Of a DNA stretch of 64,000 nucleotides, positions 1 through 64,000 are shown piece after piece; the stretch's first letter is position 1; each line of letters starts with the position of its first letter. The stretch is taken from positions 4,092,001-4,156,000 of the forward strand of contig NC_089430.1 in the NCBI RefSeq assembly GCF_026210795.1, given 5' to 3'. The position numbers and the translations under genes are program-made. The notes beneath the pieces are model-generated. The model saw nothing but the letters and a program-made list of their open reading frames with translations, did not search any database and was not told the DNA's origin. Source of the stretch: Rhizophagus irregularis. Lineage: Eukaryota.

Positions 1-556
1 AGCATTACAAACACGGTTGGATATCTGGCCTGTAAGTTGAGGAGGCACAAGAAGTGGATAAACTGATACAATTTCCTGTAACAATGCCGCCATAACACCT
101 ATGTTTATATATTAAATGATTTTAGATATAAGATAATTAATAATCCATATTTTGTATTTTGCAATAAATTCATCCATGACAAGATATAAAGAAAATCATA
201 CCAAAAGAATGCCATAATATCAACGCCAAATCATCATATTGTTCCCGCTTTTTACTCAACTCTACAAGAGCTTGTTCTCTGTTCGCAGGATTTGTTAGCT
301 CAGTAATTAAAGAATAAATCTTTTCTTCTTCAAAATGCGGCATTTTATGTTGGTGTTGCATCGGCAAAGACAACGGAGTTCCTGCTCCGGCTCCCCAAGG
401 ATCGTTACCCATATGTAAACCATGGAGATTTGATACGGAAACGTGTAATTGCGAAGCTAGGTTATTAGCCCCTCCAACATTCAATGGATTCGGAGTTGCT
501 AAAGCCGATGCTGAAGCAAAATAGGGATTAGTGTGATGTGGGGCGAGAGAATGCAT
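1..556 (-). CDS. CAF40: CCR4-NOT subunit Rcd1/Caf40 (CNOT9), 5' part; continues past window start
   Basis: Exon 556-202 (…[27 protein letters not shown]), GT-AG intron 201-99, exon 98-1 ([32 protein letters not shown]), matching the conserved Rcd1 N-terminus. Confidence 0.95.
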
Positions 557-2424
557 TTTTTGGTTAGAGTTTTCTTGTTAAATCTCTTTATAATAACGAA
601 GTGTATTTGAAGGTTTAGACTTTGACTTTTATAACAAATAGAAAAGAAAATTAGGCTGTTGATATTAATTTAGAGAGAGAGTTTTGGGATAATTTTTTTA
701 ATCACAAACAGGTTTTGGTCGAGAATTAAAATTATGTCACATGATCTTTGTATTTGTTTGTTACGTCATCATACCTGCACATGACTAAACAATTTATGAG
801 GACTCCGGAGTCCGGACTCCGGATAATTAATTAAAAATCTAAATCTAAGGAAATATACATAGTTTAGTTATTTATATATGCTTAATATATATTACAAATA
901 TCCTTTTTTTAGCAAATAGATCCAAAACTTTATTTCATATTAAGTATTTAAATTTATATAGCATTATAAATTGACTTTATAGCAAAAAAAATTATATATT
1001 GTAAATATTACAAATAAAGGATTTTTTAGCAGTATTGTTAATTGTTAATTTTAACTAATAGAGAAAAAGTCCTGAAAGGAAAATTAAAGTAATAGAAAAG
1101 ATACCAGATATTTAAAATATAATAAATATTAGGAAATGGAATTGTAAAAAGAATTCTATTTTTTTTTTATAATTGCAATGCATTTGAAAGTTTATTAAAA
1201 TTAAGTTCTAACCTAAATATATATAAGTAATAATGTAATAAACTAGATAATAAATTCTAATATTATTAACTACCAAACCATTCATTATACTTAAAGGCTA
1301 AAGGCATCTTACATGTGTATTGTATGTTAGGTAGATAAGTTTTACTCAAAAGTAGAATTTATGTAAAATAGCCTATTCTTAATATATAATACCCTTCTTT
1401 ACAAAGTATTTACAGAACCTACTACACCATAGCATTTTGTAATTATTTCTGTAAATCAAAAAGTTAAAAATCCATCTAGATCATCCTATCATTTTACTTG
1501 CTTTCCAATGCAATTAGTATTGTTCAAGCAAATACCTTAATCAGATAATAGGATTTAAGTTTAGCATATATAAAAAATAAGATCTAGACTGATTAGCTGC
1601 AAAAGTAGTTGCCTCTACTTTTTTCATTTCATAGATATATGAAAAAAAAGTGATTTTATTTATGATAAAGAAGTTGGATAGTACTAATAAATTCCATTTT
1701 ATCCATTATCAGATATCCTTCTATATGCATTATTTCTTTTATATATCATATTTTTCTTCAAATTATATATCAGCTAATTGGAAAAATTGGGCCTTAGTTG
1801 TTTTCCTAAACTATTAATATTATGTAATCTGATTCTCTAAAAACTCAAAAAAAAATTTTTTTATATGTTTAAGCCCTTTTTTATTTATGTAGAATCATGT
1901 CTAACCCTTTTTTTATTATATATATTATTATGTAAATCACATCTAACTCATTGTCCTTCTTTCTAACTTATTGTTCCAAATACTATAATCTGTCAAAATA
2001 TTTATTATTTATAACAGATGGAATACTTAACTATTGCTTTTTTGGTAAAAAGATAGTTGAAAGTAAAATAAGTTTTTAAAGTATTGATGCAAGTATATAT
2101 ATAATAAATGTAAAGTGATAAATATAAACACTGAAAGTATATTTAACTGGTATAGTTTAATTTATTGGCTGACAATTAATATGACAGTCCTTCTTACTGA
2201 TCGCAAAAATATTTCTCAAAATTTTAAGAACTTCCTCTATTGGCCAATATGACATATATATTTAACTATATAATAATTACTTTATATTTTATATTATTAT
2301 TTACTTATCAGAAAAAAAAACTATATATAAAAAATATCCAATTTTCCATAAAATTTTACTAATTCTGAAATTAAAAAAAATTGTTTATAAAAAATTTCAC
2401 AAGTTCTGAATGGATCAGGTTAAG

Positions 2425-3763
2425 AGGCCCCAGAAAATGATTATATATGTAAAGTACCAAGATGCTTAATCAACATAGAAAAATTTTATGATGTAAGAAT
2501 TTTATAATGCTTAATTTTGAGAAAATTTTATACTATATAAGATAATTAAATTGCATATTTTTGGTATTATTTTAAAATACTAAAAGTTTTTACTAATTGT
2601 TTATTTTTCATATTTATAGAACTTTTTAAAATATTATATATTGAATTTATAATTAATTTTTATTTTATTTTTACTAACAGTGAGTGTTAATTTTATACTA
2701 TATTTTACAATTTTATATAAATGTATAAACAAAAATTTTTTTATGAAATTTCAGTTTTTTTTTTCAATGTTTTATTAATTATCTTTCAATAGTATTTTTT
2801 TAATTTTTATTAAACTCAGTATATTATTTTTAATATAAAATTACTATATTATATATATTTATTTGTTAAATAAAATTACTGTAAATATATTTTACTTTAA
2901 AATATAATTTCACTATTCACCACTTTGGTTATATCAAATTATCTTTTATGTTTAAGTAAGGTTGTTCAGCAAGTTAAATTTACTTGTATTTTAATTTTCA
3001 TAAGGCTAAGTATAATATTTATATAGAAAAGCATATTTTTTATAACAGTAATAACTTTTAAATTTTTCACTTTTTTATTTACAACTTTAAAGTGTAATTA
3101 CATCACTTTGGTCAAATGAAATCGACTTTCTAAATTAATTAAAAGTTTTTCAGCAAGGTCGAAACTACTTATACATTAATTTTCATAAATGTGAGTATAA
3201 TACTTATGGAGAAAAGTGCATTTTTCATAATAGTACTAACTTCTGAATTTTTCATTTCTCTGTTTACAAATTCAGAGTGTAATTACATCCTTTTAGTCAA
3301 ATGAAATTGACTTTCTAAATTAATTGAAAATTGTTCAGCAAGGTCGAAACTACCTACATATTAATTTTTATAGATGTAAGTATAATACTTATGGAGAAAT
3401 TTACATTTATTGTAATAGTATTAATTAAAATTTTTTTTTTACTATTTATTAACTTTATTAATTGAATATTGTTAATCTACTTGTATATTATGTTTAGTTT
3501 AGCTTCACAATGTATTGATCATATTTAAAATTAGATTTAATAAAATATATTTAATTAATAAATATATTTTATAAATTATATGTGTTATAATAAAAATTTA
3601 ATTAGGTTAGAAGATTAATAATTTGCTTATTTTTATATAATTTTTAAGGTTAGATTACTTAGATATTAACAATGCTTAGCAATTATAGTAAAAACCTATG
3701 CTTATAGCTACTAATAAAAAATATTTTTAGGACCTTACCTATATAAGTATTTTCTGGAATCCT
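2425..3763. mobile_element. Non-autonomous TIR element (AGG-C/A-CCC family), ~1.3 kb, copy without nested insertions
   Basis: Degenerate TIRs AGGCCCCAGAAAATGATTATATATGTAAAGTACC / GGACCTTACCTATATAAGTATTTTCTGGAATCCT; colinear with copy at 15237-23588 after removing its insertions; no clear TSD. Confidence 0.85.
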
Positions 3764-4689
3764 AAAAAAGCGAAATAAAAAGATCTTTCTCTTAGTAGAC
3801 AATGTACAGTTCATACTATTAGTAATTGGAGTTATTGATAAATATTACAATCCATTATTTGCCTCCCAATATTACAGTGCATCTGCAACCTGCTAATGCT
3901 GACATTATTAATTCATTCAAAGTTTGTATATTATTTATTATAAATTAGATTATAAAATTAATAGCACATATTCTAATAATTTATTAATCTTAGGTATAAT
4001 ATCGTAAAAGACTTATAAAAGATAGAATTAAGGCTTATGATAATGAATGGAGTTAAATATACTAGTTCCTAAATTGAAGATAAGTGACTCTATTTTACTT
4101 TGTACAAAAGCTTGAAAAGCTGTAACAAGTGAAACTATTTATAATTATTTGTCCAAAACTGGAATTTTGCCAATTTCGCCTTCACCCTCACCTTTACCTT
4201 CACTTTTACCTTCATCTTCTGATGAAGAACAAAATGATGATGGCCTAAATGAAATAGAAGAGATCCAAATTGTATCAATATAGTAATTTTATTTCTGGTG
4301 GATTAATAAGTGCTAAGAAATTTATCTTAATTGATAATGATAATAATTATGGGGGAGAAGAAATTACAGATGAAGAAATTGTAAATACAGTCAAACTTTG
4401 ATATAGCGAACTCTTGATATAGTGAATTTTTCAGACAACTATAATAAATTTCCTCTTGCTATAACAAATTAACCAATCAAATCTCTTAAAATTTTCACTA
4501 TAGCACTATCACAGGTCGAACAGATGTCATTGTCGCAAAATTTGCCTGGAATTTTTCTGGCAAATTGAGAATTATCCCGGTAAATTGAGGTAAATTGTGT
4601 TACAATTTTGGGATAATGGAGGTCTTACAATTTGGCAAATTTTGTCAAAATGGCGACAATCCTACACAATTCCTAATTCAAATGTTGAG

Positions 4690-5270
4690 AAATTTTTCAG
4701 AAATTTTAGTCAAATTTTTAGTAATTTTATGCAAACGTAATGAAAATTGTGGTGAATTTAGTTAAATTTTTAGTAATGTTATGTAAACGAAGTGCAAATT
4801 GTGGTGAATTTAATCAAATTTTTAGTAATGTTATGTAAATGAAGTGCAAATTGTGGTGAATTTAGTTAAATTTTTAGTAATGTTATGCAAACGTAATGCA
4901 AATTGTGGTAAATTATAGTGAATTTTTAGTAATTTTATGCAAAAGTAATGCAAATTGTGGTAAATTGTAGTGTATTTTTAGTAATGTTATATAAATTGTT
5001 GAAAATTTAGGTGAATTTTTCAGCAATGTTGTGCAAATGTAATACAAATTGTGGTAAATTTTGCATTTTTTCGGTAAATGTTAGCTAAACTTTTGATAAT
5101 TTAGTGAAATTTAGGATAATTTCGGACAATTGAGTGAAAATGTTTTACTGATTTTGGACAATTGAGTGTAAACGGTATAAATGCAACATTTTCAGAGACA
5201 ATTTAGTGAAATTTTGGACAATTGAGTGAAATTTAGTAATAATTTTAAACAATTTAGTGTAAACTCCACG
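4690..5270. repeat. Left subterminal tandem repeat (~53 bp unit)
   Basis: Recurring AAATTTTTAGTAATGTTATG…AAATTGTGGTGAATTT. Confidence 0.85.
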
Positions 5271-5434
5271 ACAATTTAAAACACTGTTTTAATAATTTCA
5301 CATAATTTATTATAATTTTATTTATTAATAAATGTACAATTATTATTATTTAACGATAATCTATGGATAATCTGCACCTCTAATTCATTCATGTATCAAA
5401 TGTTCAGTGCCAAAGTAGAAGCCGGTAAGTAAAC

Positions 5435-7420
5435 CAAAAAAAAGAAAAAAATGAAGCGTTAATAAACGTTTCGTTGAAAAAAAATCAAAATAAAGAAACA
5501 TTTCGAAGTATATACCTTCGAAATGTTAAATTCCATACGTCCAAGGACCGTTGAACCTAAAAAATAAAAAAAATGAAACGTTAATATACGTTTCGTTAAA
5601 AAAAATCAAATAAAAAAAATATTTCAAAGTATACCTTCGAAATATTGAATTCGGTTTGTCCAATGAGCCGCCAAACCTAAAAAATATAAAAAAAACGAAA
5701 CATTAATATACGTTTCGTTGAAAAAAATCAAAATAAAAAACAAACATTTCGAAGTATACCTTCGAAATATTCCTTTCGTTTTCACTGTTCCCTTTCGTTT
5801 CCCCCATTCGTTTTCACCTTTCCCGTTCATTTTCACCTTCCCCTTTCGTTTTTCCTTTTCCCTTTTCGTTTTTTCCTTTTATTTTCGTTTCCTCTTCCCC
5901 TTGTGTTTACTCTTTCCTTTTCGTTTTACCCTTTTCCCCTTTCGTTTCATCCATTCCTTTACGTTTTACCCTTTCCTTTTCATTTTATCCTTTCCCTTAA
6001 AGTAAAATAGAAAAAGAAACAAAAATTTAATAAATTAGATAAACAAAAAAAACGAAAAATTCCCCTAATTCCCTTTCCTTATTACCTTTCACCAAAGTCC
6101 GGGTCGTAATTTCATCCGGCATTCCTACAAGAAGGAAGAAAAGAAACGTCAGTTAACGTTTCTTAAAAAAAATAATTAATTATTAAGTTTCGCAACACAA
6201 TATTGCGAAACTCACCGGTTCGTTTCGAACTCCATCATCAAACGTCCGGCGTTCCTACAAAAAGTAAAAGAAACGTATGTTAGTATCGTTTCTTTAAAAA
6301 AAAAAATAATAATTAAAAAAATAAGATTCGCAATATTGCGAAACTCACCGGTTCGTTTCGATTTCCATTATCCAAACGTCCGGAACCTACAAAAAGAAAA
6401 AAAGAAACGTTAGTTAACATTTCTTACAATAAAAAAATAAAAAATTAAGTTTCGCAATGTAACATTACGCAAACTTACCGGTCGTTTCCATCATCCTAAC
6501 GTCCGGAACCTACAAAAAGTAAAATAAAGAAACGTTAGTTAACGTTTCTTATAATAAAAAAATAAAAAAAAAATTAAGTTTCGCAATGTAACATTGCGAA
6601 ACTTACCGGTCGTTTCCATCATCCTAACGTCTGGAACCTACAAAAAGTAAAATAAAGAAACGTTAGTTAACGTTTCATTTAATAAAAAAAAATAAAAATA
6701 AAGTTTCGCAACACAATGTTGCGAAACTCACCGGTTCGTTTCGAACTCATTATCCAAACGTCCGGCGTTCCTACAAAAGAAAAAAAGAAACGTTAGAAAC
6801 GTTTCCTAAAAAAAAATAAAAAAAAATTTAATTTTTTAAAAAAAGGGTTCGAAGAATTTCGCAACTTACCCTTTAGTTTCCTCATTTCCCAAACTCAAAC
6901 ACCGCAAATCCTACAAAAAAAAGGAAACATCAGTAATGTTTCCTAAAAAAAAAGAATTTAGAAAAAGTTTTGAGGCGAACGCCTCGAAACTTACCATTTC
7001 GTTTTTCCAAGTTGAATACGCCGGAAAGACCTATAAAAAAAAATAAAGGATTGTTAAAAATGTTCCTTATAAAAAAAAAAAAATTTTTTTTAGTTTTTTT
7101 TTTTAGTTTTCGAAACGAAAAGCTACCTTTCAGTTCTTCGTTTCCCGAAATCAAACACCGGAAGCCTACACAAAAAAAACAAAAAAAGGAAGCGTTGAGA
7201 AACGTTTCCTAAAAGGAATTAAAAAAATTAAAAAAAGTTTCGAAGCGAAACGCTTTGAAACTTACCCATTTCCTGGCTTTCTAAAGACGAATACCGAAAG
7301 ACCTAAAAAAAGAAAGTGTAGAAAGCGTTAGAAACGCTTCTAAAAAAAAAAAAAATTATTAAAAGTTTCGAAGCGAAACGCTTGAAACTTACTATTTCAT
7401 TGGAAGATTCTGACGCTGAT
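5435..7420 (-). ncRNA. Putative multi-exon non-coding transcript: 13-14 introns of 78-100 nt with micro-exons
   Basis: Introns at 7392-7303, 7265-7166, 7126-7031, 6994-6911, 6869-6771, 6731-6638, 6606-6510, 6478-6387, 6348-6255, 6215-6125, 6085-5996, 5759-5677, 5634-5557 (plus 5515-~5435 with mutated AG); GT donors (mostly GTRAGT or GTATAC), CTRAY-like branch sites, polypyrimidine tract and TAG (one AAG); no continuous spliced ORF found; expression not shown. Confidence 0.65.
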
Positions 7421-8099
7421 TACATAATTAATATGGTTATTGTTAATAATAGTAGGAAGGGAAAGGGGAAGGGGAGAGAAAGAGAGAAGGGGAAAGGGCG
7501 AAGGAGAATGGGAGGGAAGGTGAAGGTGAAGGTGAAAGAAAGAGGGAAGGGGAAGGTGAGAGAGAAAGGAAGGTAAAGGGCGAAAGAAAGGAGAAATAAA
7601 GGCATGAGAAAAAAAAATTAAGCTTTTTGCTAAAAAAAGCTTAATTTTTTTTCGTTATACCGCAGTTGAAGCTGCGGTAATTATTAAGTAATATCGCGTG
7701 ACGCACGTGATATATAATTTTATATAAATAGGGGCATTTTCCCCGAAAAATTTTTTTTTTATTATAATTTTTTTGATAGATGTATATATATACTTATATA
7801 TATACATATATATATATCTATCTAATAACTTTACGAAAAGCCCCTCCTCTGTAAACAGGTAGAGGCCATAAAGTACCTATAGGGGGAGAGCCGTTGCTGC
7901 TCCCTCCGCCTGTTTATAGTGACAAAAGAGGGAGTCTTCAGTAGTAAGGTTTCGTATAAATTAAACAACACATCGTGTTGATACATTGTTAAAATTAACA
8001 ATGTGAATTTAATGTTAAATAATGCGTTAGAATATAAATATTATAAATTTAATAATGTCCGTAATTTTACAAATAAATAAAAATTATCCTAACAATTTT

Positions 8100-9110
8100 A
8101 ATGTAATTAAGTGTAATGCTACATTATCCTGTGTAATTGTAGTATTTTTTTTGTGTTTTTTAGTGCAATTCCGCGTTTTTAGTGCAATTCTGCGTTTTTA
8201 GTGCAATTCTGCGTTTTTTAGTGCAATTCCACATTTTTTAGTGCAATTCCGCATTTTTTAGTGCAATTCCGCGTTTTTTAATGCAATTCCGCATTTTCTA
8301 GCATAATGTTACATAACACGAAATTTTCTAAAAATATGATAATTGTGGTACTTTTTAGTGTAATGCTACATTGTCTAGTGTAATTGTGGTATTTTTTAGT
8401 GCAATGCTGCATAATTTAGTATAGTGCTACATTTTTTAGTATAATTTAATGTAATGTGGAATTTTCCAAAAAATGTGATAATTGTGATGCTTTTTAGTGT
8501 AATTTGGTGAAATGCTACATTTTCCAGTGTAATGCCATATTATTGAGCATTTTCAAAAAAAAAATGTAACATTTTAACATTCTGACGAAAGTGAAACATT
8601 TGACCAAAAAAACATAAAATTTGCTAAAAATATGCAACATTTGACAAAAAATATAGAATTTTCATAAAAAAATGCACCATTTGCTAGGAAATCGGAATAT
8701 TTGACAAAATTTGATTTTAATTGACAATGTTATAACAATTTTATGAAATGTTGTTACAATGATATCACATTGGAGATAAAATGTGGCATTTTCATAAAAA
8801 TGCACCATTTGCAAGAAAATTGGAACATTTGACAAAAAAAAAGCAAAATTTGATTTTAATTAACAATGTTATAACAATTTTATTAAATGTTATTACATTT
8901 GAGGTAAAATGTGAAATTTTCATAAAAATGCACCATTTGCAAGAAAATTGGAACATTTGGCAAAAAAAAAGCAAAATTTGATTTTAATGACAATGTTATA
9001 ACAATGTTACGAAATGTTACAAAAATGTTACATTTGAGATATAATGTAGCATTTTCCCAAAATTTCATAAGATTTGCTAAATCGGACAATGTTGTAACAA
9101 TGCTATTCCA
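8100..9110. repeat. Right subterminal tandem repeats
   Basis: ~20 bp units TTTTAGTGCAATTCCGCG (8155-8300) and ~130 bp units containing AAAATGCACCATTTGC. Confidence 0.8.
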
Positions 9111-9722
9111 AAAAATTGCTCAGCGTAATGCAGCATTTTCCACAATTTCCCACAATTTTCCAGGAAAATGGGGAATTTGCATTTTTTGAATTTTGGACAA
9201 TGGCGCCCCTTCGACCTGTGCTAGGGTTCGTTATAACAAGAATTGACTGTATAGTAAAACCAAATGAAACAGATCTTAAAGAAAAAGAATTAATTCTACA
9301 ACCCAAAATATCCACTTCAGAAACATTAACATCTATTATTAAACAAAATATTATCTTTTCTTGATAATCCATCTGATACTTTTTTTATGAAGTTCAATAA
9401 CAGAAATATATTATATAATAATCTTAAAAATAAATTATTTGTTTCAATAAAAATAGTAAAGTTCAATTGGTATTAAAAACATATGATGGATCGTATGTAA
9501 CTTAATATTATAATAATTGATAATATAATTTTTTTTTTTGAACATTTATTAGTAATATAATATAAACATTTATATTTTATTAGTAATATAATTTTTTGAA
9601 CATTTTTATATCAATGTATTTTTTTTTTATATAATAAAGTTCAAAAATCTTTATATCATAAATATTATATAAAAAATCATATGATTTTTGATATATTAAA
9701 CTTTTTATTGTTTACTTATAGA

Positions 9723-10224
9723 TAAAGCTTCTAATAGTTCAGGCTAAACTAAAGAACCAATCTGAAACTGGCTAAAAAAATCTTTCAGATCCAAAATTCA
9801 GTTCAGTTCGGTTCAGGTATTAGAACTGAAAAACTGGCAGTTTGATTCAGTTTAATCCCATTTTTTACAAAAATGTGAAAAATCAAATAGCTGTCTATCT
9901 AGTGATCATATAAAGTTGAACCATATATCATTGGATTCCTCTTAACGAGATGCGTCAAATGGTGGTAAGATCACATCTTTAGCATTGATAGATCACAAGT
10001 TAATCTATGCTAAATGATTTATAAATAATTGAAAATATCAAGCTATCTATTGGCGCTAGAGATAGGATCTTAGCACCATTTGATGCATCTCAGTGAGGCG
10101 AATCCAATGAATATTAATTCGTTCATATACGATTACTAGATGGCAAATAATATCAAGTTTCACATTTTTTTAAAATTTTTGAGCGTTGAAAATTAAAAAT
10201 TCTGATATATGAATTTATTTCATC
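9723..10224. mobile_element. Truncated copy (one arm) of hAT-type foldback element
   Basis: Starts TAAAGCTTCTAATAGTTCAGG, matching the TIR of 23973-25084; colinear with ~24030-24435. Confidence 0.75.
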
Positions 10225-10732
10225 AGGAAATTTTGGGGGTGTTATTTTACTAATAAATATGTCGGTTAACACTAAACAGTTGTTCAATATATTGTTCAAT
10301 GCTGTATACTGTAATGATCGACATAAAGTGTTGTTATATGCAATATAATTAATATAATTACACACATTTTTTATGTTATTTAATACGAGCGTAATTCAAT
10401 ATAATATATTGTGTAATTTAATGCTATCGTTCAATACAAACAACACTAAATGTTGTTTTACTAAAATTTAATATAAAAATACACTAGTTTTTATACCCAT
10501 TTTCTAACAGTTTACGCATTTTTCATTACAAATTTAGGTTTAATGCTATCATTTAACACAAACAATACCAAATGTTGTTTTACCAAAATTTAGTATAGAA
10601 ATACACTACCATTTTTTAACACTATTTATTATCACTAGATATAGTTTAATATATTACAGTATTGCTATACTAAATTAACATATATAAATACAGTATGTTA
10701 TTATATATACAGCTAGTATTTTATATAGATAC

Positions 10733-13700
10733 CTAAAATAAAAATACGTTGACAAAGTATTCATTTTGGCATTTTGTACGTTGAATTTTGATTCCACAGG
10801 TATAAAATTATATTCATTTATAAGTTTTAATAATGGACAATCGTACTTATACAAATGACGTTGATCATTATAACAAAAATCATACTATCTAACTAGCACA
10901 AGATCAAATGATGAATAATTTTTAATTACAATATTAACCAACATAAGTACCTAAAAAGAAATAAATAGTTAATTTATTTGGCTTAGATATTATATAATAT
11001 ATTCAATAATAAAACAAATAATACTTTTCCAAAACATGTTCCTTCATTGGTATTATAATCTTCAGCTTCTTCAACATTCATATTAATTGAAACATTACTA
11101 AATTCTGGTTCATTATAGTACTTGCTAACTGCTCGAACACAATCTCCACTAGCAGTCATATTTGTATAACTATACCAAGAAATAATTGTATTATTAATAA
11201 TCATCTCCTCGGTTAAATTATCATCTAAATCAAAAAACTCATTTAAAACTATGAGAAATTGGCTTAACGCTAACAAAGCATCAGAAGCAAGACTATTTTT
11301 TTCCTTATAACTATCAAAAAATTCGTCAAAATTTTCTAATGCAAATTTTCCCAATAACCCCTTTAACGATGTGAATTTTTGAGATTTTTTTTGTTTAGTT
11401 TGATGTATCAAGTATTTTAACGTTGTTTTGTGTTGAACCTATAAAATAATTAATTTTTAAATGACATCAAGAATGAATTTAAAAAATACTATACTAACTG
11501 TATTAATAATTTGTCCCATTAGTTCTCGTTTGTTACTTGATCTGTATGGATTTTTGACGTAATCTTTGTGCAAAAACTCGTATGTTTCTGTTGTATAACC
11601 ATTAATTGCACCAAACTCTTCAATTGAATTAATGATGTGATACACCCAATTGTGTAGTTTGGGCAATTTAAGTTCAGATCGGGAATAGTGTTGGAATAGT
11701 TTCACAAATGCTGTTATCCAATCTGTTATTAATTTCTATAATAAATAAAAATCAAATAGTTGAAACAAATGTTTAATTAAAATGATACTTTTTTTAAAAA
11801 ATTACTTTAAATTCTACCAGTTCCGAATTCGTAAAATATTCTTTTCGGCTAAATAAATACATTTTATTCTACCGATAATAAACATTAACCAATGCATTAT
11901 CTTGTTTTTTAGCGTTCTGTTCTTTGCTGTACTTTATTATTAACCCTTCAATTACGAAAAGAAATACTTTTATCATATTATAGTATTCATTTACCGTAAG
12001 GCGCTTAATATTTTCTAATCCATGTTTGAAAATTTTAAGCCCTAGAAATCTAGGAATAGTGGCTAAGCATTTGTCAAGTTCATCAACTGCCACTTGTCCA
12101 CATAGATTTTTCAACATTTCTTGTGTATAAATTACTTGATATTTATACAATCCTAGATCGAGATGATGCATCCTATCTGGGTATGTTGCTAAATATATAT
12201 CAAGTTGACTAAAGAATAATATATAAATAATATAAGGTGGCTAATTCAGTTTTTATTATTATTTAATTAATATATTGTATTAATTTTATCTGTTATAATA
12301 AAATTGACTTACGGATATTTCCAAAAAATATTATTCATGTCATATATCGAATATTGATAAGCGAGGCGTTGATTTACAATATTTTTCATGGTTGTTGGCG
12401 TTCTTAATTCTATTTCATCATTGCTTAATCTTAAATTATTCAAATCTTCTCTAGAAATTAAACATTTATGGTAAGGATATTTACTGTTAATCGAGTATGT
12501 TAACGTTTGTGTAGCATTTTCTGGAAGATCTTCCAACAAGGTAGATATATACGGAAAACACCATATGTCTCCATTATTTGTTTGTAAATCAATGCCCCTA
12601 TCTTTGTATGACAATAGCGGATGCATCATGACATCAAATGCTTTATGAAACAAAGTCTTTTTTGTTAGCAAAAATCTCCTTGATTTTTTTTCCGAAATTG
12701 TTTTTGCTTTTAATATTAGAAGATAACAAAGAAGAACTTTAGCGTCAGGTTTATTATGATGCCAGTTTGGTATATTACCTAAAGTCAAATACACTGGATG
12801 CTCAGATAATTTTCCTATTTGGTCACAAGTTGTAGCATCAGAATAAAGAATTATTGATAAAATATTTGCCGCGTTAAGAAGCGTATTTTGTGTCTTTTCT
12901 CACCATTTTCCATTGAATTGTTCACTATAAATTCTTTGGCCTCAATTGTATAATGGTGTAAATTTAAAGATACAATGTTCAAAAATATCATTATTACTCA
13001 GCAATTCTTTTATAGCATCAAAAATCTGTCGATAGTGAAGGTAGTATGTTTCATTATTATATTTCATTATAGGCACCTTTTTGAAAGAGGTATGTGATTT
13101 TGCTAATTGATCCAAAAACTTTCGGCCTTGTTTCACTGAAGTAGGTAAAACTACATCATCACGAGCAATACTTTTTGAAAATTTAAGTATTTCATTACTA
13201 CAAACATCTGATAGATCCCATTTAACAAGTAAGCTCATAAAATTTCCAAACTCCTTGGACAGAAAGTCTATTTTGTCACTCGTAGTAATATCAATATTTT
13301 GGCAACTGGCAGATATTCCACATCAATTAACTCAAATTCTACGTCCTCCTGTAGTAAACGGACAAAAAGCTTGTTAAAAGCTTATTTTATTGATTTTAAA
13401 TTGTGTTAACTTAATACCTGAATTTTTTCATCTTCATTATCTTCCATTTCTCTTTCATCAACATCATCGTCTTCTAGTACTTCATCTTCTTATACGTCAT
13501 CATCTACATCTTCTTTTATGTTCGTCACTTCCATGTTTATTTCTTTTCCTACATCTACTTCTACATACAGTCAACTCTTGTTATAATGAACCCTAGGTTC
13601 TAGACTTCAACTTCGCTATAAGGCTATAGTGAAGATTTTAAGAGATTTGATTGGTTAATTCGTTATAGCAAGAGGAAATTTGTTATAGTTGTCTAAAAAA

Positions 13701-14038
13701 TTCACTATATCAAGGGTTCGCCATATCAAGGTTTGACTGTACTCTCTTTCTATATATGTTTTCACATTTGTTTCTCTGTCTATATCTATTTCATTATTGT
13801 ACGCCATTTCTTCCTGTTACTCTTGTTGATTAAAACTTTCTTCTGCGTCTTTTAAACGGTACGTTTCACCATCATATTGCTCTTCATCATTATTTTCGTT
13901 TAAGATAATTGTATTATTTCTTTTATTTGCAATTTCTTGCAGATAGCTGTCTATTGTACTGCCGTGAATTTTTATATGATTTCTAAATGCCGTATGACAA
14001 GAAAAGTTTCTTGAACAATAAGAACACTTGAATATCAT
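10733..14038 (-). pseudogene. Plavaka-family transposase with N-terminal C2H2 zinc finger, multi-exon, decayed
   Basis: FKCSYCSRNFSCHTAFRNHIKIH; ILYSDATTCD…HPVYLTLGNIP; DRMHHLDLGL; KLHNWVYH…GYTTETYEFLHKDYVKNPYRSSNK; premature stops, frameshifts, MITE insertion. Confidence 0.85.
13568..13739. mobile_element. Tigger-like MITE, 172 bp, inserted in the Plavaka gene
   Basis: TA|CAGTCAACTCTTGTTATAATGAACCC … GGGTTCGCCATATCAAGGTTTGACTG|TA. Confidence 0.9.
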
Positions 14039-14501
14039 TTTTACGGTAATGTTTTCAAACGAATTTGATAATTCTTAAATTTATTAGTATATTTATGAAA
14101 TTATTAACAAAGGTAAACAATTTATATACAATTAATTATTTAGAAGTAATTTCAACTTGTGATGACAAACTAAAATAATACAATGGTATTTTATTACTTC
14201 AAAGAGGAAATGGGTCTGTTATAATCAAGTGATTTTGAATTTATGATGACATAACGAATTAAGTAAGATATCAAGTGCTAATTTTCAAACTGAAGTGATG
14301 TTTGCTTATTTTATTTATTTGTACTAGTTACAAATACTTTTGCTAATATGCTAACAGTTTTTAGAACATGCTGACGGGTGTGGATTTGGAATTTTTAGAA
14401 AAATAAAAGAATGCCTATTTTTTTGGCTTTCTCTTTTTTATTAAAATCACCATTTCTTTTACCCTATTTTTTATTAATCAAACTATCATTTAGTAACAAT
14501 C

Positions 14502-15012
14502 ATGGTTAAAAGTCGACGTTCTAATAATTCTAAGAAAACTACAAAAAATGCTGAAGTTTCCTCTATGGATTTTATTCTACATCGTCCTAAACGAAAAGAA
14601 ATACAGGTTCTTTATTATATTTGTTAACATTATCGTATTAATTTATTTTTTTCAAAATAATACTAATATAATATTTTTCGTTATTTTATTAGACCTTTGA
14701 TGATGATCAAAGTATTTAATTTAAATTATTGCTATGTTTGTCTATACATTAATTTTATATTAACACATTTTATTTCCATTGAATTAGCTAACGAGGATGA
14801 TAATGTAACTAAATCTCCTGCAGGCTCACCTTCATCATCATTGGAGTCTTCAAAACAAACAAAAAAGCTTTATCTTGATTTTGATGATGCAATTATGCCA
14901 GATTTAGTCCCACGAATTGTAATTGAAGATAATGAAAGGAATTCGTCTGCAGAAAAAACAATTCTTCATGAATCTGCTATTTCTCCAGAAGTAATTTCAA
15001 GATCAAGCGTTA
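14502..15012 (+). pseudogene. 5' exons of a divergent gene next to the Plavaka transposase (unknown function, truncated)
   Basis: ATG 14502 MVKSRRSNNSKKTTKNAEVSSMDFILHRPKRKEIQ, two short GT-AG introns, then …NEDDNVTKSPAGSPSSS…; cut off by tandem repeat. Confidence 0.5.
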
Positions 15013-15605
15013 GTAAATTGTGGTTTCATTCTAATTTGATTAATTCATTGAAATATTTTAACTATAATATTACGCAGGTTTACAGTCTCGTAAATTTTCA
15101 AAATATTTCAACTGTAATATTACGCAGATTTACAGTCTCGTAAATTTTCAAAATATTTCAACTGTAATATTATGCAGGTTTACAGTCTTGTAAATTTTCA
15201 AAATATTTTAACTGTAATATTACGCAGGTTTATAGTAGGACCCTGGAAAATGCTTATATATGTAAAAGTACCGAGTCTTGCCTAAACATAGTAAAGTTTT
15301 ATGATGTAAGAATTTTATAATGCTTAATTTTAAGAAAATTTTATACTATGTAAGATAATTAAATTGCATATTTTTGGTATTATTTTAAAATACTAAAAAT
15401 TTTTAGTTGCTTATTTTTCATATTTATATAACTTTTTAAAATATTATATATTGAATTTATAATTAATTTTTATTTTATTTTCACTAACGGTGAGTGTTAA
15501 TTTTGTACTACATTTCACAATTTTATATAAATACATAAACAAAAATTTTTTTTTGATGAAATTTCATTTTTTTTTTTCAATGTTTTATTAATTATCTGTC
15601 AATAG

Positions 15606-17320
15606 TAGAGTTTCGAACCAGATTTATTTTTTAAATCTGAATTAGATACGAATAAATCCGGTTTCCTTTGGTTCAATCTGGATATAATAAATCCAGTTTC
15701 CTTCAGTTAATCTGGATATAATAAATCCGGTTTCCTTCAGTTAATCCGAATATAATAAATCTGGTTTAATTTCAGCCAGTATTATTTATTAAATTTTAAA
15801 TAAAACAAATAATTTACGCAGGGGCATTGCAAAGCACTCCTATTACGTCATTTACATGGTAAGTTTTGATTAGTTATTTGTTTAATAATATTTCTTTTGC
15901 AACGTTTCTAACAAACTGAAACTTTTTTTTCTCACCATTAGACACGAATCCAGGCTGCTAAGTGGGGAAGGGAGGATTGGACACAAGCCCTTTAGACGCG
16001 AACCATGGGAAGGAGTTAGAGAAGGGAAATTTCTTACAGTCGTTTTTGTCAATAAATTTCATTTTTGACATAATTCAGTTTTTATATAATGTAACAGTTC
16101 TGTTCATATTGATTTTTACAATCGTAATGTTAGTAAATTTTACAATTTTTTTTTGTTAATAACATGCATTTTTCTTTATTTAATTAATAAACCTAAAACA
16201 AATACATAATAGCAACGTTCTAAGACATATATTTACTAACTAAATCATAGTTAAAACTGAATCCAACTAAGCTACTGATAATTGACTTGATTATTAATTC
16301 TATAATTAAAGAAAAACTTATTTCCCCTCTTTGTTTATGCTATAAAACCTTCCAAAAAAAGCTATAAAGAAGAAATAACTAAAACTATATTAAAAAAATT
16401 ATTACAAGAAATAAATAAAATCAAAAAAAAAAATTAATAAAAATGAGAAGGGAGTAAAAAAAGATGGTAGTGAATGAAAGAAAGTAAAAATAAGCAAAGA
16501 AAATGCAAAGAACAAAAAAAAAGTAAAAAGGAGATAAAAAAAGTAATAGGTAATAAAAAAAAAGTAAAAATGGAGCATAAAAATGAAAAAAGTATAATAA
16601 TAGGAAGACAAAAAGAGTGAATAAAATAATTAAAAACAAATAATAATTGACTGACACCACCCATTAAAATAAAGAGAAAAAGAAAAAAAACTGGTTAATA
16701 TCTTTTAAATAAAGGAAAGCAATAGAAAACAAGAAAGACAGAGTAGCAGACATACCTTAAATAAAAATCTTACCTTAAATTGTTTTAAAAAATGTCAAGT
16801 TACAAAAAGCAAAAAATAAAAAAAGAAGCCTTACCATTTTTACCCAATCAATAAATGGAATAAATATCAAAAAATATCAAATTTGCAGGATAAGTAATTC
16901 GGGCAGAAGTTTCATACGCAGCCATACGCTGATACGTAATTGATCATCATAATTCTGGCCAAATTATAAATTTGACCAGAATTATAATTTCCATTTTAGG
17001 AAATTGATGTTACACAAATTCGAAAAAGGAAATTTTCATTTTTTAGAAAAATCAAAATTTGTAGAATGGCTATCGCCAAAAAAGGATATGATAGGCATAG
17101 CCGTAGTTATAATTCTGGCCAAAATTATAATTTGGCCGGAATTACTGCCGATCAATAATAAAACTGAATAAAACCGAATATAATAAATCTGAATGAAACG
17201 AATAAAACCAGATATAATAAATCTGGATGAAACCGAAGCAACCAAATCTCTCCGGGTTTAAATCTGAACCGGGTGAATCTGGATTTAAATCCGAATGTCG
17301 AAGGTCAGATCCAAACTCTA
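15606..17320. mobile_element. Non-autonomous hAT-type element
   Basis: TAGAGTTT…AAACTCTA termini; perfect 8-bp TSD GTCAATAG (15598-15605, 17321-17328); subterminal GATATAATAAATC repeats. Confidence 0.9.
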
Positions 17321-17604
17321 GTCAATAGTATCTTTTTAATTTTTATTAAACTCAGTGTATTATTTTTAATATAAAATTACTATATTATACATGTTTATTT
17401 TGTTAAATAATCTGAACGATATAAATGATCCTAACACGTGGACACAGTACAAACTCCAGGTCCCCATATATGCGTACATGGATGATACGATATTTCTAGA
17501 ATTGTCAAAGTATAGGATGCAAAAGATAGTGGATATAGCGAATGAGTTTTACTTGATTAATGACATTAATATCAACGCCAAAAAGTCAGAGCTGATAATT
17601 ATCA

Positions 17605-19397
17605 CATATGTGCCAATTTTTGGAATTAGTCTAAATTAAGATTTTTATAAAAATTTATATTTTAGTAAGATTAACATTACACAAATCTAAATTAAATATG
17701 TGTTACATATTTACGTAACTCAGATTTAATAAAAAATAAAAAAAATTTTTTTAATAAATATTTAAAAATAACGGTAATAACCACTTCTTTTTCCCCATCA
17801 CTCCCATCACTTTTCCATCATTTTTCTATTCACTTTTATTAAATATGACAAAAAAGTTTATAAGCAAATATAGCAGTTATTTTTAAGTGGTAAGTAAAAG
17901 AAAAAACTTAATATTTTATATACATAGATAAGACATATTTTTTTATAATTTTTAGCTTTAATTTATTGTTTTTTCTTTTGTAAAAAATACATGCAAATAA
18001 AAAATAATTATGATGTAAAATAGTTGTAAAATGAATAATAAGATATTTTTTTTTTTCAAAATAACTAATTATATATTTGTTTTTTATCTTTTAAAATTAT
18101 TTTATTAGATTTATTCTACTAAAATCCTTAAATGGCAAATAAAATCTTTTAAATAAAGTAAAAGAATTTGGGATTCTCTTATGAAAGCATTTTTTGGTAA
18201 GAAAAAAAATTTTCAGATCGGACTTTATGCAGGTGACAAAATCGTGCATTATTATTCCTGGAGATATGCTAACGTCATCATTTTACATTCATTTGAAAGC
18301 TGAGAATTTGCTCTATCGTAAGAATCAAAGATCAGGAAAATTGGATCACTGGATGAGGCGTAATTAATGATCAAAGTCAAATCAAATTTAAAAATTAAAA
18401 ATAAATATATTAGATGTAATTATTCACAATCCAGTGATTCAATTCATTCGATTTTAGGCTTATTAGATAGACCTCAATTTTCTCTTTCAAATGAATATAA
18501 TTTCATTTGTGTAGCTTGCATCTACAGGTATTTAATAAATTTTTTTATATCAGATTTTATCAAACTTATAAAATTTTATATTAATAATATAATTGATGAT
18601 TCCTAAACATCTACCGTATATCGCGGGCCATAGTACAACCCCTATGCATAGTACCCCCCTTGAAAAATTTCATAGAATTGTATAGTACCCGGGGGATATT
18701 TACAATTATCTCGTGATCTAGTGATCAGATTTGAGCCATCATTTTTTTGTTTGATAGCACTCATTGAGCTCTTCAAAATAAAAAAAAGATCGTTCAAATT
18801 GGACTGGTAGATCGTGAGATATTCGCAAAAAACAGAATTTTTAGGCTTTGTTTAGTACCCGGGGGTACAGGGTCAAACCCCGATTTTTGCAAGATACCCA
18901 GGGTACTGTGGCCCGCTATATACGGTACATATATTAAACGAATTATTTTAAATTTATTTTAAAGATAAAAGTTGGCATCACCTTAGGGAGCAAAGATCAT
19001 TCAAATTGAATCACTACATGTGAAGTAATTAATGATCAAATTTAGATAAAATTCAATAAATATACTGAACGTGATTACTGAACAACTAGTGATTCAATTC
19101 ACTTGATTTTAGATTCATTAGATAGATCTCGATTTTCTCTTTCAAATGAATGTAAATTTATTTGTATAGCTTATTTTTACGAAGAATTATCAATGATTTT
19201 GTCATGAGAGTTATATTTGATCTTTTAAATTTTAATGATATCTTATATTAAAAAAAAATTAAAAATTATATAATTAATTAGTTTTTTTTGCATTATCTAG
19301 TATAAATTTATTATTCTTATATAAATGATAATTTATATTTGCTTTAATAAAATTATTTTTATATAAAAAAATTAGATTCCAAGGATCGGCCCATATG
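17605..19397. mobile_element. Non-autonomous TIR element inserted in the LINE RT domain
   Basis: TIRs CATATGTGCCAATTTTTGGAAT vs rc CATATGGGCCGATCCTTGGAAT; RT KSELIII resumes NPTVEKQ after it; no clean TSD. Confidence 0.8.
18614..18925. mobile_element. pogo/Tc2-like MITE (CCGTA termini, TA TSD)
   Basis: TA|CCGTATATCGCGGGCCATAGTAC … GTACTGTGGCCCGCTATATACGG|TA. Confidence 0.9.
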
Positions 19398-22300
19398 AAT
19401 CCGACAGTGGAAAAGCAAGAACAAAACATAGAACTGGGTAGGGACCGTTCAATAGTTCAAGCTACGAATAATGAAATAAGATATCTCGGTGTTTGGTTTT
19501 CTAACAAACCAAGCAGATGACGATGGATGCAACGTCTGTTCACGATAGTCAATGAATTTTGTAATACAGTCCGAAGGAAATTTGTTCTAGCGGGCCAATG
19601 TATATATTTAATTAATAGAGTGTTGATATCCAGATTAATATATATAGCTCAAATCATGATATTGACAGAACATGATTGGAACTAAGTATTCGCCCCGATA
19701 ATGAAGTTAGTAAAAACTGGTTGAAACTACCTAAAAACACACCATCATCGTTATTATTTTATGAAGGGGGATTCGGTATGGACCATCCATGGAAACACTA
19801 TTGCATTAACAATATAATAGATCTAACGATTAGATTAAATAGTGATTCACACGCGGCAACATCAACACAAATCAGACTTAAAGACACGCAGCTTAAATCA
19901 CTCATTACTGATCCGATTTTTGACTGTGATCTTAATGTAATGCACTAGATAAAACCACAAACTCAGAAAAACATTTCATTTAACGCTTTGGTAATAACAA
20001 AAACTCTTGATATGTCAATGGCAGTAGATCCGATTGACAAATCAAATTGGAGCATTACAGGAGGGAAAGAGCCAATACTGAAATTTTTTAAACAGTTTTA
20101 GCTTACGAAATACATATATAGAATCAATCAAAGCGTACATTACCCAATATTTTACATTGATCAATTATTTATTAGGAGAACATATCTTATGACATGGAAA
20201 TAATACCATAGATTAGCATTACTTCTGGTACAAGGAAGAACAGCTAGATGGTACCGTGATGTGGCTCATTTATGCACATCCAGAATAGATAATCTAATAG
20301 TATCAAACGAACTGGAGATTACCAAAGTTAACCATTGGCCCTTTTTACAAGATATCATACCAGATGCACGCCGAAAACAAGCTATTTTTATACAGGAATC
20401 ATCAGCGGAATCAAATGTATGGACAATAGGTAAAGTTAATAAAATACGCCGCCATAAAAAAGGGATTTTAGTGAACTATCACCCAGGATACAATGATAAT
20501 GGAATCATTAAATGGCAGAACATGGGAAGATCTATTACGGCTGAATGTTGCAAGGTGGTGATATTAGATAAAGTCCCTAATAAACAGGGATGGAATTTCC
20601 CTTATGAATAGATAAATTCGAACCAATTAGACGCATCAATACCCAACAATAACCTACCATCATCAGCACTAGATCCCATAATCATCCTATCATCGGTTCA
20701 AGACATATGGATTCATAGGTGGATAGAAGATGACAAACTGAAATCGCGATTAATGGATATTAGAAATATACTGGCAGAGAGATCATTGGTAGATTACTAC
20801 ACAGATGGATCACTCACACCAAGCACTCCCACAACAATGGGTAAATAAAATCCCAACTTAGTGTATACAAATATGGGTGCGACATTTTGTGTCAATAATG
20901 AACCACACCTATCAGCCCAAGCAAATTTATCGCTATGGCCTTCATCCACAAGATCGGAATTGGTGGCAATTTTTATGGCACTACTCACAGCCCCAATGAA
21001 TGCAATAATCAATATCTACACAGATAGTCAAAATGCCATTTGCATGATCAATAATCATCATAATAAATCGGGCAGGAAATTATTGAAGCAGACAAATTCC
21101 TTAATCCTACTTAAAATTAACATTCTTTTACAAGAAAAAAAGATGGAACTGATATTAGAGAAAGTTAAGAGATATAGTGGAGATGCTATGAATGAAATGG
21201 CAGATGAATTAGCCAAGAGCACAGGCAATAGCAACCATTATTTCAACAACAGATTTAATTATAGTAATAGAACAGTTAGATTTTTCCCAATTTTCAAATA
21301 GATACCAATTGAATATAATTTAAGGAAGTTTATTAAGACCCTAATGAATCCGAGAGTGGAGCAGAATGGTCGATACTTAAAACAAATGAATATGAAACAC
21401 CAATTGACTGGAACATAACTTGGAATTTAATTCATAGATACAAAGGATTCAACTGTATTTCAGTTAAAAAGCATTGGCATCTAATATTTATTACTAAATT
21501 ATTTGCTAAACTTCTTCCTATAGGTACTATTCTACTCCAAAGAAAGCCAGATATATACAAGGATTTTGTTTGAGCAAGATGTAATGCTAACAAAGAAGAA
21601 AGCAGATATCATTTTATTGAATGTGATGCTAATAAGAAACTATGGCCTATAATTAAAAACAAAATGCAAAATGATTTAGTTCCTATAATTCAAAAATTAA
21701 ATGATTCGCCAGAGAACACATCCAAGATTATAAGTGAAAAATTAAATCAAATACTAGGATCACAACATGATAACAATAAGTTTACTGACTTCTACTTACT
21801 GGCTTTAGAAGCTAAGATTAACACTAATTTTTCCAAAATTTCAAAACAGACATTTGGATTATCAGAATCAAAAACATTTTACTTCTGGCCTCCCTCTTAG
21901 ACTCATTTATTATTCATTTTAAAGAATTAATTTGGCTACCAAAATGTAATGCTACTGTGGCATGGGAAAAGGCAAGAAATATTGGAAGAAAAGATAAACT
22001 AAATAGATCTGAAAATATGGATCGCTATTACAAATCCTCACATCAAAATTCTAAACATCTAAGACAGGATAAACAATACCTAAAAGAGAACAATTTAATA
22101 GATTCACAGGAAGATCAGATTGTAGTACTGGATGATATTCCAATTGAACAGAAGTCAGTGCAGTCAGAAACTTCATTAAATGAAAATCCCATTTTATCAA
22201 AGTTCCATAGGGTGGGGAAAAAAAGCACATGATCAAATGTGCTTGTTAATTAGTAACAATTGGTGGTACAGTTGGGCTTATAAGAAAACAAAAAAAATTA

Positions 22301-23879
22301 TTAACAATGTTGTGATAGACTTAGAAACAATATGACTAAGCCTATTGGGAATTTATTGTGAATTTATTTTGGGATTATTTAATCAATTTTAAAGCATATT
22401 CTAAATTGTATTATTTAATTTTTAATATTTAATCTTTTATTCCTATTTTATTTTATTTTATTTTATTTTGTACTTTTAAATTTAGTTTTCTATATTTGTA
22501 TATAATTTACTTTATATTTATTGTTATTTTACTTTTACTTTTATTTTTATTCTTTATTTTATTTTATTTTATTTTACTTATTTTGATAGCATTTTGATGA
22601 TCGCATCCTACTGGGTGGATATAGCTCATGATAATTTGTTTGTATGGTATATAAACTTAATATCAATAAAGCATATATAGATCATTAAAAAAAAAAAAAA
22701 AATATTTTGTTAAATAGTAAAATTACTATAAATATGTTTTACTTTAAATATAATTTCAATACTCACCACTTTGGTTATATCAAATTATCTTTTATGCTTA
22801 AGTAAGTTTGTTCAGCAAGTTAAATCTACTTGTATTTTAATTTTCATAAGGCTAAGTATGATATTTATATAGAAAAGCATATTTTTTTTAACGGTAATAA
22901 CTTTTAAATTTTTCACTTTTTCGTTTATAACTTCAGAGCGTAATTACACCACTTCAGTCAAATGAAATCGACTTTCTAAATTAATTGAAAGTTGTTCAGC
23001 AAGGTCGAAACTACTCATAAATTAATTTTCATGAGTGTGGGTATAATACTTATGGAGAAAAGTGCATTTTTCATAACGGTACTAACTTCCGAATTTTTCA
23101 TTTCTCCGTTTACAACTTCAGAGCGTAATTACACCTCTTTGGTCAAATGAAATCGACTTTCTAAATTAATTGAGAATTGTTCAGCAAGGTCGAAACTACC
23201 TACATATTAATTTTTATGGGTGTAAGTATAATACTTATGGAGAAATTTACATTTTTTGTAATAGTATTAATTTCGAATTTTTCTTTTACTGTTTATTAAC
23301 TTTATTAATTGAATATTGTTAATCTACTTGTATATTATGTTTAGTTTAGCTTCACAACATATTTAAAATTGGATTTAATAAAATATATTAATTAATAAAT
23401 ATATTTTATAAATTATATGTATTATAATAAAAATTTAATTAGGTTAGAAGATTGATTTGCTTATTTTTATATAATTTTTAAGGTTAGATATCAACAATGC
23501 TTAGCGATCATAGTAAAAACCTATGCTTAGAGCTACTAATAAAAAATATTTTCGGGACTTTACCTATATAAGTATTTTCCGGGGTCCTTTTACAGTCTTG
23601 TAAATTTTCAAAATATTTTAACCGTAATATTACATAGATTTACAGTCTTGTAAATTTGTAGAATATTTTGACCATAATATTGCGTAAATCTTACGATATT
23701 GAAAACTTGTGTAATATTTTAACCATAATATCACATAAATCTTACGAAATTGTAAATTTACGTAATATTTTGAAATTTTTCAAAATATTATGCCATAAAC
23801 TTTCATAAACTTACAAAATCATAAACTTATGCAATTTTTCATGCTATAAAATTTTCTGATAATTTTTTTATAAAAATAA

Positions 23880-25960
23880 AAATAAAATATTAGTTTTGTA
23901 ATGAAAATTTACGTTTTTAGTATTCAAAAAAAATAAATTTAAATGTTTTACCTTTAATATAGAAGTTCAGAATAAAGCTCCAAATGGACTAAATTATAGA
24001 CGATTTGGATTAGAACTGAAATTCATAAGAACTGAACTGAAAAACTGGCAGTTCAGTTTGATTTAATTCAATTTTTATAAAAATGCGAAAAATCAAATAG
24101 CTGTCCATCTAGTAATTGTACAAAGTCAAGCCATATATTATTAGATTCCTCTCAATGAGACGTGTTGAATGATAGTAAGATTATATCTTTAGCATTGATA
24201 GATTGCAAAATAACTTACACTAAATGATTTATAAAAAATTGGAATTAGCAAACTATATATCAATATTAAAGAGATATGATCTTAGTATCATCGACGTGTC
24301 TCAGTGATATGAATCTAATGAATATTAATTCGTCTGTGTACAATCACTGAATGGCGAATAATATCAAGTTTTACATTTTTTTAAAAATTTTGAGCGTTAA
24401 AAATTAAAATTCTGATATATAAATTTATTCATCATCCAGTAGTTATACAAATATGAATTAGGACTCATTAGATTCGTCTTGATAAGATGAGTTGAATAGT
24501 AGTGAGATTATGTCTCTAGCGTTGAGCATTAGTAAGCTATCTATCGATGCTAGAGATGTGATCTCACCACCATTCAATTTGTCTCATTGAAACGAATCTA
24601 ATGAGTCCTAATTTATATTTGTATGACAATTGAATGACAAATAAATTCATGTATCAGAATTTTAATTTTTAAATGCTCAAAAATTTTAAAAAAATGTGAA
24701 ACTTGACATTATTTGCCATTCAGTGATTGTACATGAATGAATTAATATTCATTGGATTTGTTTTACTAAGACACGTCAAATGGTGCTAAGATTATTATGT
24801 CTCTAACATTGATAAATAGCTTACTAATTCCAATTTTTTATAAATCATTTAGTGTAGGTTAACTTGTAAATTGTGATCTATTGATATTAGAGATATGATT
24901 TTACCATTATTTGATGCGTCTTATTAAGGGGAATCCAATGATATATAGTTTAATTTTGTATGATTACTAAATGGACGACTATTTGATTTTTCGCATTATT
25001 ATAAAGATCAGATTAAACTGAATTAGAGCCAGTTTCAGATCAGTTTTCTGATTTATCCTGATTCCTGAACCATTTGAAGCTTTAGTTCAGAACTTGTTTC
25101 AACTTTCTTTATCTAAAAAAAAGTAATATAAACATTAGTTAATATTTGTCAATAAAAATTAATAAAGAAAAAATTTTTTAAAGTTTTTACTTTTGAAGTA
25201 AAACCCAGAACTGTTTTCAGCAACTGAAACTTAAAAAATTAATAAAATAAACATTAATATTATTCATTAAATAAAAATTAAAATAAAAATTTGAAGGTTT
25301 TATCTTTAAAATAAAGTGTTCTGAATCTACAATTAAAAAAAAAATGAATTTTAGTTAACATTTATTAAATAAAAATAAAAAAAAAATTCACTTTTTTTTT
25401 AAGTATACTTTTAAAATTCTTTTATCCAAAAGTCAGAGAACTAAAACTCTACAAAAAAATAACTGAAATATTAGTAAATATTTTGTAAATTAAAAGTAAC
25501 AAAAAATATATAAAGAATTTTAAAGTTTTACCACTGTTTTACTTTCAAAATTTCATATAGGTTTTTATCTAGTAGCTATAAATCTAAAAAAATAAAATAA
25601 AATAAAATGTTAGTTAATATTTCATTTAAATAAAAAAAATGAAATAATTTTGAAATTTTACTTTTGAAATTTTATTCTGAAAAGTTTTCAGAAATCATGA
25701 ATCTATAAAAGAAAAAAATTGAAATGATGTTAATAAGAATATTTTATTAACAATAACAAAAAAAAATACAAGATAGTAAATACCTTTAAAATTTCATTTA
25801 GAAACCTATTTAGAAGGCCGTAAGTCTACAAAAAAGAAAAAATGAAAATGTTAGCAAACATTTTGTTTAAAAAGAAATAAAAAAATATTCAAAATTTACT
25901 TTTGAATTAGAATTTCAGTTAACTTTCTTTATTCAGAAGATTATTTGCAATCTAAAAAAT
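23880..25960 (-). other. Second, degenerate micro-exon/structured-intron array, interrupted by hAT foldback
   Basis: Recurring minus-strand GT(A)AA donors (23951, 25190, 25408, 25531, 25661, 25783, 25899), CTAA branch sites and TAG acceptors (25113, 25449, 25584, 25703, 25826, 25952). Confidence 0.55.
23973..25084. mobile_element. hAT-type foldback element
   Basis: TAAAGCTCCAAATGG … CCATTTGAAGCTTTA; perfect 8-bp TSD GTTCAGAA (23965-23972, 25085-25092); long internal inverted arms. Confidence 0.9.
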
Positions 25961-28131
25961 AAAAGAAAAAATGGTTATTAGTAATAGGAACCCTGACATT
26001 ATATATACAATTCAGAGAGTAACTTTTTAGCAAATTGGCCTAAATTTCAAAAAAAAATCACGTTTTTTGCGATTATTTTGGCATCTAGTAGTCCAATTTA
26101 TGCAAACTTTTTTTGTTTTGTAGCCTTATTGAATGTTTGAATCCTTTAGTAACTATTTGTAATAATAAAATAAATAAATAAACTAAGATTTGTACTTATG
26201 AATTTTAGTTCCTTAGCTTATTATCCTTCAATTAATGCAAGCATTTATAAATAGGGATGGTAAAGTTCTAGGTCCTAGACCTAAAAACCTAGTCCTAGGA
26301 TCTGGTCTGCAGATTTTTAAGTTCAAATTTTGGACTAGAAGCAGACCAGGTTCTAAAAAGTCCTAACTAATAAAGTATTATTATATATTAGATAAACATT
26401 AAATGTGTAGGTTATAAGAGATTTATATAAAATAATATTATGTTTAAATTATATATGTATAGTTTGCTGTAAATTGTAAATTTGATTTTAAGTAATAATA
26501 AATTATAAAAAATGCACTGCAATATTGCAATACAATTTTTATATTATTAAAATCATATTAAAAAATGAGTTGCAATATTGCGATTCACATTTTTATATTA
26601 AAATCATATAAAAAAGTGAATCGCGATACTGCAACTCACTTTTTTTATATAAAATCAATATAAAAAGTGAATCGCAATATCACAAATCACTTTTTTTATA
26701 TTTAGTTATCACTAAATTCATAAAATCTATAAATAACTTAGTCAGGATCAGGTCTTGGGACCAGAACACTTATTATGATTGCTCAATATAAAAAAAATTA
26801 ACATCCAAAATGATGAGAATGACCAGCCAAAAAAAAATATTTACCAATTCTATTGACGATTTTTCAGTTATACTTACATGTAATGTACAAGTTTTAATTA
26901 TAAATGATTAGAAAATACAATTAGAGGGTGAATAAAGAAGGTACCAGCTTTGAATTTTAAAATTAAACTGGTAAAAGTTTCTAGAAAGAGTATATTTTAT
27001 TTTTATTATATAAAAACACTTGTTAATATTTTTATTTGTTTTTTTTTTATAGGTATGGGGTTTATATTGAAATTAATCCAAGTAATAAAAATAAATTTTT
27101 TTGAATAATTTTTTTTTAAAAATAGTGCTTTAAAAAGTAGTGTGAGACAACTTAAAATAAAGAATAAATATATAATACATTATACTGTTAATAATAAAAC
27201 AAAGAATATTAACAAATCATATGAAAAGAATTTTATTGAACAAATGCTTATTTTTAATTTCAGCTAGAGTTACGAACTAGAAAACTAATTCTGGCTACTA
27301 TAATAAATATTATTTAACTGGTGAGATTTTTGCAAATCCTCTTCCCTTTTAGTAATTACATGATATGTATCACTTCCCTAAAGTTATTATAAAATAAAAA
27401 AAAAAAGTTCATTAAAACTGGACTACTGAATGCTAAGAAAATTGTATAACTTTAATTTTTATACTTTTTAAAAAATGGGCCAATTTGCTAAAAATATAAC
27501 TTATAATTTATTTTAGAGATTTCTAGAATTTTTACTTTATAACAAATGTTATAATAAGATGCAATATATATTGTATTAAGTTTATCTTATTTATTAATCA
27601 TTATTACATTTAATTTTAGACTAGTATTTTATTATATTATATGTATGAAAAAGTAATGTAATACTATAAGAGATAGTTACATCTGCAACTTTATTGGTTT
27701 GTCATATATATAATAGTTATAGTAGTTTAATGTTAGTGATTTTTGTTTATAAAAGTAACAAACAGAAGTCTTTATATAACTACTTAATATCATTCTCAAT
27801 TAGTTAACATTTTATAAAATCCTATCATTTAATAAAACCTGACTGTCTTGAAAAATTAACAAATCTTGTATCTCTACCTATAAGACATCAAATATAGGAT
27901 ATGTAATCTTACAATTATTTTCAGGTTTTATTATTAATTATGTAAATTACATGCATGATAAAAGATTTTAACTACCAATTCTTTTTACATTGTTAAAAAA
28001 ACTATTTATCACGTAACAAGTATTGAAAAAGTTGATAATTCGAAGATAATATAATTAAAAATATCAATTTAAAATTAAGAATCCTGAATATAGTAATAGG
28101 GGTTTCTAATTCAAGTAGAATTTAACCTTAG

Positions 28132-29982
28132 CTACTTTTTTCTATATAAAGTACGTTTTACAACTTTAACAATTACATCTGTATTTGGAAAAGATAAATT
28201 TTCTAAATTCTCCGCATATGGGGTGGGAATATCTAATAATAAAAGAAATGATTAGGCAAATTATAAATATAATATCAAAATTATTAATGTCAACTATTTC
28301 CTTATAATATAATAATTACCAGCACAGGTTATCCTTTCTACTGGAGCATCCAAATAGTCAAATGCTTCCGTTTCCATTGCTATAGCGCATATTTCACTAC
28401 CAACTCCAAATTGGGGAAATCCTGCTTCAACTGCCACCAAATGATTAGTTTTCTTCACTGAATTTACAATTGCATTAACATCAAGCGGTCTAATTGAACG
28501 TAAATTAATAATTTCAGAGGATATCCCTTCTTCACTATGCAATTTTTCAGCCGCTTCTAGGCAATAATTTATTGATCTTGAATGTGATACAATAGTTACA
28601 TCTTTTCCTTCACGTACTATTTTTGCTTTTCCAATTGGCAGAATAAAATCTTGTGACATTGCTTCTTGAGACATTGGAAAAGAAACTCCATATTGCAGTT
28701 CATTTTCTAACACAACTACAGGGTTAGGATCTCTTATTGCGGCCTTTTAAGTTCATAAGGGTGCTTCAATTAGTCAGTCATAAATAATTCGGAAAAAAAA
28801 AATTGTATACCTTCAATAAACCCTTAGCATCTTCACTATCCCATGGAGAAACTACCTTTAACCCAGGAATAGCACCATACCATGCTGAGTAATCTTGTGA
28901 ATGTTGAGCGGCAACACCAGCAGCTGAACCGTTTGGTCCACGGAAAACTATTGGGCATGTTACAGTTCCACCAGACATATATAATATCTTTGCTGCAGAA
29001 TTAACTACGTGATCAATTGCCTTTATGAATAAGAATGACATAAATTTAGTTGATAACAGAATAAATATAATGTGAAAATATTTATAATACAAACAAGAAA
29101 GAATAATTCGTGAATTTAACTAACTTGCATGGAAAAATTAAATGTCATAAATTCACAAATTGGCCTCAACCCCGATAATGCCGCACCAACAGCTAAACCT
29201 GCAAAACCTGCTTCTGTAATTGGCGTGTCAATCACTCTTTTTGGGCCAAATTTGTCGAGTAAGCCCTTTGATACCTAATATTAAAAATCAAAAATGTAAA
29301 TTAAAAGAGTACAATAATTAATTTATTTTTTTAAATTGTCACTTTACCTTATAAGCACCATTATATTGAGCAACTTCTTCACCGATCAAAAAAACACGTT
29401 CATCACGAATAAATTCTTCTTCAAGCGCAATATTCAAAGCATCTCTTACGGGCATCTATAAATAATAATAACCATTAAAAAGTATCACTGTTGCACAAAT
29501 AAATTAAATCAGAAATAAGAATAATGCTCCAGGACCAGGATAATTATAATAAGGGAAGATAATTGATAAGATCAGGTGAAAAAAAGTATGTATATAAAAA
29601 ATTGGTATTCAGCCAAAATATAAGTGAAATATTGTGAACTCTATATATTTATCCAAGTTGTATGTTACTAGTCGCGTCCATACTAAGTAATTTTTTAAGT
29701 GAAAAAACACACGATATTATTAAGTATCCCGTATTTACTAAGTTGTGCTCATTCGTATACCGTAAATAACGACTAAATTTACTCATAATAAGAACTAAGG
29801 AAATACAAAAAAAAACAATTGCTTAAATAAAATGCTCTCACCGTAACTTCGTTTGAAGTCGCAAGATTTCGCCTTTGCAAGAGTAAAGAACTAAAGCATG
29901 GTATGATTCGTCCTTTTCCTGCCTGCTTAAAAGAGTTAATTACAGAGGTATTGACGAATTTTTGTAATATTGCGCTATTCAT
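28132..29982 (-). CDS. PDB1: Pyruvate dehydrogenase E1 beta subunit, mitochondrial, multi-exon
   Basis: Presequence-like N-terminus; [68 protein letters not shown]; stop 28134-28132. Confidence 0.97.
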
Positions 29983-30369
29983 AATGAATACTTTACTATA
30001 TTTTAATATATCAGATATTAGCCGAAGAAATTTATCCGATCGTCAAAAATTTGTCATACATACCATGATGATGAAATTATGTTAATTTATTTATTTATAC
30101 TAAATTTAATAATTAATTTAATATATTAAAATGTTTATTACTTAAATAGTAAATTAATAATAATGCAAAAATTTAAATATTATTATATTTTTTGATTTGA
30201 TTTACATTACATAAACATAATCGCGCGAAGAGCTTCCCCTTTAACCTCGGCTTTCGGATAAAACAATTACACGTGTATTATACTTCATAACTATTTAAAA
30301 GAAGTAATTGGATTATGGATATTGGCGCTATCTACCGACTCTTCTTCTACGACGAAAACAACAACAAAT

Positions 30370-31722
30370 ATGAAGAATTTTGTATCATTTCGGCAGAAAC
30401 GGCTATTAAATTTAGGGATAAAGTGTTTTCGCCAAAATATTTACTGTATGAAACAATTTTATAGCTCGAAAGGTGTTAATGCATCCAATCCAAGTACGAT
30501 TTATTTATTATTCTTTTTTTGTATAAAAAAAAAAAATTTTAATCGATTTTTGACTTGATTTGTTTCAATTAGATAGGGCAAAAGTTACGATAAATACAAT
30601 ACAAAAATTGTATAAAAGTAAAGAGCCAATCACTGTGCTTACTGCACATGATTATCCTACAGGATTATTTGTCGAAAAGGCCGGAATTGAAATTTGTCTT
30701 GTGGGCGATTCATTGGGAATGGTGGCATTAGGTTATCAAAATACTTCGCCAATAACTATGGAGGTATTAAATTTAATTTTAGTAGGTAAATTTTTTTTTT
30801 AATATTAACCATATTTTTACAAAAGGAGATGCTTCATCATTGTCGAGCTGTTACTAGAGGTGCAAAATCTTCTTTCTTGGTTGGAGATATGCCATTTGGG
30901 AGTTACGAAACGAGTCCCACAAATGCATTGAAAAACGCAATTCGTTTCGTTAAAGAAGGAAATATGGAGGTATTATGCATATTTGACGGATCGAGTTTAT
31001 TTATGTTTTTACTTATATATGTGATTATTTTCCATTAGGGTGTCAAATTAGAAGGTGGATCAGAAATGTTAGAAACAATTCAAAAAATCACAAGAATAGG
31101 AATTCCTGTAATGGGTCACATAGGATTAACACCACAACGACAATCTTCTTTAGGTGGATACAAACTTCAGGGAAATACTGCCGATAAAGTAAGTGGCTTT
31201 AATTTTAATTGTACTGTTTCTTACCTATTACTTAATTCCTTGCCTATATTATAGGCAAAAAAACTTATCGAAGATGCAAAAAGTCTTCAAGAAGCAGGTT
31301 GTTTCGCTATAGTGCTTGAAGCAATACCTGAACCTATTGCTACCTGTGTCACGAAAATATTACGTATACCGACTATAGGCATCGGTGCGGGCGCTGGCAC
31401 AAATGGCCAAGTTTTAGTTCAACAAGATATGTTGGGTATCTTTGATCGTTTTATGCCTCGGTAAGTCATAACGAGATACTTTCATACTTTGTGAATTGGT
31501 CACGTATTAAATATCATGCCATTAATTTTAAATTATATTAGCTTTTGCAAACATTATGCAAAACTTGATAAGATTGTTACTGATGCTATTAAAACTTATC
31601 GTGAAGAAGTAAAGACTGGAGTATTTCCTGCGAAAGAACATAGTTATCCGATGGAAAAAGAAGAATACGAAAAGTTTATACAATTTATTAACGAAAACGA
31701 AACAAGCTCATTAGACAAATAA
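30370..31722 (+). CDS. ECM31: 3-methyl-2-oxobutanoate hydroxymethyltransferase (PanB), multi-exon
   Basis: [50 protein letters not shown]…GQVLVQQD; presequence-like N-terminus. Confidence 0.95.
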
Positions 31723-31885
31723 AAATAGATATATTATTAATTTTTCTAAGATACAAGTTTATTTTTTTTTTTAATATAATATAAAATAATAGGTGCTTTT
31801 TTTAATAAATTTAAATGTTCTTACTATTAATTAAAAATTTTTCTCTTTCTCATATTATATAATTAAATAATTATAATTATTATAT

Positions 31886-33252
31886 TTAATCATCTAATTC
31901 TTGTACTTTTTCCCATTCACTTTTCAAATTTTCTTGCCACAATGTTACTTTATTATCACCGGACGCCACAGCCAAGATTGTACCTGACAAGGACCAACTT
32001 ACAGACCAAACCACGTCAAGAAATTTTTCAGGTTTAAGAAATTTTTTTACCCAAGGAGAATTAGGATTATTCTTTTTCCAGATTATGACGGTTTTGTCCT
32101 ATTTTTAAAAAATCGATTGGTTTAATTTAACTATTTTTATAAAGAAACTGAATTCGACACTCTCGCACCTGAGAACAACTGGCCAAGTAGTTTTGTGGAA
32201 GCCCAAAATTTGGAGCCCATGCAACATCACGAACCCAGTCTGTATGACCTTCAAGTGTCCCCTCTTCTTTCCATTCTTTGGTATCTTCACTATAAAAGAA
32301 ACCGATTTGTTTAATAAATAATATTAAATGAAAGCATACGCAGTGTAGTGCGTGATAATACCTATAAGCCCAAATTTTTACTAAATTATCGCATCCACAT
32401 GAAGCGAATCTTTTGGAAACATTAACATTTGGTGCACCTCCAGTAACCTGAACAAGAGCACCTGGTATTGTAGCTGGCGCCCAAGACACACTATTTGCGC
32501 CAATACTATGTGCTTCAAGAACAACTGCGTCCCATGAACCATCATCTATTACGAAATATTAAGAATTCAGGAAGTATTAAGTGCGACGAAAAAACAATTA
32601 GTCTAAATACCTTTAAAAGTAAGGACAGAAACTTTTCCGTCCGAAGAAGCACAAGCTAAAATTGGACCAAGTTCATGAGGTCCCCACGCCACAGAATTTA
32701 CTATAAGCAACGACAAAGTAAAGAAAGTGAAATATATGATACGAAAAAAATTAAGATAAAGATTGGCTTATTTAACATATACCAGATGCTGTGTGTAAAG
32801 TGTGTTCTTTAATTTTTTTCCATGAGCCAGCACCATGATCTTTCCAGATAAAAACTTTGCCATCATAAGAACATGATGCTAATATGACGCCAAATTTTGG
32901 ATGAGCCCAATCTACTCGCCATACAGGACCTTCATGTCTAAAAAATAAGCAAATTGTGAAAATTGAACTACAAGCATTAACGAAGACAAAGAACTAACCC
33001 TTTCAGTGTTTCCACTTCTCGTCGCTCTTCACCATCAAGGTCAAATATCTTGATGGTGCGATCTGAAGAACAGGTAGCTAACTTTAGTCCATAGTAATCG
33101 AGTTGAGCATCATGCTAAGTCGTTTAATTAAAAAAATTATTCAATCAATACAAAGCTGTTTGTCAAATCTATTTATAAACACTTACCACCATATCTTCAT
33201 GGTGTGTTTCAAGGCCTTGATGAACGAAGTTTTTTGATTTTTCGACAGACAT
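31886..33252 (-). CDS. SEC13: COPII/nucleoporin WD40 protein Sec13, multi-exon
   Basis: HDAQLDYYG…[59 protein letters not shown]. Confidence 0.97.
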
Positions 33253-33496
33253 TGTTCAAAATTGACAATTTTATTAAGACCAACTCTTTAACTCTTAAGA
33301 CGCCAAAAAAAACACGTTCAAAAATTTACACGGTGCGAGTCTTGATTGGTTGAAAATTTTAGATTTGGGTCATCCAGATCTTCGAAAAAATTGAATTGTC
33401 AGTGTAAAAATACAATCACGTGATTTTTAACCAACCATAATTTGGTCAATTTGGTCGATCAATTATAAATTAGATATTGTCGAAATTAGTTTACAA

Positions 33497-34673
33497 ATGT
33501 CGGAAGAAATTGGACCACAAATTCCAGCTCATTTACGTAATGAGGAGAGAGCATCTGTACCAGAAATTGGTCCGCAGTTATGTGACTCAATTGAGCGATC
33601 TTCTAAACACGATTCTGAGGTTTCCGAGGATACTCCTATTGATCCAATGTTACCTCAAGGAAGAGCGTTACCTAATTATAAAAAGCGTGTAATTGGCCCT
33701 GCAGTAATGCCTCCTCCGGGATATAGTCACCAAGAAGAGAAAGAAGAAGAAGACATAATAGGTCCAATACTTCCGAAGGGTTTTAAAGAAGGGAGCGATG
33801 ACAGTAATTTACAAAAAACAATTCAAGAATTTGAGGAACGAGCAGAGAAAATGCGCAAAGCTCTTGAAGTCAGTTAAGCATTTCTTTGTCTAATTTATTC
33901 TATTTAGTAAATTCAACTACTTTTGATGTTATAGCCAAATGATCAAGGCGATAAACCTTTACAACGTGGAGAATGGATGTTGGTGCCACCGGAAACAAAA
34001 TTTCTAGGAGGTAGTTCTAGACTTTATTAACAATATTAAATTTTCGCATTTTTGCTATAAACAAATTAAAATAAATAAATATTATTTATAGAAACTCCAA
34101 CTAATATGCGATCACGTCAATTCAAGAAGAAAACACAAGATCCAAGTAACAGCGATAATTCACTTTGGACGGAGACTCCTGCTGAAAGGGAAGAAAGGCT
34201 GAAAAAACAGGTATTATCAAATTTATCTGAATTTTTATTCATTTTACTTATTCGCTGATTCCTTAAATTATTCTAGGCAACTTCTAATCAAAAAAGGAAA
34301 CATGCCAAAGATGAAGATGATGAACCAATAAAATATACTCGCATTGACTTAGAAACGGCAGAAAAAGTGAAGGAATATAACGTATGTATCTGAATTATTT
34401 TTTCGTATAATTTTATTCTTTTATAATTAATTTTGTTCTTAATTCTTTTATCAGGAATTGTATCGGCCAAAATCTCTTTTGGAGACGCATTCTGAAAATT
34501 ACGTTAAATCACGTAAATGGCAAGATGATGACGCAAGTAAACGATCTTTTGATCGTGAAAAAGATGTATTAGGTACACGTCGTATGGATTCGCGCAAGCG
34601 CAAAGAGTTCTTGGACAATGCGAAAGGATTAGGTTCAAAATTTGGGCACGGTAAACATGGATCGTTTTTGTAA
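33497..34673 (+). CDS. DUF3752 / GPALPP-motif protein, multi-exon
   Basis: Repeated IGP motifs, RGEWMLVPP, WTETPAE, RPKSLLE, FDREKDV. Confidence 0.85.
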
Positions 34674-35575
34674 TCTATTTAGCAAGAAAAAATGCCTAAT
34701 ACTTATATTAGAACGATTGGTCACAAAATAGACTATAATATGTTATTCATTATTTCCAACTTGCCATTATTAGAAAGTAAATTAAAATTATAATTGGGTA
34801 TTTATGACGCAAGTATATAATTACCGAAAAAGTCAAATAATCTTAAAGCTGAATGAATGTCCAGCCTGTTCTTTAACCCATTTTTTGTAATAATGATAAT
34901 TCTTTTAAAATTATTATAGCTATTTATTAAAGCTTACTTCGTACTTCTACTATTAATTCGTAAACTATTGTTTTATTTTGTATAAAGCCTAACAATAAAA
35001 ACATGATGGAATAAAAAAAAATATATTTTTTTCCTAATATAATTCATTGCCTTATGTCATTTTTTATCATATCTGACATGCATCACAAAATTAGTTATAA
35101 TTTGCGTTTTACATTAACAATATGCCTAAGAAAAATGAGCACAATTATTGGTTAAAATATGCGATTGTTTCTACATCCTGAACGGTTTGCGTTCCCTAGT
35201 AAAATAACAGATAATGCAAAACATAGTATAAATACTAAATTAGTAAATTTTTCTGTCAAAATTTCACATATTTTTAATTTATAAATATACCTCACATAAA
35301 GTCCTAACAATTTAAGAACTGGAATAAATTATTATATTAATAAAATGTATACATAATATCTTCATAATAAACCCTAACTCTATCCTAATTCTAATAAAAA
35401 TTTATTAATAATGTTAGATAATTTAATGCAATTTTCATTATAATATTATTTTTCTTTAAAGTACATGTTTTCTTTTTTTACAACTAAAATTATGAAAAAG
35501 ATATCTAAATAATTCAATACTTTTGATATCTTTACATTAATATTTCAAGTGTTCATGTTAGATTAATTAATTATT

Positions 35576-36536
35576 TTAAATTGGTAATACTTGACGTGCA
35601 ATCATACGTGATCCCACTTGTAATGTACCAACTCCTCCTGGTAAATATGAAATAGTGTACCTATACAAACAAATGTATCGTTATTCATTATGGTTTATAA
35701 CAAAATTAATTATATAATCTTACCATATAAGTGCTATAACTTGTATAATACTAAATAGAAGAGTGAGAAGAGTGCTTTGTAACTTATAAAAAGAAGATTC
35801 TAATTAGTAAGAATGGAAATACAAAGGCATAACCACAAATTTACTTGCTTACCCCAATTGCAGAATATAACGTTCCTATCATTGATCCCAAATAGGCAAC
35901 AGTGAAAGGAATACGTTCACGGGAAAAAATATGTTTAAGATGTGCAATTGGTCCATGCAACAAGGCGAAACTACAAAAATAAATTTACAGTTACTATATC
36001 AAAAAAAAGCAGTAAATAATAATAAAAATTCAGAAGACAGTAACCTCATTAGAACCAAAACACTCCCCATTGTATAAGTTACTGCGAATTTTCTTGGTTT
36101 TAATGCCAAAAGGGGCAAAGTTAAGAAAGCCTATAAAATTTAAATATAAAATTTTTTTAAAAAATTCAATTAGGCAATTAAATAAATTGTTTACTTACAA
36201 TTAAAAAGCATAGAACTCCGGCGGCCATACAAACTCCAAAACCTACAAATCTCTAGAATAATATATGATTAATAAAATTCAAAAAGCCTTTATTAGAGCA
36301 TAACTACTCACCTGCCACCTAGTCAATGTAAACCATTCCTCCTCTTCCTCGACGGTATTATTTGATAGAGGTACATATCCTCGTACTCTATTACCAACAT
36401 TGCCAAAAAAATTTGAAGTATTCTCAGTTAATTGGGAGAATGTAGAAGTTTTGTTAGAGTTTATATCGTTGTTAGAGTTTGAAGCCCAACGAAAAGATCG
36501 TAAAGACTCGCGGAATTGCTGTTCACTGGACGACAT
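35576..36536 (-). CDS. SFT2: Got1/Sft2-family vesicle transport membrane protein, 6 exons
   Basis: LTRWQRFVGF, PRKFAVTYTMGS, LHGPIAHLKHIFSRERIPFT, WYTISYLPGG. Confidence 0.92.
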
Positions 36537-36699
36537 TTTTTTAAAAAAAATTGTTCGGAGAATGTTTGAGCCTGATTTTCTTTAAGTGTAACAAACACGT
36601 GATCAATAAAATTTAAGTAAAGAACCGTTACACAGCTACATAGCCTCTAAATAAAAAATAAATTACTCTATTAACTTTTTACCAGCTCTATAGAACACG

Positions 36700-37878
36700 A
36701 TGAAGGGTTTGTTCAAATGTCTTGCCCTATTGGGGCTTGCTGTTTGTTCCACGTTTGCATATGATGCTACAACGGAAGATGATGGTAGTCAGGCAATTCC
36801 GCTTCGAACCCATTCTATTTATATGCCTTATATTGGTAGGTAAACTATTTTATAAATTTTTAAAAATTTAGTTATTTTCAACGCGTCTTTTTTTTTGGTT
36901 TTTTTTTTAGATCAAGACTTTCAAAGTCGATGGTTTGATTTTGGTGCTGATACAGTGATCAATACTAACAAGCACGTTAGACTGACCTACGATCGACCAT
37001 CCCAGACTGGCTGGTTATGGAGTCGTCTGGTAAGAATTTATTCTCATTATTAATTTTAATTGCAATCTTGTAATATGTATAATAAATCCAATTTGATTTA
37101 ATTCATAAATTAGCCCATAACTTCTACAAATTGGCAAGTAGAATTCGAATTTAACATTGATGGACAACATCCGACTCTTCATGGCGATGGAATGGCTGTA
37201 TGGTTTACATCGGAACGTGCCAAAGTTGGTCCTGTCTTCGGATTCATTGATAAGTTTGAAGGACTTGGTATCTTTTTTGATACATATGCCAACGCCAGAC
37301 ATCCCGTAAGTAGTTGGTCAAAGATGCGATTTATAAGTTCATTTTTATTTTTACTCGTCTATCTAATTTATATGATTCAATTTAACTAGCATTCATTCCC
37401 TTACGTCATGGCCATGGTTGGTGATGGTACAACTGAATATGATCACGATAATGATGGTAAAAAGAATGAAGTTGCGGGATGTGAGGCTGATATAAGAAGT
37501 AAACAAGTAGCAACCAAGGCACGAATAACTTATTATAAAAATACTTATCTTGAGGTCAAATTACAATATAAAGCATGGGATCAATGGGAACCATGTTTTA
37601 CCATTCCTAATGTTACTATTCCCTCAGTTGCTTACCTTGGTTTCACTGCTTTAACAGGTGAAGTTAGTGATAACCATGATATTATTAGTGTTACAACAAA
37701 TAACATCGTCTCTGTGCCACCAAGATCTTATAAGCCATCTATACGCCAACAAGATCCTTCGTCTTCAAGTTGGTTTGGTCTATTATTCATATTAAAACTT
37801 ATTGCGACCTTCGCTTTTCTTAGTGTCTTGGTTCTTGTTTACAGAATGTACAAGAATCAATCAAATAAAAGGTTCTAA
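36700..37878 (+). CDS. L-type lectin cargo receptor (VIP36/LMAN2-like), multi-exon
   Basis: Signal peptide, HGDGMAVW, GLGIFFDTYAN, YLGFTALTGEVSDNHDII, C-terminal TM helix, KRF tail. Confidence 0.92.
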
Positions 37879-38099
37879 ACTTCTAATTATTTTATTGAAT
37901 ATTTTGGTATATTATGAGTAAAAAAAAAATTAATAATAATTAATTCTAGATTAGATAAAAGTAATAAAAATAAAAATTGCTTTTTTATTAGTTTTTCTGT
38001 CGAATTTCTATAATCACTACTTAACTTTTTTAATTAAATAAAAAAATTTTACTTTCGCTTCCTTCAAACTTTTCTTACTAACATATAAATAAACAAAAT

Positions 38100-40340
38100 C
38101 ATCATTTACGTAAGTTTTAGATATAATGCACGAATGGCATTAGATGCACGTAAATATCGCATATAAATAACATAGATTATATGTCAAAGTTTGACTTGAA
38201 AATAATGTATTTAATGAATGTTAAAAAGTTGATAACAATAAAGGTATAAACGACAAAGATTGCCATCATCAATTAAAAATGGTAATAGGTTGGAGCAGGT
38301 CAGAATGAGAGAGTAAATGTGTTTATTCCATAATTGTACAAATGTTAATACAGTATTGTTCAGAATTGGGACATAATTTACAATAGTATTCTTACTCATA
38401 AAAATTAAATTTAAATGGATGAGATATTTGTCTTTTCCACAATAGTCCCAGTTGACAACAAACAAATTGAAAAAATAATGACGAAAAAAAAGTAATTGGA
38501 ACATAATGCAGTCATTCTTGTCTAGAAGACAATTTTTTGACTTATGAGCCTTTTCGAGTTTAAAAACATTAAATTAAAAATTGATTCATCAACAATTAAC
38601 GATTTTAATACTCGAAAAATAGTATCTCTTTCGTATAACAACAAACGTGATTGTGGGTTTTAAGTTGTTTATAATGCGGCGCTTCATATAGCATCAAATT
38701 CATATTTCAAAACATCAGCATCTTCAAATAAAAATCCGTCCTAGTTTCCTGTGAGTTCTTTATAGATAATTTTATTTATTTTAAAAAGTTCTTGAACCAT
38801 GTCTTTAAGAACGGAAATAATCTCCATGTGGAAAGTCTGAAATCTTATTGTTGTGACATATCTTATTGATCAAAGGATCCAACCAAAACGGTAATTCTTG
38901 GATTTCATCGCCTAAAATAAATTGATAAAGAAATGTTCAGGTAATAATTGTAGACTTACCGACGCCGGAATACGTAACATCAGCTCCGAACACGATTGTC
39001 TGATTTATTTAACTTGGATAATTATCCAACAAATAAATCAACAATTCTGAGGCTGCTCTTCATGTTATTTCCCTGAAATTGATTTTTAGACAAAGCATTC
39101 CACAATATTGCTTGATTGTTTTTACCATTGTACACTTTATAATAGAATAATTTCAACTGTGGTTTAAAAATACAACGAAAAACATCGAGTAGGAATTCCA
39201 CCACCGTATCCTCGATTCTCTTAATTTCGTCATATGACGAAGGATGACACTGAAGAATACATAAAATTGGAGGTATATGTGATTCTCATAAAAATTAAGC
39301 CCTATGTTAGTTTTCTAACAAATAAATATACAATTCCTTCTTAATTTGCCGAAAACTAGAGAAAATGACTACATACCGTGAATTCTATGTACCTTATTAT
39401 ACGTTATAAAATGTTATTGGAAGTCTTAAAGGCTCGCTCTTTTGCCTGGACAAAGTTTTCAGGTACCATATCAAGGAACAACTTTTGATTCATTTTCAGA
39501 ATAATAATTCTAGTGAAAATTCACATCCTTATATTTAAAAAATAGAGTCGACATTACAGGATGGTAAGCCAATTAGGAGCAGGAGCAGGAGATACCTTAA
39601 ACCCATTGTTTACAGTGCTCGTTTTGAACATAATTTGGTGAATTCATGCCATTTCGAATCTTATTAGAGCGCTATATTCAAAATTAGAAGTATCAAAAAA
39701 ATACAAATTTTGCAATTACAAATTTGATCATATCGGCAGTTTGTTTGTCCTTGTAATTCTTTGGCCCTTCAAAGTTTACTAACTTTACTTGTGAATATAG
39801 CTCTAAATTATCTCTCTTCAAATCATCAACTTCAAGCCTTGATCCATTTTGCGCTACGATACATGATTAGGAAAAGATACCACAATTTGACGATTATATT
39901 GTTGAAAAATTGTTGCTCATGAATTAGGCGATCTATTCATTAAGTCAAATAACATGCCTCCAGAAAAGCGTGTTTCTCATACCGAAAATTCTGATAATTT
40001 CTTTGCTCTATAGAATTATCACCTCGATGGTTGGAACTTTGAATGACTTTTCAACCTTAAGACGGTCTTTATTTGTAAATCATACTTGCCGTGATAACAT
40101 CTTGCAAGAACAGTAACAATATTGCCTAAAAGGCGTTTAAAATATTAATGGTCGACAACTTGAATGTCCTAATGAGTAACCCGATTTATAAAAAGCTATT
40201 GCGCTTGTAAAAATTGACAAAAATTGCCTAAGATAATAATCAATTAATAAAGCAAAGACATTACTGGTAAAAGAAACTTATTTACCTTGATCCGGTCGCA
40301 AAGATTGCCAATAGTATTGCCAAATTTCAGTCTCACCATG
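38100..40340 (-). pseudogene. Argonaute (MID-PIWI) pseudogene, heavily decayed
   Basis: YDEIKRIEDTVV/GIPTRC (~39235-39180), TIVFGADVTYSGV (38999-38961), LKPTITFVVIRKRYY (~38662-38620); many stops and frameshifts; ends approximate. Confidence 0.78.
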
Positions 40341-40632
40341 TTATTGAAGAAAGCACGGCGACCAACGGCAGTGAAAATTTATTTACTTGATTTGTTAAAA
40401 CGTGATTGCTACATAAAATATGAAATTTCGGAAACCAAAATTGTACAAATATAGACTATAATTTCAATTACCGTGTTCGGTTTAGTTGACAAAACGAATA
40501 CTTAAGATTCTTTTTACTTTTTTCAACTTAATAGTAAGTGACGTGAAGGCCTTTTGCTGTACTTTGAAACAGTTTCATAATCGGACAATGTAATCTGACG
40601 AGAGTAATTTTTAAATTAGTATTTAAGCAAAT

Positions 40633-41145
40633 AGTTGCGTCACCAAATGAAAATTGCTTTGCAGAATATACGACCTGAAGAAGATTTTATCGATTAGGTA
40701 AAATATTAAGAGAAACCTAAGGTAGTCCAATTCCTCCAAATATATTTCCGTGTTCAGAATTTTCAAAATATTCAAATATTTTACGATTTAACGCTGAGAT
40801 GTTTCAGGGGTATATCAACGACGTATTAATACGCATTCAAACGATAAGCAAAAATATATTGAACAAAGCGAATTTATACAAGGAATGCATTTCAAACTAT
40901 AAAACTTCAAAAAAGTTTTTTTGGCTCGAATCACAGCTGCGTCAGGGTTTAATTGGCGCAGGATTAGATTTAACCCACGAGAGATTTATGCTATTTCAAC
41001 TTTCAAAACGATCAAAAAGAAAATCTATTTCCTAATCCACTTTTTTTACCGTAATACAATAAATTATTCCTTTTCTGTAAACAATCGAAAAATTTGACGA
41101 ACCGAGCTATTAACATAATTTCTGCGCTAGATTGGTGACGCAACT
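40633..41145. mobile_element. Possible MITE bounded by 14-bp perfect inverted repeat
   Basis: AGTTGCGTCACCAA at 40633-40646 and its reverse complement at 41132-41145; no TSD. Confidence 0.45.
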
Positions 41146-43607
41146 TTTTGTTTTCGTTAGAAAATTTTGCTTAGGGATTACTATTTTAGTTTGCTTATCA
41201 CTTTTTCTTGTATATACAAAAAACTCTTTATGGACTACTCATCAACAACTTCAGCCTAGGTGTTTACCAGAGCTTAAGACCTTACTGTAATGGACAAGTC
41301 GTGAAATGGTTTCAGAAATTGTTTAGAATTGCCAGATTGACTTCGGCTTAGGTGGTTGATCTTGGAGTTAAGACACTATTTATATGATATTCTTCGATTT
41401 TGTAAAACGGAGATTATTTTATTTTCAAACTAATAATGATAATTGTAAAGGAAAAATTAATATAACCCTTTATATAATTTTGAAACTTATTAATATAAAA
41501 TTGATAATTATGTTTAATTTTAACTTTAGTTCTTTTAACGAGAATTAAAACTGAACATATAGAAGATGCAATAAAATTGTTAAATATAATATTGGTCAGA
41601 TTGTTTATTTATACATAATCTTAATTTAATAAAGATTGATTAATAAAACAAGTTTTAAAATGTAAGAAAAAGACAAAGAATTTATATAAAATATAGAGAA
41701 AACTATGCATTTTTTTTGCAAAAATGAAATTAATTACAAATTTAACCCTATCATTATTTTTTTTTTAAAAAAAAAATATCTGATATATAATTAGTAATGT
41801 CAACTGACCGATTAATAATTAGTTGAAATTTAAAGTTAAATCAGTGTTAAATCACTAAGATCTCGAAGACTGATTACTGATATCCTGGTAATTGGGAATA
41901 CTTGGTGACCAATAGGAATTAACAAACATCTCTGATATCTCATTAACTTACAAATAATGTGTAATAAAATATTCTTCATGATAACTCGGTTAATATTGAT
42001 TCTAGAAATGCGATTTTACTACCATCTCATCGAGATGTTATCTACCAAATCACTAGATAGTAGATATCAAAACAGGGATATGTAGGATAAGAATTTCAAC
42101 TGTAGTACGTAATTTTGCAAACTACTTAATTTAAATTATTTAAATCTAGTGTTGTACTCATGTTATTTAGGCTGGACCAAGCCAAATAGTATGTTTAACA
42201 TAATGGTTCTTTGAACAACGTAAATTTTATAATGATTCATTAATTATTATATAACAGATAATATATGCTAATTTCATGTAAAAGAAAATTATTCACACCA
42301 TTTATTCTTTTTAACTTGTATATACAAGAGATTAGATAAAATTTGAATTTATTTTAAGAAAGTGTAATTTCTCATTATTATTTGAATTTTTCAAAGTTTA
42401 TGAACTTAATACAACAAATTATTAGATACTGTATGAACATTTTATGGCAGAAATTAAAGGATAATTCTGGCTAAAATTATGTTTGTTCAATTCACTTATT
42501 ATTGTTTAATATCCTTCTTTAGATTGTTTGAAACATATCATGTTAAACACACTTCTTAATTGGTCTGACCTTAATAATCACAGTGATATTTAATATTTAA
42601 TATTAGTTATTAGGCTTGTTAAATTTAAAACAATATTTATTTGATTTATCCTCATTAAAGTTAATCTGAAATAGAATATAACACTAATTTATGATTTATT
42701 ATATAATTTTAAACAAATGTTCTAATATTTCGGTTAAACAGATATGGTTCAATTTTTATTAATGGTACCAAATTCTCACTTTTCAGTATTCTTTTCTAAT
42801 AACAAATTTTTTTCAACAAGTGATGATCTTTTTCTTTTCAAAAAAAAAAGACCTTTCATCAGAATTAAAAAATTTTAGATCTAGGAACAATGATTTAACA
42901 CTTGCCTGACAACTAAACACCTATAAACCTACTTGACTAAGCGCTAACATCTAAAACTAGTAGTCATAGAAAAAAGGAGAAATCAATTTTCCTTATTTCC
43001 TTAATTAAAAAAGCGAAGAGGATTAACGTCATGTGTAAAGAAAAATAGGTAAGCTTTCTTAATAATATTTCATAGCGTGTGAAAAATAAAATGATTGATG
43101 AGATCCGAGGGAAATATCATAATTTACTTTTTTCATTAGTATACGCAGTATACTAGCTAATAATGTACACCTCGGGAATAAAGAGAATAATGAAAAATGC
43201 GTTAAAATAAACAAAAAAAAAAGCAAAAAAGAAGTAATCCAAATAGATAGAAATAGATATAAATACACCCTATTTTCTGTCATGCCAAGATAACCTAAAT
43301 TTCAAAAAAAAAAAATACTCGAATAAGAATATTAATAATACACTCTATCTGAATTTGCTAGTTCGTTGGAATTCATTTGTTCAGCCGTTCTGGCTAAATA
43401 TATGTAGCATTTTTTAACACTTAAATATAAAATATCGTAATATATTAAACTAAATAGGTGAATAAAATAAAGTTCTAATTTTATAAGAATTTAAAATTAA
43501 ATTAGTATTGCGAATATAAATAAACTTATATAACTAGTTGTTAATTTAATATACATACCGTAATTAATTAAGATATGACCATTAATATCATATTTACAAA
43601 AGAAGCG

Positions 43608-44463
43608 TTAAACCACTAATTTTTGATCAAAATTTCCATCAATTGGCATTTTCAGTGCAGCAACGATTTCAGTCATTGGATCAACTACAGGATTTAATGT
43701 AGAAGATGGTAATTGCCGTTGTTGCTGCACTGGCGAAGAAATTGGTGTTAAAGTTGGTTTTCTCTGCAAAGAAAAGAAATTTTATTTGTCATATTCTCTT
43801 TTAGTTAATGCATTCATTAATTGAGGATTAATGAGGATTAATTTACCTTAACTTTAAATAGAGATTCATTTTGAAGAGAAATTGGTCTATTGTTATTATC
43901 GTTATTATTATTAATATTATTATTATTATCAGTAACAATTTGTTGTTCTGAGGAAATAGACGTAAGCGTGGGAGTTTCATGATTCTTGATATCATTATTA
44001 TTGGTATTGGTATCATTAGCTGATGGAATTGTGGATCCTATATTCAAACCTTCTAAACTAAGAGCAGCTGCAACTTCAGCCATTTGATTTTTAATTTTTT
44101 CGGGCTAAAATTAACAAAACAAATTAGAAGAAAACAAAATTTTGATGAGGACTTTTAACTTTAATTGTGGATTACAACACTTACGTCAACTTTACCACTA
44201 CGCAATTCGGTGATACCGATATGACCGGTATGTTGAAAATTAGAAGGAAGGCCGATAAGACCTTTATGAATTTTCTTTTTTTGTTTTTTAACAACTTTAG
44301 CTTTTTTAGCATTATTATTAGTAGGAGAACCATTTACATTATCATTTTCGTGAAAACGGTTGTTGACAGGTTTTTTATTTATTGTTTGTGAGTATGTTGC
44401 AGAACTAATACCAACATCTAGTTTTGCTTGCTTTTGTGAAGAAGAAGAAATACAACCACCCAT
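43608..44463 (-). CDS. Small CRIB (Cdc42/Rac-binding) protein with N-terminal lipidation motif, 3 exons
   Basis: MGGCIS; IGLPSNFQHTGHIG; exons 44463-44185, 44104-43847, 43763-43608 join in frame. Confidence 0.85.
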
Positions 44464-46094
44464 AATGAATTTCTGATGAGAGAGAAAAGAAACCTTTTTT
44501 TTTTCGTTAAAAAAAGAAAACCGTTACAAAAAATATAAATAAATAAATTGTAAAAAAAATAGGTATAATCTATTTATATGAAAAAAAAAAAAAAAATTTT
44601 TTCACTAGAACTTAAAAGGCTTTAGTTCGTAAAAAAATTTTAAAACGATAATAGATAAGTTTCGTTTGTTTTTTTTTAATTTTTTTTTTTAAAAAAAAAA
44701 AAACTTGAAAAACACGCTTCCTATATTTATACTTTATTAAAAAAAAGCAAGTTTTCCGTATGGAGTAATTGGATAATCTAACACAAACTGATAAACTTGA
44801 ATTAAACTTAAATTGGATAGAAATTTACAGGAGAAGTATAAACTATAAATACATTGCGCGCTATATTTTGGGTTATATAATAGTCCGTTGACTTCTAACT
44901 ACGTCATTTAATGTAGTACCTTGTTTAAAATAATAATAGAAGGTAAAATAGGAACAGCCAATATTTATTTCTTTGTCCCTTATCAGCTCAGAGAATAAAG
45001 TAAATAAAATAAATTTCATAGTTCATAGATGTTTTCCCGTTCTCCATCGATTTGTATGTTGTTTAAAAATGTCATAAGATCATCAATGGGGTTTTAAGCT
45101 AAAAATATATCAATAAATGTGCGTTGGGATGATTACCAGTAATATTTCCTGTTGATTTTCTCAATAAATAATTTAAGTTATCAATATATAAATTTTGGGG
45201 CGTAAAATAAAACCTTAATTTTTTACGCCTTTTATGATGAAAAGGAAAAAAAAAAATTATAATAACTTGTTATAAATATACTGTATGTACATTTGACAGG
45301 AAATTTTTTATTGACACCCGTCAGCTTCGCTAAGGAAAGTAGCTAACTATATAATTAAAAAATGCAAGCACAAATAAAAATAAATGAACAATATTTTCAA
45401 ACAATACCCATTGCAGATATAAACCAAATAGATTAATCTACCGTGAGAAGATCACATTCATCCTTTCAAATAATCGCTTAGTCTTTCCCCAGATATTTTT
45501 AACTTTAAAAAAAATTACTTTTACTTCTTTCCTTTTGCTTTATATCCTTAACGTAGATCACTTTTTATTTCGGAAAATTACTAGTTTAGTTTCAAGAATG
45601 AACAAAAAATATATGAAACTGATCACAAAACATCCCTTACATGTTGACTGACATTGCATACAATATGATTGGATGTCATCTTTACCTTTTTTTATTTTTG
45701 TTAAAAAAAAAAATTAACATATAAAGAGTAATATTTCTATTATAGTGTTTATTTTTTTGACTCGTCGAAAATCCGAAGATCTTTTACAAAAAAAATTTCC
45801 ATATCATTCAAAATTTGATTGGAAATCCAAAAAAGTATAAATAGTATCGGAATAATGTTTTAAAAAATTTACTACTTTTTTTTTTTCAAAGAAAAAAACA
45901 AAAAATCTGGACCTGTATCTTACATTTTTGTTTGTGTTTATGACTCAGTATATGATGAAATTTGGAGTATTTAATTAAAGATTGTTTGTACAACATTCAA
46001 TTTGTAAGAAGCATGTTTACAACCGGAATTCAGTCCGATACATAAATAACTAAAAAGGTAATAAATGAATAACAATAAATATTTTTCTACTTTT

Positions 46095-47267
46095 TTAAGT
46101 CCCGTTACTAAGGCCCCATTGGAAATCTTTCAATTCGACATTTTTAATAAAGTCATCAATTTTAACATCACCCTCTACATCTTTAATTAATTCATTATAA
46201 ATTTGCAAACCAGAATTAAATTCATCTTGATTACCCATGGCATGATAAACAATTTTATCAATACCAGCTAAATGAGCAGCCGCAATTTGTAAACAAGACA
46301 TAATAGTAATATTACCACCATAAGCACCACATCCCCAATTTCCTGTATGAATAATCACTCTCGGTTTTGGTACACTTTCTTCTTCGTTGATGTTTATTTT
46401 AGTATGTTCTTGATTCTCTTCATGATTTCTTTCAAGTATTCCTTTTTCTACCAAACTCTCAAATTTGGCAGCAAGAAATCCTGAATAGCCGGTAGCCAAT
46501 ATTCTTTTAATAGTATTAAAAGTATATTTTCCATGTCCATGTTTTGGTGCTTCAATAGCAATGATATTAGAATAATAAGGATTTCCTGTTTTTGGATCAA
46601 TTCTTTTATCATATATTGTTGTCGCTAATTTAATGGCTTCAGGTGATGCATGTGCAAATTGGTTTCCATATAATCCAAATGGTCGTTTTTCATTTTTATT
46701 AACATCAGTTTTTACTTGTACTTTTCTTTCTACTCCTCTAACTAATATTGGTGTTGATATAAACGATGATGAGATTGAATCTTTAGTGAGAATTGGACGT
46801 GCTGTTGTAAAACAACTCTCTTGATCTCCTTTTACAAGATAATCTCGAAGTGAACATAATACTGGATGTTCTAAACATTGACTTTCATCTTGCGCGAATA
46901 AATTTCCTCCATAATATCCAAATACATGTTTATCCGCAAAATTAATATACCAATTTACCGTGTTATTGTCTTCAGGTGACGAATAATCAAATACATCATT
47001 CTTAACTTCAATCTTCATTTCTTTTCCCCCTTGAGGATTATCACTTTCACCTTTAAAAGATTTCGGTAAAGGAAATTCTTCCCATCTTGTATATTCCAAT
47101 TTACCATGAAATGAATCTGCCCCTTCAGGGGTAGCCATTTCGTATATTAATTTCTTATTTTTACAATACCATTTTGGTGGATTTTGTTTTACCAATTCAT
47201 TTGCTATAAATGATTCATGATGAGTTAAATGATTTTTTATTACTTTTATTATTTGACGTAATTCCAT
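46095..47267 (-). CDS. PARG-like macrodomain hydrolase, intronless
   Basis: INFAD…YYGGNLFAQDE (QEE-signature variant) and TGNWGCGAYGG; start at ATG 47267 (MELRQ) assumed. Confidence 0.85.
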   Translation of the reverse strand: MELRQIIKVIKNHLTHHESFIANELVKQNPPKWYCKNKKLIYEMATPEGADSFHGKLEYTRWEEFPLPKSFKGESDNPQGGKEMKIEVKNDVFDYSSPEDNNTVNWYINFADKHVFGYYGGNLFAQDESQCLEHPVLCSLRDYLVKGDQESCFTTARPILTKDSISSSFISTPILVRGVERKVQVKTDVNKNEKRPFGLYGNQFAHASPEAIKLATTIYDKRIDPKTGNPYYSNIIAIEAPKHGHGKYTFNTIKRILATGYSGFLAAKFESLVEKGILERNHEENQEHTKININEEESVPKPRVIIHTGNWGCGAYGGNITIMSCLQIAAAHLAGIDKIVYHAMGNQDEFNSGLQIYNELIKDVEGDVKIDDFIKNVELKDFQWGLSNGT

Positions 47268-50200
47268 GATAAAATGAAATAAATGAGGAGAAAATATAGA
47301 AAAATGGTATCTTTTATATAAGTCATTGAACGGAACATTCGGTTCGGAATAGTAATTCCCAACTGTAAATAAATTAATTATTTTGGTATCACCTGAGGGG
47401 TTGAATAAATAAATAAAGGAATAAATAGGAGGCATGGCCTGATCAATTGTCACATTTAAAACTATCAAAAAAGTAAAGGATCAGCCGATAATCGAAGTAT
47501 TTCACAAATGGTAAGTAGTGAAAGGGAAAAAACTATTTTAATACTTCTATACATATGAGATTTACATTTGTGTCTTTGTGTCAGGTTGTACTGTAAATGC
47601 ACATATATGTTCGTCAGCTTTATTGTAGTACATAGACTTAATTTTACAAGTGATAATGCTTGTGGGCTATCTTTACATAAACCGTTTCATATGAATAAAA
47701 TATTTCGTGCTTAGCCTGAAAAACAAATTATCTAATTAGTTCGTAAACTATGCACTTCGTATCTAAAAGAAACTAGTTCAAGAAGGAATAAGAGAAGTAT
47801 GTCGGAAAAATATTCATACCGGTGTTTTGTTTGGGATTTTCGTCTCTAACCTTTCTCTGGCATTTCATACTGGAGTACGTCACGATCGTTTATATAAGAC
47901 GTTGGACTATACTTTGAACGAATTATATATGATAAGTAAATTATCTATACCCACAAGATTATGAGTTAATTTCACTACAATGCCTTCAATCGCTGAGTTA
48001 TGTTAAGGAACTTGACATTTAAATCATCACTTTCAAGATCATTTACAAACTCTTCATTTCCTATCTACCTGAACAAATTTGCAAAAACTACTGCAAAGCA
48101 GCTTTCGTATGTGTTTGTTGTGTTATTTTATAGACTGCCATATTAGATCTACGACACCTATCATTATATCGACGGGCCTTCTATATGCTTGATATATTAA
48201 TAGATGCGATGAGAATCTTTCTCATCAAGATTGTTGAAAAGGGTATTCAGTCCCAAAGTTGATGTTCAAAATGATGTGTTCGTTTCTCGAAATTGTAAAT
48301 GACTTTGTCATGTAAAAATAGATCTTCATATTGTTTGGAGAACAAGGGATGAGAAAATTAACATTAACCAGGATCACATCAAGAGAAACCGAGCAGGATT
48401 CTCTAATTCTTGGACGAAATTGGAAAGCAATCTACTTGCATTTCAAGATAGCCTTTGAGAGTGATGATCATATAACCTTCGAATATAATGTTTGTTAATG
48501 TTAGTCGATTAATTCACAAAATCTTCTGTAGTCTGTCAGAATTACAAGAATTATATCATCGTAGTGAAGTTTAAAAATGAAAAGGAAAATATTTTCTGAT
48601 TAAGAGATACACTATCAATAAATGGAATTATTTCCTCAAGAAATGTGATCGAAGATGAAGAAGTAAATGAATTATAAAATTAGTTGATGGGCGAAATCTA
48701 AGGAATATTATATCGGGAATATGTTTAGATATTCATGAATTTTTTGAAAATAGGATTAAATGATTTAAATACTGTATATAAAATCTATATATACTTAATG
48801 TTTATAATATATGCTCATTGTGAACATCTGCTAGCCGGGTGGTGTGGTTCAGTTAGGAATGTTTTATGTTTAGTAGAGTCGTTGATATTATTTTTTAAAC
48901 AAAGCACTGCTCCCTTAAGGGTAATTTTGTCAGTAAAAAAAAAAATAATTTATAATAAATTTGTCTTAATCGCTAAAAAACAATAATTGTTCAAGTCCAT
49001 TTTTATTATTTTTCGATAATGATTAAAAATATCAGGGGTAATAGCGAAGCTATAAAGTGGCAATTGGTAAAATGGAAGCATTTCCAAGGAGGGAATTTAG
49101 CGGATCCAGGCGAGTTCCTGAAAAATATAATTTTTTTTTAAATTTATACTAATTTTGATCATTTAACGTGCCTCCAAGCACCAATTTTTATTATAAACAA
49201 CTGTAAACAGCAACGCATTAATTCATGGCCCACCTGGTAATTATTTTACCATAATTCGTATATAAATCATATAATTTATTGTTAAGACACTTCATTTTAT
49301 GTTTTTTTTTAAAAAAAAAATCATATACATAATACATTTAAACTTTCCATTTAATAATTATTTTATTAAAAATATAAAATTCAAAATAACTACTTTATAT
49401 AAATCATTATTAATTATTGAATTATTAAAAAATCTATTGTATTTATATAAGATAAATGTAAAAAAAAGTATGATGAATAAATTCAGTATAATAACAACTA
49501 AAAATTAAAATATACTAAAATAAGATATTAAAATTGATATGATTTGTTACGTTTTTATTACTTAAAGTTACAGAATTAATGATTTAAAAGATATGAAAAA
49601 TTAATCAATTCCAAATATTTCCATATTTTTTATATTTTTTCATATTTAACCTTAAAAATATCAACTAGTAGGAAAAAAAGAAAAGTTATAGGCTTTTGTA
49701 AATTATAGAAAATTAAAATAGTAACAGTATTAAATTACTTTTATTAAAAATAGACAAATTATTGGAAAATTTTAGAATGATAAAATAGTCAAGATTTTAT
49801 CAAAAAAATTAATAAAAAGAAAATCTTAGTTTTTATTAATTATAAAAATTTTACATTAATAATAAGAGTACTAATATTAATAGTAAATAAAATATTAAAA
49901 AGAACTGTAATATATTATTTAATATAGAATTTCTGAAATATATAATAAAGAAAAATAGATAAATATATATTACAGTTATAATAAAAATTTAAGATTTTTT
50001 TAAAATAGCAAAACCTTTAAATAAATTATTAAAAAAAGAAACATTAATAATGGTTCTTTGGTTAATATGTTAAACATCTTTGTCAAATATGTGTAACTTA
50101 CTTACAGGTATCTTTCCAAATATACTAGGCAAAAAACTCTTTATATTATTCCGATGCATATCACACACCATGCAAAAATTATAAATCCTATGTGGGCGGG

Positions 50201-50316
50201 TACAATTGAGCTCGCAGGCAACGGCGTTTTGTGGCGCAGAGAATTTCTTTGTTCTCAAAAAGATCATTATTACACAACATTAACGAAACTATTCAGTTTA
50301 CAGAAAACAAATTTTA

Positions 50317-52461
50317 TTATTTCTTTTTTTTAGCTGGTGACCCTGTAATTGGTGGAGAACAAAACAAAGCAGACATCTTCTTCCGTTTTACTCCGGTGCA
50401 TAGTATTTTTGTTCTTTCGCTGTTCAGATTGATGAGCATCTTCTTGGTAGCGTCCAACTTTTGCAAAAATCCTAACATGGTGCAATAAGCGATTTTGGTG
50501 TTACATATGTCCCATCTTGATGATGGTATAGGTGCTTCGTAAGCAAGTATAAGATGGAACAAACCGCCAGCAGCTGTGAGTGCGTAAATGCGAATTGTGC
50601 GGGCTAATCAAACACGATATAATTAGTAAGAAAATAAATATGTCAGGCTGAAACTTATCACTTACCAACAACAGTAAAGCCCCACACGACTAAAGCACTG
50701 GCATCAACTCCATTTAACTGATCTTGGGTCAAGACCCACACATCACGCAATTCCCACCCGAGCTTAAGGGTATCCATCCACTCTTTAGCAGAAGTGCACC
50801 TCGGAAGTCCACCTGATACCTCTCCACATCCAAGGTCAGGACTCCAATGAAGGCCATTAAATTTGATAAGCACATCTACTCTATATCCCATTCGTGCACG
50901 CTCTGTGGGGTCTCCACCCGAGTTACGACGTATTGCCGTGGCGCGAAGTGTACTTTCAAAACTAATGGATTATATATGAAGAATTAGCTTCTTTTATATG
51001 TAATAACTTATCAAGAGCCAACTCACTATTGTATAACGTAATCAGGCACATCTCTGATTGATGCGTCAATGAATGGGATCACATTGCGCATGGTATGTTC
51101 ATATTCTGAGATGACGTCTTTGTTTGGGCAATTTATCGCATCATTGCTAAAAGAAAAAATAATGATGGTAAAATAATAATGGTAAAATAATTAGATGTCA
51201 TCATCTTTAATAAAACTGATAAAACTTTTTATGTCAACTCACATCCTATAAACCAATTTCTTGACAGTTCGTTGTTCAGGCGTACTCGCGCGAATATCTT
51301 GTAGATCCTCTGCCTATATTATTATATCTTAGCAAATGTCTTCACAATTAAAGACCTCAAGGAGATGCAATGTTATAATTACAGCAAATAGTTCATCAAA
51401 AAATTTATCCTGGCCATCTGAAAGACTTGGTAAATCAAAGCTCACGTTAGGCAGTGACCGGCGCATCGATGACATATATCGATTAAGCAATTTTGTGGTT
51501 GGTCCGTGTTGACCTGAATGGTCAACAATGTGGTAAAAAAGTGGACTAGAAAATGTCAATTTAAGTTTTGATAGTATTGAACAATAAAAATGAACTTACT
51601 TGTATAAACACCTCGTCTTCGGTATTTTTAATCGATAACTCTCCACTAACGCATGTACTTCCGCCCATTCATCTGAAGTTAATTCTTTTCCAGTTTCAGC
51701 TTTCATCACATGTGGCTCACGTAGGTCGGTAACATCCACGTCACCTTCATATTCTTTATCTTTCCCTCCGTTAGAAAAGTCATCATTGTTATCATTGGAA
51801 AGATAATCATTATCGTCATTATTGAAAAGGTTGTCGTCATTGGAAGGGCCGTTATCATTGGAAAGGTCTTTATCATTGGAAAATTCGGAAAGGACGTCAT
51901 CATTAGAAGAAGATACACGGTGTTGTTGGCTTAAGCCCTCGGTTTCAGAGGTCACTAGGCCACTAATAGCATCGTGCTCCCGATAAACGTTAATTATAAG
52001 TGTCTTATTATGTTTTTCCTAGATTACAGAGTGAAGTATTAAATAGTTTTTTCTATCTAATGGACGGTATGAAAACTATTTCGGTTTCGATTACCAGCCT
52101 TAGAGAATTTTACTTTTTCTTCTAATTGTCCTAACTCAAGTTTCCGCCAAAAATCCTCGGCAAGCTTGGATTTAAACATATTCTATATGATATAAAGATG
52201 CAACATGAGCATAATAGTAGGCAATAAAGACCAATACCTATATTATTAGTGCCTTACGTCTAGATTATTAGCCAGGTACGATTTCGCAATATTTGCTTCT
52301 TTGGCTTTACCAGTGTGACTGATAATTTCTAAACATTTTCTAAGATCTTCCTGGGCGGCATTGCGAGAGCTATGCAAGTAACTGTATTTTTTGAAAAAAG
52401 TGATTATACTAAACTTTGCTAAGTTTTCTTGCACGAATTTCACCTTTGCCGAGTCGGGCAT
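50317..52461 (-). CDS. Multi-exon hypothetical protein with C-terminal PD-(D/E)xK (REase-like) motifs
   Basis: Splice-joinable exons; SEYEH…VIPFI, FESTLRAT, GYRVDVLI…GEVSGG…DTLKL; D/N-rich linker; basic C-terminus; one junction uncertain. Confidence 0.65.
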
Positions 52462-52631
52462 TTTTCAGATATTCCTGGGACGCGCTTTTATGAATCCCTA
52501 TGAGGAAATGAGGAAATGAGGAGACGTGTATACATCAGGTGATCATTAGCCAATCATCAAAAGTATCAATAATTTATCAAGATCGTCAATCAAAATTATA
52601 CGCGAACCATCCGTTCTCTCCATATTGGCAT

Positions 52632-52970
52632 ATCTAGAGCCTGTTAGTCCTTTAGTTGATCAATTGCTAAAGGCTTGGATCCTGGAATGGTTGTGCGACG
52701 TGTTTCAAAAACATGAAAAATAGTGAGAGGAGTGTTGTTACCACGCCGTGGGACTTCCCCCTTGCTATCGCGTAACGACTTCAGGGCCTATGCTCAAAGT
52801 TTCAGTCTTAACTGATGTGTCTAGAACCTATTAGCCCTTTAGTCGATTACTTGCTAAAGGCTTGGATTCCGGAATAGTTATGCGACGTGTTTCAAAAACA
52901 TGAAAAAATAGTGAGAGGAGTATTGTTACCACGCCTTGGGACTTCCCTTTTGCTATCGCATAATGACTTT
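52632..52970. repeat. Two diverged direct copies of a ~150 bp relatively GC-rich unit
   Basis: TCTAGA…TTGCTAAAGGCTTGGAT…TGCGACGTGTTTCAAAA…GGGACTTCCC…TTGCTATCGC at 52632-52781 and 52820-52970. Confidence 0.85.
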
Positions 52971-55020
52971 GAAATAAGCTCTGCAGTTTCAATTGGAGAT
53001 GATAAGTGACAGCGTCTTACGAATCTGGGGACTTTCTTATAGTAAAAGTTGTTCCAATTTTACAACTCTGGTCTTGAACTCAGCATTTTCTTCCATAGCT
53101 ACCACTTTTTTCTAAGTTCCAAGAATCTAAGCATTTCTTTTATACAAGATCGGGTAATCTCAATTAAGAGCAGTTCTCTTAATGAATTAACGATTGCGTT
53201 TGACATTGTTATTGAAAGATGTGGATTTATTCAAAACTTCGAATTAGCGCGCGATATGGGCGATTTTTCACAGAAGTGGAAAAATGCTAGAGAAGTAAAT
53301 GAAATGTGTGATGTTATCGAAGAGGAGAGAGTACGCGACCCTCTACATTTTCCTTTATTTTTCAACTAGAGTAATATTATCTTCGGGTGATTTGGTGTAT
53401 AGTGCTTGCGTCCTATGTAAAGTTTCTTTGTTTGGTTGATGCCTACACTTGAATCTTAGGCCATTTAATGCGAGTCCCAGCATCATGTTATTCCTTTTAT
53501 TTCTTTGCTCTTTCACATTTCCGGTAAATTTCTACGTCTTTTTGTCTATTGGTCTCTTAGGAATGAAACTAGAAATGCCTCGGTATATGGAACTTTATTT
53601 TCGTATTTTCTTTTTTTTTATGACCGCTTTTTTAAGGAAGTGGAACTAGAAACGTCTTGATAGGTGCTTTTACTACCTTTTCTTTTTTTAGAATTGCTTT
53701 TTTTATCAGTCAATGGATTGATTTTTTTCTTTTATTTCTTTTAACCGGTAGTTCTTTCTTCTTTCTTTTTTTTAGGGCCACTCTTTTTTTAGGAAGTAAG
53801 AATAGGACTAGAAAGGCTAGAATCTAACGCATTGATTGCAAAAATCATTATTTAAATTTGCAGTAATAGCATTAATGATTTTAAAAGATAATAAATTACA
53901 GTATTTTATAATTATTTTTTATTCGCTTTTTTAACATCATATTTGGCATCTGTTATACGTGATCAGCTCACTTTTTTGTTTGGAAAGAAGTTTTTTTCCC
54001 ATTGTCAAAAAAATTTTTATAGACATCATTATAAGCTAATCTAAAAAAAGCATAACCTAAATTACATAAAAATGTTATGCATCATACTAGCATTTTCAAC
54101 GAGCTTGATAACAGGTTTAAATAATATCTCTATTATAGGAATGGCTTACATGAGTTATATAATCATGTAATGAAAAAAAGATATATGAATATAAGCAAGT
54201 AAAACGGAGATTGTCCACAAATCGGATTTATTTAAAGAATTAGGTTGTCGATAATCCGTATCTAATGGATAACTAATGGAGTTTATTAAGAGCTATTTAA
54301 CTTTAAAATCTATTTTAATAACTTTGATTGTCGTTAAGAGAGAGAACAGCTTTTAGAGATTAAGATCGAAGATCGTCGTCTCTATTTAGATCATTTTTGT
54401 ACTTATAAAAAAACCTAAACTTTAACTCGGAAAAATTAATAATATATTGTGACATGTTACATTTGATCGCTTGATAAGTTATGAAGTTACTGTAAAAATG
54501 ATAGGAAAGAGTGTTCAGAAATGACAGAGTAAAAATAAGATAACCTTGCTTAATTAATTATATTTACGACTTGATTCATTCAAATATATGAATATTTACT
54601 ACGTACGCTCAACTATAAGTAAATAATAATTATTCTGTAAAAAATAAGCTATTTAGGAATTATTTCATGAGGATTGAAGGATTTTATACCAGATGATCCC
54701 GAATGGTATTTCTTTATTTCTTATGTAATGTAATACATTACCAATTGCTTAAATACTTAAGCAATGCACCTAAATACTGCACTAATTACGTTATAAGTTT
54801 ATCGTAAGGTCCTTTATGTGGAATTTTTTTAAATTTTTTTAACTCTAATTTCATAATATTTAATTATAATTTTTCGTTATCTTTTTTTTTTATAGCAATA
54901 TTTACAATATTTACTAAAATTGAAATGATGATTGTGTCCAAGACACATAAACCCTTAATTAATCTATACGAATTTCTTGAAGTAAGCTGATATAAAGAAG
55001 AAATCAATGTAACTTAATTG

Positions 55021-55165
55021 GGTCTGGCTCATTTCACCGACAATCATTTCACCGAAATCCTACCCTAACCTAATCACAACCCTAATTTTCTTACCTAACC
55101 CTAACTTTAATCCTAAATTCCCTTGTCGGTGAGATGACCCTGTGAAACGTCTGTCGGTGAGATAA
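55021..55165. mobile_element. Small element with inverted CACCGA/TCGGTG motifs flanking telomere-like CCCTAA repeats
   Basis: ATTTCACCGA x2 on left, GTCGGTGA x3 on right, degenerate CCTAA units between. Confidence 0.6.
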
Positions 55166-56199
55166 TCGTCGGTGAAAGTGAAGTGAATGCGACCTCTTTT
55201 TGGGGTGAAAAAGTTTTTATGAAGGGAGAAGAAACGGTTATGTATCTTCCTTCATAATAGATAAAAATTCAGATAATCCTAGATATTTTGAAGGTGCAAT
55301 TCAAGATACAAGACTGGAACAAAACTTTCCATTTGTGCACGTAAATTAAAAGAAGACCAATGGGTAATTATAATTAATAATGGTTGATATATTCAATCAT
55401 GGATAATAGCTACGCGCACGTTCATTTCAATACTCATAAAAGTGTAAGTGAATTTATGATAGAATGAAGGGAAAGTAACTTGAAGGTCCGAAGGGTATTA
55501 TTAGGTTCAAAAGAACACATTAAAGAATCAAAATTAATTACCTTAAGGATTAAGGTAAGTTTTTTTTCATTGTATTTTCCGCTTTTGACCTTATGTTATA
55601 ATTTAACCACTTTTTTACTTTATCAAATGAAGAACAGGATTAACAAAATCAAAATCTCCAACCTATCGAGCTTCCCGAACCAACAGGAGAACAGACGCAA
55701 CAAAACCAAAATCTCCAGTCAATTGTACCCTCTCCAAATCTACCGAAGAACAGGTGCAAAATCTCCAACCTATTGCAAACCCCAAACCTACCGAAGAATC
55801 ATCTGAATATGATTTACGAATTCAATTTATCGAACCAAATTCAAAACTTAAAAGATTTTGTCAATAATGAGGTATAAACTATGTATTACTTGATTTCATA
55901 GTACTTTTGGTTAAAAAAATCAATCAATATTACAAACCTTGCACTTTGGGTAAGATCTTGATAATTATATTTTTTATTTTAGCCAATTTTTTTTTTTTAT
56001 AATAGAATGAATTAGTCCAAAATTTATGACGTTACCCTAGAAAATAATATCACAAAAAATTGAATGTGAAAATCCAATTCCTTCAATTGGAAAATAACAC
56101 TTAAGCGAAAAGTAGAAGAACTTGAAGTAGATCTACATATTCAAAAATCAAAATCAAAGAAGAGGACAACATAAATCACATATATATAATGAAATATTA

Positions 56200-56458
56200 A
56201 CGTATTTTGCGGGCCACAATGTACAGTACCCTATATGAATTTATTTTTTGGTTTTTTAAAGTATCCGGATATTTTGCAGGGAGATATTCGATTTTTAACC
56301 TTCAAAATTTGTAAAATACCCAGGGTATAATACTAGGAAATAAATTACGCAATATAAATTCCTGTACCCCCTAAGCGCTTCATGTAATATACCCCGGATA
56401 TAACCTCCTAAAGTATGTACCATACCCCGGCCCGGGTACTATGGCTCGCAAAATACGG
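56200..56458. mobile_element. pogo/Tc2-like MITE, related to 18614-18925
   Basis: TA|ACGTATTTTGCGGGCCAC … GTACTATGGCTCGCAAAATACGG|TA. Confidence 0.8.
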
Positions 56459-57925
56459 TAAACGTTAAATTCGAATTCAATTACACAATTTTTTATTATT
56501 CAGTATAAGGAGTATTGAAGGGACAACTATTTTCCATAAAGCAGTACTTTATTTGACGTGTATATATTCGATTATAAAGTCGACTGGAATGATGATCAAA
56601 TCCCGTGTAACCAGGAAATTGTAGTAAAATTTTATAATTTCCTGAAAGAAATCAAATTTCGAAAAAAAAAACTTTGAAATTGTTATTTTTTCATCAGGTT
56701 TCATAAGATTTTTTCTTTCTTTTTTTTTTCATTTATTAAAAGGAATCAACTAAATTAATTTTTAATATTTTTAAAATTCGGAAGTTTCCAATTACCATTT
56801 TTATTTTTATTGTCGGTATTGTGAATTTGTGATCTTTGAAGGATTTCTATTTTGGGCTTTATTATAAATTCTACAATACAATTAAAAAAAGTAAACAATT
56901 CTTTTTTTTTAAAAGAAAAAAGAAAGAAAAAATAAGGAAAAATATTAGTAAAAAAATCTATTTGAAGGATCTAGGTATTCAATCCCCTAAAAAAAAAATT
57001 TATTTTTAGATGAACTGAGCAGCGAAATTGAATATACGGTAAATTTACCTTTAAAGTATTATATTTTAAAGCATTATATTTCTGTTTAAATCCTAATTTT
57101 AACAGATAATCGTAAAGGTTCATAATTTTAATTAGTAAATAATGGCTACTGCTGCGGCTGCGGTTTGTGGTACAGTATTTTTTTATCAAAATCTATTTAT
57201 AATATTTATCATATGTCATAGCATTTCCCGATCCGAATTGTAACAAAGAAAAAATGTCACTTCACGTCAATGCATCACTTTATAAAGATATATATATATC
57301 TACCATAATTCAATGCACATAACAATAGTAATTAGATACATTACAGTTATTTGAATACATTGTGTTTACGTAAAATAAATTCTAAAAGGATGATTAAAGA
57401 AATATAATAAATTTAGTTTTGGAAACAATCTTATTTAAAAAAATTTTTTTTTCTTGTGTTGTTTTTTTGTTCTTTGTTTCAATACACGTGTAATTAATGA
57501 TACTATAGCGCGTCAATCAAAGTAATTTACATTTAAGAATGATTAAACGTAGTCTAACAAATTTGACACAATAGAAGTTTTTATAAATTATTGGGCAAAT
57601 TCCTTTCATTTTCTTCAGCCTCTTCAGCCTCTAGTAAGTAATACATTCACCATTGGCGTACACATTGATTGATACATTCAGTTGTAAAATAAAATGGCAA
57701 TAATTCAATAATTATAACAATAGGCTTATTGACATTATAAAATCGTAAGCATTGTTCATTATTTTAAATTGCTTAGTTCCTTTTAAGTGATTATTATGTT
57801 CAACTAATTATTACAACACTAGGCTCACGTGTTGAAATTTAATCAGTTACGTTAATTACAAAAATGCATAAATACCACAAATATTACACCTAAATTGTCA
57901 TCTCAAAACATTTTTTTTTTTCGAT

Positions 57926-58372
57926 ATGAACATACAACGGTTTAAATATCATGTACTCGCAAATTTTAATAGAATCATTCGACATCGTAATGTACAAACA
58001 CTCGCGGATCTATCATGGGGTAGAAGATTAACCGGAAAAGATTTAGTAAATCAATGTGTAATCCGGGAAGCTCATAGATTGCAAATTTATGATCGGAATA
58101 TAATTGATTTAACAACGAATTTTATTTGGAATGATTTATCACCTTCGCGAAGGAATCATTTCAATGGAATTGCAAATAATGCAAATAATATAAACCGGAA
58201 TCGTATGTTAAGAATTAATTCGATAGATAACACTGACTCTCTTAATCGAATCGCTCAAATCACTTATCAACAAATTACAAGTAATTATCTAGAACAAAAT
58301 TTTTACAACGGAACGAATTTTAACGATAATAATAGTTTCGAATCCTCAATTTTACCGTCTGGATTTCAATAA
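57926..58372 (+). CDS. Hypothetical protein, divergent HMG-box-like
   Basis: 148-aa ORF; RRLTGKDL…IIDLTTNFIWNDLSPSRRNHFNGIANNAN resembles HMG helices 2-3. Confidence 0.5.
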   Translation: MNIQRFKYHVLANFNRIIRHRNVQTLADLSWGRRLTGKDLVNQCVIREAHRLQIYDRNIIDLTTNFIWNDLSPSRRNHFNGIANNANNINRNRMLRINSIDNTDSLNRIAQITYQQITSNYLEQNFYNGTNFNDNNSFESSILPSGFQ

Positions 58373-59415
58373 GATTGAAAAATATTTTTTTTTTTTCGTT
58401 ACTCATCGTACCCTACAGCAATATTCTCGTTTCTTTCCTTATTTTAAATTACATAGATTATATATACACTTTTTCATTTTTTTCGTTTTTTGATTATAAC
58501 ATTTTTCTCATTCGTTATTAGCATATATATAACGCGTAGTTAGTTCCGTTATTACACTTAACATACGATACTTTCCATTTTATGTTTGTACATTTTCTCA
58601 TTCGTTATGATTTCTACACTATACATTTGCACATTATGTTACACATTCATTTATAATTACATCTTTTAAGATCATTCCCCATTTATAGATATTATACATA
58701 CATACAATAAGTCAATTATGCTATACATATTACATTCTATACGTATCTTTTATTATTGTTTTACAAAATTTTTTAGAATAGTTTAATATTTTATAAGGTC
58801 AAACAGTGTTCGACAAACACTAGATATTTTATTTATTACGAACGCATATTCACGTTATTACACATACATACAATAAGTCAATAGGTCAATTATGCACATA
58901 TTCATTTGTATTATTTTACATAATTTTTTAGAATATTATTTTTTAAGGTCAAACATGCTCGTTCCACTTATTATATCTCGTTTGGAGAACAGGGAGAGGG
59001 GAAGTTTTTTTTAATAATCGAATTATGTTATCCTCACTTTCAGTGTTAGTTGAGGACCAAAAGGATTTATTGATAAGATAGAAAATTAATTAAGCACTTC
59101 ATATGTATAAATAACACAGAAATTGCAATTTTCATCATTAAGAACATTAAGGTATACTTAATAAAGAGAAAAAGAAAAAGATCTTTTATTTTTAATTTTA
59201 TGAAGTGGAAGTGTATTAAAGCTTTTAAACCAATGATAAAAATTTATTGTAAATTATTTTTAATCGTGTAAATTCGTTGAAATGTGTTCTTTAATGATTG
59301 AAAGCTTTGAAATTATTTTTAAAGGAAATCGAAGCGAAGAAAACAAAATTAATTTGTTTACGTAACATTTATTTATTTATTTTATGTTATATAAATTTCG
59401 TGATAATATCGTATA

Positions 59416-59641
59416 TCGTATATCATGGGGCCATAGTACGTTAGTACCCCAACTACCCCATGTATAGTAAGTATCCTCTCAAAAAAGATTTTCCTAAATT
59501 TTGATATCCGATTGATATGTAAAATATATGTGCTTGTATTCCCCCATGTATAGTATCCACCCATGTAATATAGCCCCGGGTACAAGTTCAAAACCTCCGA
59601 AATTTGTAAGATACCCGGGTACTATAGCTCGTGATATACGA
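59416..59641. mobile_element. pogo/Tc2-like MITE, related family, decayed
   Basis: TA|TCGTATATCATGGGGCCATAGTAC … GTACTATAGCTCGTGATATACGA|TA. Confidence 0.75.
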
Positions 59642-60020
59642 TAGTTTTAGTAAATTCATTGTTATCGCATTATGCACATCTATGATGGATTTGATCGAGA
59701 TTTTTTTTTTGTGATTTTTTTTTTATTATTGCGAAGATATCCGAGCCGCACAGTTGTACAGTAGATAAACGCCTATAGGCTTATTGTATCATACTCTCGA
59801 TAAGCAAGATGGTATGTTAATATTTGAAAATTTTTTCACACCTACGGCTAATAGTATATTAAAAAGACATGTAACAGGCAAAAAATAAAAAAATTTAGAT
59901 TGTAATTCTATCAGAATACTATTCGTAATATTTCAATATTATTGCAAAAAAGAGTATTCTGAAAGAGGAGTTATGAAACTTTTATATTTTTTACTATTAA
60001 TTATGAGCCCATGGCGGAAT

Positions 60021-60240
60021 TCTACCTTTTTTTTTTAACGGTCATAAATTCATTTCGTATTTATTTAAAAAAAAAAAGATTTTTTAGAAAAGTTAAAAAT
60101 TATTCAAACGATATCCATCCTTTGAGTTAATATTTTAAACATCTCTACCTTTTTTTTACGGTCATAAATTCATTTCGTATTAATTAAAAAAAAAAAGATT
60201 TTTAAAGAAAGTTAAAAATTGTTCAAGCAATATCCATCCC
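60021..60240. repeat. Tandem duplication of a ~120 bp unit
   Basis: TCTACCTTTT…ACGGTCATAAATTCATTTCGTATT…ATATCCATCC twice. Confidence 0.85.
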
Positions 60241-60449
60241 TTAATAAGTTATAATAGAGATTAGGTAATTAGTATAATATCAATTCATCTAAATAATGTA
60301 TTTTGAATTTACATATAAGGTATATAACATTATATTGTATTTAATTAATGAAATTTTATTAGTAAACTTTTGTAAATTTTGATTTAAACTTGTGTAATAA
60401 AATTATTAAGTAAAGTTCATCCTTATTATGTAGATGATTATATTGGATT

Positions 60450-60552
60450 GGGGGTCTTCACAAAAAACGTGATTGAGATTGAGATTGAAATTTAGAAAAT
60501 TCTATATGAAATCTCAATCTCAATCTCAATCACGTTTTTTGTGAAGACCCCC
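60450..60552. mobile_element. 103-bp hairpin MITE (possibly Mutator-like)
   Basis: 39-bp perfect inverted arms GGGGGTCTTCACAAAAAACGTGATTGAGATTGAGATTGA; TATTGGATT at 60441-60449 and 60555-60563. Confidence 0.8.
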
Positions 60553-61594
60553 ATTATTGGATTACTCATCTCCTCCTGCTATCCTGATCACTTATAAAAT
60601 CACTATTTTGAGAAGTGAATGAAAGGGAGCTTCTCTTCGATGGGGAAAATAAAATTTATAATGATTCCATTTCATTTTGTTAATAAATAACTCTTGCTAA
60701 ATAAATAAATCTTTTTAAATAAATAAATATCTTTTGAACCTTTCTTGGTGCTCGATTTTTGATGTAATTTGGTAATTCAAGCATCTATTAAAATTTTTTT
60801 TTTTTTAAAAAAAAAGAATTTATTAAAAAACATATACATTAATTATATATATTTAATTCTTTTTTTTTTTAAAGAAAAAAAAAAAAAATCTTTCCTATAA
60901 ACATGTAATAAAATTCATAATATGAGAATTATAGATAAAATAATCACTAAAATATGTGGACTTCATATAATATACTAAAAATCAATCAAAACGCTCACAA
61001 ATTCCTTTGCATCCACCTTATTCACACTATCACATTAATAAAATAATATATGAGACGTTATAATAGGACATTGATAATAGGTAAGGTTGGCAAATTAAAA
61101 GAATGAAAGAAAGAAATAAAAAAAATTTATGAAGAAAAAAAAATAATTGGATTTTTACAGTAAATATAATTTGTAAAAAATAAAGGAAAAGACCGTTATA
61201 TTACAACATAAATCAAAAAAATGATGACTATACACGAAAATAAAAAAAAAAGGAATGAAATTTACAAAAAAGAAAAAAAATAGATCATATTTACTGTAAG
61301 ATCAATTAATATAAACAAAATGGAATGAGTGATCAAAATTTCTTGGTTAAATTAAACCAAGTGAATTAATAATCTATTAATCTATAAAAAAATCCCATCT
61401 TAAAAAAGAATTTTTCCATGATTTGTTGTTAAAAGAAAAAAAAAATTGTTCCGAAAAAATGTTTCTATATATAAAAAACCCCGAGATCATGTATAACATT
61501 CTGATATTGAAAAAGGAAAAAAAAAACAAAATATTATTAAAACGTACGTTCCGTTCCTTTTTCCTTTTTTTTTTAATAACATATAATAGCATTT

Positions 61595-62697
61595 CTAAAA
61601 ACGATTGAAATTACCTGACATCTCAAATAATATTAAGAATCTAGGTAAAGTTGCCTAAATAACAACAAGATGAAAAATTTCTGAAAATCAATATTATCAA
61701 GAAAAAAAAAATCAACAATATACGCTTACCTTTTCTTTATTTACAATTAAAATTCCTTTCGGGGCCTTTTTTATAACATCAACCACAAACATAGTCTTTA
61801 CTGATTTTACTACCACGCCATTACAATAATAAAGTGACGTACACGGATCGTTTGCAAACCACATTCCTAAATTATGAGTATTATATAAAAAAAAATTTTT
61901 TTAGCATCACTAATATAAATAATATATATATATAGTATTTAAATATGGTCGTTACTATACAGTGACAAATAATTATTTATCACCGTAGTTGTTTTGCCAT
62001 TAAATAATAATCCTAACCCTAATCCTAACTCTAACCCTAACCCTAATCTAACCCTAATACTAATCTAAGTATCACCATAAAGATACTTACTATTTTTCTT
62101 AAATAAACTTTTAGTTTTTGTGTATTTAGTTTTGTTTCCTTGTTGTACAATTCCACATAAGCCACAATCTTTTTCACAAAATTTTCTTTCAACATGAAAC
62201 CTTTCTTTTATCTCTTCCTCCTCATTTTCTTGACTATAACTTAATTCTTCAACAAATCTTTCAGGTGTACAATATGAAGTAGTACCATGAAACATCCTGT
62301 GAGTAATCTCTTCGATACTTTTTCCGGTCCTTTTACTTAAATTTTTTTTATAAGCTTCATGCCGTTTTTCAAGTTTTGTTGGCATACGTAATTCAAATAT
62401 CCCAAGAATTTTTGATTGTGAAAGTGGTCGACCTTTAAATGATGATTTTACTGAAATATAATTTGGATCATTCTGATTTAATAATATCATTTCTGTTTTT
62501 TGAATCTTTATAGGTTTTTGTGAAGGACTAGATGATTTATTATTTGAAGAAGAATTTTTTGTCGAGTCACGTCGGATTAAATACGTTAAACGGGACGAAA
62601 AGGATTTTTTTATGGCGGATGGTGATGAAGGAGAAGACGGGGAAGAAGAATTATTTTGAATGATTGAAGTTTCATTTATTTCACAATTTTGACCCAT
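61595..62697 (-). CDS. ADP-ribosyltransferase (PARP-like) fold protein with N-terminal lipidation motif, 3 exons
   Basis: MGQNC; RMFHGTT…C…CEKDCGLCGIVQQG; RMWFANDPCTSLYY; TMFVVDV; ILIVNKEKATLPRFLILF; exons 62697-62091, 61866-61730, 61654-61595 join in frame. Confidence 0.75.
62010..62065. repeat. Interstitial telomere-like (CCCTAA)n tract in intron 1 of the ART-like gene
   Basis: TCCTAACCCTAATCCTAACTCTAACCCTAACCCTAATCTAACCCTAA. Confidence 0.8.
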
Positions 62698-64000
62698 GAT
62701 TACAACAAATAATCAAAAAAAAAATCCTTTTTATATATAAAAATGTTAAATTTTTTTTTTTTTAGAAAATCTACGAAAGAAATTGACTCTATATATAAGA
62801 TCATAAAAAAAAAGATGGGATTAATTTAAAGTTAAAGGGATTTTCGTATCAAAACAGATAGTCAGCTAGTCAGCTAATATTATATAGAAACCCCCTTTGA
62901 AGATCTTACTAATTTTATACTTTTGTTGTACAAATAAAAGAAGCTTTATTGTAAGTGTATCAGTATCACGAATCAAAACAAAAAAAAAAAATTTGCATCA
63001 TTTGAAATGTTCAATATGGAAAGATTCTTTTTTTTTTTCGTGAAGCTAAATAATCAAGACTCCATGTGCACAAAGAAAAGAAAAAAATTCGAGAAAATGA
63101 TCGGAATGGTCGGAATATTCGGAACATTTGGTCAACGTCGCACGAGTTACTGAATTCCGTAAACAGGGGCGGGCAAATTCGGAAACAACTAAATATAACA
63201 ACCTTGAATAAGGAAAAAGTCTTTTTGTGGAAAATGAGAATAAATCAAGTCCGGAAATTGGTATCATTATTTAAATATATATAAGATTAATGAGATAAAA
63301 TTAGAAAAATTTTTTATCAAAAAAAAAATAAAAAAATAAAAAATTTCACTAATCAATGCGCAGTAAAACAATACAATTGTGAAATCACTTTGTGTTCTTA
63401 AATACGATTTGTTGAAAAAAAAACTTATCATACATATTTTACGCATGTAATATGAAGTCAAATGGCGTTAAATAAACTATAAATAGTTTTACCTGCTGAT
63501 ACATAGTATTTAAAATCATACGCCATTAATCAAATCATTATGTGACAAATTTGATAGTAAAAAAAAAATTTCTTTCATAGAACAATGGGTAAGAAGAAAA
63601 CAAAAGAAAGAGGAAATACCATGAGTAACAAAAAAATGTTGTACTTTAACATTAAACTTCTGCTTACGGTTACATAAGAAGCAAATATACTGTATATACA
63701 TAAATTATAAGTGTCGATATTTTTTAACATACCATAAAACGAACACAACGGCGCAAAAATTAGATCGACGCCTATTTTCTACGGTACAAGCTTTTCACGC
63801 AGTTATTAGAGAAAAGACATATGTTTGCCTCGTTCTATGAAGATATCAAGGATACCTTATTGATAAACGATATAATTTTTTTTCGGGTAGTCAGCCATAA
63901 AGATGTCAAGGAGATTGATGAGTTGAAAAAGTCTCCTTGAACGATATTATAGATACGAGCCTTGTGTTTGGATATCACCTAGCCAGGTTGGGGCCCAATA

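Follow-up and report, generated by a model that had tools for sequence, protein, structure and literature searches.

What is being maintained when a transposon carries introns back to back, parted by exons that seem to encode nothing? The question arises from a 64,000-nucleotide stretch of a Rhizophagus irregularis contig (hereafter the window), in which a first-pass annotation had proposed a transposon-borne array of 13–14 introns. Parsing of donors and acceptors along the minus strand from 7392 to 5435 indeed yielded 14 intron units of 78–100 nt, 13 of them complete from GT to AG; the acceptor is AG in units 1–13 and TG in unit 14. The intervening exons measure, 5′ to 3′, 37, 39, 36, 41, 39, 31, 31, 38, 39, 39, 236, 42 and 41 nt, identical to the lengths first listed, and tandem amplification of the array is evident. 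The features of the array region are given here in the 5′ to 3′ order of the minus strand, units 1–10 with the analyses that identify them:

7835..7945, minus strand: GC-rich branched stem-loop upstream of the array, common to loci L025 and L027
7700..7821, minus strand: putative promoter zone, judged by its motifs: (AT)n at 7783-7821, TATA-like at 7730, CACGTG at 7710
7393..7605, minus strand: putative CT-rich first exon with a 61-codon low-complexity frame at 7605-7420, start putative
7303..7392, minus strand: unit 1, 90 nt; parsing, fold, profile match
7166..7265, minus strand: unit 2, 100 nt; parsing, fold, profile match
7031..7126, minus strand: unit 3, 96 nt, donor and hairpins degenerate; parsing, fold
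6911..6994, minus strand: unit 4, 84 nt; parsing, fold, profile match
6771..6869, minus strand: unit 5, 99 nt; parsing, fold, profile match
6638..6731, minus strand: unit 6, 94 nt; parsing, fold, profile match
6510..6606, minus strand: unit 7, 97 nt; parsing, fold, profile match
6387..6478, minus strand: unit 8, 92 nt; parsing, fold, profile match
6255..6348, minus strand: unit 9, 94 nt; parsing, fold, profile match
6125..6215, minus strand: unit 10, 91 nt; parsing, profile match
5996..6085, minus strand: unit 11, 90 nt, atypical, with an AAG acceptor and without the two-hairpin form
5760..5995, minus strand: purine-rich exon of 19-nt repeats, 236 nt
5677..5759, minus strand: unit 12, 83 nt, its donor placed in a hairpin loop, the hairpin crossing the exon border
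5557..5634, minus strand: unit 13, 78 nt, of the same type as unit 12
5435..5515, minus strand: unit 14, 81 nt, of the same type as unit 12, with TG instead of AG
5305..5326, minus strand: putative 3′ end signal, two AATAAA hexamers downstream of the array

In silico removal of the units left a longest ATG frame of 61 amino acids, contained entirely in the CT-rich first exon and lying upstream of every intron of the array. Pfam returned no match for six long frames within the transposon or for the 61-codon frame, and no counterpart of that frame turned up in the other loci when the upstream region was compared by DUST-filtered blastn. Rfam gave only sub-threshold matches over positions 4000-9500 of the window and, at the gathering score, no family in nine array loci; among Rfam families, no C/D or H/ACA snoRNA was found in the array introns. 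The stem-loop at 7835..7945 is 80% identical to its relatives in L025 and L027, with 4 of its 38 pairs changed on both sides. Pairing of the CT-rich first exon with the purine-rich exon into a long duplex was considered and rejected, its score of -118.3 lying among those of shuffles (-115.9 ± 7.2).

The array is carried by a transposon that is itself nested in another:

4386..13741: outer Plavaka element with 93% inverted arms; transposase fragments at 10983-13322 on the minus strand
4510..9220: DNA transposon of CACTA/EnSpm type, without genes and with CAC...GTG at its ends, carrying the array
4510..4520, plus strand: left terminal inverted repeat, identical over 11 bp and matching in part up to ~4535
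9210..9220, minus strand: right terminal inverted repeat, 11 bp
4705..5112: subterminal tandem repeats with a 52-bp period
8155..9016: subterminal tandem repeats with 20-bp and 128-bp periods

The 11-bp terminus matches the window exactly twice (0.19 expected), at 4510-4520 and 9210-9220, which bounds a 4.7-kb element and bears out that the array is transposon-borne. CAC..GTG termini are a signature of EnSpm/CACTA elements (PMC12730594), and a Pfam scan of long frames found no Transposase_21 gene in this copy. The element sits in the left terminal repeat, or arm, of the Plavaka element. CACTA/EnSpm (CMC) insertions duplicate 2–5 bp of target, 3 bp in EnSpm; here the flanks differ and show no such duplication, and since the insertion site lacks ~20 bp that the other Plavaka arm has, the duplication may have been lost to a flanking deletion. 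The carrier is an additional member of a known superfamily, and the novelty lies in its cargo. The window as a whole is AT-rich (GC 0.28), and a pyruvate dehydrogenase E1-beta exon within it is 96% identical to the Rhizophagus clarus protein and 91% to that of Glomus cerebriforme, which identifies the DNA as that of a Rhizophagus-type arbuscular mycorrhizal fungus.

By scanning metagenomes with the branch-hairpin motif of the units we recovered 32 loci, 30 of which are AT-rich and hold unit arrays with at least two profile matches each; they form 15 sequence clusters, and because several belong to assembly series related to one another, they count for fewer than 30 independent samples. The other two (L014 and L018) are unrelated, lack an array and were excluded from all unit counts. 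Scans of viral contigs returned 2, 1 and 0 stretches, the first two, at GC 0.41–0.43, being dropped as chance; the single stretch of the second scan, L003, was left out. Nearly all units of the 30 loci stand in tandem arrays. CAC-type ends like those in the window occur in L005, L009, L010, L011, L012 and L017. L009, L011 and L017 have a common right end with three different flanks, and L005 and L012 a common right end with two, which is evidence of mobility; L010 has a left end, and together with L005 spans an element of ~3.8 kb that is nearly all array, four of the six long frames of L010 having been scanned with no Pfam match. Gene-less elements with an array as their main content are seen in the window, in L010 plus L005, and in L009, L011 and L017. 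Arrays in L015, L023, L030 and L034 adjoin other end sequences, and a kinase adjoining L015 has its named best matches in Rhizophagus. Seven loci carry acceptor-only repeats, 12–31 per locus at ~45-nt spacing with 0–1 donors among them.

One locus, L019, resembles an autonomous relative. Its arrays adjoin two genes, one for a Transposase_21 and one of the Tet_JBP type in which an HxD motif is present; of these arrays, one on the minus strand has about five introns and another lies on the plus strand. The Tet_JBP match (E=4e-7) is below the Pfam curated cut-off, most homologs of the protein carry the domain, and its species-named homologs all come from glomeromycete fungi. The L019 array is related to those of the CAC-ended L010 and L011, and the L019 sequence stops short of the element ends. 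Among DNA contigs of a public run, 647 pieces fell on 1.7 kb of the window array, and depths of 155–232 for near-identical pieces against 27–41 for many others suggest several near-identical and many diverged copies, depth itself not being a copy number. At the blast setting used, no single window exon matched another locus over at least 28 nt; a global-alignment graph joined some window exons to other loci. Two motifs derived from reads matched 0 of 35 loci and a third matched L019 only. Such arrays may account for part of the unclassified repeats that make up 24% of the R. irregularis genome (PMC8647823).

We built a profile from 66 units found at other loci, leaving the window sequence out, and it recovered 12 of the 14 units described above at E<1e-3 (units 3 and 11 were missed), which makes the array more than a chance assembly of signals. 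Its remaining matches in the 64 kb were palindromic echoes inside the array and one unit (E=0.0013) of a second array:

25113..25952, minus strand: decayed array of seven units of 73–94 nt with exons of 23–52 nt, CpG nearly lost and GT/AG mostly kept

The matches were confined to these two arrays and included none in the host genes of the window. Of 15 junctions in the decayed array, 13 still have the splice-critical G but only 3 the G next to it (p=7e-4), two positions of near-identical context in units that are not fully independent.

To what the arrays conserve, units anchored on the branch-hairpin arms only (183, of which 120 were non-redundant and 104 of those T-tailed) gave a consistent answer. 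The first downstream AG was TAG in at least 97 of the 104, one unit per locus having been preselected for its acceptor by the scan pattern, and it lay 13–22 nt past the hairpin in 91; a GTRAGT donor stood at most 90 nt upstream in 75 units (5.8 expected), and 90 held a branch-type motif within the hairpin. Donor, branch, pyrimidine tract and AG thereby follow one another in the order and spacing of U2-type introns. The exons behave differently. Seventy of them range from 12 to 61 nt and divide 25/18/27 by frame, and their likeness between loci is barely above that of shuffles (0.49 against 0.44). In 71 comparisons of related modules, drawn from 94 modules, exon interiors differ at 283 of 2262 positions (12.5%), as against 1 change in 142 for AG (0.7%) and 3 in 142 for GT (2.1%), figures in which the consensus is favoured by anchors that tolerate 1–2 mismatches; within the same module anchor, 16 of the 94 modules depart from consensus at the +1 base and 2 at AG. 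A multiple of 3 was gained or lost in just 7 of 129 exon indels and in 1 of 37 net changes of exon length.

Because the exons drift with frame-breaking indels while GT and AG are kept, it is the splice signals, and not a protein, that are conserved. Both parts of the first-pass observation, homologous exons differing by non-multiples of 3 and splice signals holding steady, thus survive comparison across loci. A conserved, frame-preserving reading frame, which that annotation had set against its own view, was looked for and not found: 10 other arrays share none, and their longest ATG frame has 57 amino acids. As judged from sequence comparison, conservation covers GT, branch motif, pyrimidine tract and AG but does not extend to the reading frame, a pattern that recognition by the spliceosome would select and that excludes a coding role.

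Folding predictions set the units apart from ordinary introns of the same region. Of the 14 units, 12 are predicted to fold more stably than shuffles or to take a two-hairpin form (z -1.4 to -5.5), folds being weak in unit 3 (z -0.9) and unit 11 (z -0.6). Predicted hairpin 1 begins at the donor, units 12–14 holding the donor in a loop, and predicted hairpin 2 encloses the branch motif. Compared with 18 host introns, called by hand in four genes of the window, array introns are richer in pyrimidines along the tract (0.87 against 0.63); their donor costs more to open (6.7 against 3.0 kcal/mol, p=7e-6), as does their branch region (3.7 against 1.6, 13 introns on either side), and their branch A is more often paired (0.94 against 0.48). 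Array donors pair with U1 more strongly than host donors do, though not significantly so (-9.2 against -6.25, p=0.073). The inner arms of the donor hairpin pair with their partners within the same unit (2.05 against 0.97 pairs), a value reached in 0 of 5000 swaps. RNAalifold on 10 window introns recovered the branch hairpin only, with two-sided change in 4 of 10 pairs and a covariation term of +0.16; as the donor hairpin aligned poorly there, donor covariation rests on the within-unit arm swaps. The hairpins are 20–35 nt long and their inner sequences vary freely. Together, the models predict hairpins that bury both the donor and the branch site.

We looked for splicing in raw reads, poly(A) and other, filed under a species label of similar DNA, which numbered 775, 836, 405 and 105 on 5200-8100 and 481, 486 and 232 on 5990-7720. 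Most fit only in part and derive from diverged copies. No CT..AC joint was present among the 15 listed of 32 or the 15 listed of 23, and loose read ends cross exon–intron borders of relatives unspliced. Read depth rises and falls with that of the DNA contigs (Spearman 0.59 and 0.81) and is alike on both strands, so the reads may stem from genomic DNA or from RNA that is unspliced. Exons of 31–42 nt, together with reads from diverged paralogs, make the junction test weak in both directions: fully spliced reads of diverged 30–40-nt exons probably escape placement, and splicing in near-identical copies of the sampled material, if any, is rare. The proposal that splicing or the excised introns, rather than a protein, are maintained therefore stands as to the conserved signals and the missing protein; as to splicing itself, the listed joints include no spliced junction. 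To the first-pass annotation the analysis adds the predicted hairpins at donor and branch, the CpG enrichment, the acceptor-only repeats and the TET/JBP link.

What, then, would the conserved signals do? Four functions had been offered unranked, a small-RNA factory, a spliceosome decoy, protection from silencing and a stalled-splicing RNAi trigger; the evidence leans towards protection from silencing while settling on no single one. We give a probability of roughly 40% to the reading that the array acts in cis as a spliceosome-loading tag, shielding the element from RNAi and cytosine methylation. It would build on the observation that CAC...GTG elements carry arrays at several independent insertion sites, and on the comparison in which GT, branch motif, pyrimidine tract and AG appear conserved and the frame does not. 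Hairpins predicted to bury the donor and branch A would slow splicing while factors are still recruited, and the acceptor-only repeats of related elements would add factor-binding sites without completing splicing. Engagement of the spliceosome would make the transcript resemble host pre-mRNA and could keep the CpG-rich element unmethylated and mobile, possibly in cooperation with the TET/JBP dioxygenase of the autonomous relative. We know of no intron-sensing protection pathway in Glomeromycota.

A role in cis is favoured because gene-less copies keep the array. Protection is favoured because the intact array retains its CpG excess (observed/expected 2.35, against 0.88–0.89 elsewhere in the transposon and 0.15 in the decayed array) in a species whose 5mC content is very high, reported at 32.5-49.5% of cytosines (PMC8298701); because the autonomous relative carries a TET/JBP gene; and because introns can protect in human cells even when unspliced, counteracting HUSH repression with splicing not required (PMC8770142). 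Against the tag count the lack of a spliced junction among the listed joints, the read depth that tracks DNA, and the reported effect of stalled spliceosomes in Cryptococcus, where they set off silencing instead of averting it (PMC6232588). A further step, that shuffled hairpin-locked introns and acceptor-only repeats make up a dedicated splicing-decoy cassette and form, with the transposon TET dioxygenase, a two-part anti-silencing system of arbuscular mycorrhizal fungal transposons, is one we advance tentatively, the TET/JBP association being known from the single locus L019. Were the splicing-decoy reading true, it would describe a counter-defence that acts by splice-site recognition, without protein or guide RNA. 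An anti-silencing tag would mean that a transposon exploits intron-based discrimination of self from non-self, would link splicing to 5mC and RNAi control in the main plant-symbiotic fungi, and would provide a compact cassette to test for transgene protection.

The same CpG excess could instead mark a DNA-level array of CpG-rich motifs, bound by a transposon anti-silencing factor partnered with TET/JBP, in which the introns are a scaffold of amplification. TTCG occurs in 41 of 70 exons (13.9 expected), words of the TTCG/TCGA type being enriched even in exons; the hairpins are palindromes at the level of DNA; the 19-nt purine-rich repeat runs in opposite orientations in L011 and the window; a TET/JBP gene adjoins the L019 arrays; and the targets of VANC proteins are variable tandem repeats (PMC5735166). 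Such an array would leave unexplained why GT and AG are conserved over adjacent Gs, why GTAAG/GTGAG and branch-motif variants are tolerated, and why the branch-to-AG spacing is fixed and T richness confined to one strand. We consider it unlikely as the whole account, and it can coexist with the spliceosome tag.

Occlusion of the donor and branch relative to host introns, and the loose read ends that run unspliced over exon–intron borders of relatives, would also fit splice sites buried in order to stall spliceosomes, with the transcript fed to RNAi and family-wide siRNAs limiting the element or its competitors. Stalled spliceosomes are sensed in Cryptococcus (PMC6232588), and R. irregularis has 40 AGO-like genes (PMC11075540). 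Yet long-term methylation fits poorly with the large CpG excess of the intact array, the exons that would supply the guide sequence are unconserved, and a trans-acting product needs no retention by many gene-less copies; we regard this trigger as improbable. Conservation of intron sequence and structure over exons has raised a further idea, that the excised introns or hairpins are themselves the product, as stable intronic or short hairpin RNAs, or a sponge for U1/U2AF, and the ~45-nt acceptor-only repeats of seven loci, with 0–1 donors, do resemble factor-binding decoys. Hairpins of 20–35 nt are short for Dicer precursors, however, and their freely varying inner sequences, together with the Rfam results (no match at the gathering score in nine loci, nothing above threshold over positions 4000-9500 of the window), render this no less doubtful than the siRNA trigger. 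A neutral palindromic minisatellite grown out of a single ordinary exon–intron unit (palindromes can be maintained by template switching), a coding-gene relic or a 3′ UTR sending a 61-codon message to nonsense-mediated decay is largely disfavoured: it would accommodate the evident tandem amplification, the lack of spliced reads among listed joints and a 61-codon frame ahead of all introns, but not the 1–2% change of GT/AG against 12.5% in exons with free frame shifts, the absence of a conserved frame in 10 other arrays (longest 57 amino acids), or a 61-amino-acid frame that has neither a Pfam match nor a blastn counterpart in other loci.

Whichever function holds, how does the array compare with systems already described? 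Many introns, short disposable exons and no conserved frame also characterize snoRNA host genes such as GAS5/UHG, from which the array differs in being carried by a transposon and in having introns that match no snoRNA or other Rfam family. The stalled-spliceosome pathway of Cryptococcus, named SCANR, shares transposon introns. There, it is weak introns with poor splicing kinetics, lying within the coding genes of transposons, that set off silencing (reviewed in PMC6232588), whereas the window arrays place near-consensus signals in hairpins, in tandem and outside any coding sequence. Intron protection from HUSH (PMC8770142) is alike in that introns mark a transcript as self without completed splicing; it is a host rule of human cells, which here a transposon would exploit with a purpose-built array. 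VANDAL/VANC arrays of Arabidopsis (PMC5735166) are likewise fast-evolving non-coding tandem repeats of a DNA transposon, with a plausible tie to escape from methylation; the repeat described here is a whole exon–intron module with conserved splice signals and RNA-type hairpins. Introners and introner-like elements (PMC9860276, PMC12130899) are near-identical short spliceosomal introns linked to transposition that insert singly into host genes. The array units stand in tandem, each accompanied by an exon, and are carried within a larger element; their profile has no match in the host genes of the window, so we rejected membership; the main texts of both papers are silent on Rhizophagus, Glomer-, Mucoro- and 'tandem'.

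The closest kin are CACTA/EnSpm elements, including the TET/JBP-bearing fungal EnSpm elements of PMC12730594, with which the array carriers share CAC...GTG ends, subterminal repeats and, through L019, an autonomous relative with Transposase_21 and TET/JBP, the window copy being gene-less. TET-bearing elements are reported there from rusts, mushrooms and Pezizomycetes only, the main text having no mention of Glomero- or Rhizophagus, and an interior made of a non-coding intron array is not among the features we found described. Among papers on R. irregularis transposons and genomes, the accessible texts of PMC11075540 and PMC8298701 lack the word 'intron', that of PMC8647823 lacks both 'intron' and 'splic', and that of 10.1101/2022.10.19.511543 has 'intron' five times, never about such arrays. 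The first-pass statement that no system of this form had been described thus holds for the published literature searched, supplements and Repbase-type libraries being places where unannotated repeats of this kind may lie. Since the cargo matches none of the families compared, we regard the array as a new kind of transposon content: set beside introners, VANDAL repeats and the intron-sensing systems of human cells and Cryptococcus, a mobile family in which selection maintains dozens of introns while no protein is produced offers a natural experiment on the non-coding roles of introns.

A GC-rich branched stem-loop lies upstream of three arrays of hairpin intron units, one in the window and two at the metagenome loci L025 and L027. 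Its predicted fold has a z-score of -3.7, the three copies carry compensatory changes, and poly(A)-library reads from relatives of about 80% identity cover the window copy; comparison with Rfam gave no match.

Features of the window and of two metagenome loci
7835-7945, minus: GC-rich branched stem-loop, about 110 nt (also L025, L027)
5382, minus: TAGAGGTGC motif, directly after the window array
L030:184: TAGAGGTGC motif, before the array of this locus
26504-26702: four 51-bp repeats, about 550 bp upstream of the window's second, decayed array
2991-3435 and 22808-23287: 185-bp tandem repeat family, one copy at each position
17370-22232, plus: retroelement-like region, fragmented, carrying an RNase H domain (PF00075)
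46095-47480, minus: PARG catalytic domain (PF05028) encoded by one long frame (461 aa)
62008-62068: short TAACCC/TAATCC run, telomere-like and interstitial
L019:1758-7250: convergent EnSpm-type (Transposase_21) and TET/JBP dioxygenase genes

Each 51-bp repeat is a palindrome similar to the inner donor hairpin. The motif found beside both the window and L030 arrays is possibly a hAT-type end, a hint that elements of other superfamilies also carry arrays or have them as neighbours. At L020, two arrays built from one and the same unit stand face to face on opposite strands, and at L008, L016 and L025 an antisense coding-sequence fragment, possibly captured host DNA, is interleaved with degenerate arrays.

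Seven loci (L005, L006, L010, L011, L017, L019 and L034) contain long runs of an acceptor-only repeat of about 45 nt, consisting of a T tract, an AG and a short CpG-rich spacer; donors are nearly absent among these repeats, and the runs flank hairpin introns.

The TET/JBP dioxygenase of L019 has 113 homologs, and those assigned to a named species are without exception from Glomeromycota. Because a survey of TET transposons (PMC12730594), in its main text, makes no mention of a Glomeromycota lineage, the TET-bearing transposons of arbuscular mycorrhizal fungi may be previously unreported.

Follow-up and report, generated by a model that had tools for sequence, protein, structure and literature searches.

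A tandem array of introns in a Plavaka-type transposon of Rhizophagus irregularis, with CpG-cored hairpins that may slow their splicing

Palindromes placed at both the donor and the branch point of a series of repeated introns raise the question of whether they are RNA structures that act on splicing, or features of the DNA whose effect on splicing is incidental. The question arises in a window of 64,000 nucleotides (the whole stretch of DNA analysed, from the AT-rich genome of Rhizophagus irregularis). Real introns, repeated in tandem and with maintained hairpins at the donor and the branch point, are carried here by a family of cut-and-paste transposons, which makes their array a concrete candidate source of the structured multi-copy introns (introner-like elements) that arise and multiply in fungi.

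The array lies at 5435-7392 on the minus strand (the strand of all its parts given below), and Tandem Repeats Finder reports periods of 128 (6124-6835) and 122 (5431-5771). It comprises 14 intron-like units (I0 to I13) of 78-100 nt each and exons of 31-42 nt, with lengths clustered at 39 and 42 nt, plus one purine-rich exon of 236 nt (E11, 5760-5995) with a 19-nt periodicity. All 14 units are tandem copies from one ancestor. Each begins with GT and 13 of the 14 end with AG; their donors are GTAAGT, GTGAGT or GTATAC, like those of the window's ordinary introns, five of which, 67-84 nt long, served as controls. A YTRAY branch motif was found in 13 units; twelve of these have it 20-27 nt before the 3' end, while in I10 the distance is 40 nt. 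I1 has CTCAAC, a form that the branch-motif search does not accept. Directly upstream of the array, a CT-rich block evident in the sequence (7440-7620, minus strand) is weakly complementary to E11 (35 nt at 77%) and is possibly a promoter-proximal tract.

A palindrome accompanies the donor in 11 of the 14 units and the branch motif in 12. I0 (7303-7392, 90 nt) has a donor hairpin at 7390-7363 and a branch hairpin at 7342-7319 (fold z = -4.32), and I1 (7166-7265, 100 nt) has the same pair at 7263-7235 (score 21) and 7210-7187 (score 15), with one A·C mismatch in each (z = -3.11). I2 (7031-7126, 96 nt; z = -0.82) carries a weak donor hairpin at 7125-7104 and no convincing branch hairpin. Donor and branch hairpins are found at 6992-6965 (score 21) and 6944-6922 (score 18) in I3 (6911-6994, 84 nt; z = -5.81), at 6865-6847 (weak) and 6807-6785 in I4 (6771-6869, 99 nt; z = -1.41), at 6729-6701 (score 24) and 6679-6654 (score 19) in I5 (6638-6731, 94 nt; z = -7.27), and at 6605-6575 (14 bp, score 28) and 6550-6527 (score 22) in I6 (6510-6606, 97 nt; z = -7.16). 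The corresponding positions are 6477-6446 (one bulge) and 6425-6402 for I7 (6387-6478, 92 nt; z = -3.32), 6348-6321 and 6295-6267 (long loop) for I8 (6255-6348, 94 nt; z = -4.48), and 6214-6184 and 6164-6141 for I9 (6125-6215, 91 nt; z = -5.72). I10 (5996-6085, 90 nt; z = -0.85), which begins GTAATA and ends AAG, has neither hairpin. In the last three units the donor-side hairpin spans the exon-intron junction: I11 (5677-5759, 83 nt; z = -2.96) has it at 5771-5743, with the donor GT in the loop, and a branch hairpin at 5719-5694; I12 (5557-5634, 78 nt) at 5646-5618, with a branch hairpin at 5597-5572; and I13 (5435-5515, 81 nt), which ends in TG in this copy, at 5527-5497, with a branch hairpin at 5475-5450.

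Every hairpin quoted in an earlier sequence-only reading of this locus was located on the minus strand: the donor hairpins of I6, I5, I3 and I2, the junction-spanning hairpins of I11-I13 and the branch hairpins of I5/I6, I3 and I0. They are exceptional for the window. Palindromes scoring at least 18 have a density of 6.1 per kb in the array (12 matches) and of 0.55 per kb in the remaining 62 kb (34 matches). Relative to dinucleotide shuffles, the fold z is -2.9 or lower in 10 of the 14 units and in none of the five ordinary introns from the same window (z = -1.93 to +0.99). Each hairpin-bearing intron forms two separate stems of 6-14 bp with loops of 2-9 nt, and the intron ends stay unpaired. 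That anatomy disposes of the mirtron-like hairpins that had also been proposed. The introns are short and hairpin-bearing, as Dicer substrates of this kind would be, but stems of 6-14 bp are too short for a duplex of ~21 nt, the intron ends are not brought together, and no single hairpin of at least ~20 bp spans an intron; a mirtron-like role is hardly credible and is rejected on stem anatomy. Rfam agrees in returning no miRNA family, or any other, at gathering score: its eight matches are all weak, two being bacterial-sRNA matches (E ~0.8) that overlap the array on the plus strand, while the other six, including every miRNA match and the best match, lie at 7591-7822, outside the array.

The sequence-only reading had missed the element to which the array belongs. 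It sits inside a Plavaka (CACTA-type) DNA transposon of ~9.4 kb, a member of a multi-copy family, whose left and right terminal inverted repeats (4386-4509 and 13618-13741, 124 nt each) are 93% complementary to one another. Open reading frame pieces of a Plavaka-type transposase extend over 10983-13322 on the minus strand, upstream of the array and oriented like it, and include a match to the Plavaka family PF18759 at 12309-12899 (E = 1.7e-21, 77.3 bits against a cut-off of 26.3). Compared by eye for a target-site duplication, the flanks adjoining the terminal repeats do not match. Other repeat arrays are also present within the transposon. Plavaka is placed in the CACTA superfamily in PMC11075540. 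Pattern searches found no copy of the unit in the rest of the window; the donor-like matches at 15858 and 44654 are, respectively, an ordinary intron lacking palindromes and an unrelated sequence. Scans of the genome contig and viral contig collections returned no matches, and a metagenome scan with an unspecific 16-letter donor pattern returned 119 loci, of which six had a GC content below 0.36, none of these with array motifs, the remaining 113 being judged by GC alone.

Are the units introns at all? RNA junctions in paralogous copies establish that they are. The junctions come from raw poly(A) RNA reads and were decoded by hand, and they belong to paralogous copies rather than to this exact copy; because paralog exon starts differ from those here, the aligner broke inside the exon. 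One joint, 5544 to 5514 followed by 11 letters, is an E13-like exon end joined to an exon start (16 reads in run X23, 5 in X24; 0 in the DNA run X8 and 0 in X17), and another, 5544 to 5633 followed by 11 letters, is the removal of I12 (5 reads in X23, 3 in X24; 0 in X8), so that exon-exon junction reads at the two joints, found in RNA only, number 21 in X23 and 8 in X24. An E8-like exon end is joined directly to the E10 start at 6124 in one X17 contig and one X23 read. The flanking exons of the paralogs all start alike, and hence the flanks are themselves array units. At the 3' end homologous to that of I13, paralog reads have AG (loose end 5445: 25 reads in X23, 29 in X24).

Splicing is nonetheless the minority outcome. 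The same paralog exon is still joined to intron in 7 reads of X23 and in 4 reads and 19 loose-end reads of X24, and contiguous depth over the acceptor bin 5550-5574 is ~32 in X23 and 56 in X24. Unspliced reads outnumber spliced ones and the introns are removed in a minority of transcripts, although, the libraries behaving as unstranded, antisense or nuclear precursor RNA could account for unspliced reads. They are not DNA contamination, since RNA depth falls to 0-2 at 5000-5300 and 7828-8000, where the depth of run X18 is 466-976. This majority of unspliced reads, together with a tandem period of 122-128 bp in a transposon that holds other repeat arrays, is what a satellite-like repeat with GT and AG ends occurring by chance would offer, but that account, already disfavoured, is highly improbable: exon-exon junction reads appear only in RNA runs, and GT at 14 of 14 starts, AG at 13 of 14 ends, a tract rich in T and a branch motif spaced as in fungi persist even between units only 55-70% identical. 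In donor consensus, in branch motif and its spacing, and in removal from RNA, the units are U2-type spliceosomal introns.

If the introns are real, the exons might encode something, and the array could be a present or past micro-exon protein gene of the transposon, with one repeat of 13-14 residues per exon and hairpins that are by-products of tandem exon-intron duplication. Intron removal in RNA, exon lengths clustered at 39 and 42 nt, and the 42-nt exon E12 and three paralog exon starts, all open in frame 0, lend themselves to this interpretation. The spliced product of this copy, however, has stops in all three frames and no long open frame. Exons of 31, 37, 38 and 41 nt shift the frame, a reading by hand of the four 39-nt exons gave no frame open in all of them, and exon pieces are less conserved among copies than the intron palindromes; an open stretch of 14 codons is itself weak evidence. 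We therefore consider such a gene quite unlikely; as the want of a long open frame indicates, the spliced unit codes for nothing or is the decayed remnant of a coding repeat. The SP7-like effector genes of arbuscular mycorrhizal fungi were also considered and rejected. Their repeat units end in Y[KR]Rx[AP]x[AP], a motif found in no frame of the spliced product, and they have one conserved intron before the first repeat, according to PMC11333574, whereas in the array each repeat has its own intron.

Whatever the exons are, pairing within the introns has been kept. Of 159 cells in the donor helix 87.4% pair, a share that drops to 22-50% on sliding the 3' partner by 1-3 columns, and two-sided changes are seen at 6 of 13 pairs; of 140 cells in the branch helix 84.3% pair, compared with 29-56% after sliding, with two-sided changes at 5 of 10 pairs. 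The claim that the sequence varies while pairing persists is thus borne out. A paralogous branch palindrome (loose end 6444; 14 reads in X23, 15 in X24) has lost one base and changed one CpG in each arm and still pairs, and between unit classes the inner stem sequence is wholly different with complementarity retained. The independent pairing events are nevertheless few, because the 14 units share one ancestor, and for the same reason the fixed position of the hairpins relative to the splice signals is non-independent evidence. Covariation inside a repeat family cannot by itself separate selection on RNA from upkeep of palindromes at the DNA level.

One discriminator between these two had been set beforehand, namely a strand bias towards G-U pairs among the deviations from perfect stems, and it is absent. 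The sequence-only reading had described several deviations as G-U on the minus strand; G·T mismatches do occur, but A·C mismatches are equally common (12 against 14 in the alignments, and 5 against 6 by a strand-symmetric palindrome finder), although this comparison has little power, many of the mismatches being private decay of the present copy. Nor do the two strands separate by folding energy, which sums to -247.9 kcal/mol on the minus strand and -235.0 kcal/mol on the plus strand, seven units folding better as minus, six as plus and one equally. Complementarity reaches down to palindrome centres of 0-2 nt in the donors of I3 and I8 and at the branch motifs of I5-I7, closer than an RNA hairpin allows. 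CpG-cored self-complementary hexamers underlie the palindromes, a feature that had been missed earlier: 49 of 50 intronic CpGs fall inside hairpins, the CpG observed/expected ratio is 2.38 in the array against 0.99 in the whole window, and AACGTT is enriched 50-fold (5.6 per kb inside the array, 0.11 per kb elsewhere) and TTCGAA 24-fold. To judge from this base composition, the hairpins look like DNA-site architecture. Depth in the DNA run X8, ranging from 26.5 to 5628 across all bins, is highest over the palindromes (3081-5628 over palindrome bins against 94 in the exon bin 5650-5674), which implies that the palindromes are the best-conserved part of the family.

All of these observations would be expected if the palindromes were DNA-level features of the transposon and any effect on splicing were incidental. 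They might be half-sites for a DNA-binding protein of the element or host, or cruciform or hairpin sites, on AACGTT, TTCGAA and CCGG, much as En/Spm has arrays of inverted TnpA-binding motifs. Intrastrand template switching or arm-to-arm conversion might instead have given rise to them and preserved the match between their arms; template switching is reported (10.1101/2021.04.15.439925; PMC8794818) to make and maintain hairpins with apparent compensatory changes. Upkeep at the DNA level is a strong rival to the RNA-hairpin reading, if on balance a doubtful one. The inner stems that differ fully between unit classes yet remain complementary are unlike a sequence-specific dimeric binding site; the array, 0.9-3 kb from the terminal repeat, is outside the usual subterminal zone; and in most units a palindrome sits at each of the two splice signals.

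That coincidence leads back to the reading that we tentatively prefer, although it falls short of probable: an array of 14 spliceosomal introns in a Plavaka-type transposon, with CpG-cored RNA hairpins over the donor and the branch adenosine that likely slow splicing. Two palindromes per intron are predicted to fold in the RNA, the folded hairpins would lie over the branch adenosine and over +3 to +6 of the donor, and covered splice signals would make for slower splicing and so for heavy intron retention. In the predicted structures, 7 of the 13 units scored leave donor positions +3 to +6 with an unpaired probability of at most 0.13, and 9 of 13 leave the branch adenosine with one of at most 0.06, as against 0.34-0.93 in the five control introns. 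In I11-I13 the donor GT falls in a hairpin loop, where the model makes it accessible, and it would be presented rather than masked. Masking fits the observed retention, in that unspliced reads outnumber spliced ones, and the earlier proposal of masked or presented splice sites with slowed splicing gains from both the predicted cover and the dominance of unspliced reads; of the RNA-structure reading as a whole, the genuine introns stand, while the G-U strand bias and mirtron-like processing fall away. We infer that the stems form in vivo, that they cause the retention and that selection, not a process acting on the DNA, maintains their pairing.

Retention could also be the function and not the by-product. 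In a spliceosome-stalling cassette, weakly recognised introns would hold spliceosomes, and either feed small RNA production against the element or tune its expression. The array is within a transposon, is heavily retained and has splice signals predicted to be masked; a route from stalled spliceosomes to siRNA is described for Cryptococcus transposons (PMC6643885), and PMC11075540 reports an expansion of AGO-like genes to 40 copies in Rhizophagus irregularis. Nothing in our analysis ties retention to RNAi, however, and we regard such a cassette as very unlikely. A broader proposal, still unlikely, is that the Plavaka transposon amplifies self-folding, hairpin-clamped introns whose transcript is a spliceosome-stalling substrate, limiting the element itself or triggering RNAi, and which might form a reservoir of introner-like introns; if this were true, the cassette could seed structured introner-like introns into fungal genes. 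The 14 natural variants, from strong hairpins to none, form a series in which the relation of local RNA structure to splicing efficiency can be tested. What is new is the position of the array within a Plavaka transposon family, the RNA junctions of its paralogs amid an unspliced majority, and the absence of G-U bias together with the confinement of CpGs to hairpins.

The array resembles known structured multi-copy introns and known hairpins that hide splice sites, and differs from each in instructive ways. The introner-like elements (ILEs) of Dothideomycete fungi are, like the array, multi-copy spliceosomal introns with unusually stable predicted structure, and the array shares with them a structure more stable than that of ordinary introns (z of -2.9 or lower in 10 of 14 against 0 of 5); compensatory mutations are reported to keep ILE structure (PMC3609843). 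ILEs, however, occur singly in unrelated host genes, whereas the array is tandem, has homologous micro-exons and lies in a DNA transposon; the fungal lineages differ too, and the pattern search gave no match in the other genes of the window. The symmetrical sister (stw)introns of Hypoxylaceae are likewise proliferated fungal introns with strong internal symmetry and potential double-stranded RNA, but in them, as set out in PMC8469720, terminal inverted repeats of 45-55 nt pair the intron ends, and the authors exclude DNA transposition. The array has instead two local hairpins of 6-14 bp and a transposon carrier. In the zipper stems of yeast, a donor-proximal segment pairs with a branch-proximal one and helps splicing; minimum-energy and centroid folds of the array contain no such donor-to-branch stem, only the two local hairpins, so that each signal has its own hairpin, over 11-12 tandem introns, with occlusion predicted. 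Splicing in yeast is inhibited by artificial hairpins placed so as to conceal the 5' splice site or the branch point. Subterminal arrays of inverted TnpA-binding motifs are known from CACTA elements such as En/Spm, and have in common with ours short motifs in inverted pairs inside an element of the CACTA superfamily; the pairs of the Plavaka transposon, by contrast, belong to introns that are transcribed and can be spliced, at 0.9-3 kb from the terminal repeat, and stay complementary although their inner sequence changes.

The array occupies 5435–7392 on the minus strand, where 14 intron-like units (I0–I13), separated by exon pieces (E), run head-to-tail from 7392 down to 5435. Units are 78–100 nt long, all 14 start with GT and 13 end with AG (the 3′ end of I13 is TG in the window copy), and they contain a T-rich tract as well as a YTRAY motif, which lies about 20–27 nt from the 3′ end. 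Their spacers are GC-richer pieces of 31–42 nt, plus E11 (5760–5995, minus strand), a purine-rich (GA-rich) piece of 236 nt; Tandem Repeats Finder gives periods of 128 and 122 nt. Five control introns, inferred in conserved genes of the window, measure 67–84 nt and share the donor types GTAAGT, GTATAC and GTATTA, so the array units fit the format of introns native to this genome. In the window copy the joined exons have no open frame, each of the three being interrupted by stops; a micro-exon coding gene that has decayed is a minor alternative. A CT-rich block upstream (7440–7620) and the GA-rich E11 downstream flank I0–I10 and show loose complementarity (77% over 35 nt). A strong A/T-rich palindrome (7601–7661, score 38, arms of ~19 nt), with an RNA depth of 7–9, lies just upstream of the CT-rich block.

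The carrier is a Plavaka-type DNA transposon of ~9.4 kb (4386–13741), with terminal inverted repeats at 4386–4509 and 13618–13741 (124 nt each, 93% complementary) and a Plavaka transposase domain (PF18759, E = 1.7e-21) in ORF pieces on the array's strand, upstream of it. No matching target-site duplication was seen in the element's flanks. Plavaka is described as belonging to the CACTA/CMC/EnSpm superfamily, with prevalence and expression reported in Rhizophagus irregularis (PMC11075540). The window's GC content of about 27%, its genes and its matches in soil metagenomes suggest a Glomeromycotina fungus as host. The array family is multi-copy, since most reads placed on it fit only partially, at 90–99%, joints derive from copies one or two units shorter, in DNA too, and depth in the DNA run X8 spreads from 26.5 to 5628 per array bin. 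The deepest X8 bins are branch palindromes (3081–5628) and exon bin 5650–5674 has a depth of 94; conservation across copies is therefore higher in the palindromes than in at least some exons. A pure satellite is a minor alternative. The best-supported joint in RNA, 5477–5730 (27 reads in X23 and 20 in X24, both poly(A) RNA runs), reflects an array variant two units short; it was rejected as splicing, near-identical joints in X8 marking a DNA paralog. The element holds further tandem arrays at 4705–5245 and 8155–8445, whose periods are 52/156 nt and 20 nt. Elsewhere in the window, a foldback repeat of ~38 nt at 16946–17144 (two copies separated by 119 nt, with 92% complementarity) resembles a MITE, and plus-strand ORFs with an RNase H domain at 20204–22232 (PF00075, E = 4e-13) are probably a retroelement fragment.

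All palindromes quoted in the sequence-only reading were found in the array. A strand-symmetric, ungapped finder placed a donor palindrome scoring at least 15 in 9 of the 14 units, and RNA folding added I0 and I7, with one bulge each, making 11; the donor palindrome is weak in I2 and I4 and absent from I10. Branch palindromes of at least six Watson-Crick pairs occur in 12 units and are missing in I2 and I10. The donor stem begins at +2 or +3 in I0–I9; in I11–I13 it crosses the exon-intron junction, leaving the donor GT in the loop. The array contains 6.1 palindromes per kb and the rest of the window 0.55 per kb, and folding energy relative to dinucleotide shuffles gives z ≤ −2.9 in 10/14 units, compared with −1.93 to +0.99 for the controls. 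The window's longest palindrome is at 26560–26644 (39-nt arms, score 58), beside smaller ones at 26504–26543 and 26658–26699.

Each intron was also folded with 30-nt flanks, 13 units being scored and I1, which has no motif, left out. The predicted unpaired probability is at most 0.13 at donor positions +3 to +6 in 7/13 units, and at most 0.06 at the branch A in 9/13, against 0.34–0.93 in the five controls. The earlier idea that stems mask or present the U1 and U2 sites stands as a prediction for masking in these units, and for presentation in I11–I13, where the predicted fold leaves the donor open in the loop; mirtron-like hairpins, also suggested, were rejected, the stems being too short for them. 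The exon ends of E5 (6732–6745), E8 (6349–6362) and E9 (6216–6229) carry CGAAAC, pairable with GTTTCG of the intron 5′ arm. Pairing there would give a competing 6-bp stem with the donor looped out, the arrangement of I11–I13, and a switch between masked and presented states is conceivable.

That sequence changes while pairing is kept was borne out by both helices. In the donor helix (13 pairs, 159 cells) 87.4% of cells are paired, versus 22–50% with the partner slid; 6/13 pairs changed on both sides, and 0/500 shuffles matched the covariation score. The branch helix (10 pairs, 140 cells) is 84.3% paired versus 29–56%, with both-sided changes at 5/10 pairs and a score matched by 2/500 shuffles, I8 being scored as broken since MAFFT put its 3′ arm four columns off. 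These comprise few independent events, because the units are tandem duplicates with about three inner donor-stem classes. A paralog branch palindrome, decoded by hand from reads at loose end 6444 (14 in X23, 15 in X24), has lost one base per arm and altered a CpG on each, and still pairs. The G-U bias proposed as a discriminator did not appear: G·T and A·C mismatches number 12 vs 14 in the alignments and 5 vs 6 with the symmetric finder. Summed folding energy is −247.9 kcal/mol on the minus strand vs −235.0 on the plus, the minus strand folding better in 7 units and the plus in 6, with one tie. The G-U test is weak because the window copy has one or more mismatches of its own; at 5452 the pairing base accounts for 1974 of 2722 depth units in X8.

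Symmetry between strands bears on a rival explanation, that the palindromes are kept for DNA reasons, as protein sites, cruciforms or products of template switching. Of 50 CpGs in the 14 introns, 49 fall in 629 nt of hairpin and one in the other 640 nt; observed/expected CpG is 2.38 in the array vs 0.99 for the window. AACGTT (5.6 per kb vs 0.11 outside, 50-fold) and TTCGAA (5.6 vs 0.23, 24-fold) are concentrated likewise, and thus each hairpin arm has a self-complementary CpG hexamer; CCGG (6.6 vs 0.68 per kb) recurs in exon pieces. AACGTT, TTCGAA and CCGG may be methylation or binding sites. Several palindromes run to a 0–2-nt centre, unusable by an RNA hairpin, and template switching is reported both to generate hairpins and to preserve them, with changes that look compensatory (10.1101/2021.04.15.439925). 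A plain protein-site model is countered by the inner stem, whose sequence is completely different from one unit class to another yet retains complementarity. We regard maintenance at the DNA level as a strong rival.

None of the listed joints has canonical ends, and splicing emerged from letters inserted between joint ends. Joint 5544→5514 with 11 letters (minus sense) abuts an E13-like exon end to a paralog exon start (16 reads in X23, 5 in X24, none in X8 or the further sequencing run X17), and joint 5544→5633 with 11 letters abuts the E12 end to a paralog E13 start, I12 being removed (5, 3 and 0 reads in X23, X24 and X8). The same paralog exon occurs intron-attached in 7 reads of X23 and in 4 reads plus 19 loose-end reads of X24, and contiguous depth across its acceptor is about 32 and 56. 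In one X17 contig and one X23 read, an E8-like exon is connected to E10 at 6124. The junctions come from hand decoding of short strings, and the RNA comprises two runs of one study. RNA depth in intron bins equals that in exon bins. It falls to 0–2 at 5000–5300 and 7828–8000, where depth in a further run, X18, is 466–976 (707–976 in the former zone), which rules out DNA carry-over as the source of the RNA reads. Given the junction reads, the intron-attached reads and the intron depth, the array introns are real and are spliced out in a minority of reads; since the libraries behave as unstranded, some of the unspliced reads could come from antisense RNA.

Our preferred, still tentative, reading is that a transposon carries real introns whose RNA hairpins would hinder access of U1 and U2 and so would cause intron retention. 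A spliceosome-stalling or siRNA cassette (cf. PMC6643885) is a minor alternative.

A literature search turned up no description of the array's combination of features, though one may exist outside it. The closest known cases include the symmetrical sister introns described in Hypoxylaceae (PMC8469720) and yeast intron stems (PMC12350175). Introner-like elements are likewise multi-copy and structured, with compensatory changes reported (PMC3609843); unlike the present array, none of these systems unites tandem micro-exon/intron units, separate hairpins for the two splice signals and a DNA transposon as carrier.

Follow-up and report, generated by a model that had tools for sequence, protein, structure and literature searches.

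Introners, or introner-like elements, are spliceosomal introns of fungi, structured and grouped in families of similar copies, that enter host genes one at a time and at new positions. snoRNA host genes combine many short non-coding exons with introns that look like the payload. Among DNA transposons, PlavakaB is defined by CATCA..TGATG ends, TET genes carried on transposons have been proposed to counter silencing by methylation, and movement of TET/JBP genes from one transposon lineage to another is reported (PMC12730594, Kojima 2025). Of the repeats in the arbuscular mycorrhizal fungus Rhizophagus irregularis, some two thirds are given as unclassified (bioRxiv 2023.12.01.569630). The stretch of this genome analysed here (64,000 nt, NC_089430.1, positions 4,092,001 to 4,156,000; hereafter the window, GC 28%) holds two arrays of intron-like units on its minus strand. 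The second, array 2, is a decayed, twice-interrupted, non-coding exon/intron-like string, a cargo of DNA transposons in arbuscular mycorrhizal fungi, and a fossil member of a widespread and apparently undescribed class of transposon-borne hairpin-intron arrays. Our full reading, to which we assign a probability of about 0.5, is that array 2 is a decayed copy of a non-coding multi-intron cassette that would engage the spliceosome and help DNA transposons escape silencing; the descriptive part of this reading is much firmer than the whole.

Array 2 reads from the sequence as nine intron-like units (I0 to I8) and eight exons of 23-52 nt, laid out as an exon of about 40 nt, GT, a T-rich spacer, a YTAA branch motif and a T tract ahead of AG. 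An earlier note had counted about eight minus-strand units between 23880 and 25960; nine are present, six with both GT and AG, and they reach upstream to about 26250. From the 5′ end, with acceptor and donor as the limits of each unit, these are I0 (25952-26199), exon e1 (25900-25951, 52 nt), I1 (25826-25899, 74 nt), e2 with I2 (25703-25825; exon 42 nt, I2 25703-25783, 81 nt), e3 with I3 (25584-25702; 41 nt, I3 25584-25661, 78 nt), e4 with I4 (25449-25583; 41 nt, I4 25449-25542, 94 nt), e5 with I5 (25327-25448; 40 nt, I5 25327-25408, 82 nt), e6 with I6 (25231-25326; 23 nt, I6 25231-25303, 73 nt), e7 with I7 (25113-25230; 40 nt, I7 25113-25190, 78 nt) and the divided e8 (41 nt) with I8, whose donor is at 23951 and acceptor at about 23868. 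I1 to I5 and I7 are GT-AG units, and three units are broken: I0 has AT for its donor GT, I6 is dead, with an AT donor and an AA acceptor, and I8 keeps its GT and ends in AA. The donor G of I0 at 26199 is present in RNA reads of relatives (49/56, 40/58 and 24/30). A deleted donor at I6 was considered and rejected, the change being a point change, and IRE1-type introns were rejected on loops that lack the IRE1 motif. The units are 73-94 nt long, compared with 67-104 nt for four RNA-confirmed host introns, and in GT/AG (6/9), branch motif, T tract and host-like length they fit putative U2 spliceosomal introns.

Two insertions interrupt the string. More than half of the span given in the earlier note is an unrelated fold-back insertion outside the array proper (23973-25084, 1112 bp), which splits e8 into a 5′ part (25085-25112), ending in one target-duplication copy, and a 3′ part that lies with I8 at 23868-23972. 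This insertion is self-inverted at 78%, matches as an inverted repeat over 14 of its terminal 15 nt and is flanked on both sides by an exact 8-bp target duplication, TTCTGAAC; a second, partial copy lies at 9823-10225. The 8-bp duplication and short terminal inverted repeat fit a hAT-type MITE, which we take the element to be, the superfamily label coming from the length of the duplication. The other insertion (25984-26166, 183 bp) lies within I0 and is missing in relatives, in both DNA and RNA: the joint from 25983 to 26167, which skips it, is carried by one DNA contig and, on the RNA side, by 2 and 7 reads.

At its 3′ end array 2 does adjoin a tandem repeat of about 50 bp, as array 1 does, but the repeat belongs to a neighbouring Plavaka element. 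Its unit is 51 bp; it occupies 23598-23771 and resumes at 15051-15236, across a nested insertion of 8.35 kb (15237-23588) that has inverted ends and an 8-bp duplication with one mismatch. Subterminal repeats and an eroded right terminus together span 23589-23861 on the minus strand, and a 262-nt alignment matches the terminus at 23861, with 71% identity, to the end of an element in a metagenomic locus (L058), where that end starts CATCAGG. The left terminus and a transposase remnant lie at 10221-13322 (minus strand), with CATCAGG at 10221 on the plus strand and a match to the Plavaka transposase family PF18759 at 12312-12899 (E 1.7e-21). On its transposase and CATCA-type termini, the right one eroded, the neighbouring element (10221-23861) is of PlavakaB type. 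Since the repeat follows the eroded terminus at 23861, this terminus faces array 2 and cuts the array off, and we rejected the 51-bp repeat as an end belonging to array 2. BLAST gave no similarity between this repeat and the 52-bp one that flanks array 1. The flanks of the Plavaka element do not match, and its left end cuts a copy of array 2's fold-back element; the unmatched flanks make a rearrangement between the ends at 10221 and 23861 possible.

Several other features of this neighbourhood and of the window deserve mention. Divergent from the Plavaka transposase, an intron-containing frame at 14500-15140 (plus strand) runs into the 50-bp repeats and has no Pfam match; the 8.35-kb nested insertion contains a retroelement-like region (19700-22230), decayed but with an RNase H domain; and a cluster of palindromic 51-bp repeats at 26483-26720 reaches a summed contig depth of about 312,000, compared with about 70 for a single-copy gene. 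Farther along are a PARG macro-domain gene (46095-47480), for which cyanobacterial proteins at 36-40% identity are among the closest matches once fungi are set aside, and a short TAACCC-type telomere-like repeat (62008-62068). One protein encoded in the window is 99% identical to a protein of R. irregularis, and other Glomeromycota follow. In four instances an array is situated within or next to a Plavaka element (the flank of L035 at 4041-4163, L058:106-880, L074:950-1104 and window position 23861), and this may reflect targeted insertion or a parasite-helper relation.

Array 1 belongs to a minus-strand element at 4510-9220 that is bounded by inverted CACAGGTCGAA ends and contains 13 hairpin units, aligned here, at 5431-7404 as well as the 52-bp repeats at 4705-5112. 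Its donor hairpins are of two types: in ten units the stem is mostly intronic, and in three the exon end is paired with the intron start. Array 2 has the second type, and its units are eroded forms of the donor type in array 1's last three units. Array 2 is AT-eroded, as the earlier note described (GC 16%). The homology with array 1's last units points to divergence by decay from that type and not to a second design.

Whether so eroded a string exceeds chance was assessed with profile and covariance models, using 200 dinucleotide shuffles per unit for eight array 2 units. A profile HMM from array 1 placed four of the eight above all their shuffles, the others being matched by 1, 2, 3 and 20 of 200. 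With a profile from 60 intact metagenomic units, hand-picked from the displayed part of 204 parsed units with near-duplicates and odd lengths left out, seven of eight exceeded every shuffle and the last and most eroded unit, I8, was matched by 2; the units therefore do score better than shuffled AT-rich sequence, and the four host introns scored far below them. A covariance model from the 13 array 1 units, the check proposed in the earlier note, gave a more divided result: I1 was its best match outside the training set (E 0.015), but five further units fell at noise level (E 0.16-8.6), a weakness that follows from 10 of the 13 training units being of the other donor-hairpin type. A second covariance model, R2, built on the 60 intact units, recovered I1 (E 4.8e-6), I4 (0.019), I7 (0.042), I3 (0.065), I5 (0.27) and I6 (1.8) and missed I8, while both covariance models missed I2. 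All of its top 16 matches in the window were inside arrays 1 and 2. Furthermore, six of the eight exons matched one of 193 library exons better than all 40 shuffles when compared in purine/pyrimidine space; e1 had no significant relative, 25 of 40 shuffles being as good.

Relatives came from a metagenome scan that returned at least 124 matches. The search pattern required one intact donor hairpin, so statistics on donor stems are partly built in, while the branch stem was absent from the pattern. Arrays, recognised as AT-rich sequence with at least two branch-type hairpins, were present in 51 of 122 fetched loci among the matches listed, and they are associated with at least two types of terminus. 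These outside data support the proposal that one design recurs in several families of elements; the argument from the local repeat fails. Searching for intact copies with inverted ends was likewise productive: L035 holds a whole element of 3.9 kb that has inverted ends of CATCG type and no transposase, CATCG- or CATCA-type ends also follow arrays in L004, L027, L028, L058, L064 and L078, and CACAGG-type termini occur in L039 as well as in array 1 of the window. The CATCG ends (L035 and five other loci) are one base off the PlavakaB CATCA, with which L078 ends. The flanks of L035 end in GAA and start with TAA, and no Plavaka transposase was found inside the array-bearing elements, the match in L035 lying outside its termini. 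A common last exon closes the arrays of four loci with different surroundings (L009, L035, L053 and L078). No I0-like donor or array 2 5′ end was present among the metagenomic loci. Viral contigs yielded one chance match to the donor pattern and none to the 51-bp repeat or branch patterns, and TET-like searches there gave 0 and 3 weak matches without arrays; prokaryote genomes gave two chance matches, at 54% GC.

The gene-like exon-intron anatomy could suggest a decayed protein-coding gene of many micro-exons. This is very unlikely, since the joined exons of array 2 (320 nt) hold 10, 9 and 10 stops in the three frames and no reading frame, a rough rule for in-silico splicing left each frame of five intact arrays with stops, and exons tend not to be a multiple of three in length (only 25 of 112 distinct exons are). 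The read-through frame of L003 finds a single match, an identical unnamed prediction. The related copies are very probably not ordinary coding genes.

The intact arrays instead display a conserved layout. The 204 units parsed in 66 loci (median 79 nt; a few overlap) keep their signals strictly in one order and on one strand: GT first, then the branch motif, the T tract and finally AG, with GT and AG having been required by the parser. In the 60 aligned units 88% of cells are paired, and 28 cells have two-sided changes compared with 7.6 in shuffles; the branch stem folds at z < -1.5 in 53 of 60. Two-sided changes in palindromes can arise at the DNA level, a point against our preferred reading. 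The arrays could conceivably be DNA platforms in which a protein encoded by the element, acting in anti-silencing or transposition, binds tandem CpG palindromes (TTCGAA, AACGTT), the intron look being inherited from a captured intron. Such a platform would suit the CpG observed/expected ratio of about 2-2.6 in intact arrays and the run of about two dozen tandem branch-type hairpins, seen by eye, that has no donor or acceptor between them (L035:600-1700). TET-like genes downstream of arrays in two loci, a Myb/SANT gene in L009 and the tandem repeats formed by VANC targets in Arabidopsis (PMC5735166) would also agree with it. The fixed order and strand of the splice signals, together with splice Gs that outlast the palindromes in array 2, nevertheless make this account unlikely, though it is the foremost of the competing ones.

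A further alternative is a neutral satellite, in which one captured, structured intron-exon unit was expanded by slippage and unequal exchange, with DNA repair keeping the palindromes and no function. The hairpin run in L035 and a second sub-unit amplifying alone downstream of the array in L023 (T tract, AG and short exon in tandem, without donors) show that sub-units amplify freely, as a neutral satellite would do, and amplification without splice sites counts against our preferred reading. The lack of an ORF and the near-silence of array 2 would fit as well. Against this, exons diverge strongly while splice signals and stems persist across many loci, arrays are retained in elements with different termini, and splice Gs are spared in array 2; we regard a neutral satellite as improbable, behind both the DNA platform and the silencing trigger discussed below.

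The manner in which array 2 decayed bears on the spliceosomal reading. Array 2 retains 2 CpG in 965 nt (observed/expected 0.32), compared with ratios of 1.9-2.6 in four intact arrays (array 1, L003, L035 and L058). The nearest intact exons, being relatives rather than ancestors, served as the reference: by transition, 101 of 157 G/C positions have become A/T and 18 of 143 A/T positions G/C; the loss extends to 76 of 114 non-CpG positions and amounts overall to about two thirds. The two hairpin motifs described are where the earlier note placed them (donor 25887-25907, branch 25845-25864), but they belong to I1, the best unit and the only one of eight to keep both (folding z -2.4 and -3.6). Averaged over array 2, the folding z is -0.15 for donors and -0.84 for branch points, compared with -4.5 and -3.1 in the 60 intact units. 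RNA reads of relatives restore the branch-stem CpGs of I1 at 25849 (108/134, 62/94 and 45/64) and 25860 (48/55, 39/58 and 17/26).

Donor and acceptor share an AG|GT context in intact units. At the junctions of array 2 the exonic G was lost in 13 of 17 cases and the intronic splice G in 3 of 17 (hand tally; Fisher p=0.0016), in an array that had been noticed for its surviving GT/AG. Trinucleotide mutation bias cannot explain both sites because donors lost the first G and acceptors the second. In intact relatives the trend has the same direction but is not significant (7:2 versus 7:12, p=0.10). No other observation so far hints as strongly that splicing mattered as this decay pattern, in which G/C was lost and splice Gs survived. 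The copy in the window is now probably dead, as its read depth is low, its hairpins are gone and three of its units are broken.

Three polyA runs, chosen by species label and each read to about a quarter, two of them representing one sample, provided RNA evidence. Four host introns were spliced in all three, with 36-183 reads per joint. Depth over array 2 was 0.2-3.8 per orientation (25056-25815), and no GT-AG joint appeared among the 15 of 19 joints listed, at low depth and with 40-nt diverged exons that map poorly. Array 1 reached up to 70-fold depth, mostly from relatives, and likewise had no GT-AG joint among the 15 of 53 listed, its exons being subject to the same poor mapping; partial joint tables and such exons make this a weak test. 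Loose ends of array 1 reads lead from T tract and AG into other exons, and introns are thus retained. Reads containing introns of array relatives occurred in all three runs, from libraries that look unstranded: the array family is transcribed with retained introns. That the units are spliced introns we infer.

Retained introns could also mark a silencing trigger or decoy, whereby hairpins stall spliceosomes and the RNA feeds or soaks up spliceosome-coupled RNAi, limiting or shielding the family. Hairpins covering donor and branch point exactly, and intron-retaining reads among the listed loose ends, would be expected of it. In Cryptococcus, transposon RNAs that splice poorly are turned into templates for siRNA (PMC5851062), and 41% of R. 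irregularis small-RNA loci are reported as unannotated (PMC8647823). The same reads could, however, come from A-rich antisense or internally primed RNA, the libraries looking unstranded, and we consider a trigger or decoy unlikely, next after the DNA platform. The Cryptococcus precedent also counts against our preferred reading, since hairpins that slow splicing would invite silencing.

Candidate partners lie downstream of some arrays. Only three array loci had more than 2 kb of downstream sequence; in L053 (484-2010) and L065 (857-3378), TET/JBP-like genes follow the array by about 0.5-0.6 kb on the same strand. Their products are predicted TET/JBP dioxygenases from PF12851 matches (E 2.6e-7 and 3.1e-8; 30.4 and 33.4 bits) that lie below the gathering score of 34.9. 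The L053 protein has 111 homologues, most with PF12851, and the named ones are all from Glomeromycota, where the TET/JBP-like family is large; the paper on transposon TET genes (PMC12730594) does not deal with it. L009 carries a Myb/SANT frame after a spacer resembling that of L065. No TET match occurred within the window. The TET link rests on two loci with scores under the curated cut-off, which counts against our preferred reading.

Under that reading, of a spliceosome-engaged cassette, the intact string would likely be transcribed and engaged by the spliceosome, and would be predicted to help its element escape silencing. Units would multiply by tandem duplication and the cassette would move between element families. 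Intact copies would fold CpG-rich hairpins over donor and branch point, slowing splicing and producing intron-retaining RNA, and splice signals would have been under selection while the lineage of array 2 eroded. Most speculatively, the many loaded spliceosomes may give the element the appearance of a gene, and the cassette of some elements may work with a TET/JBP demethylase encoded downstream that keeps the CpG hairpins intact. A broader version, in which Glomeromycotan transposons share a mobile splicing cassette of 10-15 mini-introns with CpG-rich donor and branch hairpins, swapped between superfamilies and forming with TET/JBP an anti-silencing system that uses the spliceosome, is tentative and unlikely.

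We found no published description of such arrays among titles and the beginnings of abstracts, and none pairing introners with Glomeromycota; consensus repeats that correspond to the array-bearing elements may already be on record without a name, for example in Repbase or supplements. The hairpin-intron array is a common, recognisable module among unclassified repeats, and a profile now finds it. The most similar known transposons are PlavakaB and others of the CMCT clade; the ends of the neighbouring element, L058 and L078 fit the CATCA type, and array-bearing elements have the near variant CATCG..CGATG. The termini of array 2 were not found and are probably lost, and no target duplication of 2-3 bp was clear at L035. 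The available text of the PlavakaB paper (PMC12730594) does not mention Rhizophagus or Glomero- names, and its three uses of "intron" concern gene prediction. Repeated stwintrons, in the accounts available, resemble the arrays as families of similar structured fungal spliceosomal introns. Introners differ in that the arrays are head-to-tail units between 40-nt non-coding exons in transposons, with hairpins over the splice signals; single dispersed copies of introner kind were absent from the window's top 16 R2 matches, and the metagenomic loci hold tandem units. Short non-coding exons also recall snoRNA host genes, but the introns here are about 80 nt and T-rich, and none of the five intact loci scanned had an Rfam match. 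VANC targets of VANDAL transposons are, like the arrays, tandem non-coding repeats in a DNA transposon, tied to loss of methylation; the available account mentions no intron anatomy for them, and a protein binding the hairpin arrays is only putative (PMC5735166). SCANR in Cryptococcus, where stalled spliceosomes serve as a signal for RNAi, is alike in that inefficient splicing of transposon introns links the two processes; it is, however, a host defence, whereas the array here is borne by the element (PMC5851062). If the units are spliced, transposons would carry a purpose-built non-coding intron array of their own, tying splicing to silencing or to escape from it.
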